Positions 1 to 64,000 of a stretch of 64,000 nucleotides of DNA are shown here, one piece after another (position 1 is the first letter of the stretch; every line of letters begins with the position of its first letter). Under the pieces are notes generated by a model. It searched no databases, was not told where the DNA came from, and saw only the letters and a list, made by a program, of their open reading frames with translations. Made by a program: the position numbers and the translations under genes. The DNA comes from Qingrenia yutianensis (GTDB lineage Bacteria; Bacillota; Clostridia; UMGS1810), in assembly GCF_014385105.1 (NCBI RefSeq), contig NZ_JACRTE010000003.1, positions 112,358 to 176,357 of the forward strand. Reading direction: 5' to 3'.

Positions 1-735
1 CTGCTTTATCTTGAATACGACGGCACGAATTATCACGGCTGGCAAATTCAGCCCGAGGACATAACCGTGCAGAAAACGGTTGAGGACGCGGTATTTAAGA
101 TTTTTAAAGAAAAAATAAGCGTCACGGGTTGCAGCCGAACCGACGCAGGCGTTCACGCGAAAAAATACGCGTTAAGCTTTTTCACCGAGTGCAAAATTCC
201 GGCTGAAAGGGTCGCGGTTGCGCTTAACACTGCACTTCCGTATGACGTGCGCGCGCTGTACTGCACCGAGGTAGGCGAAAACTTTCACGCGCGGTTTGAC
301 ACCGTTTCAAAAACGTATCAATATATCATTAACAACGGAAAATACGATGTTTTTATGCGCAATTACTGCTGGACGGTCAAAAGTGCGCTCGATATAGAAA
401 AAATGCGCAGTTCGGCGAAATATTTTTTGGGAAAACACGATTTCAAATCGTTTATGACGGGGGAAAAAGATGTCACTGTGAGAAACGTTTTTTCGCTTGA
501 CATAACAGAAAACGGCGATTTTATAAATATATTCATATCGGCGGACGGATTTTTATATAATATGGTAAGAATTATCGTCGGCACGCTCAAAAAAATAGGC
601 GAGGGAAAGCTTGACGGCGAAAAAATTCCCGAAATAATTCTTGCACGCGACAGAAGTCTTGCGGGCGAAACCGCCCCTCCGCAGGGACTTTACCTCTATG
701 ATGTGAAATACGAAGTATCGGAGATTTTAAAATGA
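1..735 (+). CDS. truA: tRNA pseudouridine(38-40) synthase TruA, 5'-truncated by window edge (reading frame open from nt 1)
   Basis: Translation from nt 1 'LLYLEYDGTNYHGWQIQPED...RTDAGVHA...' carries the TruA catalytic Asp motif (RTDAGVHA) and the conserved C-terminal region. No start codon lies inside the window. Confidence 0.85.
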   Translation: MLYLEYDGTNYHGWQIQPEDITVQKTVEDAVFKIFKEKISVTGCSRTDAGVHAKKYALSFFTECKIPAERVAVALNTALPYDVRALYCTEVGENFHARFDTVSKTYQYIINNGKYDVFMRNYCWTVKSALDIEKMRSSAKYFLGKHDFKSFMTGEKDVTVRNVFSLDITENGDFINIFISADGFLYNMVRIIVGTLKKIGEGKLDGEKIPEIILARDRSLAGETAPPQGLYLYDVKYEVSEILK

Positions 736-1844
736 ACGAAAAGGGAAAAATCGGAATTAAAATTTTAATGGTAATTTTGATTGTCATTCTTGCATCTGTG
801 CTGGTTTACGTAAACCAAACGCCCGTTTTTTTCACAAAGGCAATCAGGCTTTTCAACAAAAATTACGAATACAAAACCCCTACCGTGGAGCTTGGAAGCA
901 CCGAGGGAACCTTTGTTACGGCTCTTTCCGACGCGCGTGCGGTTATCGGCACAAAAGAGGGAATTAACGTTTATTCCCATTCGCTAAAAAGCGAAAAAAG
1001 CGCGGGTTTTTCGGGCGAAAATCCCGTTATTAAGCACAACGGCGACAAAATTCTGGTGTTTCACAAAGGCTCGGAAAAAGCGTTTTTTATGAACGGCAAA
1101 AAAAATATTCCCATAACCGCAAGCGGAAATATTTTAACGGGCGCGGTGAACGAAAACGGATATTTTGCGCTTCTCACCGAGGAAAAGGGCTTTAAGGCGG
1201 AAATTGTTGTGTACGACAAAAACGGCGAGGAGTTTTACAAGTGGCACAGCGCCGAGAATTTTGTGACCGACATAACACTTTCGCCGTCAAATACAGCATT
1301 TGCGGCGTCGGCGCTCGACTATTCGGACGGCGCGTTAAAAAGCAAACTTCTTATTTTTGACACGACGCAAGAGGAACCGAAAATCACTGACGCAAACGAA
1401 AATTTCACACAGATTGAGTTTATCGGACGTTCAAAAATCGCGGTTGTTTCGAACAACGCGGTGTCGGTTTATTCGACGGGCGGAAACAGGCTTTGGCAAC
1501 ATTCTTTCGGAAGCAAAACGGTTTTTGCATATAAAATCAAGGACGGAAAAATTGCCGCGGCGGCAGGCGACAGCAACCTCGGCACCGAAACGCTGGACGT
1601 TTTGATGTTCAACGACGGCGGAAAAGCGGTTGTAAATTTCAAAAACAAGGGCGAGGCGGTGTGCCTCGACATCTTGGGAAACGACGTTCTCATTGCAGGC
1701 AAAAGGTATATGCGCGTCGCTGGCAACAAGGAAAAATCGTATATTAAAACGGGAAAAGACATTGTTTCGGCACAGTTTTTCGGCAACAACAAAACCGCGC
1801 TCGTACATTCGGGCGCGCTGGTTCAGCTTGAATATTTTGATTAG
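732..1844 (+). CDS. hypothetical bitopic membrane protein (N-terminal TM helix, large beta-rich extracytoplasmic domain; DUF5711-like)
   Basis: Hydrophobic segment IGIKILMVILIVILASVLVYV near the N-terminus, then a Gly/Asn-rich beta-strand pattern of about 330 aa. Its ATGA start overlaps the truA stop. Confidence 0.5.
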   Translation: MNEKGKIGIKILMVILIVILASVLVYVNQTPVFFTKAIRLFNKNYEYKTPTVELGSTEGTFVTALSDARAVIGTKEGINVYSHSLKSEKSAGFSGENPVIKHNGDKILVFHKGSEKAFFMNGKKNIPITASGNILTGAVNENGYFALLTEEKGFKAEIVVYDKNGEEFYKWHSAENFVTDITLSPSNTAFAASALDYSDGALKSKLLIFDTTQEEPKITDANENFTQIEFIGRSKIAVVSNNAVSVYSTGGNRLWQHSFGSKTVFAYKIKDGKIAAAAGDSNLGTETLDVLMFNDGGKAVVNFKNKGEAVCLDILGNDVLIAGKRYMRVAGNKEKSYIKTGKDIVSAQFFGNNKTALVHSGALVQLEYFD

Positions 1845-1862
1845 CCGGCAGGAGGGCGGATT

Positions 1863-2492
1863 ATGGCGGATATTGTAATTATCGTTTTTATCGCGGTGTT
1901 TCTGATGATTGGCTATAAAAAAGGACTGGTCATCACACTGCTTAATATGTGCTCGTATCTCGTTTCGTCGCTCGCGGTGTTTATATTTTTTAAACCCGTG
2001 CATACATATCTTTGCGAAAGCGAGGTCGGCAAAAGCGTTGCTAAAACGGTGAGCGAAAAAATCGCGGAGCGTTTTTCGGGAGTGAGTGTTTTAAACCTTC
2101 CTTTGCCGTTGATTTTAAAAAGCGGAACGCGCGAGGGCGAGGTTATCGCGCAGAGCAGTGCGGCGGAAATCATCGCGCAAAACGTGACAAACGCGCTGCT
2201 TTTGGTGGTTACGTTCGTTTTGCTTTATTTTGTGATAAAACTTGTTATAAAATTTGTGCGCGCACCGCTTTCGGCGGTAACGTCGCTGCCGATATTAAAA
2301 CAGGCAAACAAGCTCGGCGGTGCGGTTGTCGGCGCGGCAATGGGATTTTTGTGGCTGTACGTTTTAACTGCGCTGATTGCAGCATTTTCGTTTGCCGATG
2401 CGGTTGCACCGATTGCGGGCGCGGTTTCAAATTCACAGATTATGGGATTTTTGTATGAAAACAATTTTCTTTTAAACTTTATAAAAATATAA
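1863..2492 (+). CDS. CvpA family membrane protein
   Basis: Four hydrophobic helices; N-terminus MADIVIIVFIAVFLMIGYKKGLV is typical of the CvpA/colicin V production protein family. Confidence 0.65.
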   Translation: MADIVIIVFIAVFLMIGYKKGLVITLLNMCSYLVSSLAVFIFFKPVHTYLCESEVGKSVAKTVSEKIAERFSGVSVLNLPLPLILKSGTREGEVIAQSSAAEIIAQNVTNALLLVVTFVLLYFVIKLVIKFVRAPLSAVTSLPILKQANKLGGAVVGAAMGFLWLYVLTALIAAFSFADAVAPIAGAVSNSQIMGFLYENNFLLNFIKI

Positions 2493-2498
2493 AAAATA

Positions 2499-2555
2499 CG
2501 GCAGTGGTATTTGAATTTGAATTTTCAAAAATTTCAAATAATACTGCCGTTTTTT
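2499..2555 (+). terminator. Rho-independent terminator after cvpA-like gene
   Basis: Stem cggcagt (2499–2505) pairs with actgccg (2543–2549), with extended imperfect pairing inside, followed by tttttt at 2550–2555. Confidence 0.5.
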
Positions 2556-2713
2556 GAAATAAAGAGTACACCGCTTTTAATTCTCCTCTTTTCCGCATTT
2601 GTCAGCGCGTGTTTGAAAGCATCTGTCATATTTTTTGTAATGCAGGTATTTGCATATTTTCACTTCCTTTAATTTTTAAACTTACACTTTTATTTTAACA
2701 CAATTTTTAATGG

Positions 2714-2742
2714 TTGACAGTGATAAAAATTTGGTGTATGAT
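2714..2742 (+). promoter_or_regulatory. sigma-A type promoter: TTGACA –17 nt– TATGAT
   Basis: TTGACA at 2714–2719 and TATGAT at 2737–2742 with an exact 17-nt spacer. The true start codon is about 28 nt downstream at 2770 with a GGAGG ribosome-binding site. The promoter lies inside the 5' extension of the automatically called ORF 2710..3585. Confidence 0.6.
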
Positions 2743-2769
2743 GAAAAAAACGGAATTTTGGAGGAAAAT

Positions 2770-3585
2770 ATGAATATAAATGACATTTTAGCACTCGGCG
2801 AAAATGAAAAACCGCTCGATAATCTTGTTACCGACGGCGGTTTCTGCTCGATTTTCAGAACAATCTGCTGTGTGGGCGACTCGCTTTCGAGCGGAGAATT
2901 TGAGGGCACAAACGACGAGGGAAACAAAACTTATCACGATTTTTACGAATATTCTTGGGGACAGTTTATAGCACGTGCGGCAGGGTGCAAGGTATATAAT
3001 TTTTCAAGAGGCGGTATGACGGCTAAATGGTATTGTGAAACCTTTGCGGACGAAAACGGCTTGTGGGACAAAAACAAGGCAGGTCAAGCTTACATAATAG
3101 CGCTCGGCGTTAACGATTTGAATTTGACGGCGAACAAAACAATCGGCACAACCGACGATGTTTGCCTTGACGACTACACCAAAAATGCCGACACCGTCAC
3201 GGGCTGGTATGCGAGGGTTATTCAGCGTTACAAAATCATTTCGCCCGATGCGAAATTCTTTTTCGTGACGCTCCCGAGAAACGACAAAACCGATGAAAAT
3301 TCGGTGAAAGTAAGGGCGCGATTTACCGAGTTTAACAAGATTTTAAGAGAATTTACTAAAATTTTTGACAATTCGTATGTTATAGATTTGGAAAAATATT
3401 TTCCCGTTATGGACGACGATTACAGAAAGAGATTTTACCTCGGCGGACATCTTAATCCGATGGGATATATTCTCACCGCGAAGGTGATTTCGTCGTATAT
3501 CGACTATATTGTGCGTCACAATTATGCCGATTTCAAACAGGTCGGATTTATAGGAACACCGTATAAAAACACGGTTGACAAATAA
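2770..3585 (+). CDS. SGNH/GDSL family hydrolase (lipase/esterase-like)
   Basis: GDSL block 'CCVGDSLSSGEF' near the N-terminus and a later 'GGH' region. Start moved to ATG 2770, in frame with the called 2710 ORF, because 2710–2742 is the promoter. Confidence 0.7.
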   Translation: MNINDILALGENEKPLDNLVTDGGFCSIFRTICCVGDSLSSGEFEGTNDEGNKTYHDFYEYSWGQFIARAAGCKVYNFSRGGMTAKWYCETFADENGLWDKNKAGQAYIIALGVNDLNLTANKTIGTTDDVCLDDYTKNADTVTGWYARVIQRYKIISPDAKFFFVTLPRNDKTDENSVKVRARFTEFNKILREFTKIFDNSYVIDLEKYFPVMDDDYRKRFYLGGHLNPMGYILTAKVISSYIDYIVRHNYADFKQVGFIGTPYKNTVDK

Positions 3586-3619
3586 AAAAATCAGGGAGGA
3601 TTTCTCCCTGATTTTTTTT
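3584..3619. terminator. bidirectional Rho-independent terminator between convergent genes
   Basis: aaaaaaa + tcagggag / ctccctga hairpin + tttttttt. An A-run on one side and a T-run on the other serve both the GDSL gene (+) and the AEC transporter (-). Confidence 0.7.
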
Positions 3620-3620
3620 G

Positions 3621-4547
3621 TTATATCATAGCCAAAATCATAAACGCAGCCGGCGTAATTATCAGCGCGGCGACGTTTGATATAAGCGCAATGCACGCGC
3701 CGAGGGTGGAATTAAGCCCTTTCGACGCAGGCACAACGATGCTGTTCAATCCTGCCGGCATTGCCATCATTCCCGCCGATATTATAATCACCGTTTTGTC
3801 AAAGCCCAAAAGATAAAGCGCGAGCGCCGTGCAGAAAGGTATAAACACCATTCTCACAAACAGAGTGAGATAAACTCTCACGTTTGTGAACGCTTTTTTG
3901 AGCGGAAGAGACGACAAAACGTAGCCTGCCAAAATCATAGACATAGGCGCCATACAGTTTTGCGCGTTCTGCACCGCCGTTGACATAACTTTGGGCAGTT
4001 TTATGCCGAATATTCCGAACACAATTCCCACCGCCGTTGCAACGATGGGCGGATTTAAAAGTGATTTGAACGAAAGCTTTGTTTTTGTCGGATCGAGAAT
4101 GTAAAATCCCAGAACGTAGCACACAATGTTGCCGACAAGCATAAACATCATCGCATAGTAGAGCCATTCCTCACCGTAAAGCGCCAAAATGAGCGGATAG
4201 CCGAAATATGTATAATTCGGAAACATCACCGTGTATGCGTATACTCCGCGCTCGAATTTGTCTTTTGTCATAAGCTTTGCCCACAAAAAGCCGAGCGCGA
4301 TTTCAAATATCATCACAAATGCGCCGATTATCACAAAATTTATGTTCTTAAAAAGCGACGTTATGTTAAACTGTGTTGCAAACGTGTTAAAGCACATTGC
4401 AGGCAGAAAAACCCAAACCAAAAGATTTGAAATCACACCGCCGGCACTGTCGTTTAAAAGCTTTCCCTTTTTCGCAAAATAGCCGATTAAAAGGAATATA
4501 AACATCATTAAAACTTGATTTAGAGTTATTCCGAAGGTTTGCGCCAT
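3621..4547 (-). CDS. AEC (auxin efflux carrier / malate permease-like) family transporter
   Basis: About 10 TM helices across 308 aa, with N- and C-terminal halves typical of the AEC family. Confidence 0.7.
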   Translation of the reverse strand: MAQTFGITLNQVLMMFIFLLIGYFAKKGKLLNDSAGGVISNLLVWVFLPAMCFNTFATQFNITSLFKNINFVIIGAFVMIFEIALGFLWAKLMTKDKFERGVYAYTVMFPNYTYFGYPLILALYGEEWLYYAMMFMLVGNIVCYVLGFYILDPTKTKLSFKSLLNPPIVATAVGIVFGIFGIKLPKVMSTAVQNAQNCMAPMSMILAGYVLSSLPLKKAFTNVRVYLTLFVRMVFIPFCTALALYLLGFDKTVIIISAGMMAMPAGLNSIVVPASKGLNSTLGACIALISNVAALIITPAAFMILAMI

Positions 4548-4566
4548 TATATTTCCCTTTCAAAAA

Positions 4567-5460
4567 TCAGTCGTGAAATTCGTCTGCGGTAATCATTGTT
4601 CCGATACCTTTTTTTGTAAATATTTCCAGTAAAATTGAGTGGAGAATACGTCCGTCAATGATATGAACCCTTTTAACGCCGTGCGAAACGGCATCTTTAC
4701 AGCTTAAAATTTTGGGAATCATACCGCCCGAAATTACGCCTTTTTCAATATATCCGTCCACCTCGTCGGTAGGAATAACGGGCATAACCTCGCCCTCTTT
4801 GTCTTTTACACCGTCAACGTCGGTGAGATAGATAAGCTTTTCCGCCTTAAGCGCCTTTGCAACCTCCGCCGCAACGGTGTCGGCGTTGATGTTGTAGCTC
4901 TGACCGTTTCCGTCAACTCCGACGGGCGCGATAACGGGAATATATTCGTCGTCGGTGAGAAGTTTTATCACCTTTGTGTTGATTTTTTCAACCTCGCCCA
5001 CAAAGCCGATGTCCTCTTTTTTACCGTCAACATAGGTGTAGAGCTTTTTGCACTCAATAAGTTTTCCGTCAAGACCGCAAAGACCTATCGCCTTACCGCC
5101 TTTTGCGTTCAAAAGCGACACAATTTCTTTGTTGGTTTTGCCCACAAGCACCATCTGCGCAATGTGCATTGTGTCCTCGTCGGTCACGCGCAGACCGTTT
5201 ATAAATTTGCTCTCAACGTGATACGTTTTGAGCGCGTTTGAAATGTCGGGACCGCCGCCGTGAACGAGCACGGGGTTTAAGCCGACGAATTTCAAAAGCA
5301 CAACGTCCTCGATTACGCTTTTTTTCAGCTCGTCGTTTATCATAGCGTTTCCGCCGTATTTTATAACGATTGTTTTTTTGTAGAGTTTTTGAATGTAGGG
5401 AAGCGCCTCAACCAGTATGCCTGCTTTTTTTATAAGACCTTCGGTGTAAGAATCCATCAT
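4567..5460 (-). CDS. argB: acetylglutamate kinase
   Basis: 'VIKYGGNAM' nucleotide-binding motif and 'VHGGGP' motif. Start set at ATG 5460, which forms an ATGA overlap with the argC stop. Confidence 0.9.
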
Positions 5461-6494
5461 AAATAAAAACCTCCGTTCGCAATACCGCATTTTTCGTCAA
5501 GACCGAACATAATGTTCATATTCTGCACCGCCTGACCTGCCGCGCCCTTGAAAAGATTGTCAATCGCACTTGACACAACAACCCTTTTGAGCCTTTTGTC
5601 AACCTTAAAGCCGATGTCGATAAAATTGCTTCCGGCAACGTGATTTGTTTCGGGCAGAGCGTCTTTTAAAACGCGCACAAAATATTCGCCCTTGTAGAAG
5701 TCGGCAAAAATTTTGTATATGTCGTCATCGGTATAATCGCCGTTCAAATTTGCATAACTTGTGGCGAGTATTCCGCGTTTTAACGGCACAAGGTGAGGGG
5801 TGAACGACACCAAAATCTCCTCGCCGGCAATGAGCGAAAGTTCCTGTTCGATTTCCGACGTGTGGCGGTGCGTTGCAATTTTGTACGCGCGCATATTTTC
5901 GGTACATTCGCAAAAGCTGTAGTCAAGATTTGTGGTTCTGCCGGCGCCCGTAACACCCGATTTTGCGTCGATTATGATGTTTTTCGTGTCAACGGCTTTT
6001 GCGTTTAAAAGCGGTGCGAGCGCCATAATCGAGCAGGTGGTGTAACAGCCGGGATTGCCGATAATATCGGCATTTTTAATTTCCGAGCGGTGCAGTTCGC
6101 ACAGTCCGTAAACCGATTTTTTCAAAAGCTTTGGACAGTCGTGCGGTGCGCCGTACCATTTTTCGTAAACTTTTTCGTCGTTATAGCGAAAATCTCCGCT
6201 CAAATCAATGATTTTCACACCGGCGTCATACAGCGAAGGGATAACCTCTTTGGACGCGCCGTGCGGAAGCGCGGTGAAAACAACGTCGCATTTTTCCTTG
6301 ATTTGCGCAATATCGACTTCACTCAAAACAATATCGCAAACGCCTTTTAAATTTGGGTAAACGTCCGAAATTTTTTTGCCCGCATATGTCTTTGACGCCG
6401 CAAATGTAATTTCCGCCGTAGGGTGGTTTGAAAGTATGCGCACCGTTTCAATTCCCGCATAACCCGTTGCGCCCAAAACTCCTGCTCTTATCAT
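5457..6494 (-). CDS. argC: N-acetyl-gamma-glutamyl-phosphate reductase
   Basis: N-terminal '[21 protein letters not shown]' Rossmann fold and catalytic-Cys region 'GCYTT'. Confidence 0.9.
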
Positions 6495-6774
6495 AATTTT
6501 CGCCTTCTTTTTAATATTTTTTAAAAAATGTGAAAATAATTTTCATTTTAATACATTGTTGTTAGTCTATTATCCCACATCTTACCGCAAAAATCAACAC
6601 ATCAGCGCCTTATTTATGCAATATGCACACATAGGTGTGTGTCAAAGTTGTTTTTATGGTTATTTTGTATTTTTATGCAATGTTATGCGCATAAAAATAC
6701 ATTTTTGTATATGCGTTTTTTCGACCTTTTTATTGTTTGCACTGTGATAAAATATCGGTATGGGAGGGCGGTTT

Positions 6775-7692
6775 ATGACAGTTTACATAGATGTTTTGTT
6801 TGTGATAAATTTTGTTGTAAATTATGTGCTTTTGCTTATAACGGGCAAAATTATGCGGCGCGAAAAATCGTACATACGGCTTGTTTCGGCGGCAATTATC
6901 GGCGCGCTCTACGCGTGTTTTATGTTTTTTCCGCAGATAAAATTTTTGTACGGGTGCGCGTTTAAAATAATCGCCTCGTTTTTGCTGATACTCATTGCAT
7001 ACGGCGCAAAAAACGCGGTGCTGACAGTGAAAACCGCGTTTGTGTTTTATCTTTCGTCGTTTCTGTTCGGCGGTGTCACGCTCGCGCTTTTCTATTTCAC
7101 CGACGCAGGGTTAAAGTACGGCGGAGCGCTTAACAACGGCATTTTTTACTTTGAACTGCCGTGGAAAATTTTGTTTTTCTCCTGTCTTGTTGCGTACATC
7201 GCGGTGAAAACGGGATTTGCGATATACAAGCGCGACAAAAACCTGTCGTATCGGCGCATAAGGGTGGAAATCTGCCGAAACAGCGCGGAACTGAACGCGC
7301 TGGTGGACACGGGAAATTTGCTTATCGACCCGATAACAAATTCTCCCGTGGTGGTTGCCGAGCTTGAGAGCGTAAAAAAACTTTTGCCCGGCGCGCTTAT
7401 CGAAGTTTTCCGCGAAAAAAAGGAAAACGACCTTGAAACGGTGTCGGAGGCGGTTAAAAACACCGATTTTGAAAGGCGCATACGGATGATACCGTTTACC
7501 TCGCTCGGCGCAGAAAACGGCATAATGCTGGGGTTTAAGCCCGACAGTATCACCGTGGGAAAAAGCGTTGTTTCAAACGTCTGCATAGGAATTTGCGCAA
7601 GACCGCTTTCAAACGGTCATTCGTACAACGCGCTGATAAGCCCCGAAGCTTTGCATATTCCGTCGGCAAACCAAAACAGTTTTAATTTTTAA
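6775..7692 (+). CDS. spoIIGA: sigma-E processing aspartic peptidase SpoIIGA
   Basis: N-terminal TM bundle 'VYIDVLFVINFVVNYVLLL' and the C-terminal 'LVDTGN' aspartic protease motif. GGGAGGG lies 6 nt upstream of ATG 6775. Confidence 0.85.
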   Translation: MTVYIDVLFVINFVVNYVLLLITGKIMRREKSYIRLVSAAIIGALYACFMFFPQIKFLYGCAFKIIASFLLILIAYGAKNAVLTVKTAFVFYLSSFLFGGVTLALFYFTDAGLKYGGALNNGIFYFELPWKILFFSCLVAYIAVKTGFAIYKRDKNLSYRRIRVEICRNSAELNALVDTGNLLIDPITNSPVVVAELESVKKLLPGALIEVFREKKENDLETVSEAVKNTDFERRIRMIPFTSLGAENGIMLGFKPDSITVGKSVVSNVCIGICARPLSNGHSYNALISPEALHIPSANQNSFNF

Positions 7693-7717
7693 AACACTTG
7701 AAACGGAGGATTTTTAG

Positions 7718-8416
7718 GTGAAAATTAGAGAAATTTTTTCATACATACTGCGCCTTTTAAGACGCGGAGAAGTGCATTATATCGGCGGTTCGCTCACTTT
7801 GCCGCCGCCTCTTTCAAAAGAGGAGGAGGAAAAATACATAGCACGTCTTGACGAAAACAACAAGGACGTGAAAAATATTTTAATCGAGCACAATCTGCGC
7901 CTTGTTGTGTATATCGCAAAAAAATTCGAGAACACAAACGTCGGCGCGGAGGACTTAATTTCAATCGGCACAATCGGGCTTATCAAGGCGATAAACACGT
8001 TTAAACCCGACAAAAAAATCAAGCTTGCAACCTATGCGTCGCGGTGTATTGAAAACGAAATTCTGATGTATCTGCGCAAAAACAGCAACCGCAAGGTTGA
8101 AATTTCAATCGACGAACCGCTTAACGTTGACTGGGACGGCAACGAACTGCTTTTGTCCGATATTCTCGGCACCGACGCAGACGTGGTGTGCCAGAACATT
8201 GAAAACGAGGTGGACAAAGAGCTTTTGCTCATTGCGCTCGACAAGCTTTCACCGCGCGAAAAACGCATAATGGAACTCCGTTTCGGCGTGCGCGGTGCGG
8301 CGGCAAAGACACAGAAAGAGGTTGCAAATATGCTCGGAATTTCGCAGTCGTACATTTCGCGCCTTGAAAAACGCATAATCGTTCGGCTGAAAAAAGAGAT
8401 TACAAAAATGATATAG
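7718..8416 (+). CDS. sigE: sporulation sigma factor sigma-E (pro-sigma-E)
   Basis: GTG start after GGAGGA. The pro-sequence is followed by '[17 protein letters not shown]', the hallmark of pro-sigma-E. Sigma-70 regions 2–4 are present. Confidence 0.9.
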
Positions 8417-8430
8417 GAAAATATTGTGCG

Positions 8431-8460
8431 TTGCCCGATATGCGCAAAATCTGATATAAT
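8431..8460 (+). promoter_or_regulatory. candidate sigma-A promoter (TTGCCC –18– TGaTATAAT) upstream of SLH-GH18 gene, bracketed by a 9-bp inverted repeat
   Basis: The -35-like TTGCCC at 8431–8436 and the extended -10 TGATATAAT at 8452–8460 lie between the arms of an inverted repeat, CCCGATATG (8434–8442) and CATATCGGG (8477–8485). Confidence 0.4.
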
Positions 8461-8494
8461 TTGAGATATACAAAAACATATCGGGGGTTCACAT

Positions 8495-10423
8495 ATGAAA
8501 AAATTCTTGGCTTTAATCTGTGCGCTTGCACTTTGTATGTCTGCATTTTCGGCGGGCGCGGAGGGGTTTACATCTCTTTCTTATCTTTCGGACACCGACG
8601 GTCACTGGGCGGAAAAATACATTGACGAGCTGTTTGATATGGGCATTATGGCAGGTGACAACGGCAATTCGCGCGCCGAGGAAAACATAACGCGCGGTGA
8701 ATTTTGCGCGCTGATAACCCGTGCGCTTTACGACGTTGATTTATTTGACGGTACGGTGGATTTTCCCGACGTTAAAAAGAACGATATTTTTTACAAAAAC
8801 ATCGGAATTGCGGTGCAAAACGGCATTATAAAGGGTGACGAACGGGGATATTTTAACGGTGACAAAAATATCACTCGCGAAGAAATCGTCATAATAACTG
8901 CGCGTGTGCTTGCCGACAAGGACGCTTACAAAAAGACGGATTTTAAGGATATTTCGTCAAAATATCTCTATCTTGACGAGCTTGAAAAGGTGTACGGGCT
9001 CGGAATAATTTCGGGCGACGAAAACAAAAATTTCAATCCGCAGGGCTTTGCTTTGCGCTCGGAGTGTGCAAAAATGATTTATTTGACAAAAGGAAACCAC
9101 GGAAAAGCCGACCCTGTGACGAGCGTTTTAAAGTCGGCGGAAAACTACGTTGTCACGGGCAACGGCATAGATACAAGCGGTGCGGAAAGCACGGAAAATG
9201 TTTACAGAGATGAGGCTGCGGACTACGCGTACTCGCTCGGCTTTACCGCGGACAGAACGGTTGAAAATGTTAAAATTTCTGACTATGAAGTGAAAAATTC
9301 CACCGCATACGCAAAGTTTTCGTATGATATAAGTTTTGATGCAAAATACAGTGACGGGAGCGGAAAAATGCGCGTATACACGGGCGAAACGACCGTGAAA
9401 ATGATGAGAAAAAACGGTAAATGGACGGTTTATAAAACCGAAGAAAGCTTGAAATTAAAGGAAAAAATCAACCTTACGTGGGAGGTGCTCGGCGGTGTTC
9501 CGTCGTATGCGCCCGACGGTGTGAACGTCGTGTCGCCGACGTGGTACGAAATTATTTCGGACAACAGTTACAAAAATTCCGAAACCGTTTATCAGGATAA
9601 GCAAACGACGCTGAAAATCACCGACAAATCGAGCGCACAGTATCTTGATTATGCGCAGAAAAACGGCTATGACGTGTGGATTGCGTACCGAAACAATTTT
9701 AATTCATCCGACACCGCAAAATTTCTAAACAGCGGCAGCGCGAAAAATTCGGCGGTTAGGTTTTTGATTAAAGGTCTTGCGGAAACAAAGGCGGACGGCA
9801 TTAACATTGATTTTGAAAATATGAGAGACAAATACGCGTTTGCAAACCACGTCCGCGCCGTGTCGCTTGCACTGCGCAGACTCGGACTTGTGACGAGCGT
9901 TGATATTAACAAATACGACAAAACGGGCGGAAACTGGTCGCTGTGCTACGACCGCGATAAACTCGGTGTTTATGCCGATTACACGGCAATTATGGCGTAC
10001 GACCAAAACGGGAACTGGAGCAAAACGAGCGGACCCGTTGCAGGGCTTGACTGGGCGGAAGATGTCGTGAAAACCACGCTTAATGAGGTCGGTGCGGATA
10101 AGCTGATTTTGGGTGTGCCGTTTTATGTCCGCATTTGGCAGGAAAAGAACGGCAAGGTTGTGAAATCAAGTGCCGTGTCGATGGATTACGCGAAAAAAAC
10201 CGCGTCGGAAAACGGCGCAAACGTGCGCTATGACGCGAAAATAGGGCAGAATATTTACACTTGGCCGGACGGAGAATATGACTATAAAATTTATATGGAG
10301 GACGAAACGTCGATAAAAAATAAAATTTCGCTTGTCGGAAAATATTCGCTTGCAGGTGTTGCGTCTTGGCGCAGAGGCTTTGAAAGCGCGGATATTTGGC
10401 AAGTGATAAAAGAAGGAATTTAA
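8495..10423 (+). CDS. secreted SLH-domain glycoside hydrolase family 18 protein (chitinase/cortex-lytic-like)
   Basis: Signal peptide; N-terminal SLH-like repeats ('HWAEKYIDELFDMGIMAGDNGN', 'FPDVKKNDIFYKNIGIAVQNGIIKG'); GH18 catalytic block 'DGINIDFE' (DxxDxDxE). Confidence 0.75.
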   Translation: MKKFLALICALALCMSAFSAGAEGFTSLSYLSDTDGHWAEKYIDELFDMGIMAGDNGNSRAEENITRGEFCALITRALYDVDLFDGTVDFPDVKKNDIFYKNIGIAVQNGIIKGDERGYFNGDKNITREEIVIITARVLADKDAYKKTDFKDISSKYLYLDELEKVYGLGIISGDENKNFNPQGFALRSECAKMIYLTKGNHGKADPVTSVLKSAENYVVTGNGIDTSGAESTENVYRDEAADYAYSLGFTADRTVENVKISDYEVKNSTAYAKFSYDISFDAKYSDGSGKMRVYTGETTVKMMRKNGKWTVYKTEESLKLKEKINLTWEVLGGVPSYAPDGVNVVSPTWYEIISDNSYKNSETVYQDKQTTLKITDKSSAQYLDYAQKNGYDVWIAYRNNFNSSDTAKFLNSGSAKNSAVRFLIKGLAETKADGINIDFENMRDKYAFANHVRAVSLALRRLGLVTSVDINKYDKTGGNWSLCYDRDKLGVYADYTAIMAYDQNGNWSKTSGPVAGLDWAEDVVKTTLNEVGADKLILGVPFYVRIWQEKNGKVVKSSAVSMDYAKKTASENGANVRYDAKIGQNIYTWPDGEYDYKIYMEDETSIKNKISLVGKYSLAGVASWRRGFESADIWQVIKEGI

Positions 10424-10518
10424 TTCAAGAGAATAACGACGACCTATTGTTGATATGATATGATTGTCATAAGGGTCAAGGGCGGAGCATTGCTCCCAAA
10501 AGGAGTTTGTATACTTTG

Positions 10519-10552
10519 GAAAAAATGTAGGGGACGATGCCCGCATCGTCCC
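10519..10552 (-). terminator. Rho-independent terminator downstream of PHP gene (minus strand)
   Basis: GC-rich hairpin gggacgatgc/gcatcgtccc at 10531–10552, followed on the minus strand by a T-run (A-run 10521–10525 on the plus strand). Confidence 0.5.
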
Positions 10553-10567
10553 GTTAACATCGTCCCG

Positions 10568-11401
10568 TTATCTTCTCATATCCTCCAAAATTTTATAAGG
10601 GATTTTCAAATTTCCCAAACCTGTGCCTATCTCAATGTGCGGTTTCATTGCACCGTGAAAATCCGTACCGCCCGAAATCTTAAGACCGAGCCGTTTTGCA
10701 AGGTCAAGATATTTTTTGTGCATTTCGGGCGTGTATTCGGTGTAAAATCCCTCAATGCCGTCAAGACCTGCATTTTTGAGCGACTTTATAAATTTAAAAA
10801 GGTCATCATCGGTGCGTTTCATAAGGTGTAAATGCGCCGCAAACGCCATACCGCCGGCGTTTTTTATAATTTTCACCGCCTCCTCGGCAGTGATTTTCTG
10901 ATTGGACGAATAACCGCCCTTTCCGCTTGAAAGGTACTTGTCAAACGCTTCTTTCACGCTTTTGACGTATCCTTTGTTCATCATAACGCGCGCAAAATGC
11001 GCACGTCCCACCGTACCGCCCCCGGACAGCTTTTCCGCCTCGGCAAGCGATACGTCAAAACCCATTTTTATAAGATTTTGTTCAACTTCCCTGTTGCGCT
11101 CGCACCGCACTCTTTTAAGGTCGGCAAGTTCTTTTTGCAGATTTTCGTTGTCAACGTCGATAAAATATCCCAAAATGTGCGTTTCGGTTTTGGATTTCGC
11201 CGAAAGTTCAATCCCCGTTACAACCTCGATATTTTCTCTTTTTCCCGTTAAAACCGCCTCTTTCACGCCGTCCGTCGTGTCGTGGTCGGTGAGCGCGATT
11301 GCCGAAAGTCCGTGATTTTTTGCGTACATAACAAGCTCGGACGGCGAAAGCGAGCCGTCCGATTTATTTGAATGTGTATGAAGGTCGATAAGTTTTTCCA
11401 T
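10568..11401 (-). CDS. PHP domain phosphoesterase (TrpH/YciV-like)
   Basis: N-terminal 'IDLHTHSNKSDGSLSPSELV...LTDHDT' metal-binding PHP motifs. Confidence 0.75.
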   Translation of the reverse strand: MEKLIDLHTHSNKSDGSLSPSELVMYAKNHGLSAIALTDHDTTDGVKEAVLTGKRENIEVVTGIELSAKSKTETHILGYFIDVDNENLQKELADLKRVRCERNREVEQNLIKMGFDVSLAEAEKLSGGGTVGRAHFARVMMNKGYVKSVKEAFDKYLSSGKGGYSSNQKITAEEAVKIIKNAGGMAFAAHLHLMKRTDDDLFKFIKSLKNAGLDGIEGFYTEYTPEMHKKYLDLAKRLGLKISGGTDFHGAMKPHIEIGTGLGNLKIPYKILEDMRR

Positions 11402-11402
11402 A

Positions 11403-12965
11403 CTAATTTTCTTCCTTATATTTTTTCATATATTCAGCCGTCGAGCCGTAGTTAAACACCTCAACCGCCTTTGCAAGTTGGTCGTCAATTTCAACCTCGC
11501 ACTGCTTTAAAACCTCCTCGATTTTAAGCTGGGTGGTGAAATCGAGCACGCCGTAGGGGTAAAGTCCCGTCATCTGCTGAAAATCTTTAACCGCGTAATA
11601 CATATTTTCGTCAAATTCATCGTTGGGAATTTCAACGAAAAATCCGAGCGCGTCAAGACGCTGTTTAAAGCACAAAACGTCCTCGCCCGTGTCGCCCTGC
11701 GACAAAATTCTGTCGTGAACAAGGGGCGCGTAATATTTTCTGTCATACTTCACAACGCGGTTTTTAAGGTAAATGTCGGGCGTAATTCCCACACCGTTTA
11801 TGTGACGTCCGCCCGCGGTGAGATATTCCGAGTCGGTGAGCCTTACGCCTCCGCCCGAAACAATTCTGCTCACAAGCTGTTTTGTGCCCTTGCCGTACGA
11901 CTGCTCGCCTATCGCAATGCCGACGTTTGTATCCTGAACCGCACCGGCAAAAGCCTCCGACGCGCTTGCACTGTTGCCGTTTATCAGCGCGATGATGTCG
12001 TATTTCGGGTTTTCAAGGTCGGAGTCAAACGAAAAATTCTTTTTCGGGTCTTTGTATTCAAATGAAATAATCGGACCTTTCGGGAAAAGCATATTGCCGA
12101 TTTTCACAAGCTCGGCAAGCGAACCGCCGGGGTTGCTGCGCAAATCGAAAATCACCTTTGTGATGCCGAGAGTGTCAAAATAGGAAAGCGCCTCGGATAT
12201 AAAATCGGAGCTGTGTCCCTCGAACGAATACAAAAGTATGTAGCCGATTTTGCCGTCGATAACGTCGTAAAATCCCGATTCGTCGTTCACAAGGTCACGT
12301 TTCATACTGAACGTCATATTTTCGCCGTCGCGGATTAAATCGACCGAAACCTCACTGCCTTGCTCGCCGATAATGTGGCTTTTCGCCTCGTTGATGCCCA
12401 TTCCGACGATATTTACTCCGCCGACGCTTACGATAAGGTCGTCCTTTTTAATTCCGGCGCCCGACGCAGGCGAATTTTTAATTACGCGCACAACTTTCAA
12501 ACCGCCGTCAACAGCGGTGACGATAACGCCGATACCGTAGTATTCGTTGTTTATGCCCTCAATAAATTTGTCGTATTCTTCAGCGGTGTAATACTCGCTG
12601 TGGGGGTCGAGATTTGAAAAAATTCCTTTAAGCGCGTCGTCGAGATATTCGGGGTGTTTTGCCAAAATAACGCGCAGTGCGTTGCGGTAAACGTCCTTTG
12701 CCTCAACGTCGTATTTATACGTTTGTTCAAGCATTTTAAGCGTGCGGTCGATAAGCGAGTTTTCAAAGGTGTCAAGGTTAAGTTCGCCGTCGGATTTATC
12801 CTCCGCAGTGTTTTCGTCTGTATTTCCGTCGGTGTTTTCGCCCGTGTTTTCGCTCTGTGCGCTCTCGTTTGTCTGCAAATCCTCGGCATAAACAAAGCAG
12901 GGAACGCTTGAAAAAATTATGCTTAACACAAGAATTAACGATAAAATTTTGTTTTTTATTTTCAT
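11403..12965 (-). CDS. S41 family C-terminal processing peptidase with C-terminal peptidoglycan-binding domain
   Basis: Signal peptide, PDZ and S41 core ('GPIISFEY...NGNSASASE'), and a C-terminal PG_binding-like 'GDTGEDVLCFKQRLDALGFF'. Confidence 0.8.
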   Translation of the reverse strand: MKIKNKILSLILVLSIIFSSVPCFVYAEDLQTNESAQSENTGENTDGNTDENTAEDKSDGELNLDTFENSLIDRTLKMLEQTYKYDVEAKDVYRNALRVILAKHPEYLDDALKGIFSNLDPHSEYYTAEEYDKFIEGINNEYYGIGVIVTAVDGGLKVVRVIKNSPASGAGIKKDDLIVSVGGVNIVGMGINEAKSHIIGEQGSEVSVDLIRDGENMTFSMKRDLVNDESGFYDVIDGKIGYILLYSFEGHSSDFISEALSYFDTLGITKVIFDLRSNPGGSLAELVKIGNMLFPKGPIISFEYKDPKKNFSFDSDLENPKYDIIALINGNSASASEAFAGAVQDTNVGIAIGEQSYGKGTKQLVSRIVSGGGVRLTDSEYLTAGGRHINGVGITPDIYLKNRVVKYDRKYYAPLVHDRILSQGDTGEDVLCFKQRLDALGFFVEIPNDEFDENMYYAVKDFQQMTGLYPYGVLDFTTQLKIEEVLKQCEVEIDDQLAKAVEVFNYGSTAEYMKKYKEEN

Positions 12966-12974
12966 ATTTTCACC

Positions 12975-14006
12975 TTATCCCACATAAATTATATAACATA
13001 TTTTTTCGCTGCCGTATTGGTCAATCATAGTAAAAAACACGGCTTCGCGGTCTAAAAGAAAGCGGTTTATTTTGTCCTGCGACGAATCGGAATAATTTTC
13101 GTAAACTAGAAAGTTTGAAAATGCGTCAAAGCCTGTCAGAACGCCGTTTTCGGCGGCCGGCATAAATTCGCCTTTCTGATATTTTTTAAGATTTTTGAAA
13201 ATTATTTTGTGTCCGCTTTTGTCATATAAAAAAACGTCGCCTTTGTAAATTCCGCCCGTTTTAAAGCGGTTTTCGTCATTCTTTTTGATTTTTAAAGCAA
13301 AGCAAGTACCGTCTTTTGCAAAGCACAATACACTGCACCCCTGTTCGGGCTTGTCGCCGATGTATAAAATAAGGTCGTTTTCCTTTGTGACAACGTCGTT
13401 TCCGTTTGTGAGCGAAATTGTTTTTTCGCTTCCCATCGCGGAAACGTCGCTTATTTTGCCGTTCGTGACGTCATATCCGTGTTTTTTTGCGATTTCCGCG
13501 TCAAAAAGCGCAAGCTTTGCGAAAAAATCCTTTTCGGTTTGCTCATCTTTAGGGCGCAAAAGCTTTTTGCCGTCGAGATTTTCGCATTTTTCGTAACTTT
13601 CAAGATATGCCGAAACGTATCCGCGGTTTTCTGCACTGCAAAGCGCAAAATCGTAAAAATCACAGAGTTTTTGGCTGTTTTCGCTTTTGAGATTAAAGCT
13701 TACCGCGCACAGACGGAAAAAATCTTCGTTTGTCAAAATTTTGCCGTCGTTTCCGCCGTCATCTTGGTCAATTCCGAAAATTTTCACCGCTTTTTCGTAT
13801 GCCATACCGCGGTCGGGCAGATATTCGCCGTCAAATATGCCGAGTTTTTTCAAAAGCATAAGAATGTCCGCATTTTCGCCTGCGTCGTACGAAAGGGAAA
13901 AGTCAGCCTTTTTGTCGCCGTAAAGCTTTGCGCAGAGCGCGTTTTGCCCGATAAGCAAAAGCACAAGCGCAAGACAAACAAATTTTCTTATTTTCAATTT
14001 ATTCAC
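12975..14006 (-). CDS. hypothetical secreted protein
   Basis: Signal peptide 'FVCLALVLLLIGQNALCA'. No recognisable catalytic motif. Confidence 0.45.
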   Translation of the reverse strand: MNKLKIRKFVCLALVLLLIGQNALCAKLYGDKKADFSLSYDAGENADILMLLKKLGIFDGEYLPDRGMAYEKAVKIFGIDQDDGGNDGKILTNEDFFRLCAVSFNLKSENSQKLCDFYDFALCSAENRGYVSAYLESYEKCENLDGKKLLRPKDEQTEKDFFAKLALFDAEIAKKHGYDVTNGKISDVSAMGSEKTISLTNGNDVVTKENDLILYIGDKPEQGCSVLCFAKDGTCFALKIKKNDENRFKTGGIYKGDVFLYDKSGHKIIFKNLKKYQKGEFMPAAENGVLTGFDAFSNFLVYENYSDSSQDKINRFLLDREAVFFTMIDQYGSEKICYIIYVG

Positions 14007-14017
14007 CTTTTTAAAAT

Positions 14018-15718
14018 TTACATTTTTTCGGGCGCGTCAATTCCGAGAATGTCCAAAACGTTTTTGATAACCGTTTTAACCGCCGTGATGAGGTAAAGAC
14101 GCGCAAGCGTTAAGTTTTTGTCCTCGTTTTTAACCCTGCATTTGGGCGCGTTGTAGAACGAATGGAAAAGCGACGCCAAATCAAGCACGTAGCGCGTAAT
14201 TCTGCTGGGGTCACTGTTTTCGGCGCAGATGCAGATTTCGTTGGGAAGCATTGCGATTTTCGCCGTTAATTCTTCCTCTTCCGGCTCGGTAAGAACGGTC
14301 AAATCTGCATTTTCGTCAAACGAAATGCCGTCCTCTTTGAGCGAATTTATAATGCTTGCAATTCGCGCGTGCGCATACTGAACGTAGAAAACGGGGTTTT
14401 CGCTGTTCTGCGCAACCGCCAAATCGAGGTCAAAATCAAGGTGGCTTTCGCTGTGGCGCAGATTAAAGAAAAATCTCGCCGCGTCAACGCCGATTTCTTC
14501 GATAAGGTCGGAAAGTGTAATCATCTTTCCCGTGCGCTTGCTCATACGTGCGATTTCGCCGTTTCGCATAAGTCGCACAAGCTGCATAATCACAATTTCA
14601 AGTTTGTCGCCGTCAAGACCGATTGCGTTCATAGCGCCTTTCATACGCGCAACGTGACCGTGATGGTCGGCGCCCCAAACATTTATCGCCCTGTCAAATT
14701 TGCGGATTGCGAATTTGTTTCGGTGATATGCAATATCCACCGCAAAATAGGTGGGAATACCGTTCTGACGGATTAAAACTTCGTCTTTTTCACAGCCGAA
14801 ATCGGTGGCTTTAAGCCAAAGCGCGCCGTCTTTTTCGTATGTCAAACCGCTCTTTTTGAGCGCGTCCATTGTTTCTTTAACTTCGCCGTCTTTGTGGAGC
14901 GTGCTTTCGGGAAACCACACGTCGTACGAAATTTTGTAGTCGAGAAGTCCTTTTTTCAGATTTTCAATATTTATCGGCAAAGCGTAGTCAACAAGCGCTT
15001 TTCTGCGTTCCTCGCCGTCCTTTTCAAGAAGTGCATCGCCGTATTTTTCAATATAGTTTTTCGCGTGCTCTTTTATGTCGTCGCCCTGATACCAGTCGGG
15101 CGAAAATTCCACCGCGTCATCGCCCCTTAACGCCTGAATATAGCGTGCCTCAAGCGAATAGCCGAATTTTTCAATCTGCGCGCCCGCGTCGTTGATGTAA
15201 AATTCCTTTGTAACGTCGTAACCCGCGCATTTTAAAATGTTAGACAAAACGTCGCCGATAACACCTCCGCGCGCGTTACCCATATGCATAGGACCCGTGG
15301 GGTTTGCGCTGACAAATTCGACAACCACTCTTTCGCCGTTTCCCATATCGGTTTTGCCGTAGTCCGCGCCCATTTTATGAGCAAGTTTAAGCGCGTCGTA
15401 CAGCCAGTCTTTTTTAAGATAAAAGTTGATAAATCCGGGACCTGCGATTTCGCATCGGTCAATGTATGTGTCCTCAATGTCGATGTTATCGAGAATTAAC
15501 TGTGCCGTTTCGCGCGGATTTTTCTTGACAAGCTTGGTGATTTTCATTGCAATATTGCTTGAGAAGTCGCCGTTTTTCTTGTCTTTGGGAATTTCAATTT
15601 CGATAGGCAGAAGATAGCCCTGCTCGTCGAATTTGAAAACCTTTTTATCCTCCAGAACCGCGCACGAATTGCCGATTGCCGAAATTATCTGGTCTTTTAT
15701 TTTAGCCGTAATGTCCAT
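14018..15718 (-). CDS. argS: arginine--tRNA ligase
   Basis: Class I aaRS with 'PTGPMHMGNARGGVIGD' (HIGH-like) and a 'MSKRTGK' (KMSKS-like) block. Typical length of 566 aa. Confidence 0.9.
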   Translation of the reverse strand: MDITAKIKDQIISAIGNSCAVLEDKKVFKFDEQGYLLPIEIEIPKDKKNGDFSSNIAMKITKLVKKNPRETAQLILDNIDIEDTYIDRCEIAGPGFINFYLKKDWLYDALKLAHKMGADYGKTDMGNGERVVVEFVSANPTGPMHMGNARGGVIGDVLSNILKCAGYDVTKEFYINDAGAQIEKFGYSLEARYIQALRGDDAVEFSPDWYQGDDIKEHAKNYIEKYGDALLEKDGEERRKALVDYALPINIENLKKGLLDYKISYDVWFPESTLHKDGEVKETMDALKKSGLTYEKDGALWLKATDFGCEKDEVLIRQNGIPTYFAVDIAYHRNKFAIRKFDRAINVWGADHHGHVARMKGAMNAIGLDGDKLEIVIMQLVRLMRNGEIARMSKRTGKMITLSDLIEEIGVDAARFFFNLRHSESHLDFDLDLAVAQNSENPVFYVQYAHARIASIINSLKEDGISFDENADLTVLTEPEEEELTAKIAMLPNEICICAENSDPSRITRYVLDLASLFHSFYNAPKCRVKNEDKNLTLARLYLITAVKTVIKNVLDILGIDAPEKM

Positions 15719-15742
15719 ATTTTTCTCCTTTTAAGCCGTAGA

Positions 15743-16168
15743 TTAAGCTTCTTTTATATTTATCGAAAGTGTGGTTTCGCTTGCAAAAGCGTCGTTGATG
15801 TCCATTTTGTAGCCGACGTTCACAACACCGCCGTCGTCGGTGACGTCAACGCCCACCTCGGTGCTTAAAACGCTCACCGAAAAACTGCCGAACTGCGTGT
15901 TGTAATAAGACGTCGTTTTGCGGTTGGGAATAAACAAAAGCTGATTGTTCACCGAACCGCTCCTTATTATCGACACCTTTTCGCGCTCGATTTCAACCGT
16001 CGTCGTGGTGCCGTCCATACCCGTGACCTCCGATTCGGTATAAACGAGATAATACCGCGCGTTCTCCTTGTAAAAAACGCCCTCGGTCACAAGCTCAACG
16101 TCCTCTTTTTCGTCCTCCGCGTTTCGCTGTTTGCCCTTAATATTTATCAAAACGTTCTTTTTTTCCAC
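15743..16168 (-). CDS. DUF1934 family protein (conserved partner upstream of argS in Firmicutes)
   Basis: 141-aa beta-rich protein lying 24 nt upstream of argS, a conserved Firmicute arrangement. Confidence 0.65.
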   Translation of the reverse strand: MEKKNVLINIKGKQRNAEDEKEDVELVTEGVFYKENARYYLVYTESEVTGMDGTTTTVEIEREKVSIIRSGSVNNQLLFIPNRKTTSYYNTQFGSFSVSVLSTEVGVDVTDDGGVVNVGYKMDINDAFASETTLSINIKEA

Positions 16169-16171
16169 TTT

Positions 16172-16981
16172 CTAATACCTCTCTATGTCTATCTTTTCAA
16201 TCATTTTTCCGATGTCCTTGTCAAGAAATATATTAGCAACATTCAAAAATCCGTCAACCGAGTCGCTGACAAAAAATTTGTACTGTTCATCTGCCTTCTT
16301 TTCGGCAAAACTGTTTTCGTCGCGAAGTTTCTGCGCCGCAAAATCCGCCGTGGATTTGCCTGCGTCGATAAGCGCAACGTTATCGCCCATAACGCGCCTT
16401 ACCGTATTTTTCAAAAGCGGATAGTGCGTGCAGCCGAGAATAAGCGTGTCAATATCCATACCGTCAAAGCCCGAAAGATATTCTTTTGCGATAAGATAAG
16501 CCGCCTCGGAGTCTGCCATATTGTTCTCTGCAAGCGGAACGAACATAGGGCAGGCGATACTGTGCACAAAAATGTCTTTATCAATTTCGCCGATTGCTTG
16601 TTCGTATTTTCCGCTCGCAACCGTACTGCTTGTGCCGATTATGCCTATTTTTTTGTTTTTCGTCGCCTTTGCCGCCGCTTTTGCAGTCGGTTCAACAACG
16701 CCGATTATCGGAATGTTAAACATACTTTTGAGCGTTTCTATGGCAACCGAGCTTACCGTTCCGCACGCGATTACAACAAGTTTAATATCGTGCGTTTTCA
16801 AAAAATTCATATCGCTGACCGCGTATTTAATGATGGTTTCGTTCGACCTTGTGCCGTACGGCACGCGTCCCGTGTCGCCGAAATACACAATGTTTTCGCC
16901 GGGAAGTTTTTTTATAAGCTCTTTTACAGCAGTAAGTCCGCCGACGCCCGAATCAAAGACGCCTATGTATCTGTTATCCAT
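16172..16981 (-). CDS. murI: glutamate racemase
   Basis: 'IGVFDSGVGGLT' and a second catalytic Cys block 'GCTHYP'. Confidence 0.9.
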   Translation of the reverse strand: MDNRYIGVFDSGVGGLTAVKELIKKLPGENIVYFGDTGRVPYGTRSNETIIKYAVSDMNFLKTHDIKLVVIACGTVSSVAIETLKSMFNIPIIGVVEPTAKAAAKATKNKKIGIIGTSSTVASGKYEQAIGEIDKDIFVHSIACPMFVPLAENNMADSEAAYLIAKEYLSGFDGMDIDTLILGCTHYPLLKNTVRRVMGDNVALIDAGKSTADFAAQKLRDENSFAEKKADEQYKFFVSDSVDGFLNVANIFLDKDIGKMIEKIDIERY

Positions 16982-16985
16982 AATT

Positions 16986-18047
16986 TTACTCCATACCGAT
17001 TTCTATAAGTCTGTCTAAAATTTCAGCATACGAAAATCCCTCGTGCATAAAAAGCTTGGGGAACATACTTATGCTCGTAAAGCCCGGAAGTGTGTTGATT
17101 TCGTTGAGTTTCACCGTGCCGTCGTCCTCGTTTACAAAAAAGTCAACGCGCGAATATCCCTTGCCGTCCAGCGCGATAAACGCTTTTTTTGCTGTTTCTT
17201 TTATGCGCTTTTCAATGCCGTCTTTAAATTCTGCCGGAATTATAAGCTTGCTTTCAACCTTGTCGGAATATTTCGCTTCGTAGTCGTAAAATTCGTTTGC
17301 TGCCTTGATTTCGCCCACGCACGACACTCTCACAACTCCGCGTTTGCCCATAACCGCGCACTCAACCTCTCTGCCCGACAAAAATTCTTCTATGATAATG
17401 CGTCTGTCAAATTTAAACGCGTTGTCGATTGCGCTCATAAGCTCATCTCTGTTTTTCGCTTTGCCTATGCCGATTGACGAGCCTGCGTTTGCCGGTTTGA
17501 CAAACATAGGATAGCCGAAAATTTCCTCCGCGTCCACAACTTTTTTCATAATTTCGTCGCGGTCGTAGTCGTTCACCGTCACCCATTTTGCCTGGTCAAT
17601 GCCTGCGCTTTCAAGCATAATTTTTGTGTATGCCTTATCCATACCGAGGCAGGAGGTGAGCATATCGGGACCTGTATACGGAATGTGCGCAAGTTTAAGC
17701 ATACCCTGAACCGTGCCGTCCTCGCCGTTTGCGCCGTGAAGTCCCAAAAACGCGCAGTCGATTTTAACCTTTTCAAGTTTTCCGTTTCCGTAAACGATAA
17801 GCGCTCCGTCCGCACCGCCGAGGTCAACCGAAACGTCTTTAAGGCTGTCGTCATACCACCTGTCACAGATGATGTTTTCAACCTTGCCGGTGTATTCTTT
17901 CCACTTTCCGCCGCGCGTTATGCCGACGGTCATAATGTCGTATTTTTCTTTGTCAAGCTCGTTTATAATCGATGCAGCCGAGCGCAGAGAAATCTCATAT
18001 TCGGTAGACTCTCCGCCGAAGATTACGCAAATTTTCTTTTTCAACAT
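16986..18047 (-). CDS. ddl: D-alanine--D-alanine ligase
   Basis: ATP-grasp fold with 'VIFGGESTEYEISLRSA' N-terminus and 'EINTLPGFT' C-terminal motif. Confidence 0.9.
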   Translation of the reverse strand: MLKKKICVIFGGESTEYEISLRSAASIINELDKEKYDIMTVGITRGGKWKEYTGKVENIICDRWYDDSLKDVSVDLGGADGALIVYGNGKLEKVKIDCAFLGLHGANGEDGTVQGMLKLAHIPYTGPDMLTSCLGMDKAYTKIMLESAGIDQAKWVTVNDYDRDEIMKKVVDAEEIFGYPMFVKPANAGSSIGIGKAKNRDELMSAIDNAFKFDRRIIIEEFLSGREVECAVMGKRGVVRVSCVGEIKAANEFYDYEAKYSDKVESKLIIPAEFKDGIEKRIKETAKKAFIALDGKGYSRVDFFVNEDDGTVKLNEINTLPGFTSISMFPKLFMHEGFSYAEILDRLIEIGME

Positions 18048-18271
18048 AAAAAACCCCTTTATTTATATAGGAAAAATCCTTAATTTATCATATGTAAAAC
18101 CGATGTAATACGGCAAAAAATATTACACCTTTTTTATTATATCACAAACAAAGTCAAAAGCAAATAGAAAATTACCAAAAAAACAATAAAAATTTTGTCA
18201 AATTAGCACTATCAATTTTTTTAAAAGTGTGATATACTTACTTTATCTCACTTTAAGGAGTTATCAAAGTT

Positions 18272-19237
18272 ATGCCGAGCATAAAAATAAACAATAAATC
18301 AAACACCTTTCCCGTGCCGTATGCGTTTGCGGATAAATATATGCCCAGCGCAAATGCAGTTTACGTTAAGGTTTACATATACGCGCTCCGTTTATCGTTT
18401 GACACGGGCTATGAAATCACAATCGAGAGTATCGCGTCAAAGCTTAATATTCTCGAGAGCGACGTTATAAACGCGTTTGAATACTGGAAACAAGTCGGAA
18501 TTATGGAGTTCAAAAAAACCAAGCTCGGCTACGAAACAGAATTTTTGTCCTGCACCGATACCGAAAACACCGCCGACAAAAAGGCACACGCAACGCCGAA
18601 ATATGCGGCAAAGGACGTTACGCGCTGTATACAGGAAAACGACGATATGAAAAATATGTATCAGATTGCACAGGGAATTTTAAACCGTCCTTTAAGCACC
18701 ACCGAAATCACCACGCTTTACAGTATGTACGACTGGCTGGGACTTCCGCGAGAGGTTGTGCTGATGATTTTGGAGCACTGCGCGCAAATCGGCAAAACAA
18801 ATATGCGATACATCGAAAAGGTTGCCGTTTCGTGGTCGGAAAAGGGCATAGACACGCTCGACAAGGCAAAAGCGCATCTTCGCGCGGCAAAAGAATTTAA
18901 CCTTGTCAAAACAAAAATTAAAAATATTTTCCAGATAAAAGACCGAAATTTCACCGAAACGGAGTTAAAATATATCTCAAAATGGATAAACGATATGTCG
19001 GTTGATATTGATATGATAAAAAAAGCGTACGACGTGACGGTGACCAACACGCAAAAGCTGTCGTATCCGTATATGACCACCGTTTTGCAGTCAATTGTGG
19101 ACGGCACGTTTGACAAGCCGAAGTCCAAGCAGGCAAAAGGCGGATTTTTGAACTATACCGAGCGCAAAGACCTCGACGAAAACGACCTTAATATGATTAA
19201 AAAGCGCCGTGAATACATCGCGAAAGGAGAGGCATAA
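18272..19237 (+). CDS. DnaD-domain replication initiation/membrane attachment protein (DnaB/DnaD-like)
   Basis: DnaD-like domain with 'YVKVYIYAL' winged-helix start and a C-terminal DDBH2-like region. The stop overlaps the start of the downstream dnaI-like gene. Confidence 0.7.
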   Translation: MPSIKINNKSNTFPVPYAFADKYMPSANAVYVKVYIYALRLSFDTGYEITIESIASKLNILESDVINAFEYWKQVGIMEFKKTKLGYETEFLSCTDTENTADKKAHATPKYAAKDVTRCIQENDDMKNMYQIAQGILNRPLSTTEITTLYSMYDWLGLPREVVLMILEHCAQIGKTNMRYIEKVAVSWSEKGIDTLDKAKAHLRAAKEFNLVKTKIKNIFQIKDRNFTETELKYISKWINDMSVDIDMIKKAYDVTVTNTQKLSYPYMTTVLQSIVDGTFDKPKSKQAKGGFLNYTERKDLDENDLNMIKKRREYIAKGEA

Positions 19238-20220
19238 TGGATATTGCAAAAATGCTCAAACAGGAGCTTTCGGAGGAATATTTCGAGAAAAAAGAGCGAA
19301 ACGAAAACGAATATGAGCGCAAAAAGGAAATTTTGTATGCCGAGCATCCGCGTCTTAAAGAAATTGACACCGATATTTCGCTCACCGCACTGCGCTGTGC
19401 GAGGAAAATTATAGACAAAACGCGCACGGCGGAGGACGTTTCAAAAGAAATGCTCGAAACGCTCTCGCTCTTAAAAGCCGAGCGCGAGGAGTATATTGCA
19501 AAAAACAATATCGACCCGAGCTACATAAACCCGTCTGCCGACTGCAAAATCTGCAATGACACGGGATATGCTGACGGCAAAATGTGCAAATGTATGAAAA
19601 CGCGCCTTGTTGAAAAGTTATACGAACTTTCGCATATGACCGACGAAAACAAAAAATGCACTTTCAATAAATTTAAGCTTGATTATTACCCCGACCGCGA
19701 CGAAAACAATCTTGGAATTACGCCTCTTGAAAACATAAAAGAAGTGCTTATGGCGTGCAAAAAATTCTGCGAGAATTTCTCGAAAAACAAGCGCGGAATT
19801 TATATTTCGGGAAATGCCGGAGTGGGCAAAACGTACCTTTCGTGCTGTATTGCAAACTACCTTATTTCGCGCGGAAATACGGTACTTTATCAAAGCGCGT
19901 ACCGTTTGTTTTCGTTTTTGGAGGACTATAAATTTATGCGCGTTGACCGAAACGCTTTTTCGCAGTTTTACGATTACATCTACAACTGCGATATGCTGAT
20001 TATAGACGACCTCGGCACCGAGTTTTCCACCACATTTGCAAAGGCGGCATTTTTTGATATAATCAATTCGCGCGCCGACAGCAAAAAGAGCACGGTTATA
20101 AGTTCAAACCTTTCGCTTGCCGACCTTGAGAATTTTTATTCTCCGCGCGTAAAGTCGCGTGTTAATTCGTCGTTTCTGCTTCTCTCGATTTTGGGGGAGG
20201 ATATAAGGGAGAAAATATAA
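19237..20220 (+). CDS. dnaI: primosomal helicase-loader DnaI/DnaC-like AAA+ ATPase
   Basis: Zinc-binding 'CKICNDTGYADGKMCKC', Walker A 'GNAGVGKTYL', Walker B 'LIIDDLG'. Confidence 0.8.
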   Translation: MDIAKMLKQELSEEYFEKKERNENEYERKKEILYAEHPRLKEIDTDISLTALRCARKIIDKTRTAEDVSKEMLETLSLLKAEREEYIAKNNIDPSYINPSADCKICNDTGYADGKMCKCMKTRLVEKLYELSHMTDENKKCTFNKFKLDYYPDRDENNLGITPLENIKEVLMACKKFCENFSKNKRGIYISGNAGVGKTYLSCCIANYLISRGNTVLYQSAYRLFSFLEDYKFMRVDRNAFSQFYDYIYNCDMLIIDDLGTEFSTTFAKAAFFDIINSRADSKKSTVISSNLSLADLENFYSPRVKSRVNSSFLLLSILGEDIREKI

Positions 20221-20223
20221 AAA

Positions 20224-20243
20224 AGAGAGTATAAATACTCTCT
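20224..20243 (+). terminator. perfect 20-nt palindrome (hairpin) immediately after dnaI stop; possible terminator
   Basis: agagagtat-aa-atactctct. There is no strong T-run, so terminator function is uncertain. Confidence 0.35.
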
Positions 20244-20244
20244 T

Positions 20245-20292
20245 CAGACTGTCGAAAAAGCCCAGACTTTTCCGGACTTTTTCGACAGTCTG
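20245..20292. repeat. 48-nt element: perfect 16-bp inverted repeat with 16-nt loop
   Basis: cagactgtcgaaaaag (20245–20260) pairs with ctttttcgacagtctg (20277–20292). Confidence 0.6.
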
Positions 20293-20445
20293 AGCAAGCT
20301 ATAAAATGACTTGCTTTTTGCCGGCGGAGAAGTTCAAACTTCTCTCAATATCCTAATCATTCATACACGCAAAATACACGATATGGTTTGATTGTAGTTT
20401 CTTATACGGCAATATGAGGAATATGCTTTTTTTAATTTTTTATGA

Positions 20446-20811
20446 TATACTTTACCGCATTGTACAAGTAAAACAGTATCGGCGGAGGGCAGTAAAACAA
20501 CCGGGACAAAAAGACCTTTCGGGCTTGACTGTTCGGGGTTTGTTACTTGGAGCTTTATCAATTCCGGGTTTAATGCTTCCGGCATAGGACACAGAACGAA
20601 AGGGCAAATCGCAAAGTACAGCCGAATATCTTGGGGCAGCTCTCAAACCGGGGATTTGGCCTTTTACGGTGATTTATCGCACGTCGGAATCGTTGCCGTA
20701 AAGGACGCTGACGGAAACATTCTTGTTATCCATTGTTCGAGCGGTAATAATAATGTCGTTATTACAACAAACAGCGGTTTCGGTTTCGCGGCAAGACCGA
20801 GGTGCTATTAA
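20446..20811 (+). pseudogene. NlpC/P60 peptidase gene remnant (catalytic domain lacking N-terminal region and any start codon)
   Basis: The open frame from the TGA at 20443 reads '...GLDCSGFVTWSFINSG...DLSHVGIVAV...NILVIHCSS', the Cys-His-His catalytic triad spacing of NlpC/P60. There is no ATG/GTG/TTG upstream of the Cys. Confidence 0.6.
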
Positions 20812-20908
20812 AAACAAAAGACAGCGGGGAGCATTTCTATATGCCTTTCGCTGCCTGTATGAAAGAGCCACACAACCGAGAATTATTCTCTGTTGTGTGG
20901 CTCTGTTA

Positions 20909-22510
20909 TTATTTTTCCCGTGCATACAGTGCCGCAAAATTAAGAAGCTGCTTTTTTGAGGAAACGCCGAGCTTGCTGTAAATATTGCCGTTATGGTATT
21001 TAAGTGTACTCTCTTTAACTTCTGCAATCTGTAAAATTTCAGGAACGGTTTTTCCCTCCAGATAGAGGTCAAATATTGTTCTCTCCTTGGGAGTAAGGCT
21101 GCGTAAACCCGAACAGAAATGATCATAATCATCCTGTATGATGATATTTTTATGCTCTTTCATCAGACGCTTGTTTTCGGTTCTGATGCGTTCAATCTCG
21201 CTTTGCAGACTCTCGTTTTTTTCGGAATGCTCATCGAAGATTTTTTGATATTCGTTATCCTTTCCGGCAAGAAATGCAAAAAGGTCGTCAATTTCCATAA
21301 TACCGCTTTGACTTTCGTCGGAATATGTCTTTTCGGATTGCTTTATTTTGTCAAGCGATTTTTTTATCGGAAGGATAAATCGATTTGAAAAATACAGGCT
21401 AAGGCTTAAAACAGCAAATCCCAAAATCAGAATTATGAGTATAAGCTGTATGGTGTTTTTCGTTTCCAGCCCGGAATAATCCGCATACGGCATCATAACC
21501 GTAATAGAATAAGGTGTGTTTTCGGAATAAAGAGTTGTGTTTCTCGTCATGCCGATATATGCGCCGTATTCATTTTTTAAAGCGACAAGACCCTTTTTCA
21601 GCGGCTTGATTTTGAGGGAATCCTTAGGTGCAAGGAAATATCCGTTTTTTGCTCCGCAGCTTAATCCCTCTTTGATATTGATTTCTTTATCGCCCGAGCG
21701 GGAGAATATGCAGGTTATGTGCGGAAGCGTGGACGGCTGTGCGTGTGCGGACTTAAAAACGCTTTCGTTTACTTCAAAGCCGCAGATGCCGTAAACGCGG
21801 CCGCCGTCGCCTCTGATAGGAAGCGCTACAAGCATAACACGCTCCGACGTTCCGGGAAGCGTTATAATATTACAAATATGAGTGGCTTTTTCAATCGGCT
21901 CGGCGGTATCCGAAAGAACTTCTTCAAAATTCGGGAATCCCCCGGTGTCAAATTCCAAATGCCATTTACGGTGAGGCATAATGCCTTTGTTTATTGCAGC
22001 CTTCACATTTCCCCTGTAAAGAAGCATTGTTTCCTTGTCCGTTGTTCCGAACAGATCCTGATTAAGGTACACGCCTGCTTTTGAACCGCTTTCGCCGGTT
22101 TGAGATGCGTTAATCAGAATAAAAGCGCCGGAACAGCTTGCCTTTAAAAGCTCGTTCTTCAATAAATCAATATAGCGTTCCTCAAGAGCGTTGATATGCA
22201 AAAAAGAATTCTGAACGACGCCAAAATCTGTATTTTCCGAATTGAGATATTGCTCGGTAAGCTGTGCGGCTTTTTCGGAAAGCTGTGCGCCGCGCAAGGT
22301 AATATCATTGTAGTAAGACGTCATTTCACGGTCGAAAAACTCAATCTGAAGGCTTAATATATCCGATATTTTATCCTCGGTTGTCGAAAAACGTCCGAAC
22401 AGGAAAAGAAAAGCCGCAAATATAAGCAATAAAACGATAGCCAGGATAAACATATATCCAAACAGCTTTTTTTGCATAGATTGTCTTTTGTTTCTTACCG
22501 ATATTTGCAT
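20909..22510 (-). CDS. membrane-embedded LuxR-family one-component transcriptional regulator (TM – ~300-aa extracytoplasmic sensor domain – TM – coiled coil – LuxR HTH)
   Basis: TM1 'FGYMFILAIVLLLIFAAFLFLF', TM2 'IQLILIILILGFAVLSLSLYF', and C-terminal 'LTPKERTIFDLYLEGKTVPEILQIAEVKESTLKYHNGNIYSKLGV' LuxR/FixJ-type HTH. No receiver or kinase domain. Start set at Met 22510, downstream of the binding-protein gene's stop. Confidence 0.7.
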   Translation of the reverse strand: MQISVRNKRQSMQKKLFGYMFILAIVLLLIFAAFLFLFGRFSTTEDKISDILSLQIEFFDREMTSYYNDITLRGAQLSEKAAQLTEQYLNSENTDFGVVQNSFLHINALEERYIDLLKNELLKASCSGAFILINASQTGESGSKAGVYLNQDLFGTTDKETMLLYRGNVKAAINKGIMPHRKWHLEFDTGGFPNFEEVLSDTAEPIEKATHICNIITLPGTSERVMLVALPIRGDGGRVYGICGFEVNESVFKSAHAQPSTLPHITCIFSRSGDKEINIKEGLSCGAKNGYFLAPKDSLKIKPLKKGLVALKNEYGAYIGMTRNTTLYSENTPYSITVMMPYADYSGLETKNTIQLILIILILGFAVLSLSLYFSNRFILPIKKSLDKIKQSEKTYSDESQSGIMEIDDLFAFLAGKDNEYQKIFDEHSEKNESLQSEIERIRTENKRLMKEHKNIIIQDDYDHFCSGLRSLTPKERTIFDLYLEGKTVPEILQIAEVKESTLKYHNGNIYSKLGVSSKKQLLNFAALYAREK

Positions 22511-22523
22511 AACAATCCCCCGT

Positions 22524-23846
22524 CTATTTTTCGCAGAGCTTTTGCCAAAGTCCCTCGGCAAGTGCTTCGGGCGGCGTGTTGCTTAATATAAATTGTTTCT
22601 GTTCGTTTCTTAAATAATCGTAAAATGCGTAAACTCTGCTGTAATATTCGGGACTTTGCTGTTCCGATAAAACCTCCGAGCTTTCCTTAATTTTTTTTAG
22701 GGCTGCATAGAGTTTTTCATAATCGGCTGTCTTGAAACGGCAGTCGTCTATTTTGTCAAACGCACCGTTTGTAACCGGCATATAACCTGTTTGGCTTACG
22801 AACTCAAGATTTCTCTCCGGCTCGGTGAGCCATTTGGCAAAAATCACTGCAGCCTCTGCTTTTTGACTTGATGTTTTATATGCGCAAAGACCGACTCCGG
22901 CTTGCGTGATATACGGCTTTTTTCCGTTTTCAGCGGGCAGAGGCAGTATATCCAGATCCATCGGCTCACTCGTTCCGTCCTCATATGTCACGGTATCATT
23001 ATAGTAAAGAATTGCGGCGGACGAGCCTATGCCGGCTACAACCTCGCCTGTCATCACCTGTGTGTTTGAATAGAGATTTGAAAGCATAATATGCCCTTTT
23101 GCAAGCGAATCCGCAAATTTCATAAAGGTTTGCTTAAAAATCACGTTTGACGGGTCATAGAATCCGTTGTCGGCAAAAATATTTCCTGCGCCGCTTTCCG
23201 CAGCCGCAAGCTCAATGGCTCGCAGCGGATAATCAAGAGCGCAGAACGGTTTTCCGCCCGACCAGTCATAATATTTCGCGGCAGCATCGAAAAACCCGTC
23301 CCAGGTGGACAGCGCTTCATATGTAACGCCCGTATCGGCTGAAAAGCGTTCAAACTGACCGCCGGCGATAAACAAAAGATGGGTGGATTTGGACACCGGG
23401 AACACGGACAGCTTTCCTTCTGCCGTGCCGTCCTCCAAAAACTCCGGAACGTATGCCGAAAGCTCTTTTTCGGAAAAATATTCGTTCCAGTCAAGTAAAC
23501 AATCCGTTCCAAGCTCCAGCGCGTTGCTTTTGTGCGCAAAGAAAAGGTCGGGCATTTCGGCGGAACCGGGAATCTTATTATGTGCGTCAAGCAGTTTTTC
23601 GCCTATTTTGGAGGCATTCGACATTGCCGTAACATTGATAATAATGCCTTTTTCCATGCCAACTGTCTCGTTAAATTCGTCAATAAGCCGATTCATCGGC
23701 GAATACGCTTGTTCTCCGTAAACGTGCCACATTGTAAGCGTAACGGGTTTGTTTTTATCAAGCTTCGATTTTTTGCAGCCGGAAAGGCAGCATATTGATA
23801 TGCTGAAAATGAGAAAAAGCAAAAATAATTTTCTTGCTGAATTCAT
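22524..23846 (-). CDS. extracellular solute-binding lipoprotein (family 1, sugar-type ABC binding protein)
   Basis: Lipobox 'CCLSGC' and a 440-aa periplasmic-binding-protein fold. It sits directly upstream of, and co-transcribed with, the LuxR-type regulator. No permease or ATPase genes are adjacent. Confidence 0.75.
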   Translation of the reverse strand: MNSARKLFLLFLIFSISICCLSGCKKSKLDKNKPVTLTMWHVYGEQAYSPMNRLIDEFNETVGMEKGIIINVTAMSNASKIGEKLLDAHNKIPGSAEMPDLFFAHKSNALELGTDCLLDWNEYFSEKELSAYVPEFLEDGTAEGKLSVFPVSKSTHLLFIAGGQFERFSADTGVTYEALSTWDGFFDAAAKYYDWSGGKPFCALDYPLRAIELAAAESGAGNIFADNGFYDPSNVIFKQTFMKFADSLAKGHIMLSNLYSNTQVMTGEVVAGIGSSAAILYYNDTVTYEDGTSEPMDLDILPLPAENGKKPYITQAGVGLCAYKTSSQKAEAAVIFAKWLTEPERNLEFVSQTGYMPVTNGAFDKIDDCRFKTADYEKLYAALKKIKESSEVLSEQQSPEYYSRVYAFYDYLRNEQKQFILSNTPPEALAEGLWQKLCEK

Positions 23847-23928
23847 ATTTAGATTCCTCCGTGATATGATTTGATGATTTTTCCGTTTCTCCTGTTTTAT
23901 GCCGGTAAGTTGCCAACAGATGTAATCA

Positions 23929-24014
23929 ATCCTATACTTTTTCCCCTACTTTTTCAAAAAAACTTAAATTCTTTTGAAATTCATCCTATACTTTTGGCAA
24001 AAAGTATGGGGACA
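23929..24014. promoter_or_regulatory. cluster of CC(n)TACTTTT(T) motifs including a 26-bp palindrome; candidate operator in divergent promoter region
   Basis: aTCCTATACTTTTT (23929–23942), TCCCCTACTTTTT (23942–23954) and aTCCTATACTTTTGG (23983–23997) form an inverted pair with CAAAAAGTATGGGG (24000–24013). Confidence 0.4.
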
Positions 24015-24209
24015 AAAAGATATTTCTATGTATAATGAAAACATGTAAAAACAACAATTTGCAGCACCGGAAAGAATTATCTGCAAAAAAAGATAAAGGG
24101 GCGACCTTTTACGTATGTGTTTCAACCTATTATAAAGTAATCGCAGTTTCTTAAATAAAAAGACGGGTTCTTTTTCAGCTGATATATCCAGCACGAGTAT
24201 ATCACATTC

Positions 24210-24239
24210 TTGGCAATTAGTCAACGGCTTGCGGATAAT
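24210..24239 (+). promoter_or_regulatory. candidate sigma-A promoter TTGGCA –18– GATAAT for the plus-strand gene block
   Basis: TTGGCA at 24210–24215 and GATAAT at 24234–24239. It is about 60 nt upstream of the RBS-supported ATG at 24300 and lies inside the over-extended ORF call 24210..24683. Confidence 0.35.
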
Positions 24240-24299
24240 TTGCGTAGGTTTGTGAAAAAGAAACGGGTTTATAAGTTTTTCAGAGAGGAGGCGAGGCGT

Positions 24300-24683
24300 A
24301 TGATAAATGAGAAGCATAAAACGGCTGCATACAAAATTATTCCGTCACAGGGCGGAAACCGTTACAGCTTTTTCTGCGAATTGTCGGGGATGCTTGTTTG
24401 CACAAGCGGAACATATTATGCGGATAATCCGGAAAAAGAGCTTTTTACCGCTTGGGAATCAGAGGGCAAAAATAATTTTAATGTTTGTCACCGATGCGGA
24501 AGATGGGTTGATTCCGTTGTGTATAATCCGGATGTGCTGATGTGCGTGGACTGTGCTCCTCTCGAGGAGGAGGCGAAATACTGCAAGCACTGCGGAGCAA
24601 GAGCGAAAAACGGCGACATAGTTTGCTCCGTATGCGAAAAAAAGTTGTTATACGGAGGTGCCGGTGAAAATGGCGAAATATAA
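24300..24683 (+). CDS. small cytoplasmic double zinc-ribbon protein
   Basis: GGAGG 8 nt upstream of ATG 24300. C-terminal 'CHRCGRW...CVDC' and 'CKHCGAR...CSVC' CxxC pairs. Confidence 0.55.
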   Translation: MINEKHKTAAYKIIPSQGGNRYSFFCELSGMLVCTSGTYYADNPEKELFTAWESEGKNNFNVCHRCGRWVDSVVYNPDVLMCVDCAPLEEEAKYCKHCGARAKNGDIVCSVCEKKLLYGGAGENGEI

Positions 24684-24954
24684 TAATCCGTCAAGAAAAG
24701 AAGTTTTGGAGCATTTCGGTTTCGGTACGGAAAATATGAAAAGGCTTAAAATCTGTCAGTGCTGCGGCAACGCACAGGCCGCAAAAAACAAGCTTTGCGA
24801 GGTTTGTCATACAAAGTTGCGCGATGAAACGCTTTTTGATATTTACAAAGCAAAGCACCGCTGCTGCGAAAAATGCGGGAACGTGCTTCCGGATGACGCG
24901 GAGTACTGTCCCTTGTGCGGGGCGAAACAAAATAATGAAAGAGAGTCAATATAA
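24670..24954 (+). CDS. small double zinc-ribbon protein (overlaps upstream gene by ~14 nt)
   Basis: 'CQCCGN...CEVC' and 'CEKCGN...CPLCG'. Start at ATG 24670 is preferred over the called GTG 24658, which overlaps the ribosome-binding site. Confidence 0.5.
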   Translation: MAKYNNPSRKEVLEHFGFGTENMKRLKICQCCGNAQAAKNKLCEVCHTKLRDETLFDIYKAKHRCCEKCGNVLPDDAEYCPLCGAKQNNERESI

Positions 24955-25128
24955 AGATGTTAAAATTCCGGAGGATGTAACGCTTGATGCGGGCGGCAAA
25001 ATATTTCTTTGGGAAAATCTTAAAACGCTGAGACCGCTTTGCGATGCGTTTACGATAAACAAATAATTTAATTGTAATATCCATTTTTAAAATGTGGATA
25101 TAGATAAAAATTTTTAAGGAGGTTCATC

Positions 25129-25524
25129 ATGAAAGGAAGAAAGTTTTTGAAGGTCACGGGTATTCTGATGATTATCGGAGGAGCATTTGGTATCATCGGA
25201 GGGATTGTTGCAATGATCGGAGCAGGAGCTTTGGCGGCGGTTCTTGAAACGAGTGCCGGCGGGCTTATGCTTGCAAGTGCGCTGATTCTGGCAAGTGCAG
25301 TATTTCAGCTGGTTGCCGGAATTATGGGTGTAAAAAACTGCGATAAACCCGAAAAGGCTCAAAGCTGCATAGTTATTGGCGTAATTGTGGCAATTTTAAG
25401 CGTAGCGGGAAACGTTATTTCAAACGTGCTTGGCAGTGATTTTAACATCATTAACTACGTTGCCGGTCTGATTATTCCGGTTCTGTACATAATTGGTGCG
25501 GTAAAAAATAAAGAGCCGGCATAA
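25129..25524 (+). CDS. small Gly-rich integral membrane protein (3–4 TM helices)
   Basis: AAGGAGG ribosome-binding site. Hydrophobic GxxxG-rich helices 'ILMIIGGAFGIIGGIVAMIGAGALAAV'. Confidence 0.55.
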   Translation: MKGRKFLKVTGILMIIGGAFGIIGGIVAMIGAGALAAVLETSAGGLMLASALILASAVFQLVAGIMGVKNCDKPEKAQSCIVIGVIVAILSVAGNVISNVLGSDFNIINYVAGLIIPVLYIIGAVKNKEPA

Positions 25525-25592
25525 GTAAAATATCCGAATGCTCCCGCCGTCCGGTTTTTGGCAGCGGGAGCATATGTGCCAAAATTCAAGAG

Positions 25593-26771
25593 GTGATTTT
25601 TATTAAAAAATATATTGCTTTTTTAACGGTTTTATTTCTTTTTATTTTCGGTAATATACTTTGCGTCAATGCCGGCGCAGATATTGCGGTTGGAATAACG
25701 ATAAACGGGGAAGTTATCGAAACGGAGGTTTCACCCTTTGTGGAAAACGGACGTACGCTCGTTCCGGTGAGAGCCGTTTCGGAGCATTTAAAGTACAGCG
25801 TTGAGTGGTTTGCGGAGGAACAAAGAGTCGATATTGATTCGCCCTCCGATAAGCTTACGCTTTACATAGGCAGCGCAGACTATTATAAAAACGGTGAAAA
25901 AAGAACCATGGACGTTCCTGCGGTAATTAAAGACGAAAGAACCTTTGTTCCCCTGCGGCTGGTTGCCGAGGAAATGGGATGTGAGGTTAAATGGGACGAA
26001 GAAAATAATATTGCAAATGTAATAAAATATAACATTGTGGAGGCAAAGACGCCTCATGATATTATACTTAATGCGGCAAGCTATACAAAAATCATTCTTA
26101 AGGAGCAGGAATATGATTTATCGGAGCTTGACGCGATAAATATTGATAACCCCAATGTTTTTGCAGACGATACCTTTGAAGGATACGAATATATAATAAA
26201 AGACGTATCCAATCTTGTTATAGAAGCACCGGAGGGAATAAGCGCTTCTGTTGTAACTCAGGCTCCCTACGCAAACGTACTAAGCTTTAAGGGATGCAGC
26301 GGTATTGTGCTTAAAAATATCACGGCAGGACATAAGGTTGAGAAGGGCTATTGTACCGGCGGCGTAATAATGCTTGACGGTTGCCGGGATATAAATATTG
26401 ATAAATGCGGCCTGTACGGCTGCGGAACGTACGGAATAACTGCGACAGACTCTGCTGAAATAACTGTGGAAAACACGGAAATATATGAGTGCACATATGG
26501 GCTTGTTGAGTTAAGCGACTGTGGCGGAATTAAGTTTAACGGCTGCACATTCAGAGATTCCGGGATGTTTTCAATGTTTGTACTGGACGGCTGCAGCGGT
26601 GTAAGCGTAACAAACTCGGAAATTAAAAATAACAACAGTTCGGAGAATTCGTATTTTATAAGCGCTTACGATTGTTCGGATATTGAATTTTCCGGCTGTG
26701 ACTTTTCAAATAATTCTTATTATAATTTCTGCAGCGGCGATGCTGTAAAATTTACCGGATGCAAATTATGA
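25593..26771 (+). CDS. secreted protein: two copper-amine-oxidase N-terminal-like (stalk) domains + Cys-rich right-handed beta-helix repeats
   Basis: Signal peptide; 'RTLVPVRAVSEHLKYSVEW' and 'RTFVPLRLVAEEMGCEVKW' stalk-domain motifs. The C-terminal 150 aa carry more than 14 Cys in 'GCxG/ CGxYG' ~20-aa repeats. Confidence 0.6.
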   Translation: MIFIKKYIAFLTVLFLFIFGNILCVNAGADIAVGITINGEVIETEVSPFVENGRTLVPVRAVSEHLKYSVEWFAEEQRVDIDSPSDKLTLYIGSADYYKNGEKRTMDVPAVIKDERTFVPLRLVAEEMGCEVKWDEENNIANVIKYNIVEAKTPHDIILNAASYTKIILKEQEYDLSELDAINIDNPNVFADDTFEGYEYIIKDVSNLVIEAPEGISASVVTQAPYANVLSFKGCSGIVLKNITAGHKVEKGYCTGGVIMLDGCRDINIDKCGLYGCGTYGITATDSAEITVENTEIYECTYGLVELSDCGGIKFNGCTFRDSGMFSMFVLDGCSGVSVTNSEIKNNNSSENSYFISAYDCSDIEFSGCDFSNNSYYNFCSGDAVKFTGCKL

Positions 26772-26795
26772 TAAGCATATTAAGGGAGTGAAACG

Positions 26796-27875
26796 ATGGA
26801 AACAGTACAAAGCTATAAGTGTCCTTGCTGCGGTGCTTCGCTGATTTTCCAAAACGAGTCGCTGCACTGCGATTCCTGCGGAAATGATTTTGAGCTTGAC
26901 GCTATGCGGCAAATTGAGGATGTCGGATCGCAAATGCAGGGAGAGTCAAAATATGACTGGGAGCATTACGAACCGAGAAACTATGAAACAGACGGAGAAA
27001 TTGAACTTGCAAGCTATACCTGTCCCTCCTGCGGTGCGGAGATAACCGGTGACGATACAATGGGGTCGACCATCTGCCCTTACTGCGGTGATGCGGCGGT
27101 AATCAAGGGACAGTTTGAGGGAACACTGCGCCCTGATTATATTATTCCGTTTAAAACAGAAAAAAAGGCGGCAATAGAGGCGTTTGAGGCAGATTTCAAA
27201 AATGCGCCGTTTCTGCCGGACGAATTTAAGGTTAAGAAGAAAATTGAAGAAATGACAGGTGTTTACGTGCCATTCTGGATGTTCGATTGCGATTGCAACG
27301 CAGCAATAACTTACGGGGCACAAAGAACCACAAGCTGGAGTGATTCCAATTACAATTATACCAAAACAGATTATTACAGACTTTTCAGAAGCGGCAGTGT
27401 GGGTTTTGCCAACATTCCTGTTGACGGCTCAAAAAAGGCGGATGACGCATATATGGAGGCGGTAGAACCTTTTTGTTATGATGATGCAGTGGAGTTTAAC
27501 GGCGCATATCTTTCGGGGTATATGGCGGATAAATATGATGTTTCGGCAGAGGAAAGCATAGAGCGAGCTAACGAACGTGTAAAAAATTCAACGGTTTCGG
27601 TATTTAAGGAGACGACGAGCGGTTACGCTGCGGTGATTCCCGAAAGTACAAAAATCAGCTTTTCAGGCGGTAAAATAAGGTATTCCCTTCTCCCGGTTTG
27701 GATGCTTAACATCAAATATATGAACAATACCTATAAGTTTGCTGTCAACGGACAGACCGGTAAGGTTGTCGGTGAATATCCTATTGATAACGGAAAAAAA
27801 TGGAGATACTTTGCGAAAATTGCAGGCTTTGCTTATATAGCAGCTGCAGTTATAGCATATTTCTTGCTGCATTAG
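26796..27875 (+). CDS. YdjG-like protein: N-terminal double zinc ribbon, C-terminal TM anchor
   Basis: 'CPCCGAS...CDSCGN' and 'CPSCGAE...CPYCG'. C-terminal TM 'FAKIAGFAYIAAAVIAYFLL'. Directly followed by the TPM gene. Confidence 0.6.
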   Translation: METVQSYKCPCCGASLIFQNESLHCDSCGNDFELDAMRQIEDVGSQMQGESKYDWEHYEPRNYETDGEIELASYTCPSCGAEITGDDTMGSTICPYCGDAAVIKGQFEGTLRPDYIIPFKTEKKAAIEAFEADFKNAPFLPDEFKVKKKIEEMTGVYVPFWMFDCDCNAAITYGAQRTTSWSDSNYNYTKTDYYRLFRSGSVGFANIPVDGSKKADDAYMEAVEPFCYDDAVEFNGAYLSGYMADKYDVSAEESIERANERVKNSTVSVFKETTSGYAAVIPESTKISFSGGKIRYSLLPVWMLNIKYMNNTYKFAVNGQTGKVVGEYPIDNGKKWRYFAKIAGFAYIAAAVIAYFLLH

Positions 27876-27886
27876 GAGGGAGCTAA

Positions 27887-28663
27887 ATGAAAAGATTTGT
27901 TGCAATCATGATTGCCCTTCTCTGCTTTGTATCGACAATTACCGTATATGCGGATTTTATCAATCCAACGATTACGGATTCGGTCGGATACCTGACAGAG
28001 GAACAAAATAAAGAGCTGTCGGCAAGGCTTGATAAAATTCGTGAACAATATAATTTTGACATCGTATTTGTTTCAGAGGATAGATTATCTGCCTATGACG
28101 CACAAGCGGCGGCAGACGACATTTACGATTATAATGGCTACGGTTACGGTGATAATTATGACGGAATACTTTTTTATATAGCAGATTCCGAAAGAGAATA
28201 TCATTTTTCCGTCTGCGGCAGCGGCGAGACAATATTTAACAAAAACGGTCTTGCATACCTTGAAAAAAAGATTGTGCCGTATTTAAAGGAAGATAACTAT
28301 TATGCTGCAGTCAAATCATACGCCGACCGTACGGAAGAGCTTTTGGAGATGGCAGCAGAGGGTAAGCCGTTCAACAAGAGGCAGCACAGCATGAAGTATA
28401 TCCTGTGTGTGGTTGCCGGGGCGCTTCTTCTTCCCCTTATTCTTGCGTATTTTATGATGCACAAAAAGCTCTGCGCAATGAAAACGGCGGTCAAAGAGGA
28501 CTATGCCGGCAATTATATGAAGCCGAACAGTATGAATCTTGACTTTTCAAGGGATATATTCCTTTACAGCACCGTGACAAAAACGGAAAAACCGAAATCG
28601 GATTCCGGCAGCCATACATCGTCTTCCGGAAGAAGTCACGGCGGAAGGGGCGGAAGTTTTTAA
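27887..28663 (+). CDS. TPM-domain (YgcG/YdjH-like) membrane protein with Gly-rich C-terminal tail
   Basis: Signal/TM, then a TPM core 'VGYLTEEQNKELSARLDKIREQYNFDIVFVSEDRL...GILFYIADSEREYHFSVCGSGE', a C-terminal TM and 'SSGRSHGGRGGSF'. Confidence 0.75.
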   Translation: MKRFVAIMIALLCFVSTITVYADFINPTITDSVGYLTEEQNKELSARLDKIREQYNFDIVFVSEDRLSAYDAQAAADDIYDYNGYGYGDNYDGILFYIADSEREYHFSVCGSGETIFNKNGLAYLEKKIVPYLKEDNYYAAVKSYADRTEELLEMAAEGKPFNKRQHSMKYILCVVAGALLLPLILAYFMMHKKLCAMKTAVKEDYAGNYMKPNSMNLDFSRDIFLYSTVTKTEKPKSDSGSHTSSSGRSHGGRGGSF

Positions 28664-28689
28664 AAACAAATTTTAAGGAGGAAAGAATT

Positions 28690-29568
28690 ATGGGAATAGG
28701 TGATTTTTTTAAGAACATTTTCGGTAAAAAAATTTGTGCATTATGCGGCAAGGAATGCGGCATGATGCATCGCACAAAAATCAGGAACAAGGAATTTTTA
28801 TGTGACGATTGCGGAAATCTATGCTCAAAGTACATTAGGCTGAGCGAGCTGACATTGGACGAAGTCAAGGGGCATATAGAATATATGAAAAGGCAGAACA
28901 GACTTTTTGAGGAGGTCTATTCCAAAGAAGGAAAGAAAGACACATACCCTTCGTCGCTCAAGGAAATGGGCATTGAATTTTGCGATGATTTGGGAATGTT
29001 TCGGATTTTGCACAGAAGCAACACGGGCAGAGGCAAAATGAACGAGCTTTTCCGCTACGATCAGGTGGCAAGCTATGAGGAATACATAGATGAAACACCG
29101 GCAACCGAGCCGGGAAAAAATCCTGAATTTAAGGAATGTGGATTAAAAATCAAGCTTTTGGGCGGAAATATGAGCAAGGTTAATACAGACAACAAAAAAG
29201 GTCTTCGTCCTCATCCGTATATTAAGCATGAAATTAAAGTTTGTTTCAGCAAAAAAGACCGTTCGGATTTGCAGTATGCACACAATGCAAAATGCAAGTT
29301 TGATTATATTTTCGGCGTTCACGATGATGAAAGAGGCTTGTTCGGCTTTGGCAGAAGCAAGGCAGAAAAAAGAGAGGATGCGGCAGCGATTGGAATGGCG
29401 GCGGCATTCGGAACGGCTTTTAAGGCTGCAACAAAAGGCGAGGAAGCCGTAACGGAGGCGGACAAAGAAAAACTGAAGGAAGGCATAAATGCTATGAACG
29501 ACGCAGCGACCGGCGGCATGGCGGTTTACACAAGACGTGCGGACGATGCGGAAGCCAAAATAAAGTAA
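28690..29568 (+). CDS. zinc-ribbon domain protein (N-terminal CxxC...CxxC), cytoplasmic
   Basis: 'CALCGKECG...CDDCGN' near the N-terminus. The remainder has no recognisable motif. AAGGAGG ribosome-binding site. Confidence 0.5.
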   Translation: MGIGDFFKNIFGKKICALCGKECGMMHRTKIRNKEFLCDDCGNLCSKYIRLSELTLDEVKGHIEYMKRQNRLFEEVYSKEGKKDTYPSSLKEMGIEFCDDLGMFRILHRSNTGRGKMNELFRYDQVASYEEYIDETPATEPGKNPEFKECGLKIKLLGGNMSKVNTDNKKGLRPHPYIKHEIKVCFSKKDRSDLQYAHNAKCKFDYIFGVHDDERGLFGFGRSKAEKREDAAAIGMAAAFGTAFKAATKGEEAVTEADKEKLKEGINAMNDAATGGMAVYTRRADDAEAKIK

Positions 29569-29583
29569 CGGGAGGTGCAAAAC

Positions 29584-30768
29584 GTGAAAAAACTATCGTT
29601 ATTGCTTGCAGCACTGCTGATCTTAAGCAGCACTGTTGTCAGTGCGGAATGGGAAACATTCAAATCGGCAGACGGTATGTATGAATACACAAAGGATGGA
29701 GTAATTACCGCTTATTACGGTGATGAATTTGCCTTTTTCCCGGCAGAAATAGACGGAACAATAATCAATGAAATCGGTGTTATGGCTTGTTTTGACTTAG
29801 GACTTGAAGCCATATCCGTTGCCGAAGGAATTGAATTGATAAACACAAATGCATTTGAAGGCTGCAATACCGAAAGTGCATATATTCCGTCAAGTGTGAA
29901 AAATATCGGTGAGCGCGCTTTTGCCAACTGCGCAAATCTTAATGAGGTTACATTGAATTCAGAGGAAATAACGTTTGATTTTGATGTGTTTGCCGGAACC
30001 GGATTTATACAGTTTTATATCCCGTGCACGGCAGATGAGCATGTGATGTACGAAAAAATATCCGACGCAAAGGGTGACGGGAATTTTAGTTTTTCACTTA
30101 TGCATACTGCGCTTGTTGAGAGTATGACGGAAAAGGATATTTTCGGTGAAAACATGATATACTGCGAGGACTGCGGCTTTAAAGGAAGCAAATATCTGGA
30201 GGATACCTCTCTGCCGTTTGCGGACATATCGCCGGACGCATGGTACTATTCTTATGTGCAGACGGCGTACAGCTTCGGCATCATAAACGGGAAAAACAAA
30301 AGGGAATTTGACCCGAATGCAGGGCTTACCTGCGCGGAGGCAGCCAAAATTGCCGCGGTAATTCACAATAAAAGCCAATACGAAAGAGAGGAAGTTGAAT
30401 TCCAAATGACCGGTGAAAACTGGTATGATGTTTATGTGGATTATTGCTATGACAATGCAATACTTGAAGATTATATTATCTTCGATTGGGAGGAAAACGC
30501 AACGCGTGCACAGATGGCATATCTGTTTTCGCGGTGCGACACCAATCCGTATTATATAAACGATGTTCCGATAACCGATATTCCGGACGTTTATGACACA
30601 ACGCCCTTCGCATATGAAATTTTAGACCTTTATAATAAAGGAATTGCGGTGGGAAGCGATGAATACATGGCGTTCTATCCGGATTCACATGTAAAACGCA
30701 GTGAAGCGGCGGCTCTTATTTCGAGAATTCTTTGCTACGATATGCGGATTGAATTGCCGAAAGGGTGA
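29584..30768 (+). CDS. secreted BspA-type leucine-rich-repeat protein with C-terminal SLH domains
   Basis: Signal peptide (GTG start at 29584 after GGGAGG); LRR_5-like 'INTNAFEGCNTESAYIPSSVKNIGERAFANCANLNEVTL'; SLH-like 'FADISPDAWYYSYVQTAYSFGIINGKNKREFDP'. Confidence 0.7.
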   Translation: MKKLSLLLAALLILSSTVVSAEWETFKSADGMYEYTKDGVITAYYGDEFAFFPAEIDGTIINEIGVMACFDLGLEAISVAEGIELINTNAFEGCNTESAYIPSSVKNIGERAFANCANLNEVTLNSEEITFDFDVFAGTGFIQFYIPCTADEHVMYEKISDAKGDGNFSFSLMHTALVESMTEKDIFGENMIYCEDCGFKGSKYLEDTSLPFADISPDAWYYSYVQTAYSFGIINGKNKREFDPNAGLTCAEAAKIAAVIHNKSQYEREEVEFQMTGENWYDVYVDYCYDNAILEDYIIFDWEENATRAQMAYLFSRCDTNPYYINDVPITDIPDVYDTTPFAYEILDLYNKGIAVGSDEYMAFYPDSHVKRSEAAALISRILCYDMRIELPKG

Positions 30769-30782
30769 TTAAGGTGAGGCTG

Positions 30783-31313
30783 ATGAAAGCAATTGCGATA
30801 TTTGCGGTTATTGCCGGTCTTTTCGGATGCAGGGCTCCCGGAGAAAAACCTTTTATATTGGACGGACCGGGCATGGTGTATGTTGACAGTGAGCATCGTA
30901 CAGAATACGCAAATACTCTTCCGTTCGATGAAATCGAGGACTATCCCTATTGGGCGGTCGCATATCTTGGAGAGGGAGAAACCGGCAAAAATACGGCAAA
31001 TGAATATATAGAAAAACTTTTTTCAAAGCTTTCAGAGGAAAAATGCCGGGCAATAAGTCATTATGATTACGGCGGAGAAAAATGGTATCTTGTTATTCCG
31101 CGGTACGGAGATGAGAACGAGCTGATTCAAAACGGCGACAAGAAAAATTTGCAAAAAGCAGATGACGGCACACCGTATATAATAAACTGCGGCGGCGATG
31201 TTGAAATTTATATCGTCATACGCGGCGGACACAAAATCACGCTTGATACGGATGAAAACGACAGGCTGATATGTACCCCTGATATATGGGATATAACAGA
31301 CTATAAAGAATAA
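30783..31313 (+). CDS. hypothetical lipoprotein
   Basis: 'AVIAGLFGCRAP' lipobox-like signal. Start chosen at ATG 30783; the called start 30765 overlaps the upstream stop. Confidence 0.45.
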   Translation: MKAIAIFAVIAGLFGCRAPGEKPFILDGPGMVYVDSEHRTEYANTLPFDEIEDYPYWAVAYLGEGETGKNTANEYIEKLFSKLSEEKCRAISHYDYGGEKWYLVIPRYGDENELIQNGDKKNLQKADDGTPYIINCGGDVEIYIVIRGGHKITLDTDENDRLICTPDIWDITDYKE

Positions 31314-31337
31314 AAATTTTGAGAGGAGAATATAATT

Positions 31338-32663
31338 ATGGGACTTTTAAAGGCGGGCGCAGGCGCTCTTGGCGGTGTTTTGGCTGACCAGTGGAGAGAA
31401 TTTTTCTACTGCGAAAGTTTAGATGCCGACACACTTGTGGCAAAAGGTGAAAAACGAGTGGGAAAAAGAAACTCCAACAAAAAGGGAGACGACAACATTA
31501 TTTCGAACGGTTCTGTCATTTCGGTAAACGAAGGGCAGAGCATGATTATTGTGGAATCCGGAAAGATTGTTGAATTCTGCGCAGAAGCCGGAGAATTTGT
31601 CTACGATAATTCCACAGAGCCGAGTATTTTCTGCGGCAGCTTAGGCGAAAGCATTAAGCAAAGCTTTCAGCAGGTCGGAAAGCGTTTTACTTTCGGCGGC
31701 GAACCGGGCAAGGATCAGAGGGTTTATTATTTCAACACAAAGGAAATTACCGGCAATAAATTCGGCACCTCCTCTCCCGTTCCGTTCAGGGTAACGATAG
31801 ATGAGTCCATGAACTATAAGCTGTCGGTGGATTTAAGGTGTAACGGTGTGTATTCCTATAAAATAGCCGATCCTGTTATGTTTTATACAAACGTAAGCGG
31901 TAATGTGGAATATGTATACAGCCGTTCGGAAATTGACGAAATGTTAAAGAGCGAGCTTCTGGACGCTCTGAGACCGGCATTTGCGCAAATTTCGGCAATG
32001 AAAATAATGTATTCGGAAATACCGGCACATACAAAAGAGGTTACGAAGGCGCTTGCCGAGGAACTTAAAGCCGAGTGGAAGGAAAAACGCGGAATCGAGC
32101 TTTTCGCCGTAAGCATTAACGGTGTATCCATCCCCGAGGACCAGAGAAAGAAGATTACCGAGTGGGAGGAAAACGTTATGACAACCAATCCGAATATTGC
32201 GGCGGCGCGCATTGTCGGCGGGCAGACAGACGCTATGAGAACGGCAGCGGCAAACGAAGGCGGAATGGGTGCAATGGGCGGCTTTTTCGGAATGAATATG
32301 GCGCAGAACGCAGGCGGTATGAATGCGGGCAATCTTTTTGCGATGGGTCAGCAGCAACAGCAGTCTCAGCAGCAGGCACAGCAGCCTCAAGCGGCAGGCT
32401 GGAGCTGTGAATGCGGTCAGACGGGCAATACCGGGAAATTCTGTATGAATTGCGGAAAACCGCAGGCATCGCCCGACGGCTGGACGTGTTCGTGCGGAAC
32501 GGTCAACAAGGGTAGGTTCTGCCAAAACTGCGGGAATCCGAAACCTGCGGGCGCACCGACCTATAAATGCGATAAATGCGGCTGGGAGCCTGAAGATCCC
32601 AAAAATCCGCCGAAATTCTGTCCGGAATGCGGTGACATATTTGATGATAATGATAAACAATAA
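31338..32663 (+). CDS. SPFH-domain protein of the YdjI/COG4260 type with Q/G/M-rich linker and three C-terminal zinc ribbons
   Basis: N-terminus 'GVLADQWREFF', SPFH/band-7-like core, 'MGGFFGMNMAQNAGGMNAGNLFAMGQQQQQSQQQAQQ' linker, then 'CECGQ..CMNCG', 'CSCGT..CQNCG', 'CDKCG..CPECG'. Confidence 0.7.
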   Translation: MGLLKAGAGALGGVLADQWREFFYCESLDADTLVAKGEKRVGKRNSNKKGDDNIISNGSVISVNEGQSMIIVESGKIVEFCAEAGEFVYDNSTEPSIFCGSLGESIKQSFQQVGKRFTFGGEPGKDQRVYYFNTKEITGNKFGTSSPVPFRVTIDESMNYKLSVDLRCNGVYSYKIADPVMFYTNVSGNVEYVYSRSEIDEMLKSELLDALRPAFAQISAMKIMYSEIPAHTKEVTKALAEELKAEWKEKRGIELFAVSINGVSIPEDQRKKITEWEENVMTTNPNIAAARIVGGQTDAMRTAAANEGGMGAMGGFFGMNMAQNAGGMNAGNLFAMGQQQQQSQQQAQQPQAAGWSCECGQTGNTGKFCMNCGKPQASPDGWTCSCGTVNKGRFCQNCGNPKPAGAPTYKCDKCGWEPEDPKNPPKFCPECGDIFDDNDKQ

Positions 32664-32686
32664 AATAATGGGAGGAACTTTATATT

Positions 32687-33859
32687 ATGAAAAAAATATT
32701 AGCGTTAATTTTAGCAGTAGGAATGGTATTTTCGCTCGCTGCGTGCGGCGGTGAAAAAACCGGAAAAGGCACCGAAACAAAGCAGGAAACCAAAAAGATT
32801 GACTACGCAAATATGACAGAGGACGATCTGATAAAAGAGTTTATTAAAGATGAGCAGAATATAACCTTGGATGAATTTATAGACCTTGTTTCTACATATT
32901 CATATGCAACAATCAACAATAAGCTTGAGCTTGATGAAAATATAACAGACAAAGCAATAAAAAAGCTTAAAGAAAATAAAGCAAAGCTGCCGGCGGCAAA
33001 GGAATTTGTTGAGCCTCTTTTAAAAAGTGACGCACCGCAGGTAAGAGGCTATGCTTTTTCAAACATCGCCACATTTTTCGGGGCAAGTGATTCGCATAAA
33101 GCGTCGGCAAAGGAGATTCTGAAAACCGAAAAAGAGCCTTATGTTATTAAATGTGCGGTAAAAGCTCTTGGAAATGAAGGCGGCAAGGATGCAGAAATCG
33201 GCAAATTCCTGCTTGATGCGGCAAAGAATGAAAACGCAGTTGTAAGAAGGCAGGCGGCGGTTGCTCTCGGAAGCACATGGAACAAGACTCTTAACGGAGC
33301 GGTTGATGCAGAGATTGAGCTGATGAAGGATCCGGATAAAGAGGTTCGGAAAGCAGCGTATGAGTATGCCGGTCTCCTCGGTGATGACAGGGTGGTTGCG
33401 CCTATCTCGGAAATGCTGAAAAACGAGGCTGACGCAGACCTTCATTCAAGCGGTGTAAGAGGTCTTGTTTGGCTGTGGTATGATTATCCGTCGCACGAAA
33501 ACACAAGCGAGGCGGCATACAGAGCCACGATAGACTACTTTAAAACCACACCGGGCAGCGACAAAGTTCCCGCATGGGCAGCTGTGACAAGCTTTACAAA
33601 CAAATCCGAGAAGAACTATGACGCATGGAAGGAAAAAGCAACATATTTCAATACAGATGAGCTTTATGAAGTTATGCTCGGACTTGTAAAAAACGAAAAT
33701 TTAGGACGTATGACGCGCGGATATGCCTGCAAACCCGTTGCGGTGCATTGCACAAAAGAGCAGTTTGAAGCGTTTGGCGAGGTTATAAACGCTCTTACCG
33801 ATAAGAATGCGAAATTTATACAGGACGAGTATCAAAATCAGGCAAAAAAGCTTGAATAG
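32687..33859 (+). CDS. HEAT-repeat lipoprotein
   Basis: Lipobox 'LAACGG'. Repeated 'VRxxAaxALG' HEAT-like helices (VRGYAFSNI, VRRQAAVALGS, VRKAAYEYAG). Confidence 0.55.
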   Translation: MKKILALILAVGMVFSLAACGGEKTGKGTETKQETKKIDYANMTEDDLIKEFIKDEQNITLDEFIDLVSTYSYATINNKLELDENITDKAIKKLKENKAKLPAAKEFVEPLLKSDAPQVRGYAFSNIATFFGASDSHKASAKEILKTEKEPYVIKCAVKALGNEGGKDAEIGKFLLDAAKNENAVVRRQAAVALGSTWNKTLNGAVDAEIELMKDPDKEVRKAAYEYAGLLGDDRVVAPISEMLKNEADADLHSSGVRGLVWLWYDYPSHENTSEAAYRATIDYFKTTPGSDKVPAWAAVTSFTNKSEKNYDAWKEKATYFNTDELYEVMLGLVKNENLGRMTRGYACKPVAVHCTKEQFEAFGEVINALTDKNAKFIQDEYQNQAKKLE

Positions 33860-33880
33860 CTGCAGAACGGAGGAATGACT

Positions 33881-34723
33881 ATGAAAAAAATAATCGGCGT
33901 TATACTGATTATAGGAGGCATTTTCTTTGCTTTGCTTGCTGTAAAAGCTCTTGTGTCAGCACCGCAGTCCTACGAGAAAATCAGAGCTGCGGCAACGATT
34001 AAGGACGGCAAGCTTACTCCCGAAAACGAAGGGAAGCTTGTGGTTGTCTCGGGAACGCTTAAACCTGCCGAACAGCTTCAGGATCCCATAACTGGTGTTA
34101 AGCTTCCTGGAGTAACGGCGAAAAGAACCGTTTGGACTTATGAACGGGATACCAACAGCGATGATGAACAGGTGTGGGACTGGAAGCCTGAGAATACCGA
34201 CTACAGCGAAAAGGCAAATTTCGGAATCAATGCCGAAATACTTACAACAACTATGCTTGCCGCGCCTACATTACTCGGTGAGTTTAAGGTGGAGAGCAAC
34301 CTGCTCAATCCGATTATAAGAAACACGGAATTTAAGCAATATGACGAGAAGAGCCTCAATGCGGGCTGGAAGGTGCTTTCGGGCGGAAGAGAAAGCAGCT
34401 ACTGCGTTTCAAAAGAAAATTGGCTGCCGAAAAAATCAACAGGTACATACTCAACGACGGGATATGGAGCTCAAAAAATATCCTACGGTATTGTTTCGCC
34501 CGACGATCCGCTCGAATATACGGTTATCGGCGTACAAAAAGGCGATACCCTGATAAAGAGCGAAGATGTAGATTCTGTTACAACCGTTAAGGGAATTATG
34601 ACGGCGGAAGAATTTGCCGAGGAGAACAAAAAAGGTGTGCGCGGCGGCTCGATTTTCGGTATCGTGGCAGGAATATTGCTTGCAATAATCGGTGTTGGAA
34701 TGATGGCATTCCGGAGGCAGTGA
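33881..34723 (+). CDS. hypothetical membrane protein with N- and C-terminal TM helices flanking a ~220-aa extracytoplasmic domain
   Basis: TM 'IIGVILIIGGIFFALLAV' and TM 'IFGIVAGILLAIIGVGMMAF'. ATG 33881 has GGAGG 7 nt upstream. Confidence 0.5.
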   Translation: MKKIIGVILIIGGIFFALLAVKALVSAPQSYEKIRAAATIKDGKLTPENEGKLVVVSGTLKPAEQLQDPITGVKLPGVTAKRTVWTYERDTNSDDEQVWDWKPENTDYSEKANFGINAEILTTTMLAAPTLLGEFKVESNLLNPIIRNTEFKQYDEKSLNAGWKVLSGGRESSYCVSKENWLPKKSTGTYSTTGYGAQKISYGIVSPDDPLEYTVIGVQKGDTLIKSEDVDSVTTVKGIMTAEEFAEENKKGVRGGSIFGIVAGILLAIIGVGMMAFRRQ

Positions 34724-34725
34724 AA

Positions 34726-35301
34726 ATGAAGACGAATACAAAATTATTCTCCGGAGGCGGAACCTATATTTCAAAAGTGGCAATTGCAAGGCTTACATTA
34801 AAAAAACACATACAAATGATTATAGGCGGATTCTTCACAGCGGTTTTTCTGTTCGGAATTATTTCGGGGGTTACGGGGTATAACGAAGAACTTCGTGATA
34901 ACTTGATTACCAATATAGTCATGCTTGTTCCGTCCGCACTCCTTTTGTTAAACGGCATTAAAAACGGCACAATGGCGGCGCGTGCATATCGCTACAACTC
35001 AATCTTTATGTGCGATATTGACGGCACGGTGACAATTGACGAGCTTGCAAAGCAATCCGGAAAACCGCCGTTCAGGGTGCTTTCCGAGCTTGATAAGCTT
35101 TTTGATAAAGGAGTGTTCTGTGACTGCACTCTGCAAAAGCAGGGATTGCCCTGCGTGATTCTTTCGGGCAGAGAAAACAGTAAAACAAGCTTTGTTAACG
35201 TTGTATGCGAAAAATGCAACGGAACAACAAGGATCCGCGCCGGAAGCTCCGGTAAATGTGAGTATTGCGGAAATGCAATCTCAAGCCGCAATATCGGATA
35301 A
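34726..35301 (+). CDS. membrane protein with C-terminal zinc ribbon
   Basis: Two TM helices, then 'CEKCNG...CEYCGN'. The called start 34720 overlaps the upstream stop by 4 nt. Confidence 0.5.
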   Translation: MKTNTKLFSGGGTYISKVAIARLTLKKHIQMIIGGFFTAVFLFGIISGVTGYNEELRDNLITNIVMLVPSALLLLNGIKNGTMAARAYRYNSIFMCDIDGTVTIDELAKQSGKPPFRVLSELDKLFDKGVFCDCTLQKQGLPCVILSGRENSKTSFVNVVCEKCNGTTRIRAGSSGKCEYCGNAISSRNIG

Positions 35302-35469
35302 ATGCAAAATCCAAAAGAAAGGAGATGCTAAGTTATATCGAAAGATATTAACGCAGACACAGAAATCTGAAGTTCGGATTATACTGTTATGTAATCCGAT
35401 ACATTCCGGCAAATTTTGCAGAGGAATGTAAAATATCACATCAAAAGAATGAAAGGAGGAAACAGCAAA

Positions 35470-38400
35470 ATGAAACGATTGCGAAAAAAACTGGTGACAG
35501 CACGAATTTTGGCATTTGTTACGGCGGTTGCAATGCTTTCGGGTATTGGAATAGCTGCTTCTGAGGGAAATAGCGCTGATTCCATTGATGCGTCTGAGAA
35601 CACTGTTATAAGCGAAACGGCACAAGCGCCGGAATCGCCGACTGCGGCGGAACCGCCTGAACTGCCGACTGCGGCGGAACCGCCTGAACAAACGGCAGAA
35701 GCGGAAACAACAGAAGCGCCTGAGGTGCCGACGGAGTCTGATGTTCCGGAATTTCCGAAAGTGTCTGACATGCCCGAAGCAATGGAGATGCCGGAATTTC
35801 CGGAAGAAGATGAAACGCCGGATGTGTCGGGAAATATTGTTGAATTTGGCTCACTCAACCAAGAAGAAGCGCAGACGCCGATGATGGCGTCGATGGGGGC
35901 AAATTCGGGTGACATGGCTCTTGCAGCGGACGATTATTCTCAGTGGATTAACATCGGAAACCACAAAGCACCCGACGGCACCAATTACAAAGCAGACTCA
36001 AAATTTTGGTATGAGGGCATGGTGCTGTGTTTGGAAAGTGAAAGCGCCGATGCAAAAATCCGGTTGCAGAGCGACATTTCTGTGGAAGAAAATTTCTTTG
36101 AAAACGAAAAAAATAATTGGATAGTCGATGTTAATGTCAAGCGTAACAAGGTTATTGACTTAAACGGCAAAACTATTTATATTAAGCCCTATCAATATGA
36201 TAAGGATAACACTTTTTTCTACGGCAAGAATTTTTCCACCGGTATTGCAAAGCATTATACCATGTTCAATATCGGAAACGGTTCCAAGCTCACCATTGTG
36301 GACAGCAAGGGCGGCGGCAAAATCAGGTGCGACAGTTGGCTGCTTTCCGAAAAAGATATGGACGATGCGGAAACAAGCTGTGTGGATATGTTCAATGTTT
36401 CGTCCGGCGGCGAGCTGTTTATCAACGCCTCCGGTGCAGAGTTTGTTTGCGGCCGCTCGAAAAAGCAGTATCTTTACGCTGCTTCCTGCAACGGTCCCGA
36501 TAATGAATATTGCTATGACGGTTATGCCCGGGGTCAGGTTAACGGCTCTGTGGTCGTAGCAGGCGAAAACAGTAAGGTAACCGTGGTTGGCGGCTCTCTT
36601 TTGGCGAGGGGCTACAGCCTGACACCGAGTACCGGCTGGAAGCCGAGCGGCGGCGCAGAAAGTGTGAAAAAATGTGCCGTTTTCCAGGTGGCAAAGGGTG
36701 CGGAAATCAACATTACGGACGGATATTTTAAAGGCTGCGGCGGCGCTGATGTGTTCCAATATTGGTATAGTGACAAGGACAAAATCAGCGTGAATATCAA
36801 AGCGGGCACATTTGACACCCACAAGGTTGATAAAGTGGTTATCCAAGGTCATCTCTCATCCACCACTGATATACCCAACGCATTCAAGGGGTTATCAAGA
36901 GATAACTATATGCCCGGCAGATATGGTGATGTGAACATCCTGAAGGAATGGGTGAATATGGATGAGGCCGACCTTATCTATGGCGGCGAGGAGCTCACCG
37001 AGGAGGACGGAGACGCAACCGGCAGCAAAAAAACCGTTATAAAACCCAAAACCCAGAGCAAATATTTCAACAGTGATTCGCGGGTTGAAATCGAAAACCA
37101 CACCTCCGACGGTTCTAAGGAGTATAACCCCAACGAAAATATACCGTATTATGTCAGTGCCAAGTATACTCCATATTACTCTTTGAAAGAGGAGGAATGG
37201 CTGGCTTATGACTATCAGAACAGAACCGATCGCACTATCAAGTGGTATTACACTCTTTATAAGAGCCTGGGCGACTCTCCGCTTTCTGCAGAGCTGGAAT
37301 CCACTGCTCCAATCTGTAATCTGAATGATTTGCGAACTAATAAAGGCGACAAAATCACCTATCAGAACGGGCAGATGTATCAGCTCAAAATGCGGGTGGA
37401 GGAAAAATGGGTCGGACACAACACCTACACCAGGTCCTTCGCCGGTACGTATATGTTTTATGTTTCCGACGCACCGGTAGGCGAGGTCACGAAATTTATG
37501 AATTTTGAGGTGAAAACCACAGTCACGGGAACGGGAGAACCGCAGAACTTTGAGTCTTTTCCCGACGCCGCAACAATAAGCAAGCTTCAAGAAATGGGCA
37601 TCAAGGATGACACAGAAAGCAGTTATGATTATCGGTATTATTACCTTGATGAATTCGGTAAAACCGTGTACACCAAGTGGATTGACTACGGCAGCGGAAA
37701 ACCGCCGGAAGCCCGTTGGGCATTTGCGCCGCTTAAGCCCGGTCCCATAGATTTGCGCCTGGGTCTTTTGATTCCCGGCAACGGCGGAGAAGGCAGCTAC
37801 ACGAAGATATATAAAACCGTATTCGCTATGCCTTCTATCAGTGTTTGGCGCGAAGGTTCGGGAGATACAGAATTTGTGACTCCCGACCGCAACGACGTTG
37901 TTTATGCAATAACGGGCATGAACGTCACCTTAAATCCCGGGTTAGAGTTTTTAAATGAGCTTGACTTAAAAGACCCGCAAACAGGGAAAAAGCTAACCGT
38001 TGCCGATGTGGAATGGGAGTTTCGTGAATTGAGCGGGACGGGATATGTGCCTCTTGACGTCGACGTGGATAATAACGGCTGCTGCTCCGTTGATCGCAGC
38101 GGCACCTATCGTGCAAAATTCACCTACGATGGCAGAACATGGTATAGTCCAAACCCGATTTTGCTCTCGGGCAAGAACTATGATAACAACAGAATGCCCT
38201 ATATCACCGGCAAAAACAGTCACACATCCTGGTCAGACCCGCATGTGCTGCAAATTAACCTGAATAAGGATGCCAACTGGTATACCGTAACGGAATATTG
38301 GCTGAAAGCGAAAAGTCATCCATATGGCGCCAGCATCGGCAGCAGCCAAAAAAAGTGTGACAGCAACGGCAGTTTGGATATCAAAAAGTTCTTCAGCGGA

Positions 38401-41130
38401 ACAACGACCGCGGATAACTTTAAGCCCGGCGACTATACCTTTGAGGCATTTGTTTATGGAATAGACGGAGACGGACACAACTATCGGATGAAATCCGAGC
38501 CATTCACTGTTCGGTTTGAGAAAGAGTCCACCGACACCGCAATTCGCATAAACGGCGAAACCGTATACGATCCGGCAAAGGCTAACTCTTTTTGTATTCC
38601 ATACACCGTGCCGGCAGGAGTGAGCAATTTGGACTTTGAACAGATTACGTGGCCTGCCGACGCAACTATTGATGTGAACAGAAATAACCGATTTGAGTGG
38701 TATTCAAAGGATCCGGACATTATTCAGATCGACAGCAAAACCGGAAAAGCCGAGGTTTTGCGCCCGGGAACAACTGAGGTTGGTTTTCATATTTATGAGC
38801 CGGACGGCATTGTTTTGGGTGGCACGCAGCTTCGGATTGATGTGCCGATTGCCGGTTTTGAAATAGAGCCAATAGACTACGCCGCTCATATTGGAGAGTC
38901 TTACATAAACCTGAAACCGAAGGTTAAGGCGGTTTGGGCTGCCAGCGGTTTGCGAATCACCGAAAATACGGATCAATATTTGGATTTCGACATCAGAAGC
39001 TGGTCCACCAGCGCTATGTCCGGTGCGGATATCAACAAAATTCAGTATAACGATTATCTGAGGTTTAATTATCGGGTGTTCACCAAGAACGGCTATTTCT
39101 TACCGTTGCAAAGAGACAGTGAATATGGCGGCTATGTTTACTACTGCGTGAACGCAGATGCCTTGGAAATTAAAGGCTTTACGGGTGATGACAAGGTATA
39201 CAAGGCAAAAGAGATTGGTGCATATGCCGCCTATCAGGGGGGCAGCGAGAATTATTGGGCGCGAACGTTTTGTTATAAGGAAACCGGCGTTTATGCCTTT
39301 GAAGAGGGCGATCCCGCTATTTCAAAGCTGTGCATCCCGACAACCGTATTTGTCAAAGATCCCAATACCACATATCTGGAAACAGTGAATATCACAACTC
39401 GTGAGCCGGTTAAAAACGATTATCGCTATGAGGGCGATGACTGGAAAAATGGATACTACACCACCTATCTAAACGGAAACATAAGCTCTCTCAGGGGGGT
39501 TACCGATGTAAACGGTGAAGAGCTCTGGGGATATTCAAGCAGGGTTTCTAAGCTCACGGAGCCGCCCAAAGGCAGCGGCAATCCCTATGAAGATGCAAAA
39601 GGCGAGAGTTCTCTGGAATGGTGGAACGGCGTGATAGAGCCGGTTTATGATGATAAACAAAAGCCCACTGCACGCTATACCGACGGCACTTATTTCAACG
39701 ATGTTACTATGGAGCTTGCGTGGAAGGATACTGCAGCCGGGCAGAAGTTCGCCGTTGACCCCAACGCCACCATTTATGTGAACGGTCATGCTATGAACAA
39801 CGTCACTATCTACTATGATTTTCAGTTTGACGAAAGTTTGCACACGGCTATTTATTTCAAGTATTATTTTGACGTGGGAAGCACTGAGTCATACACCTCT
39901 GCCACTGTGAAGGGAATCTGCGATCCCCGAATCGGCGAAATGCCCACTCTTGTGGAGGAAACTTATGTGGAAGAGTCAGAAGAACTGTATGTTTCCAAGC
40001 TTATCTGGTTTGTGGATAAAAACGGCAACCAAAAATATGATTCCGGTGAGGAGTGCCGCATTCGATACGACAGTGAGGGAAATTATGATTCTGCCAACAG
40101 CGATTTGACTGCAAACGGCACCTTCCGTGCAGACAGAAAATACAGCGTGTTTGTGGAGGTATCCTCCGAAGGAGGACGCATTGCAAACGGCGGTATATTC
40201 CAGCTGTATATGACTTTGGATAACGGTGCGAACGCTTTGCTCTCCGTTGACAACTCCACCGGCGGTGCATACCACTATAATAAAAGCACAAACTTAGTCG
40301 GACGTTTTGACGCAACATTTATAAAGGACGACCCGATGGCATTTTATCGGTTCAACGAGTATCCCGGTTATGACGCAGACGGTTTCGCGTCTTCATCATA
40401 CTGGGTTAAGGATGTGGAGACGGGGGAAAGTATGTTTGGTAAATCGCTGTTGCCCGGAAAGAAATATGAGTTTGATGTGATTTATGTTTCCTCCGATTCA
40501 TGCCGGTTTGCAGATGACTTCACAGTTACTGTGGATGGCGCTCAGCTCACCGACGGTGTGACCTTAGAGGCGGACAGAACTCGTGTTAGAATTCAGTATT
40601 CCTTCACTCTGAATTCCAATGGAACGAAGGTTATCGGAAAGACGGTAAGTTATAACCCAAATAATCCGCCGATTGTTGAATTAAGACAGAATGGAGTCAA
40701 AATTTATGATGCGGTTCTTGACGGCGGCAAGGCGGTCGGTGATAAAATAACGCACGAATTCACCTTTGACACGGTAAATGCCGGCAAATATGACCTTGTT
40801 GTCATAAAAAGCGGACATTTGTTATACACTGTAAGAGGTATAGAGGTGAGCAACAGTGACATAGACCTAAAGACTCACGCAAACGAAAAAATCAGCACAA
40901 TCACGCTGTTGGCGGGTGATGTGAACGGCGATGGAAAAATAAACAATCTCGACTATGCTGTTGTGCTGAATCCCTTAAACTTTAATAAGGGATATAATTC
41001 TCCGAGTGATGTGAAAGATATATCGGCAGATATTAACGGAGATAAAAAAATTAACAATTTGGATTATGCTATTATTCTTAATCCGATACATTTTAATAAG
41101 TCTTGTGATGTGTGTACATTAACGTACTAA
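35470..41130 (+). CDS. giant (≈1886 aa) secreted protein with N-terminal Pro/Glu-rich linker and C-terminal dockerin-like tandem Ca-binding repeats
   Basis: AAGGAGGA ribosome-binding site 8 nt before ATG 35470. Signal peptide 'LVTARILAFVTAVAMLSGIGIAAS'. PE-rich region. C-terminus 'GDVNGDGKINNLDYAVVLNP...ADINGDKKINNLDYAIILNP' matches the dockerin duplicated EF-hand-like segment. Confidence 0.75.
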   Translation: MKRLRKKLVTARILAFVTAVAMLSGIGIAASEGNSADSIDASENTVISETAQAPESPTAAEPPELPTAAEPPEQTAEAETTEAPEVPTESDVPEFPKVSDMPEAMEMPEFPEEDETPDVSGNIVEFGSLNQEEAQTPMMASMGANSGDMALAADDYSQWINIGNHKAPDGTNYKADSKFWYEGMVLCLESESADAKIRLQSDISVEENFFENEKNNWIVDVNVKRNKVIDLNGKTIYIKPYQYDKDNTFFYGKNFSTGIAKHYTMFNIGNGSKLTIVDSKGGGKIRCDSWLLSEKDMDDAETSCVDMFNVSSGGELFINASGAEFVCGRSKKQYLYAASCNGPDNEYCYDGYARGQVNGSVVVAGENSKVTVVGGSLLARGYSLTPSTGWKPSGGAESVKKCAVFQVAKGAEINITDGYFKGCGGADVFQYWYSDKDKISVNIKAGTFDTHKVDKVVIQGHLSSTTDIPNAFKGLSRDNYMPGRYGDVNILKEWVNMDEADLIYGGEELTEEDGDATGSKKTVIKPKTQSKYFNSDSRVEIENHTSDGSKEYNPNENIPYYVSAKYTPYYSLKEEEWLAYDYQNRTDRTIKWYYTLYKSLGDSPLSAELESTAPICNLNDLRTNKGDKITYQNGQMYQLKMRVEEKWVGHNTYTRSFAGTYMFYVSDAPVGEVTKFMNFEVKTTVTGTGEPQNFESFPDAATISKLQEMGIKDDTESSYDYRYYYLDEFGKTVYTKWIDYGSGKPPEARWAFAPLKPGPIDLRLGLLIPGNGGEGSYTKIYKTVFAMPSISVWREGSGDTEFVTPDRNDVVYAITGMNVTLNPGLEFLNELDLKDPQTGKKLTVADVEWEFRELSGTGYVPLDVDVDNNGCCSVDRSGTYRAKFTYDGRTWYSPNPILLSGKNYDNNRMPYITGKNSHTSWSDPHVLQINLNKDANWYTVTEYWLKAKSHPYGASIGSSQKKCDSNGSLDIKKFFSGTTTADNFKPGDYTFEAFVYGIDGDGHNYRMKSEPFTVRFEKESTDTAIRINGETVYDPAKANSFCIPYTVPAGVSNLDFEQITWPADATIDVNRNNRFEWYSKDPDIIQIDSKTGKAEVLRPGTTEVGFHIYEPDGIVLGGTQLRIDVPIAGFEIEPIDYAAHIGESYINLKPKVKAVWAASGLRITENTDQYLDFDIRSWSTSAMSGADINKIQYNDYLRFNYRVFTKNGYFLPLQRDSEYGGYVYYCVNADALEIKGFTGDDKVYKAKEIGAYAAYQGGSENYWARTFCYKETGVYAFEEGDPAISKLCIPTTVFVKDPNTTYLETVNITTREPVKNDYRYEGDDWKNGYYTTYLNGNISSLRGVTDVNGEELWGYSSRVSKLTEPPKGSGNPYEDAKGESSLEWWNGVIEPVYDDKQKPTARYTDGTYFNDVTMELAWKDTAAGQKFAVDPNATIYVNGHAMNNVTIYYDFQFDESLHTAIYFKYYFDVGSTESYTSATVKGICDPRIGEMPTLVEETYVEESEELYVSKLIWFVDKNGNQKYDSGEECRIRYDSEGNYDSANSDLTANGTFRADRKYSVFVEVSSEGGRIANGGIFQLYMTLDNGANALLSVDNSTGGAYHYNKSTNLVGRFDATFIKDDPMAFYRFNEYPGYDADGFASSSYWVKDVETGESMFGKSLLPGKKYEFDVIYVSSDSCRFADDFTVTVDGAQLTDGVTLEADRTRVRIQYSFTLNSNGTKVIGKTVSYNPNNPPIVELRQNGVKIYDAVLDGGKAVGDKITHEFTFDTVNAGKYDLVVIKSGHLLYTVRGIEVSNSDIDLKTHANEKISTITLLAGDVNGDGKINNLDYAVVLNPLNFNKGYNSPSDVKDISADINGDKKINNLDYAIILNPIHFNKSCDVCTLTY
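35636..35689 (+). repeat. 27-nt tandem direct repeat (x2) encoding PTAAEPPEL/PTAAEPPEQ
   Basis: ccgactgcggcggaaccgcctgaac occurs twice back to back inside the linker-coding region. Confidence 0.6.
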
Positions 41131-41144
41131 AAAGGAGGATGAAT

Positions 41145-44100
41145 ATGAAAACATCAAAACAATTAATTTCAGTTTTATTGACATTGGTCATGGTTCTCGG
41201 CATGATTTCCTCGGCGGCATTTGCTGCCGGCGGAGATTATTCAACCAGAATGGTTGTGGAAAAGGTTTCTAATTCCAATATAGATATTAAATGGATGGCA
41301 CAAACCAAAAACGGAGCCGTTATGAAAACTGTTTCTGCCATCATATTTAAGTATGACAATACGAAATATGATATGCTGACAAATGACGGTGAGGTTATAA
41401 CAACAAAAACCATGAGCGACAATCTATTTGGCGAATATACAGATGCATCTTATGCTCAAAGGGTAGCTGTGATAGATTCTCCCGGTCTTTGGAACAACAG
41501 CGGAATCTATACGGAAGCAAAAGGGAATTGGACATTTGTTCTTATCAATCTTTTATCGGGCAGTTCAATGGCAAAAAAAGAATACACAACGGAAACCGCT
41601 CTCGCAGTTGTTCACTTGAAGCTTAAGAGCGGTTCGGTTGATAGCGGAATTTCACAAGACAGTATTGCATTGGCAACGGCAGCCGAAGCAGATGGCTGTG
41701 CTCAGTCGGGTATAGTTGTATTTATAGGTGCAGACAATAAGCCCCTTATCTACGGGAAGACTGATGGCACACCGGACACACTTTCTATAACACCCTCAAT
41801 TGATGCGGGAACCGGCATAACCTTTATTGCTCCTCCCAAACCTTCTCCAACTATCACAACAGCTCCAACAGCAACCGTAACTTATGGCGACACAGTAAGC
41901 GACAGTGCGTTAACGGGCGGAGTGGCTTCCGTTGCAGGAACATTCAAATGGGCAGATGGTGTAACAACCTACGGCAACGCAGGCACAAAAACGCTTAAAG
42001 CAAAGTTTGTTCCCACAGATACGGCAAATTATGCAACGGTTGAAGATATTGATGTTAATGTTAAGGTAAACAAGGCGTCGGCGCCTGCTGCTCCCACAGG
42101 TTTAAAGGGTATAAAAGGACAGACTTTGTCCACAGTTTCCCTCCCGGGCGGCTGGACTTGGGCTGACGGCACGACAGTTATGAACACTGCCGGAACGCAG
42201 ACCTTTAAGGCAAATTACACAGATACAACCGGTAATTATGAAAATGCGACAAATGTTGATGTTTCGGTCAATGTAACTGCAAAATCGACCGCAGCTTTGA
42301 CGGGGCTTACGCAAAGCGGCTGCACCTACGGTGAAACGCTTTCTGCACCGAGCTACACAAAGCCCGCCGGCACGATTGATTCCACAATAAAAGTTACCTA
42401 TATGGGCAAAGGCGGCACAACCTATGCGGAATCCGCAGCAAAACCCGTAAAATCAGGGACTTACACCGTAAAGTTAACGCTTGAAACGGCGGATACAATT
42501 TACAGCGGAACTGCGGACTTCACAATCGCACAAAAAGATGTTACCATACGCGGCTTTAAGGTGCCGAACAGCGCTTATAACGGCGATACGAAAACATCTT
42601 TTAATGCAGCCGCCGCAGAAATCGTCGGCAAGATAACGGGCGATGATGTAACCGTTGACACCACCGCCGCAGAGGCAAACTTTGCACAAAAGGATGTCGG
42701 CAATGATATTTCCGTTAATTTCACAGGCGTGAAGCTTGCAGGCGCAGATAAGGACAATTACAGAATTAACAGCGTTGAGCCTGCAAAGGCAAACATCTAT
42801 CAAAGAACTCTTACGGTTAAACCGGACAGCGGCTTGAGCAAAAAATACGGCGAGGCAGACCCCGCATTGAGCAGCACTGTAAGCGGAACTATTTACGGTG
42901 AGATGTACATAATTGACGGCAAGCTGGAAAGAGAAGCAGGCGAAAATGTCGGCAATTATAAAATTCTCCTCGGCACGCTGGCTCTTAAAGACAACGGAGC
43001 CTTCAAAGCATCAAACTATATACTGAGCCTTGATACGACCGCAGTATACTTTGAGATCAAAAAAGCTCCTGCTCCGTCCGCTCCCACAGGGTTAAGCGGT
43101 ATGAAGGGTAAAACGCTTGCAACCGTTCCTCTTACAGGCGGCTGGGCTTGGGCTGACGGCACGACAGTTATGAACACTGCCGGAACGCAGTCCTTTAAGG
43201 CAAATTACACAGATACAACAGGCAATTATGAAAATGCGACAAATGTTGATGTAACAGTAGAAGTTATTGATAAAACGAATGTCAGCGCAAGCATCACCTT
43301 CGCTGACGGCGAGCTGACATATAACGGCGCAGGGCAGGCTTATGAAACCGCAAGCATTTCCGGCATTACGGCAGGCGCTAACCCCGGCTGGACTTATGTT
43401 TACGCACCCTCCGGCACAGGCTCGCTCGATGCTTCGGGCAAGCCGCAGAACGCAGGCACATACACCGTAACGGCAACCTATGAGGATGATGACAATTACG
43501 GTACAAAGAGCGCCGTGCTTAAAATCAAAAAGGCTGTTCCGACGGGAACTCCGAAGTATACGGAAATAACTTCTTCGGACAAAACTCTTGCAGACGCAGC
43601 TATAACGACAACAGGCGCAGACTTCACTGCTTTGGGTACAGTTATCTGGGTGGCTGACGACGGCGTAACACCGCTTCCGGACACAACTGTGGTTGCGGCA
43701 AACACCTATTACAAATGGCTGTTCACACCGACCGACACAAACAATTACGAAACACTGACAGGAACAATTCGCCTTTATTACAAATCATCGGGCGGAGGCG
43801 GCGGACGAAGCACTTCACGCTACACCGTATCGTTTGAATCGAACGGCGGCAGCAAGGTTTCAAATCAGACCGTTACAAGAAACAGCGTTATGAAAGAGCC
43901 GACAGCGCCGACAAAAGAAAACTTTGATTTTGACGGTTGGTACTCGGATAAGAAACTCAAAACCAAGTACGATTTTTCCGCAAAGGTAACAAAGAGCTTC
44001 ACACTCTATGCAAAATGGACGGAAAAGGATAATTCGGTAAATCAGATTATCTTAACAATCGGCAAAAAGGACACACAGGTATTCGGCAAGGCGAAATCAA

Positions 44101-44453
44101 ATGATGTTGCTCCGAAAATCGTAAACAACCGTACAATGCTTCCGGCAAGGTTTGTTGCCGAAAACCTCGGTGCTGATGTTTCGTGGGACGGCGATAAAGA
44201 ACTTGTGACGATTAAAGGGAAAAATCTTAAAACAGGTGAGGATGTAACTATACTTATTACCATCGGCGCTGCAACAGCAAAGGTAAACGGCAAGGAAATC
44301 AAGCTTGATTCTGCCGCATTTGTTGAGAATGACCGCACCTACACACCAATTCGCTTTATATCCGAGGAACTCGGCGCAAGTGTTGAATGGGTTGAAAAGG
44401 ATAAGAAGGTAATTATCACAAAGCCCGAAATCAAAAAGGCTGAAACAAAGTAA
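41145..44453 (+). CDS. cell-surface protein with MBG-like domains, a Listeria-Bacteroides repeat and two C-terminal copper-amine-oxidase-N-like stalk domains
   Basis: Signal peptide 'LISVLLTLVMVLGMISSAAFA'. 'NYRINSVEPAKANI', 'GNYKILLGTLAL...ASNYILS' MBG-type blocks. 'YTVSFESNGGSKVSNQTV...FDFDGWYSDKKL...FTLYAKW' Listeria-Bacteroides repeat. 'RTMLPARFVAENLGADVSW' and 'RTYTPIRFISEELGASVEW'. Confidence 0.7.
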   Translation: MKTSKQLISVLLTLVMVLGMISSAAFAAGGDYSTRMVVEKVSNSNIDIKWMAQTKNGAVMKTVSAIIFKYDNTKYDMLTNDGEVITTKTMSDNLFGEYTDASYAQRVAVIDSPGLWNNSGIYTEAKGNWTFVLINLLSGSSMAKKEYTTETALAVVHLKLKSGSVDSGISQDSIALATAAEADGCAQSGIVVFIGADNKPLIYGKTDGTPDTLSITPSIDAGTGITFIAPPKPSPTITTAPTATVTYGDTVSDSALTGGVASVAGTFKWADGVTTYGNAGTKTLKAKFVPTDTANYATVEDIDVNVKVNKASAPAAPTGLKGIKGQTLSTVSLPGGWTWADGTTVMNTAGTQTFKANYTDTTGNYENATNVDVSVNVTAKSTAALTGLTQSGCTYGETLSAPSYTKPAGTIDSTIKVTYMGKGGTTYAESAAKPVKSGTYTVKLTLETADTIYSGTADFTIAQKDVTIRGFKVPNSAYNGDTKTSFNAAAAEIVGKITGDDVTVDTTAAEANFAQKDVGNDISVNFTGVKLAGADKDNYRINSVEPAKANIYQRTLTVKPDSGLSKKYGEADPALSSTVSGTIYGEMYIIDGKLEREAGENVGNYKILLGTLALKDNGAFKASNYILSLDTTAVYFEIKKAPAPSAPTGLSGMKGKTLATVPLTGGWAWADGTTVMNTAGTQSFKANYTDTTGNYENATNVDVTVEVIDKTNVSASITFADGELTYNGAGQAYETASISGITAGANPGWTYVYAPSGTGSLDASGKPQNAGTYTVTATYEDDDNYGTKSAVLKIKKAVPTGTPKYTEITSSDKTLADAAITTTGADFTALGTVIWVADDGVTPLPDTTVVAANTYYKWLFTPTDTNNYETLTGTIRLYYKSSGGGGGRSTSRYTVSFESNGGSKVSNQTVTRNSVMKEPTAPTKENFDFDGWYSDKKLKTKYDFSAKVTKSFTLYAKWTEKDNSVNQIILTIGKKDTQVFGKAKSNDVAPKIVNNRTMLPARFVAENLGADVSWDGDKELVTIKGKNLKTGEDVTILITIGAATAKVNGKEIKLDSAAFVENDRTYTPIRFISEELGASVEWVEKDKKVIITKPEIKKAETK
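42064..42290 (+). repeat. intragenic repeat copy 1 (~230 nt; shared near-identical core of ~90 nt)
   Basis: Encodes 'KASAPAAPTGLKGIKGQTLSTVSLPGGWTWADGTTVMNTAGTQTFKANYTDTTGNYENATNVDVSV'. The core 'tgggctgacggcacgacagttatgaacactgccggaacgcag...cctttaaggcaaattacacagatacaac' is identical in copy 2. Confidence 0.7.
43066..43272 (+). repeat. intragenic repeat copy 2 (~1.0 kb downstream of copy 1)
   Basis: Encodes 'KAPAPSAPTGLSGMKGKTLATVPLTGGWAWADGTTVMNTAGTQSFKANYTDTTGNYENATNVDVTV'. Confidence 0.7.
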
Positions 44454-44498
44454 CACTAAATAAAGCTTTCCGAACAGGAAATTGGTGACGGCATAGCA

Positions 44499-44548
44499 GG
44501 CCGCCCGGTATAGAGGCAAAACGCCTTTATTGCCGGGCGGCTTTTTTG
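44499..44548 (+). terminator. Rho-independent terminator closing the long plus-strand gene block
   Basis: ggccgcccgg ... ccgggcggc stem with a structured loop, followed by tttttt at 44542–44547. Confidence 0.6.
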
Positions 44549-45238
44549 TGCCTTTTTATATGATATTACAAAGCAAAGGAAGCGAAAGCGATTACCTCAT
44601 AAATAAAAAATTGCCCTGCATAGGACAAAATTATGCTTTTTGTCGGATATGCCCTGCGGCACGGAGGACACTTTATGAAGCCAGTGCAAAGCTCAAAAAG
44701 CATAAGCCTAAAGGACATCACCGCAAATCTTCGGGAAAACATCACAGAAAACCACCACCGTATCATAGCCGTGCTCCGCCTCTCTCTTTTGTGCAAATTC
44801 AACAAAATTTACACAAAAGGGTGAAATTATGAAATTATTTTTTGAAAGTTACAATGGGCTTGTGACATTAGGTACTACAATGAATTTCGGAAGGAGGTGT
44901 AACGGCTGTGACGGGTACGGCTATTTAATAGCATAATCAAAGGGATTGATATAATTCGATAACCTTGTTATCTGTATATCAGTCCTTTTGCTTATATTAT
45001 TAAGTTTTAGGGGGTGCCTTATGATAGAAAAAAATGATTTTATAACAATTAAAGAATCTAAATTGGGAAAGGAATCATCTTTTACAAAAATAAAGGTCAA
45101 GGGCGGTTGTGTAATAAATGTGAAAAGCAAATTTAATAATACAGTAGATTTGATTGAAGCACTAAAACAGGGAGTTTTTTTATCAATACAATCTGAACAG
45201 TAATTTTTTGCGTTAATCGCTACAATAATGTATAATAG

Positions 45239-45497
45239 TTATTGAACAGGAGTTTAAGATGCGGTACATATTCAAATCACGGGAAAAATGTATGCACTTC
45301 TCATAATATCCGTGAAGAGGTTCTTGAAGCCATTGTGTTAAATGAATAAGTTTTTAGCTCGTGAGTTAATTGAGCCGATAACTGTTTCCGCATATTATAA
45401 GGTTGACGGCGAAACAACGCAAGATGTAGACATAAACTATAAATTTGTGGGAAATCTAAAAAATTCAGAAATAAATTTTTTGAAGCAGGCTATGTGA
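45239..45497 (+). pseudogene. 3'-terminal remnant of a large serine recombinase gene (zinc-ribbon + C-terminal region), interrupted by stop/frameshift
   Basis: Frame 1 reads 'LRCGTYSNHGKNVCTSHNIREEVLEAIVLNE*', the recombinase zinc beta-ribbon pattern C..Y.....G...C..H.I.E..LE..VL. A shifted frame continues 'LARELIEPITVSAYYKVDGETTQDVDINYKFVG...', the typical C-terminal region. No catalytic N-terminal domain is present. Confidence 0.5.
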
Positions 45498-45550
45498 TAG
45501 CCGTAATATTGCGGCAAAGAAACAACCGCTTTATTATGGCTGTTTTAGGG

Positions 45551-45584
45551 CAAAAAAATTATGGTCATTATCAAAAATGACCAT
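45551..45584 (-). terminator. Rho-independent terminator of the minus-strand tRNA-Ser pair
   Basis: Hairpin atggtcatt/aatgaccat at 45561–45584, followed on the minus strand by a T-run (plus-strand aaaaaaa 45552–45558). Confidence 0.6.
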
Positions 45585-45591
45585 AAAATTG

Positions 45592-45682
45592 TGGCGGAGA
45601 AGGAGAGATTTGAACTCTCGCGCCGGTTGCCCGACCTACACCCTTAGCAGGGGCGCCTCTTCGACCTCTTGAGTACTTCTCC
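45592..45682 (-). tRNA. tRNA-Ser (anticodon GCT), 91 nt with long variable arm
   Basis: The reverse complement folds with acceptor GGAGAAG/CTTCTCC + GCCA, anticodon stem CGCCC/GGGTG and loop CTGCTAA (GCT). Confidence 0.88.
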
Positions 45683-45730
45683 AAAAAGTTTGCTGAAAAT
45701 AAAATATTTAATTCACATTGCAAAACAAAG

Positions 45731-45818
45731 TGGCGGAGAGGCAGAGATTCGAACTCTGGGTGCTGAAAGCATCACTAGTTTTCAAGACTAGCTCCTTAAA
45801 CCACTCGGACACCTCTCC
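45731..45818 (-). tRNA. tRNA-Ser (anticodon TGA), 88 nt with long variable arm
   Basis: The reverse complement folds with acceptor GGAGAGG/CCTCTCC + GCCA, anticodon stem CTAGT/ACTAG and loop CTTGAAA (TGA), and a T-loop GTTCGAATC. Confidence 0.88.
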
Positions 45819-45914
45819 GTGCAGTTTTGCAACGTAAACTATTATACCAGTTAACGCGCGATATGTCAAGTGTTTTTTGAAAATTTATCCCGTCTTTTTC
45901 CAAAAATGAGGAAG

Positions 45915-46763
45915 TTAATATTTTTTGCTCAAGAGCGCTCTTTCGGTATCTTCAATAGCTTTAAGCGCCAAATCGTCCTTTTGGCACACGAGATAAAGGT
46001 AAAGCGCGTCGATAATCGCAAGCTGTGCAATACGCGAATTAAGTCCCAAAATCGAGTGGCGCGTTTCATTTGACGCGGTGAAAAGCACAATGTCGCTTTG
46101 CTTTAAAATAGGCGATTTTCCCTCGTTTGTAAGGCAAATTGTGGTTGCGCCGTTGTCGCGCGCAATTTTAAGCGCCTCCACGACGTCTTTCGAGGAACCG
46201 GAGTGCGAAACGCCGATTGCAACGTCGCCTTTTTTGAGGTGCGACGCGTTTATCGCCTGCATATGGTTGTCGCTGTACGCAAATGCGTTGCACCCCGCGC
46301 GCAGAAATTTATGCTGTGCGTCGATTGCCACCGCGGCGGAATTTCCCAGTCCGTATATAGACACGATTTCCGCGTTTGCAATGGCGTTTGCAGCCTTTTC
46401 GATTTCCTCTTTTTTCAGCGCGCCTTTTGTTTTTTCAAGCGAGCAGTAAATGTCGTTTGACACCTTTTCAAAAATTTCAAAACAGCTGTCGCCTTTTTTC
46501 ACGGTGTCGTCAACGTTCTTTTTGCCCTCGTCGCGCGCGATTGAAATTTTAAGTTCCTGGTATCCGCTGCAGCCGAGCCGGCGCGCAAAACGCACGATTG
46601 TCGCCTCGGAACAGTTACATTCCTCCGCAAGCTCGCAAATGGAGAGCGGAATTAAATCGCCCGGGTGCGACAAAATCCAGTCGGCGATTTTTTTCTCGGC
46701 ACGGCCCATTTTATCATATAAAACTTTCACTTGCAGAAGTGTTCTGTTCATAATTTCCCCCAA
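45915..46763 (-). CDS. MurR/RpiR family transcriptional regulator (HTH + SIS domain)
   Basis: N-terminal HTH_6 'MGRAEKKIADWILSHPGDL...SICELAEECNCSEATIVRFAR' and a C-terminal SIS sugar-isomerase domain. Confidence 0.8.
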   Translation of the reverse strand: MGEIMNRTLLQVKVLYDKMGRAEKKIADWILSHPGDLIPLSICELAEECNCSEATIVRFARRLGCSGYQELKISIARDEGKKNVDDTVKKGDSCFEIFEKVSNDIYCSLEKTKGALKKEEIEKAANAIANAEIVSIYGLGNSAAVAIDAQHKFLRAGCNAFAYSDNHMQAINASHLKKGDVAIGVSHSGSSKDVVEALKIARDNGATTICLTNEGKSPILKQSDIVLFTASNETRHSILGLNSRIAQLAIIDALYLYLVCQKDDLALKAIEDTERALLSKKY

Positions 46764-46788
46764 AAAATTTTATTTAAGCCATAAAATT

Positions 46789-47241
46789 TTATTCAATCAT
46801 AAATTTGTCGGTAAAGCCTTTGGAAAGCGCATTTTTTGCGTATTCTTTCGCAAGCGCAAGGCTGTGAAGTTTGTAATTTCCGCACTGAACCTCGTTCATA
46901 GCCGGAACAACCTCGGTTTCAAGCACTTTTTTAAGCGAGTTTTCCACCGCGCCGATAACCGTTTTAACATCGTCCTCGCCCCAGGCGGTCATATAAAAAC
47001 CCGTTCTGCATCCCATAGGAGATAAGTCGATGATGTTGTCCATATCGTCGCGCATATACGTTGCCAAAAGGTGCTCGAGCGTGTGAATACCCTCGCTTTG
47101 CATTTCCTCTTTGTTCGGCTGCATAAAGCGAATGTCAAATTTTGTAACCTTGTCGCCTTTTTCGCCCGTAAGAACGGTGCATTTGCGCACAAACGGCGCT
47201 TTAACTTTTGTATGGTCAAGAGCAAAGCTTTCAACTTTCAT
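46789..47241 (-). CDS. luxS: S-ribosylhomocysteine lyase (AI-2 synthase)
   Basis: 'HTLEHL' Fe-binding motif and conserved N-terminus 'VESFALDHTKVKAPFVR'. Confidence 0.9.
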   Translation of the reverse strand: MKVESFALDHTKVKAPFVRKCTVLTGEKGDKVTKFDIRFMQPNKEEMQSEGIHTLEHLLATYMRDDMDNIIDLSPMGCRTGFYMTAWGEDDVKTVIGAVENSLKKVLETEVVPAMNEVQCGNYKLHSLALAKEYAKNALSKGFTDKFMIE

Positions 47242-47375
47242 ATAAAGAACCTCCGATTTCGGTAAAATTTCACTAAATTATATTTTACCAAATTTTCAAA
47301 AAAATTTCAAGCGTTATTAAACAAAACAAAACCGAGATGCGCGCGCAATCTCGGTTTTATGCGGTAATTTCAAAA

Positions 47376-48068
<693 letters not shown>

Positions 48069-48151
48069 CTACATATTACTACAAAAGTCTACATGCTTTT
48101 CAAAAAATAGTTATTTTGCACAATAATTGAATGTATATTTGTAAAATTTAT

Positions 48152-50461
48152 TTATTCAAAAACTTTTTTAATACCGTAGGTAACATTGCCGTTTTCAACC
48201 GCAAAGCTGAAATATTCGCTGTCGGCATAGTTTGATATGTTGCTGCCGCGTATTCCTTTTAATTCAAAATATTTAACTCCGCCTTTTGCGTAAACCGAGT
48301 TAACCTCGCCGTCGTAAAGCACAAATCCGCGTCTGCCCGACTTGTCGGATAGATATTTTTCGGTTAAATCGTCAAACAAATCCTGCTCGTTTTTGCTTTT
48401 GAAAACAGGCTTTTCGCGCAAAATCAAAAATACGTTTTTGCTGGTTGTGCCGTCAAGCGCGGATATGATTTTCTGCCACTGCGAAAGAGAATTTCCCGAA
48501 ATTGTTCCGCCGTAGTTGTTCGCCGTGACAAACAGGCAGTTTTTGTATTCGTAAACCTCGCATACGTCGGTTTTGACGCTCTTGATTTTGGTGTTCACCG
48601 AGTCGGTTTTGTTGCCCGAAAAGATTGAAACTTCGGTATTCTGCGCCGTTTTTTCGTTGAATTTGCGGACAATCGCGCGTTCCAAAAGCGTATTTTTTGA
48701 AACGGGACTTCCGAACGCGGTGAAATAAAACGAATTTGCGCCGGGCGTGATTTGCTTTAATCCGTCAAGCGACGAAACGTCGTCGGGGAGGGGAATATCC
48801 TCCGCGATATTTCCGCAGTAGAGCGCAATGTGCGTGTTGACGTTTTTGCACGCGATTGTCATAATCGCACTGCCCTCTTTCGCGCCGACGAGGTTGTTGC
48901 CCTCGCGCGTGAACACGTCGTCGGTGAAGTTTATGTCGGTGTCTTTTAGGTTTATCGGCGCGCTTTTGCCGTCCTTGTCACAGCCCTCAAGGCTGATGTA
49001 CTGCTTTTCGCCGGCTCCGAGTTTTACGGTTTTTGTGCTGGGATAAATTGCGGAAATGTCACCGAGAACCGTAAATTCGCAGGACGCTTCTATAACGTTT
49101 TCATCAATTCCGTTTTCGTATGTTGCAAAAACCTTGCCGACACCCTCGGTTTCGGGATAGTAAAATCCGTCCTCGATTTTGCCGTTTTCACAGCTCCATT
49201 CCACAACGTCGGGTGCAACGGCGCCGATATACATTCCGTTTTCGTCGTACAAAAGGCTTTCCACAAGAGTGGACGTGCCTTTAAAAACGGTACTGCTTGC
49301 AGGCTTTAACACCATTTTTGACGCATTGCCTTTTGTTGCGGTCATTTTTATGCCGATACCGTTTATGACACTGCGCAGACTGCCCTCGCTCGGGAGGTTT
49401 ATAACCTCGTTTGCGCCCGTTTCGGTGTTTTTTGCAACCATTGTCGTCGAACCGCCTCCGTCGAGGTTTATCGCGTTGTATATTCCGTTGTTTATGAGGA
49501 TTTCCGATAATTCCGCGAGTGACACTCCGATACTGTCCGCCTGACGTCCGTCCACGGTGATGAGGTAAAGGGTTTTGCCGTCCTTGTCAAGTCCGAGCGC
49601 GGTGCGCGGATTTAACCCTGCAATGTTGTGAGTGTTTTTCGCGGTTTTTCCGTCTTTTACAAGCAGTGTTCCTCCGCCCATTGCAAGGTTTATGTTTTCG
49701 TAATTCGGCTGAAGCGAGATGTCAAACACAATTTTGTCGCCGATTTGGAAGTTGTCAAGCAGAAATGTCGTTCGGTCTTTCAAAAACGACAGAACATAGC
49801 CGTTTTCGGGGATTTTGCACGGACCTGCGTCGTAGTTTATTGCGGTCACGGTGTCGTCCTCAACCACCATTTCAACCTGATATGCGTGCGAGCCGGGTGA
49901 GGTTTCGCCCCATTTGGAATTATACATAACAATTCCGTCCAAATCGTCGTATTTGTTGATGTGCTTAATCTGCGTTCCCTCGCCGTTGGGCGCGGTCACG
50001 GTCATATATGTGTCAATGTAGTCGAAAAGCATATGTTTGTCGTCGGTTTTCACAAAAACCGCGTTGGACGTGCTTGCCTTTGCGTAGGACGTGAGCTTTT
50101 CACCGTCTTTTATCTCAACGCCGACGGGGCTTCCTTTGCCCTTTTCGGTGCTCGACCACGAGAAAAAGTCGCCGTTTACCGCAACGTATGTATCGGCTTT
50201 CTCGGCAAGCGTTTTAACGTTTGTAAGCTTTCGTATGTCGTTTTCGTCCTTCAAAAGTTCCGCGTCGATGTAGTCTTTCGACAGGTCGGCGCTTGCAATG
50301 TTGATGTTCAGCCAGCCGTTTTTGGTCAGCGAGCGGATATGTGAAATTTTAAGTCCGTCGATATATTCCGTTTCGTCATACAGACTGTATATCGGCGCCG
50401 CCGCGTATGCCGACGTAAAAACAAGCATAAGTGCGAGAATAAGCGATGTCAGTTTTTTCAA
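48152..50461 (-). CDS. secreted phosphodiester glycosidase (NAGPA-like/DUF2233) family protein with Ig-like domains
   Basis: Signal peptide; 'VAVNGDFFSWSSTEKGKGSPVGVEIKDGEKL' and 'GGGTLLVKDGK' blocks typical of the family. Confidence 0.6.
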   Translation of the reverse strand: MKKLTSLILALMLVFTSAYAAAPIYSLYDETEYIDGLKISHIRSLTKNGWLNINIASADLSKDYIDAELLKDENDIRKLTNVKTLAEKADTYVAVNGDFFSWSSTEKGKGSPVGVEIKDGEKLTSYAKASTSNAVFVKTDDKHMLFDYIDTYMTVTAPNGEGTQIKHINKYDDLDGIVMYNSKWGETSPGSHAYQVEMVVEDDTVTAINYDAGPCKIPENGYVLSFLKDRTTFLLDNFQIGDKIVFDISLQPNYENINLAMGGGTLLVKDGKTAKNTHNIAGLNPRTALGLDKDGKTLYLITVDGRQADSIGVSLAELSEILINNGIYNAINLDGGGSTTMVAKNTETGANEVINLPSEGSLRSVINGIGIKMTATKGNASKMVLKPASSTVFKGTSTLVESLLYDENGMYIGAVAPDVVEWSCENGKIEDGFYYPETEGVGKVFATYENGIDENVIEASCEFTVLGDISAIYPSTKTVKLGAGEKQYISLEGCDKDGKSAPINLKDTDINFTDDVFTREGNNLVGAKEGSAIMTIACKNVNTHIALYCGNIAEDIPLPDDVSSLDGLKQITPGANSFYFTAFGSPVSKNTLLERAIVRKFNEKTAQNTEVSIFSGNKTDSVNTKIKSVKTDVCEVYEYKNCLFVTANNYGGTISGNSLSQWQKIISALDGTTSKNVFLILREKPVFKSKNEQDLFDDLTEKYLSDKSGRRGFVLYDGEVNSVYAKGGVKYFELKGIRGSNISNYADSEYFSFAVENGNVTYGIKKVFE

Positions 50462-50606
50462 TTTGCCAAAACTCCTTTATATTAAAGTTGATTTCATTAT
50501 ACATCACATATAAATTTATGTAAATATATTTTGCGTTATTTAATAAAATTGTAATTGAAATTTTTTTGAATATGTGGTAATATATACAATGTAATATTAT
50601 GTATTT

Positions 50607-52928
50607 TTGATAGTGAGGTACATTAAAATGAAAAGAATAAGAGTATTGCTTGCGCTTATGGGGCTTGAAATCGGCGGTGCCGAAACGCACGCCGTGGAAC
50701 TTGCAAAATATTTGTGCAAAAAAGGATATATTGTTTATGCGGTGTCGAGCGGAGGAGTTTACGAAAAAGAACTTGCCGACGCCGGAGTGCGTCATTATTA
50801 CGCGCCTCTTACAAAAAAAGACCCGATAAGTATGTATAAATCATACAGTGTGATTAAAAATGTGGTACTGCGCGAAAAAATCGACTTAATCCACGCGCAC
50901 GCGAGGATACCTGCTTTTGTAAGCTCTCTTGTGAAAAAGAAACTCGGTATTCCGCTTGTTTCCACCGTTCACGGGGTGTATTCCACAGCTTGGCACTACA
51001 AAATGCTCACAAACTGGGGCGACGAGGCGGTGTGCGTGAGCGAGGACGTGCAGAAATACGTCATTGAAAACTACAACTTTTCGCCCGACAACACGCTTAT
51101 CACAATAAACGGCATTGATACCGACGTTTTTTCTGGCGATTTTATACACTACGACACGCTTGCCGAGTTTAATCTGCCCGAGCACGCGTTCAAAATAGTG
51201 TGCGTCAGCCGTCTTGATGCAGGCAACACCAACGCGGCATACTCGCTTTTGAGCATTGCCGGCAAATTGAGCGAGCAGATTGACGAACTTAAAATTATTA
51301 TGGTGGGAGGCGGCAGCGAATTTGAAAAGATAAGCGCGCTTTGCGACGAGAAAAACAGTGAGCTGAAAAAGGAAATTTTTGTTATGACAAATTCGCGCAC
51401 CGACGTTCATAAGTTTTTGTCAATAGCCGACGTTTTTGTAGGCATAAGCCGTGCCGCGCTCGAGGCTATGAGCGCGCGCGTTCCCGTAATTCTTACGGGT
51501 CAGTTCGGTTACGGCGGAATTTTTTCGCCCGACAATCTCGATGTTTGCCTTAAGAACAATTTCACCTGCCGCGGTGAGGACTTCGCGTCGGACAACACAT
51601 TTTTTGAAGATATTATGACCGTTTACAATATGCCGAACGAAAAAAGGTCGGCGCTCACGCAGTTCGGGCGCGAAACTGTTTTGAAAAACTATTCGGTAAC
51701 CGCAATGGCGGAGAACACCATAACCGCGTATAAAAAGGTTCTGCGCGAAAAAGCGAACAGCTACGATTTTATGATTTCGGGATATTTCGGCTTTAACAAT
51801 TCGGGCGACGACGCGCTTTTGCAGGCTATGCTCGACAACCTCAAAAGCCTTGACAAAGATGTGAGAATTGTGGTTTTGTCGCGCCGTCCCGACGAAACTG
51901 TGAAACGGTATAACGTCGACGCGATAAACCGATTTTCTCCGTTTAAGGTGATGAAAGTGATGAACCGCACAAAAGTGCTTTTGAGCGGGGGAGGTTCGCT
52001 TATTCAGGACGTCACCAGCACAAAATCAATTTTATACTATCTCACAATTATGAAAACCGCACTCAAAAAACATATGTCGCTTATGGTATATGCAAACGGC
52101 GTAGGACCGATAAACAGGGCGAAAAACCGCCGTCTTACAAAGAAAATTTTCGATAAGGCGGATATTATCACCCTGCGCGAGGAGGGTTCGCTCAAACTTC
52201 TTAAAGAAATCGGCGTGACGAACGATAACATTATTCTCACTGCCGACCCGGCGCTTAATCTTGTGCCGTCCGACGCGGAACTTACCGAAAATGTTTTAAG
52301 GTCGCACGGAATAAAGGGCGATATAAATTTAATCGGCGTGTCGGTGCGCGAATGGAACAAAAACGAGCACAATTTTGAAAAAACTTTTGCGAAAAATCTC
52401 GACATTATCTGCCGTATGAATAACGTTTACCCCGTTTTTCTGCCTATGCAACTGCCGAATGATTTGGAATTTTCAAAGAAAATCTGCGAAAATCTCGAAA
52501 CGCCGTATTACATCATCGGCACGCGTTACGACGAGAAAATTTTTGCCGGTATAATTTCGCGGTGTTCGCTTTTAATCGGTATGCGCCTCCATTCGCTCAT
52601 CTATGCGGCGAGCGTGTGCGTGCCTATCGTCGGCATTGTCTATGACCCGAAAGTTAAAAGCTTTCTCGATTACGTCGGTCAGACGCATTTTATCGGCGCG
52701 GAAAAAATTTCGGGCGAGAATTTTATAGGCATAATAAGCGACTGTTTAAAAAACAAAGACACGATAAAGGAAGAATTTAAAAAACGAATAGACGTTCTTT
52801 GCAAAAAGGCGAAATACAACGCGGACATTGCAATGAAACTTCTTAATAAGGAAACGATTATCACATTTGACGCGGAGGAAAACGCGGAAAATACCGAGGA
52901 GGCGCACAGTGAGAATACTGGGGATTGA
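50607..52928 (+). CDS. fusion protein: GT4 glycosyltransferase (N-term) + polysaccharide pyruvyl transferase CsaB-like domain (C-term)
   Basis: N-terminus 'IRVLLALMGLEIGGAETHAVELAKYL' (GT4). From about aa 385, 'ISGYFGFNNSGDDALLQAMLDNL' (PS_pyruv_trans/CsaB). The 3' end overlaps the ruvX start. Confidence 0.65.
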   Translation: MIVRYIKMKRIRVLLALMGLEIGGAETHAVELAKYLCKKGYIVYAVSSGGVYEKELADAGVRHYYAPLTKKDPISMYKSYSVIKNVVLREKIDLIHAHARIPAFVSSLVKKKLGIPLVSTVHGVYSTAWHYKMLTNWGDEAVCVSEDVQKYVIENYNFSPDNTLITINGIDTDVFSGDFIHYDTLAEFNLPEHAFKIVCVSRLDAGNTNAAYSLLSIAGKLSEQIDELKIIMVGGGSEFEKISALCDEKNSELKKEIFVMTNSRTDVHKFLSIADVFVGISRAALEAMSARVPVILTGQFGYGGIFSPDNLDVCLKNNFTCRGEDFASDNTFFEDIMTVYNMPNEKRSALTQFGRETVLKNYSVTAMAENTITAYKKVLREKANSYDFMISGYFGFNNSGDDALLQAMLDNLKSLDKDVRIVVLSRRPDETVKRYNVDAINRFSPFKVMKVMNRTKVLLSGGGSLIQDVTSTKSILYYLTIMKTALKKHMSLMVYANGVGPINRAKNRRLTKKIFDKADIITLREEGSLKLLKEIGVTNDNIILTADPALNLVPSDAELTENVLRSHGIKGDINLIGVSVREWNKNEHNFEKTFAKNLDIICRMNNVYPVFLPMQLPNDLEFSKKICENLETPYYIIGTRYDEKIFAGIISRCSLLIGMRLHSLIYAASVCVPIVGIVYDPKVKSFLDYVGQTHFIGAEKISGENFIGIISDCLKNKDTIKEEFKKRIDVLCKKAKYNADIAMKLLNKETIITFDAEENAENTEEAHSENTGD

Positions 52929-53346
52929 TTACGGCGACGCAAGAGTGGGAGTTGCGGTGTCCGACCCTCTGCTTTTTACGGCGCAGGGCATAAAAACACT
53001 GCCGAACAAGGTTTTTGACAAAATGCTTTTGAGTCTTGACGAAATTTACAGCGAATACAAGCCGGAAAAAATCGTTTTGGGATTTCCCAAAAATATGGAC
53101 GGTTCGGTGGGATTTCGGGGCGAAATAACGCTTGAATTTAAAAAAACGCTGGAGGAAAGATATAAAAACAGCGAGGTTGTTTTGTATGACGAACGGCTTA
53201 CAACCGTTATGGCGGACAGATTTCTTTCGGCGACAAACACGCGCGGAAGCGGACGCAAAAAGGTTATCGACACCGTATCTGCGGCGGTGATTTTGCAGAA
53301 TTATCTCGACAGCGAGAGAAATAATATTTTAAAAGGAGAAAAATGA
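52909..53346 (+). CDS. ruvX: Holliday junction resolvase-like / pre-16S rRNA nuclease RuvX (YqgF)
   Basis: GTG 52909 gives 'MRILGIDYGDARVGVAVSD', the RNase H-fold YqgF signature. The called ORF start 52867 lies inside the upstream gene. Confidence 0.85.
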   Translation: MRILGIDYGDARVGVAVSDPLLFTAQGIKTLPNKVFDKMLLSLDEIYSEYKPEKIVLGFPKNMDGSVGFRGEITLEFKKTLEERYKNSEVVLYDERLTTVMADRFLSATNTRGSGRKKVIDTVSAAVILQNYLDSERNNILKGEK

Positions 53347-53639
53347 TGAGCGAATTTAATTTTAACGAAAATAAAGAGAGAAATATTATACCTTTTGAGG
53401 ACGAAAACGGAAACAAAGTGAATTTTGAAGTGATAGACGCGTTTAAAATGGACGGAAGCGAATACGTTGCACTGCTCCCTGCCGATGACGACGATTACGA
53501 CACCGAGGTGTTTATTATGCGTATCGAAAAAGAGGGCGAGGACGACGTTTTGGTGTATATCGAAAATGATGAGGAGCTGGACGACGCGTTCGAGATGTTT
53601 AAAGACCGTATGGGCGACGAGTACGACTTTTTGGACTGA
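53343..53639 (+). CDS. DUF1292 family protein
   Basis: 98-aa acidic protein 'IIPFEDENGNKVNFEVIDAFKMDGSEYVALLP', conserved downstream of ruvX in Firmicutes. ATGA overlap with ruvX. Confidence 0.7.
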   Translation: MMSEFNFNENKERNIIPFEDENGNKVNFEVIDAFKMDGSEYVALLPADDDDYDTEVFIMRIEKEGEDDVLVYIENDEELDDAFEMFKDRMGDEYDFLD

Positions 53640-53661
53640 TATTTTATAGGGGGAGTGTAAA

Positions 53662-55371
53662 ATGATGAAGAAATTTTTGTGTATTGTGTTGGCATTGTCA
53701 ATGGTGATGTGCCTTGCGCCGAACGTTTTTGCGGAAGACGTCATTGCCGAGGGAAAATGCGGTGACAGCGTTACGTGGAAGATAGTTGGAAATACGCTTA
53801 CGTTCAGCGGAAGCGGTGCAATGGACGAATTTATTGATATGGCTTGGTATAGTTACAGAAACGATATATATAATGTTGTTATAGAGGAAGGAATAACATA
53901 TCTTACGCACGAATTGTTATGTGATTTGAAATGGTTTTCCTCGGTTAAAATTCCCGACAGTGTTACGAGTGTCGGCACACTTATATTCAGTAACTGCACG
54001 GGGCTTGAAACTGTTGAAATAGGCAAGGGTTTAAAGTCAATCACGCCGTCTGCGTTTTCTAACTGCCCAAATCTTGAAGAAATTGCCGTTTCGCCTGAAA
54101 ATGAAAATCTTGCAAGTGTCGGCGGAGTGCTTTTTAACAAAGACATAACAAATCTTATATATTTTCCGAACGGCTGGTTCGATAAGGAAAATATCGGAGA
54201 AAATGAGGGCAACTATACAATTCCCGATACGGTGACGAAAATTACCGACGGCGCTCTTAACGGAAAACTGTATTTAAAAAACTTTTATACAAATGAAAAT
54301 TCCGCATACACCGCAGAGAACGGTGTGCTGTTTAATAAGGATAAAACCGAGCTTGTGCGCTATCCGTCGGGAAACGAAAGAAGTACATACATTATTCCCG
54401 AAAGCGTACAGAACATTTACGAAAGTGCGTTTTCGTATGCCAAAAATCTGACGGACGTAACACTTCCGCAGAATATAAGCAAACTTGCTGATAATACATT
54501 TTCTGACTGCACAAATCTCAAAGGTATAGAAATACCGAAAAATGTTACCGAAATCGGAAGTTATGCCTTTTCAGACTGTTCAAATCTTGAAAAGGCGGTT
54601 CTGCACGACGGCATTGTTACGCTTGGGAGCGGTGTATTCTATGAATGCGGTGCGCTTAAATATGCCGATATTCCGAAAAATCTTACGGAAATTCCGCGCA
54701 GTACCTTTTACGGCTGTGAAAGCCTCAAAAATATAAAATTGCCGGGTTCTGTAAAAACCGTTGATTTTTCTGCTTTTCAGCGATGCACGTCGCTGACGGA
54801 AATTGATATTCCGCAGAGTGTCACTTTGATTAACAGCAGTGCCTTTGAAGATTGCGAAAGTTTGAAAACCGTCACATTCCGAAACAGCGGTGTTATTAAG
54901 GCTTACGTGTTTTCGGGGTGTCCGAATTTGACACGCGTTAATATTTTTTCGGACAGTATCATAATTTGGGGCGATACGTTTTATGATGAAGCGGAAAAAA
55001 CAAAAGATATATATTTTGCCGTTTCTGCCGATAATGTTGTGACGGGACGTGAAGACGGCAAAGTTTGCGTAGAGGACCTTTCCGAGGACGGCGGACTAAA
55101 GAATGTACGGCTTCACTGCAACACGCCGTGCACGGTGTCGTCGGTGACGGAAAACGAGGAGAAAGCGACCGTTTCGGTTAACGCGAAAAATATAGACGCG
55201 CAGTCGAAGGTCACGGTAGGATTTTACAAAAACGGTGCGCTTGCCGACATAAAAGTGTGTGATGTATCCGACCTCACAGCCGAAACGGACAAAGATTTCG
55301 ACACCGTAAAAATTATGACGTTCCCGTCTTTGCCGTCACTCGAACCGCTTTGCATAAAAGAGGAATTGTAA
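53662..55371 (+). CDS. secreted BspA-type leucine-rich-repeat protein
   Basis: Signal peptide. At least seven LRR_5-like repeats ('IPDSVTSVGTLIFSNCTGLETVEI', 'IPKNVTEIGSYAFSDCSNLEKAVL' and similar). Confidence 0.65.
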   Translation: MMKKFLCIVLALSMVMCLAPNVFAEDVIAEGKCGDSVTWKIVGNTLTFSGSGAMDEFIDMAWYSYRNDIYNVVIEEGITYLTHELLCDLKWFSSVKIPDSVTSVGTLIFSNCTGLETVEIGKGLKSITPSAFSNCPNLEEIAVSPENENLASVGGVLFNKDITNLIYFPNGWFDKENIGENEGNYTIPDTVTKITDGALNGKLYLKNFYTNENSAYTAENGVLFNKDKTELVRYPSGNERSTYIIPESVQNIYESAFSYAKNLTDVTLPQNISKLADNTFSDCTNLKGIEIPKNVTEIGSYAFSDCSNLEKAVLHDGIVTLGSGVFYECGALKYADIPKNLTEIPRSTFYGCESLKNIKLPGSVKTVDFSAFQRCTSLTEIDIPQSVTLINSSAFEDCESLKTVTFRNSGVIKAYVFSGCPNLTRVNIFSDSIIIWGDTFYDEAEKTKDIYFAVSADNVVTGREDGKVCVEDLSEDGGLKNVRLHCNTPCTVSSVTENEEKATVSVNAKNIDAQSKVTVGFYKNGALADIKVCDVSDLTAETDKDFDTVKIMTFPSLPSLEPLCIKEEL

Positions 55372-55560
55372 AATATAACACGGACATCGCGAAGATGTCC
55401 GTGGTTTTGTATGCAGACTTTTTAAACATTTATTTTACACAAATAAATGTTTATTTTTTTTATTGATTATATCCGCGAAATAAAGTAAAATCAAGGTGAA
55501 AGCACAAAAACTTTATTTCGGAAACGAAATTTACATAAGTCAAAAAAGGAGAAGATTTTT

Positions 55561-57399
55561 ATGGAATTTATGCTCGGCTGTAACTATTGGGCGTCAAACG
55601 CGGGCGCGCTTATGTGGGAGCGGTGGGACGCGGACGCGGTGGACAAGGATTTGAAGGTGCTGTCCGAAAACGGCGTTTCTTATATGCGCGTTTTCCCGAA
55701 CTGGCGCGATTTTCAGCCTGTCAAAGTTATGCGCCAGTGGGCAGGAAACGAATATGAGTATCTTATGACCGATGAGAGTTTTCCGACAAACGAAAATTAT
55801 CTTGACGAAACAATGCTTGCACGGTTTAACGAATTTTGCAGTATTGCGGAAAAATATAACATCAAACTGATTGTGGGACTTTTGACCGGCTGGATGAGCG
55901 GACGGCTGTTTGTTCCGCCGATTTTGGAGGGACTTAATCTTTACACTGACCCGACTGCGCTTTTGTTTGAAATGCGCTTTATAAAAGGCTTTATCGGCGC
56001 AACAAAGCATCAAAAATCAATTTTTGCGTGGGATTTGGGCAACGAGTGCAACTGCCTAACATACACCGAATACCGCAGCACCGCCTCGTCGTGGACGGCG
56101 ATTGTTGCAAACACCATAAAGGCATACGACAGCACGCGTCCCGTCGTTTCGGGTATGCATTCGCTCGGCACTGAAAACGCGTGGACGATTTTCGACCAGG
56201 CGGAGCACACCGATATTCTCACCACTCACCCTTATCCGCATTTTGTTCCGCATTGCTTTAAAAACACGCTCACCTCACAGCGTACGCTCCTGCACCCGTC
56301 GTGCGAAACCGCGTACTATTCCGACATCGGCAAAAAGCCGTGCTTTGTTGAGGAAATCGGCACGCTTGGACCTATGACGTGTAACGACGAAACCGCGTCA
56401 AAATTTTTGTTCAATAACCTTTTTTCGGTGTGGGCGAACGGGTCGAAAGGCTTGATGTTCTGGTGTAATTCCGACTTTGCCGACATCGACAGAGCGCCGT
56501 ATACCTGGGATATGATGGAGGACGAGCTGGGTCTTGCCGATAAAGAGCGCAAACCGCGCAAAACGCTTTTGGCGATAAAGAAATTTTCGCAGTTTTTGAA
56601 AAAATTCGGCGGTGAAATCAATCCGCCCGAAAAGGACGCAGTGCTTATTTCGACACGAAATCAGGACGCTTGGGGAGCGGCATATTCGGCATATATTCTT
56701 GCAAAACAGAACGATTTAACTCTTTCGTTTGCGTGGAGCGACCAAAAGCTTCCCGACTCGGAAATTTATATGCTTCCGTCAATTTGCAGTACGCGCGTTA
56801 TGTGTATGGAGCGCTATCTCGAACTTTTGGAGCGCGTGCGTAACGGCGCCGCGCTTTATATATCCAACGACAACGGATTTGTTGCGAAATTTGCCGAAAT
56901 TTCAGGCATTGAGGTTGTAAATTCGCTTGAAGTTGACGAGGACGGATTTACCGAACTCTACGGCGAAAAGATAGAATTTAAGCGCAGAAAAAGGTATATT
57001 GTAAAGCCCTGCGGTGCAAAAGTTTTGTCGTACGATAACCTCGGAAATCCGGCAATCTGCGAAAACAAATACGGCAAGGGCAGAGTTTTTTACGTCAATT
57101 TTCCGCTTGAAACAATGCTTGCCGACGACAGTTTCGGCTTTGAACAGAACAGGCATCTTGTGTATAAAAAACTTTTTGAAAATACCGAGCAAATTGTGCG
57201 TTCAAACGACATAAAAATGTCGGTTACGCGCCATAAGCACGGTGAAAAATACATCTGCACAGCGATAAATTACGGTGACGAAAGCCTCAAAAACAAGATT
57301 GAAATTTCAAAGGATTTTGCCGTTTCAAAGGTGATTTACGGCGATATTGAAAATGTTGAACCTCACGATGCGTGCGTGTTTGAAATTGAGAAAATATGA
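55561..57399 (+). CDS. intracellular clan GH-A (GH5-like) glycoside hydrolase
   Basis: No signal peptide. (beta/alpha)8 motifs 'WDLGNECN' (acid/base Glu) and 'CFVEEIGT' (nucleophile Glu). Confidence 0.6.
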   Translation: MEFMLGCNYWASNAGALMWERWDADAVDKDLKVLSENGVSYMRVFPNWRDFQPVKVMRQWAGNEYEYLMTDESFPTNENYLDETMLARFNEFCSIAEKYNIKLIVGLLTGWMSGRLFVPPILEGLNLYTDPTALLFEMRFIKGFIGATKHQKSIFAWDLGNECNCLTYTEYRSTASSWTAIVANTIKAYDSTRPVVSGMHSLGTENAWTIFDQAEHTDILTTHPYPHFVPHCFKNTLTSQRTLLHPSCETAYYSDIGKKPCFVEEIGTLGPMTCNDETASKFLFNNLFSVWANGSKGLMFWCNSDFADIDRAPYTWDMMEDELGLADKERKPRKTLLAIKKFSQFLKKFGGEINPPEKDAVLISTRNQDAWGAAYSAYILAKQNDLTLSFAWSDQKLPDSEIYMLPSICSTRVMCMERYLELLERVRNGAALYISNDNGFVAKFAEISGIEVVNSLEVDEDGFTELYGEKIEFKRRKRYIVKPCGAKVLSYDNLGNPAICENKYGKGRVFYVNFPLETMLADDSFGFEQNRHLVYKKLFENTEQIVRSNDIKMSVTRHKHGEKYICTAINYGDESLKNKIEISKDFAVSKVIYGDIENVEPHDACVFEIEKI

Positions 57400-57443
57400 A
57401 AATAAAAAATGCTCTCAACAGTTTATGCTGAGAGTATTTTTTG

Positions 57444-58319
57444 CTATACAAGCTTGTTTTTATACCGTATCGGCGTTTCGCCCATAATTCTTTTAAAATG
57501 TTTTGAAAATGTGCTGATGTCACAAAATCCCGTTTTTTCCGCCGCCTCGGCAACGCTTGTCTGACCTTCCTCCAAAAGACGCGCCGCATTCATAATCTGA
57601 ATGTGCAGAATGTACTGATGAAGCGACGAACCTGTGTGCGTTTTAATCATATGGTTAAGGTAGTTTGGATGGAACGAAAAAATTTCGCCCAGCTTTTTGT
57701 TTGTGAGATTTTCGTTGTAATGCTCGTGAATGTATGTGAGCACCTTTTCGGTTTTGTAGTTTGCATTCTGCGAGAAAAAGTCGTTGAAAGTGAGCGAGCG
57801 CACGCAGTTTGCAAGACAGTGCGAAAAATACGCGTTAACCTGTGTGCGGCAGCAAATAACCTTGTGCGAATATTCGTACTCGGCTTTGACAAGGTGCTTT
57901 TCAATTTTTTTAATGTTCGGAATATACAAAATTCCGTTAAATTCCTCCACGTCCTCAAAGTCGCTTTTGCGCAGAATTTCACTGTGTTTAAAGCTTAAAA
58001 TGCGCGAAAGATGGACGGGAAGATTAAGGTGCGAAAAATCTTGAGTATAGTCAAAATTTACCGCAATATATTTTGCCGCGCCGTCCTCGAGCGACGAAAT
58101 CTGATACGGTATTCCGGGCGCTATGATAAGCACGCTCGACGTGTTCATAATATATTCGGTGCCGTTTACGACGATACATCCCGTGCCGTCAAGAGTGTAA
58201 AACATACGTGCGTCGTAGGCTACAAAAAGCTCGAATTTCGTTGTTTTGTCCACGTCAAGATAGCGTATGTATCTTACGAAAGGCGAAATATCTTCCAATT
58301 TCAAAACAATTCCTCCCAA
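57444..58319 (-). CDS. AraC family transcriptional regulator (cupin sensor + HTH)
   Basis: C-terminal AraC-type HTH 'LTNKKLGEIFSFHPNYLNHMIKTHTGSSLHQYILHIQIMNAARLL'. Confidence 0.8.
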   Translation of the reverse strand: MGGIVLKLEDISPFVRYIRYLDVDKTTKFELFVAYDARMFYTLDGTGCIVVNGTEYIMNTSSVLIIAPGIPYQISSLEDGAAKYIAVNFDYTQDFSHLNLPVHLSRILSFKHSEILRKSDFEDVEEFNGILYIPNIKKIEKHLVKAEYEYSHKVICCRTQVNAYFSHCLANCVRSLTFNDFFSQNANYKTEKVLTYIHEHYNENLTNKKLGEIFSFHPNYLNHMIKTHTGSSLHQYILHIQIMNAARLLEEGQTSVAEAAEKTGFCDISTFSKHFKRIMGETPIRYKNKLV

Positions 58320-58541
58320 ATATTTATTTTACACAAATTTTAGTTTGCTTTGTTACTTGATTATACACAAAAAAGACTGTAAAATCAAGATGTAAAATAA
58401 AATTTTTATACTGCGGAAAATCCTGCTTTAAAACAGAGCAAAAACATCTGTTTTTACTGCGGTAAATTTTGCCGTTTGTTTTTTATTTTATTTGTGTTAG
58501 AATTAAAAAAATATATAAATTTAATTCAGGGGGTTTTCAAA

Positions 58542-59909
58542 ATGAAAAAAATTGTTTCTTTGGCGCTTGTGCTTTGCCTTGCGCTCGGCGCACTCGCGGG
58601 ATGCGGAAGTAAAAATACCGCAGACACAAAAAAAGTTGTTATGTGGTCGCACAATTCGCACGCAAAGTCGGCGCTTGTTGAAATTATCGACGATTTTAAC
58701 AAGGGCAGAGGAAAAGAAATCGGCGTTGAAATTGAGCTTGTTATGAAAGAAAACGAGATGGAAAAAATGCTTGACCTTGCTTTCTCATCGGGTCAGGCGC
58801 CCGACATCTTCACGGCGTGCAGCTTCCAGAAACAGGCGGAGGCAGGAAATCTTTTGGATATTTCCACACTTCCCGGAATGGAAAAATACATAGAAAAATA
58901 TGACGGCCAGCTTGCGGAATTAAGATGCAAGTATCATGGCGTGCTTTATGCAATCCCCACCGTTGCAACAACAAGCGGTGTTGCCTATAACAAAGATTTG
59001 TTCAAGGCGGCGGGCATTGTTGACGAAAACGGAGAGGCAAAAGCACCCAAAACTCTTGCAGACATCAGAGAATACGCGAAAAAACTCACCGATACGTCCA
59101 AAAGACAGTACGGCATTGCATACGCTATGAAATACGGCGGTTGGTTCGGCTCGACAATTCAGAGCCCGTCAATGGTAAACTGCGGATACAACGGCTATAA
59201 CCCCGTTACCGGAACATTTGACTATACAAACCTTAAAGACACAATGCAGCTTGTGCTCGACATCAAAAAAGACGGCAGTTATTACCCGGGATGCGAAACA
59301 ATGGAAAACGACACCGCAAGAGCGCTTTTTGCGGAGGGACTTATCGGTATGATTTATGCCGATTCGTGGGATGTCGGCGTTTTTGACACGCAGTTCTCCA
59401 CAAAAATCGACTGGGCGGTTGCTCCTCTCCCCGTTGCTGACGAAAACGCGCAAGTCTACAAACAGGTTATGGGCTGCGGACTTTCAACTTATATGAACAG
59501 CAAAATTACCGATAAAATCACAAAAGAACAGGCTTTTGAAATTTTTGAGCTTTTGAACGGAAAAGAAAAACAGAAAAAATTCTATGAAAAAGGCATTGAC
59601 ATTCCCTATGACAGCGAGGTTATAAAAGAGGCGGATTCGTCCAAACTCAACCCGAAATTCAAACAGTTTGCCGAGCTTGTAAACATCAGCATACTTCCGC
59701 CCGTTACCATAAAATACGACATCGGCACCGAGAGAAATCTTTCGACACGCTTTGCCGAGGACGTTTGGGCAGGCAAAACAACCGACCTTGACAAGCTTTT
59801 GACCGACTATTCAAAAATTGTTAACGACGGCGTGAAAAAATACGCGGACGCTCACCCCGAATACGACGGAAAATCTTTCCTTGTTGAAAACTGGGACGCA
59901 AGAAGATAA
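58542..59909 (+). CDS. ABC transporter carbohydrate-binding lipoprotein
   Basis: 'MKKIVSLALVLCLALGALAGCGS' lipobox and a family-1 solute-binding protein fold. Start moved from 58476 to ATG 58542 after GGGGG. Confidence 0.8.
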   Translation: MKKIVSLALVLCLALGALAGCGSKNTADTKKVVMWSHNSHAKSALVEIIDDFNKGRGKEIGVEIELVMKENEMEKMLDLAFSSGQAPDIFTACSFQKQAEAGNLLDISTLPGMEKYIEKYDGQLAELRCKYHGVLYAIPTVATTSGVAYNKDLFKAAGIVDENGEAKAPKTLADIREYAKKLTDTSKRQYGIAYAMKYGGWFGSTIQSPSMVNCGYNGYNPVTGTFDYTNLKDTMQLVLDIKKDGSYYPGCETMENDTARALFAEGLIGMIYADSWDVGVFDTQFSTKIDWAVAPLPVADENAQVYKQVMGCGLSTYMNSKITDKITKEQAFEIFELLNGKEKQKKFYEKGIDIPYDSEVIKEADSSKLNPKFKQFAELVNISILPPVTIKYDIGTERNLSTRFAEDVWAGKTTDLDKLLTDYSKIVNDGVKKYADAHPEYDGKSFLVENWDARR

Positions 59910-59937
59910 AATAAGCGTATTTAAACAAATTTAAGAG

Positions 59938-60881
59938 GTGTATTTAATGAAAACAACAATGAATATGCGAAGCGGAGTGAAAATCAAAAGCGGACGTCTT
60001 TCGGACAGCGCGCAGTGCTACCTGCTTTTAGGACTTCCTCTTATCGGATTTTTCGTGTTTACGCTTTATCCGATTTTGTGGGCGATGCGCCTTTCGTTTT
60101 TCTATCACGACGGCATACCGTCAAACACCGTTTTTGTGGGCATTGAAAACTTTGTAAACGCGTTCAAAGACAAGGTGTACTGGGGCACGTGGCTCACAAC
60201 ACTGCAATTTGCGGTTATGAAACTTCCGATAGAGCTTCCGCTCGCGCTTGTTCTTGCGGTTTTGCTCAATAAAAAAATAAAAGGCTCGGGATTTTTCAGA
60301 ACGGTGTATTTTATGCCTACCGTCATCAGCGCGGCGCTTATCGCGCTGATGTTTTCAAACCTTTTCAGCGTGTTCGGCATTGTTAATATGTACCTTATAA
60401 AGCTTGGAATTATTAAGGATTTTTTAACTGGTTTGAAACAAAATCCACCGCAATGTGGGTGCTGGTTATTTCGTCGATATGGAATACCTTCGGTACAAAC
60501 ATTCTGTATTTTCTCGGCGCACTGCAAAACGTGCCCGAGGACTGCTACGAGGCGGCGAAAATAGACGGCGCCGGAAAATTTACAACGTTTTTCAAAATTA
60601 CAATTCCGCTTATCGCGCCCGTTGCACAGACGATACTTCTTCTTTCGATAAACGGAACGCTCCAGACGGGCGAATACGTAATACTTTTGACAAACGGCGC
60701 TCCGGGCGGTGCAACCTACACCGCAGGCGCGTATCTTATCGGCAAGTTTGCGCCGGGCTTTGCCGAAACGACGGCAAACATCGGCTACGGCTGTGCGCTT
60801 TCGCTTGTAAACACCGCCATAACGGCGTCGGTTGCGGCATTCTACTTAAAAGCAAGCAAAAAAATGACAAACATATATTGA
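59938..60881 (+). pseudogene. carbohydrate ABC transporter permease (MalF/UgpA-like) disrupted by a 1-nt frameshift near 60447
   Basis: ORF 59938..60564 is permease-like up to '...KLGIIKDFLTGLKQNP', then nonsense. The +2 frame resumes 'TAMWVLVISSIWNTFGTNILYFLGALQNVPEDCYEAAKIDGAGKF' (EAA loop) to 60881. Restoring one nt in 'aatcca^ccgcaatg' gives a continuous '...NPTAMWVLVI'. Confidence 0.6.
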
Positions 60882-60895
60882 TGGGGGTGTACTGA

Positions 60896-61750
60896 TTGGA
60901 TAACAAAAGAAATCTTGCCGATACAATTATTACACTCTTCGTGCTTGTAATTGTGACGCTTATAACGCTTTTTCCGCTTGTTTACACAGCGGCGTCGTCG
61001 TTTAAAACCAACGCGGAAATTTTAGCGTATCCCGAAAGAATATTTTCGCTCAATCCCACGTGGGACAACTACAAAACAGTGTTCCGCTCCGACTCGATAA
61101 ACATTATGCGTATGACGTGGAACAGCCTTTACTACACAATTTTCAGCGTTATTGTGGTGCTGATTACTTCGTCGGTGTCGGGATATGTTTTCTCGCGCGG
61201 TGAGTTTAAGTTTAAAAAGACGATTTTCACAATTTTTTCGTCGCTTATGTTTTTGTCATTCGGTTCGGTTACACTTTACCCGAAGTTTGACATCTTAACC
61301 GCACTGCACCTTAACAAGTCGCTTTTCGGACTTATCGTGTTAAAATGTTTCGGCATACCGATTGTAAATATGTATCTGGTGCGCGGATATGTAAACACGC
61401 TCCCGAAAGAACTGGACGAATCGGCAAAGCTTGACGGGTGCTCGTTTACGGGGACGTTTTTCCGCATAATCGCACCGCTTTTAAAGCCGATACTCGCGAC
61501 CGTCGGAATTTTGACATTCCAGAACACCTGGAACGAATACCTGCTTCCGGCGATTTTCACCGCAGGACTTCCCGAACAGCAGCCCCTTATCGTGGGCATA
61601 ACGTCACTGCGTACGTCGGGCGAGGCGGCGTCGTCCTGGAACCTTATGCTCGCCGGAACGACAATAGCGGTTATTCCCGTGCTTTTTGCATATGCGTTCG
61701 GCAACAAATATTTTGTTGCCGGTCTTGCAAACGGCGCGGTTAAGGGATAA
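60896..61750 (+). CDS. carbohydrate ABC transporter permease (MalG/UgpE-like)
   Basis: Six TM helices and EAA motif region 'DESAKLDGCSFTGTFFRIIAPLLKP'. Confidence 0.8.
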   Translation: MDNKRNLADTIITLFVLVIVTLITLFPLVYTAASSFKTNAEILAYPERIFSLNPTWDNYKTVFRSDSINIMRMTWNSLYYTIFSVIVVLITSSVSGYVFSRGEFKFKKTIFTIFSSLMFLSFGSVTLYPKFDILTALHLNKSLFGLIVLKCFGIPIVNMYLVRGYVNTLPKELDESAKLDGCSFTGTFFRIIAPLLKPILATVGILTFQNTWNEYLLPAIFTAGLPEQQPLIVGITSLRTSGEAASSWNLMLAGTTIAVIPVLFAYAFGNKYFVAGLANGAVKG

Positions 61751-61765
61751 TTTACACGGAGGTAA

Positions 61766-63538
61766 ATGATGAAAATGAAAAAATTTACGGTATCCGCACT
61801 CGTTTTTGTTTTAACGGTTTTCTCGGCGCTGACGTGCTTTTGCGAGGCGGTTCCCAATGCCGAAATAACGCTTGACGCGGAGAGTATGTTCCGAAAAATT
61901 TCGGTCAGCGGATGCCTTACAAGCGCAAATATCGGACTTGACAAAGATTACGGCGCGTCGGTCGGTATGCCGATAAGCTTTGTTATGATGACGGCGCCCT
62001 GTACGGACGGTGACGAATACAATATTTCGTATGAAAACTTAAGCTATTTTAAATCGGGCACGACCGACGAAAACGGAAATTTTGAAGTTGTGTTTCCGCT
62101 TGCTGACAAAAACGGCGACTATGTTTTGCAGATTACCACGCGTTACGGCGTTGCGTACCGCGAAATTTTCAGCTACGACAACAAATCGGTAATCGACCTT
62201 AACAACGTCCTTGCCGAAAAGGACTCGGAAAAACTCGGAGCATTTCTTTTGAGCGACAAAAAATTTCTCGATTACGACACGTCGATTTACGACAGTCTTG
62301 ACGGCGAGGCGAAAATTCTGGTGTGCCGTGCGCTGATTGACGAATACGAAAAAAACGGCGTATATGAAAATATAGACGCTTTCCACCAAAGTTTTAATAA
62401 AATTGCACAGGAAACAAGGGACAGTCTTATTTATCTTCCCGAGTTTTCAAAGGAAAGCAGAATAGGTCTTCTCACAAGCTATTACAACGATTCGGGCAGT
62501 GACGCGGATAAAAAGGTTTTTGCGTACATAACCGAAAACAATCTTCTCGACTACGTTATAACAAATCTTGAAAATAACAAAACTGACGACCTTTTCGGAA
62601 ACGTTGCGGACATCACGGTAAAAAGCCTTTGGGACGCGCAGACGGTTTATTACACAACGTTTGACAAAATCATAAACACCGACAACGTTTTTTCGTTTGA
62701 TGATGAGCTTTTGGCAAAATATAAGTCGGCAAAAAACAGCGACGCTTTGCTTAAAGAAATTTCAAACACAATAAACACCGCAAGCTCGGTTGACGGATTT
62801 AAAAAGGTTATCGAAAACGCGGTGACGAAAATAAATTCGCAGTCCGACGACGAAGAAATCATCAAAAAACCGCCGCAGTCGGGTTCAAAAGGAGGCGGAG
62901 GAGGCGGAAAGGTATCGGGCGGAATTGCTGTTATACCGCCTGTGGAAACACTCCCCGACACCGACACCGCGCAAACCGAGCCGGGCGTTACAAAAGAAAC
63001 GTTTGCCGATTTGGACGGCTTTGACTGGGCGAAAGATGCAATTTTGTCACTCAAAGAGCAAGGTATAATAAACGGCAGGTCGGAAGCGGAATTTGACCCG
63101 TCGGCGACCGTTACGCGTGCGGAATTTTCGCATATGCTCGCAAAGGCAATGAAGCTTGATACCGATAATGCGAAGTCGGATTTTGCCGACGTTTCGGAAA
63201 ACGAATGGTTTTACAAAAGCGTTTCGGCGCTTTCGGAAAAAGGCATTGTAAACGGTATGGGAAACGGACTTTTCGGAAGTAACAATCCCATTTCGCGCCA
63301 GGATTCGGCGGTTATGCTCGCAGGCTTTGTAAATTCGGAAAATACCGAAAACACCGATTTTGCCGACGCGGACGAAATAGCCGATTACGCGAAAGAAAGT
63401 GTTAAAAAATTAAAATCCGCAAAAATCTTTTCGGGTGACGAAAACGGTAATTTCAATCCGAAATCAAGCATCACGCGCGCCGAGTCAGCGGTTGTGATTT
63501 ACAATATTTTAAAAGGTGAGGGGGCGTCTCAAAAATAA
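61766..63538 (+). CDS. secreted protein with three C-terminal SLH domains
   Basis: Signal peptide. C-terminus 'FADLDGFDWAKDAILSLKEQGIINGRSEAEFDP', 'FADVSENEWFYKSVSALSEKGIVNGMGNGLFG', 'FADADEIADYAKESVKKLKSAKIFSGDENGNFNP'. Confidence 0.7.
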   Translation: MMKMKKFTVSALVFVLTVFSALTCFCEAVPNAEITLDAESMFRKISVSGCLTSANIGLDKDYGASVGMPISFVMMTAPCTDGDEYNISYENLSYFKSGTTDENGNFEVVFPLADKNGDYVLQITTRYGVAYREIFSYDNKSVIDLNNVLAEKDSEKLGAFLLSDKKFLDYDTSIYDSLDGEAKILVCRALIDEYEKNGVYENIDAFHQSFNKIAQETRDSLIYLPEFSKESRIGLLTSYYNDSGSDADKKVFAYITENNLLDYVITNLENNKTDDLFGNVADITVKSLWDAQTVYYTTFDKIINTDNVFSFDDELLAKYKSAKNSDALLKEISNTINTASSVDGFKKVIENAVTKINSQSDDEEIIKKPPQSGSKGGGGGGKVSGGIAVIPPVETLPDTDTAQTEPGVTKETFADLDGFDWAKDAILSLKEQGIINGRSEAEFDPSATVTRAEFSHMLAKAMKLDTDNAKSDFADVSENEWFYKSVSALSEKGIVNGMGNGLFGSNNPISRQDSAVMLAGFVNSENTENTDFADADEIADYAKESVKKLKSAKIFSGDENGNFNPKSSITRAESAVVIYNILKGEGASQK

Positions 63539-64000
63539 TGAAAAAGTTAATTGCAATTATTATTTCGTTTGTAATGATTTTTGAGGTTATACCCGTATCG
63601 CTTGCGTCTGCGGAAAATGACAGCGCGGAGTTTGAGAGAAGAACAAAAATTCTCACCACGCTTAAAATCATAAGAGAAACAAAGGAAAAAGGCGAGAATG
63701 TAACACGCGCACAGGCGATTGACACGGCGGTGCGCAGTATCAGAAAAAGCGTTCCCGTAAAAAACGGCAAATGCGGTTATACCGATGTTTTGCCGGGGCA
63801 CAAATACATAGACTCGCTTGCGGCAGCATTTGACACCGCGCTTCTTTCGGGAAACAACGAAAACAAAATTTTTCCCGACGAGAACATCAAAACCGAAACG
63901 CTTTTGAGGCTTTATATCCACATTCTCGGCTACGACGCATACTATGACTGGACGAAAAAGGACGCATACGGCATTTCAGCGGACTTAAAGCTTACAAAAG
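63538..64000 (+). CDS. hypothetical secreted protein, 3'-truncated by window edge
   Basis: The ATG at 63538 overlaps the upstream stop (TAATG). Signal peptide 'LIAIIISFVMIFEVIPVSLASA'. Open to the end of the window, and absent from the ORF track because no stop lies in the window. Confidence 0.4.
   Translation, partial: MKKLIAIIISFVMIFEVIPVSLASAENDSAEFERRTKILTTLKIIRETKEKGENVTRAQAIDTAVRSIRKSVPVKNGKCGYTDVLPGHKYIDSLAAAFDTALLSGNNENKIFPDENIKTETLLRLYIHILGYDAYYDWTKKDAYGISADLKLTK

What the first reader, a model, noticed from the sequence alone, without database searches (positions are those of the whole stretch)
35470..41130. 1.9-kDa-scale secreted giant protein with a dockerin-like C-terminus but no cohesin in the window, in an SLH/CsaB S-layer organism
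The C-terminal 70 aa read 'GDVNGDGKINNLDYAVVLNP…ADINGDKKINNLDYAIILNP'. This is the duplicated 12-residue Ca-binding loop plus helix layout of type-I dockerins, with divergent helix residues. The upstream 1800 aa have no obvious catalytic motif.

The protein is encoded immediately after the ydjGHI-like block and before a 1113-aa MBG-repeat surface protein. The 19-nt overlap at 41112–41130 suggests co-transcription.

A dockerin implies a cohesin-bearing partner; the SLH domains elsewhere in the window (8495.., 29584.., 61766..) would fit an anchoring scaffoldin. It is a non-enzymatic giant cargo on a cohesin–dockerin system in a sporulating organism.
Basis: partly seen in the sequence, partly recalled or inferred. 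Interest (0 to 1): 0.6.

Follow-up and report, generated by a model that had tools for sequence, protein, structure and literature searches.

The report
Giant surface fibril with dockerin anchor
This gene encodes a 210-kDa secreted protein of a spore-forming Clostridia-type bacterium that appears built like a surface adhesin: a beta-helix head, a long rod of Ig-like domains and a genuine dockerin as its tail anchor. It is a new member of known kinds of surface protein, and the partner that holds the dockerin was not found.

Summary
The ORF (35470-41130, + strand, 1886 aa, 210 kDa, not "1.9 kDa") is real. It has a strong RBS and a signal peptide. Its C-terminus is a genuine dockerin (Pfam PF00404, 40.7 bits against a cutoff of 22.9).

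The head defines a family of at least 322 clusters of large secreted proteins. Their C-termini carry a dockerin (51/125), SLH repeats (18) or a TM/sortase-like tail (18), never dockerin with SLH. The dockerin therefore sits in an anchor position. Its two repeats co-evolve within each protein (63% against 22% identity, p=2e-15), which implies a specific partner.

No cohesin was detected in about 84 kb around the gene, and none of the SLH proteins carries one. The "19-nt overlap" is a longest-ORF artefact: the neighbour starts at 41145, 14 nt downstream.

Verdict: an adhesin-like fibril anchored by a dockerin, a new member of known kinds. An enzymatic head is not excluded.

The parts
35451..35459 (+). 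Ribosome-binding site GAAAGGAGG, 10 nt before the ATG at 35470
   Evidence: Read directly from the sequence
35470..41130 (+). Whole gene: 1886-aa, 210-kDa secreted protein (stop codon 41128-41130)
   Evidence: The identical product is called on 20 metagenome contigs
35470..35568 (+). Sec-type signal peptide (aa 1 to about 33: basic N-region, hydrophobic core, AAS)
   Evidence: Translation. The cleavage site is inferred, not predicted by a tool
35575..35916 (+). Pro/Glu-rich low-complexity linker (aa 36-149), present only in this protein and its 97% relative P0001
   Evidence: Alignment, composition, low-complexity hit to the IgA-binding BAC linker
35917..37149 (+). N-terminal head: right-handed parallel beta-helix (aa 150-560). 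Conserved motifs are DLNG, VDS, GRSKxQ, GYARGQ, GRG, DGxFxGxGGAD and KVDK
37150..40569 (+). Stalk: about 1140 aa, all-beta, roughly ten Ig-like beta-sandwich domains (sub-threshold Big_2 / NUP210-Ig hit at aa 1064-1108)
   Evidence: AF2 model of aa 687-1886 with mean pLDDT 57.5, all-beta. Foldseek top hits are tandem Ig arrays and S-layer proteins. Low confidence
40570..40905 (+). Ig-like module directly before the dockerin (aa 1701-1812), a diverged X-module-like domain (NAGKYDLVVIKSGHLLYTV)
   Evidence: The family profile aligns across the X-module of the A. cellulolyticus ScaA XDoc 4u3s_B, E 8.4e-12. The window alone is only weak: 2b59_B E 0.036, fn3_3 E 0.0011
40912..41082 (+). Dockerin (aa 1815-1871). 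Ca loop 1 is at 40918-40953 (DVNGDGKINNLD) and Ca loop 2 at 41029-41064 (DINGDKKINNLD). Each loop is followed by a helix YA[VI][VI]LNP
   Evidence: Pfam PF00404 at 40.7 bits against 22.9, PDB dockerins, repeat symmetry
41083..41127 (+). C-terminal tail HFNKSCDVCTLTY with a CxxC pair; function unknown
   Evidence: Translation. Present only in the window protein and P0001
41132..41138 (+). RBS (AAGGAGG) of the downstream gene, inside the 14-nt intergenic gap
41145..44453 (+). Downstream gene, probably co-transcribed: 1102-aa secreted YDG/MBG/Flg_new/Cu_amine_oxidN1 surface protein. This pairing is not conserved next to homologs
44522..44549 (+). Terminator-like hairpin plus T-run after the downstream gene. 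There is none between the two genes
   Evidence: Consensus scan only

Best explanation
The gene encodes a fibrillar, adhesin-like cell-surface protein. It is exported by the Sec pathway. At its N-terminal end, after a Pro/Glu-rich spacer, it carries a right-handed beta-helix head that most likely binds a glycan or another surface ligand. A rod of about 1150 residues, made of roughly ten Ig-like beta-sandwich domains, holds that head away from the cell. The C-terminal Ig-like module plus dockerin (an XDoc-like pair) attaches the protein non-covalently, in a calcium-dependent way, to a cohesin-type receptor on the cell surface that is encoded elsewhere in the genome.

Shown here: the ORF, the signal peptide, the dockerin, the beta-helix fold of the head, the all-beta nature of the stalk, the alternative anchors used across the family, and the co-evolution of the two dockerin repeats.

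Inferred: ligand binding by the head, attachment to the cell surface, and the existence and cohesin nature of the partner.
For: - Dockerin: PF00404 at 40.7 bits against a cutoff of 22.9; solved type I dockerins at E 1.8e-6.
- Head family: confident members (P0076, E 1e-24 to the head profile) match PF20585 'putative pectate lyase-like adhesive domain' at 31.9 bits against 24.3. Others touch PF14262 Cthe_2159, a carbohydrate-binding beta-helix. Such beta-solenoid heads have been described as candidate adhesive domains of fibrillar adhesins (PMC9210967).
- Head conservation: positions conserved across 138 heads are mostly Gly, Leu and Asn, which are structural residues.
- Stalk: all-beta, and its best matches are tandem Ig arrays and S-layer proteins.
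- Anchor position: among 125 large family members the C-terminus carries a dockerin in 51, SLH in 18 and a TM or sortase-like tail in 18, never dockerin with SLH. 50 of 65 dockerin domains end within 30 aa of the C-terminus.
- Specific partner: the two repeats are 63% identical at variable positions within a protein and 22% between proteins (p=1.9e-15). The window's repeats differ at synonymous sites (53/72 nt).
- Cassette divergence: against the 72% ortholog the head is 86% and the stalk 74% identical, but the Ig module is 33% and the dockerin 25%, as expected for a cassette matched to a species-specific receptor.
- Precedent: R. flavefaciens CttA is a non-catalytic binding protein tied to the cell wall by XMod-Doc:CohE (PMC4266597).
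Against: - No cohesin was found in the window or in 10 kb on either side (about 84 kb in all), and none in the SLH proteins.
- No other gene with the same dockerin signature was found, but both searches were uninformative.
- The window's own head has no direct Pfam hit, so its link to the adhesive-domain family is transitive.
- Foldseek gave no significant PDB match for the head. Its best E was 0.37, although the top hits are again beta-helices.
- The stalk model has low confidence (mean pLDDT 57.5).
- Several polar residues are well conserved in the head (D278 94%, R380 88%, K227 86%, R329 78%). They could form an active site.
- No ligand is known.
Confidence: 0.5

Rival explanations
1. The protein is a dockerin-borne enzyme. 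Its beta-helix head is a polysaccharide lyase or depolymerase, so the protein is catalytic cargo of a cellulosome-like complex and not an adhesin.
Confidence: 0.2
2. The dockerin is an orphan. The genome has no cohesin, and the dockerin-like module either binds a different receptor (S-layer protein, SLH protein, cell-wall polymer or another cell) or serves only as a calcium-stabilised terminal domain.
For: No cohesin was found in about 84 kb around the gene or near the homologs examined in E. ramulus and an Oscillospiraceae MAG. The helices are atypical, with a proline replacing the usual aromatic residue (YAVVLNP; alignment). Dockerin-like modules without a recognisable cohesin are reported in many non-cellulolytic organisms (own knowledge of the literature, not verified here).
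Against: Cohesin and dockerin genes are usually not linked, so absence from 84 kb of a genome of unknown size says little. The symmetric, species-specific helices kept under purifying selection argue for a specific protein partner of the dual-binding type known for cohesins.
Confidence: 0.2
3. One reading: one of the SLH proteins in the window (8495, 29575 or 61766) is the anchoring scaffoldin that receives this dockerin, and the gene forms a functional unit with the MBG protein and the ydjGHI-like block.
For: Three SLH proteins and a CsaB-type pyruvyl transferase are present, so SLH-based anchoring exists in this organism. The giant gene and its neighbour are 14 nt apart with no terminator between them.
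Against: The SLH proteins carry GH18, LRR_5 or a helical region and show no cohesin at E<=5. In relatives the neighbours are a two-component system and Big_2 proteins, not MBG or ydjGHI. The claimed overlap does not exist.
Confidence: 0.04

Closest known systems
Ruminococcus flavefaciens CttA (XMod-Doc bound to the ScaE cohesin)
   Same: A non-catalytic, secreted binding protein with its ligand-binding modules at the N-terminus and an Ig-like X-module plus dockerin at the C-terminus. That pair ties it to a cell-wall-anchored cohesin (PMC4266597). The layout is the same: head, spacer, X-like Ig, dockerin.
   Different: CttA has two CBM-like cellulose-binding modules, not a beta-helix head, and a much shorter spacer. 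Its cohesin partner is known and encoded in the same sca cluster. Here no partner was found, and the window's own X-like module is only weakly similar to solved X-modules.
Acetivibrio cellulolyticus ScaA XDoc (4u3s, 4wi0) and DocCel5 type I dockerin (5nrk)
   Same: These are the best sequence matches. DocCel5 aligns with the window's dockerin (E 1.8e-6), including a Lys at loop position 6 and the I-N-x-L-D-[FY]-A motif. The family profile aligns along the whole ScaA X-module plus dockerin (E 8.4e-12).
   Different: Those are components of a cellulose-degrading cellulosome. This organism shows no cellulosomal enzymes or scaffoldin in the region examined. The helices here contain a proline (LNP) in place of the usual aromatic residue.
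Fibrillar adhesins with beta-solenoid heads (L. reuteri SRRP binding region 5nxk/5ny0; Pfam PF20585; Monzon & Bateman 2022 clusters 1 and 12)
   Different: SRRP and most described fibrillar adhesins are anchored by LPXTG/sortase, and SRRP has serine-rich repeats in place of Ig domains. The paper's text does not mention dockerin or SLH. The window's head is below the detection limit of the Pfam models.
Non-catalytic dockerin proteins of R. flavefaciens FD-1 (unknown-domain, LRR and transglutaminase-like groups)
   Same: These are large sets of signal-peptide proteins with a C-terminal dockerin and no CAZyme module. Some were proposed to structure the cell surface rather than act in the cellulosome (PMC2930009). 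The E. ramulus homolog lies next to a transglutaminase-core plus dockerin protein.
   Different: R. flavefaciens has a documented repertoire of cohesins. For this organism none is known.

Membership tests
Dockerin type I (Pfam PF00404) | Profile match above the curated gathering score | tested here: met
   40.7 bits in the whole protein and 48.7 bits for the tail alone, against a cutoff of 22.9. The EF-hand models score well below their cutoffs.
Dockerin type I (Pfam PF00404) | Two tandem segments, each a 12-residue EF-hand-like Ca loop (D1, N/D3, D/N5, D12) followed by a helix | tested here: met
   DVNGDGKINNLD and DINGDKKINNLD lie 37 residues apart, each followed by YA[VI][VI]LNP. They align to solved dockerins.
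Dockerin type I (Pfam PF00404) | Internal symmetry of the recognition helices (basis of the dual binding mode) | tested here: met
   The window's repeats share 17 of 24 residues. Family-wide, identity is 0.63 within a protein and 0.22 between proteins, p=1.9e-15.
Dockerin type I (Pfam PF00404) | Ca-dependent binding to a cognate cohesin | not testable with these tools
   This needs the complete genome and a binding experiment.
Cohesin-dockerin (cellulosome-like) system | A cohesin-bearing scaffoldin or anchoring protein encoded in the same genome | tested here: not met
   Tested only for about 84 kb. There is no PF00963 in any ORF of 90 aa or more in the window, nor in 10 kb on either side, nor in the SLH proteins at E<=5. 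The rest of the genome could not be searched.
Cohesin-dockerin (cellulosome-like) system | Several dockerin-bearing proteins in the organism that share the dockerin type | tested here: inconclusive
   The protein search with the dockerin alone failed for technical reasons. The DNA signature scan of JGI metagenomes found nothing, not even this gene.
X-module-dockerin (XDoc) dyad | An Ig-like X-module directly upstream of the dockerin, homologous to solved X-modules | tested here: inconclusive
   The family profile aligns across the ScaA X-module (4u3s_B, E 8.4e-12). The window protein alone gives only E 0.036 to CipA XDoc 2b59_B, and its module is 33% identical to that of its closest ortholog.
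Fibrillar adhesins (adhesive head, stalk of repeated domains, surface anchor) | A recognised adhesive domain at the distal end | tested here: inconclusive
   The beta-helix fold is supported. PF20585 is matched by family members (31.9 bits against 24.3) but not by the window's head itself.
Fibrillar adhesins (adhesive head, stalk of repeated domains, surface anchor) | A stalk of tandem Ig-like or other repeat domains | tested here: inconclusive
   The model is all-beta with tandem-Ig Foldseek hits, but mean pLDDT is 57.5. Big_2 and NUP210-Ig hits are below threshold.
Fibrillar adhesins (adhesive head, stalk of repeated domains, surface anchor) | A cell-surface anchor at the other end | tested here: met
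   The C-terminal dockerin occupies the same position as the SLH repeats or TM/sortase-like tails of other family members. Actual anchoring is inferred.
Beta-helix polysaccharide lyases and hydrolases (PL1/3/6/9, GH28) | Right-handed parallel beta-helix fold | tested here: met
Beta-helix polysaccharide lyases and hydrolases (PL1/3/6/9, GH28) | Sequence-profile membership or the family-specific catalytic motifs | tested here: not met
   No lyase, GH28 or Beta_helix Pfam or NCBIfam hit for the protein or its head at E<=5.

The most novel reading that the evidence does not exclude
The beta-helix head defines an unnamed family of giant surface fibrils (at least 322 clusters at 50% identity) in Clostridia, including human-gut species. 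The same head-and-stalk design is plugged into whichever anchor the host uses: dockerin, SLH, or a sortase/TM tail. On this reading the many dockerin-bearing members would reveal a widespread cohesin-dockerin system, or a new non-cohesin dockerin receptor on the S-layer, used for surface display of adhesins in non-cellulolytic commensals rather than for polysaccharide degradation.
Probability: 0.25. Interest if true: 0.5.

Novelty: new member of a known kind. Interest (0 to 1): 0.3.

Why it matters
If the reading is right, this is an example of cohesin-dockerin chemistry being used to display a 210-kDa adhesin-like fibril on a spore-forming bacterium found in gut-type metagenomes, rather than to assemble enzymes. 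That bears on how such bacteria attach to mucus, dietary particles or other cells. The protein also offers a defined pair of targets, a beta-helix head and a species-specific dockerin, for finding both the ligand and the receptor. None of the parts is new in kind, however. Non-catalytic dockerin proteins, XDoc anchoring and beta-solenoid-headed fibrillar adhesins are all documented, so the finding is mainly of annotation value unless the partner turns out not to be a cohesin.

Tried and rejected
- A protein search with the 79-aa dockerin alone returned nothing, because the query was too short for the word index.
- A degenerate DNA scan for the dockerin signature N-N-L-D-Y-A-[VI]-[VI]-L-N-P in JGI metagenomes gave 0 hits, not even this gene, so it was uninformative.
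- A second metagenome scan with the head profile gave only 8 loci, mostly E. ramulus-like, too few for a neighbourhood analysis.
- A profile re-search of the word-indexed protein database found the same 7 full-length homologs.
- The afdb50 fold library was not available.
- Walking the metagenome scaffolds 10 kb left and right of the window found housekeeping genes on the left and four Pfam-less large proteins on the right, with no cohesin. Further walking was judged too unlikely to pay off.
- The exact SLH protein at 61766 is not on record in the contig index.
- SLH proteins as scaffoldins: rejected, because they have no cohesin signal.
- Functional linkage to the ydjGHI-like block or the MBG neighbour: rejected, because it is not conserved next to homologs.
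- Generic EF-hand sites: rejected, because the dockerin model passes threshold while the EF-hand models do not.
- The organism could not be named.
- My greedy ORF list for the cohesin scan contained at least one shadow ORF (47337-48110, + strand, over a UPRTase gene on the - strand). Gene-caller Pfam tables for overlapping contigs also show no cohesin.
Full report
**The observation.** The window holds a 5.7-kb ORF on the + strand that ends at 41130. The longest reading starts at a TTG at 35416. Gene callers on 20 independent metagenome contigs call exactly this 1886-aa product. The protein weighs 210.3 kDa and is acidic (pI 4.7), so the '1.9-kDa' of the title is a slip for about 1.9 thousand residues. 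The quoted C-terminal sequence is correct.

**The dockerin.**
- Pfam's Dockerin_1 model matches aa 1815-1871 at 40.7 bits (gathering score 22.9, E 2.8e-10), and at 48.7 bits when the tail is scanned alone. The EF-hand models stay far below their cutoffs.
- Against solved structures the tail aligns best with the type I dockerin DocCel5 of Acetivibrio cellulolyticus (5nrk_B, E 1.8e-6) and then with other cellulosomal dockerins.
- Both 12-residue loops (DVNGDGKINNLD, DINGDKKINNLD) have the calcium ligands at positions 1, 3, 5 and 12.
The dockerin is real.

**Is the dockerin functional?** The two repeats share 17 of 24 residues but only 53 of 72 nucleotides, with synonymous differences in several conserved codons. 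The similarity is therefore kept by selection on the protein and not by recent gene conversion. I located both repeats in 29 non-redundant family members. At the variable positions, the two repeats of one protein are on average 63% identical, against 22% between different proteins (Mann-Whitney p=1.9e-15). Helices that are species-specific yet internally symmetric are what is expected of dockerins that recognise a particular partner in a dual binding mode. This argues against a merely structural calcium site.

**The cohesin.**
- I scanned every ORF of 90 aa or more in the window against Pfam, and none matches Cohesin PF00963.
They show no cohesin signal even at E<=5 or against the PDB.
- Metagenome contigs extend the view by 10 kb on each side. 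The left side is housekeeping. The right side holds the SLH protein followed by four large proteins with no Pfam match except a Cu_amine_oxidN1 domain.
- So about 84 kb is free of detectable cohesin. Cohesin and dockerin genes are generally unlinked, so this says little about the rest of the genome, which I could not search.

**The body: the head family.** A profile of this head finds 322 cluster representatives (E<=1e-3; 212 at <=1e-10) among 1.84 billion. Nearly all have the module right after the signal peptide of a protein of 900-2000 aa. The window's head has no direct Pfam hit. Confident family members, however, match PF20585, 'putative pectate lyase-like adhesive domain' (P0076, 31.9 bits against 24.3), and weakly match PF14262 (Cthe_2159). 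Monzon and Bateman described exactly such beta-solenoid heads, most similar to SRRP and distantly related to Cthe_2159, as candidate adhesive domains of fibrillar adhesins (PMC9210967). Positions conserved across 138 heads are mostly Gly, Leu and Asn, but also D278, R380, K227 and R329. A catalytic site therefore cannot be excluded.

**The body: the stalk.** The model of aa 687-1886 is of low confidence (mean pLDDT 57.5). It is almost entirely beta-strand up to the helical dockerin. Its best Foldseek matches are tandem Ig-like arrays: NUP210, the GhpA grappling hook, the S-layer proteins EA1, SbsB and Sap, and Sidekick. This agrees with sub-threshold Big_2 and NUP210-Ig hits at aa 1064-1108. 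I read the region 561-1700 as a rod of roughly ten beta-sandwich domains, which is an inference from a weak model.

**The anchoring cassette.** The family profile aligns not only with dockerins but across the whole X-module plus dockerin of A. cellulolyticus ScaA (4u3s_B, E 8.4e-12; 'AGTYTLKVMKKNHVTREY' against 'AGTYTVKITKANYLTREI'). The window's own module before the dockerin (NAGKYDLVVIKSGHLLYTV) is a diverged copy and on its own reaches only E 0.036 to CipA XDoc. Against the closest ortholog outside the species (P0002), the head is 86% and the stalk 74% identical, but this Ig module is 33% and the dockerin 25% identical. The last roughly 185 residues thus behave as a separately evolving, exchangeable cassette.

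**What the family says about function.** Among 125 family members of 800 aa or more, a locally built dockerin HMM finds a dockerin in 51. SLH repeats occur in 18, and a C-terminal hydrophobic tail in 18, of which 7 have a sortase-like xPxTG motif. Dockerin and SLH never occur together, and 50 of 65 dockerin domains end within 30 residues of the C-terminus. An independent Pfam scan of 36 members gave 12 with a dockerin and 7 with SLH. The dockerin therefore occupies the slot that other members fill with established cell-surface anchors, with the beta-helix at the opposite, distal end. This is the layout of a fibrillar adhesin. It also matches R. flavefaciens CttA, a non-catalytic binding protein fixed to the wall through XMod-Doc:CohE (PMC4266597). 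Non-catalytic dockerin proteins with unknown, LRR or transglutaminase-like modules are abundant in R. flavefaciens and have been suggested to structure the cell surface (PMC2930009). In E. ramulus, a 1566-aa transglutaminase-core plus dockerin protein lies two genes from the homolog.

**Context.** The downstream gene does not overlap. Its real start is ATG 41145, behind AAGGAGG (41132-41138), 14 nt after the stop, and it gives a 1102-aa secreted protein. No terminator-like hairpin lies between the genes, and one follows the second gene at 44522-44539. Next to the homologs in the Oscillospiraceae MAG and E. ramulus, the neighbours are a 7TM histidine kinase, a LuxR-type response regulator and Big_2 proteins. 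They are not the MBG protein or the ydjGHI-like block, so those adjacencies are not evidence of shared function.

**Verdict.** This is a real and probably functional dockerin on a giant non-CAZyme protein, most likely an adhesin-like surface fibril anchored through an XDoc-like cassette. The proposed SLH scaffoldins are not supported, and the partner remains unknown. Each component belongs to a known kind, so I rate it a new member of known kinds with modest interest. The main open point, and the only route to something more novel, is what the dockerin binds.

Noticed in passing
window 26796-35301 (+ strand): A same-strand array of nine genes lies upstream: zinc-ribbon protein, TPM-domain protein, DUF4428, LRR_5+SLH protein, an unknown, Band_7_1/SPFH, HEAT-repeat protein, TMEM43-like, and another unknown. 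The zinc-ribbon, TPM and Band_7_1 trio resembles B. subtilis ydjG/H/I (own knowledge) but is interrupted by other genes. The array is conserved on the metagenome contigs. On one contig (L010) the HEAT gene is split into 113-aa and 178-aa pieces.
   Followed up: partly
window 25593-26771 (+): A second beta-helix surface protein: Cu_amine_oxidN1 domain plus Beta_helix/NosD (392 aa). The Cu_amine_oxidN1 domain recurs in the 1102-aa neighbour and in a 1387-aa protein just beyond the window, so it may be this organism's common wall-associated module.
   Followed up: no
window 50607-52928 (+): A fusion of a GT4 glycosyltransferase with a polysaccharide pyruvyl transferase (CsaB-like) in one 773-aa protein, consistent with SLH-dependent anchoring to a pyruvylated wall polymer.
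   Followed up: no
L024 12643-20855 (just beyond the right end of the window): Directly after the SLH protein at 61766 come proteins of 952, 422, 389 and 1387 aa. They have no Pfam match at E<=5, except a Cu_amine_oxidN1 domain in the last. This looks like an uncharacterised surface-protein cluster.
   Followed up: partly
L002 18109-22809 (Eubacterium ramulus ATCC 29099): Two genes downstream of the E. ramulus homolog lies a 1566-aa protein with a transglutaminase core and a C-terminal dockerin. Upstream of the homolog is a 7TM histidine kinase plus a LuxR-type response regulator, and the same upstream arrangement occurs in the Oscillospiraceae MAG L001. This may be a regulated cluster of dockerin-bearing surface proteins.
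   Followed up: partly
window 35575-35916 and 41083-41127: Two features are found only in this protein and its 97% relative: a 114-aa Pro/Glu-rich spacer between the signal peptide and the head, and a C-terminal tail with a CxxC pair (SCDVCTLTY) after the dockerin.
   Followed up: no
window 47337-48110: The longest ORF here (+ strand, 257 aa, no Pfam hit) is probably a shadow of a 208-aa uracil phosphoribosyltransferase gene on the - strand, which gene callers find on the matching metagenome contigs.
   Followed up: partly
family members P0030, P0037, P0064, P0088, P0098, P0099, P0107: Several relatives end in motifs such as PRTGT, ANTGD, PKTGD or PGTGD, followed by a hydrophobic stretch and a basic tail. 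These look like non-canonical sortase sorting signals rather than LPXTG.
   Followed up: no
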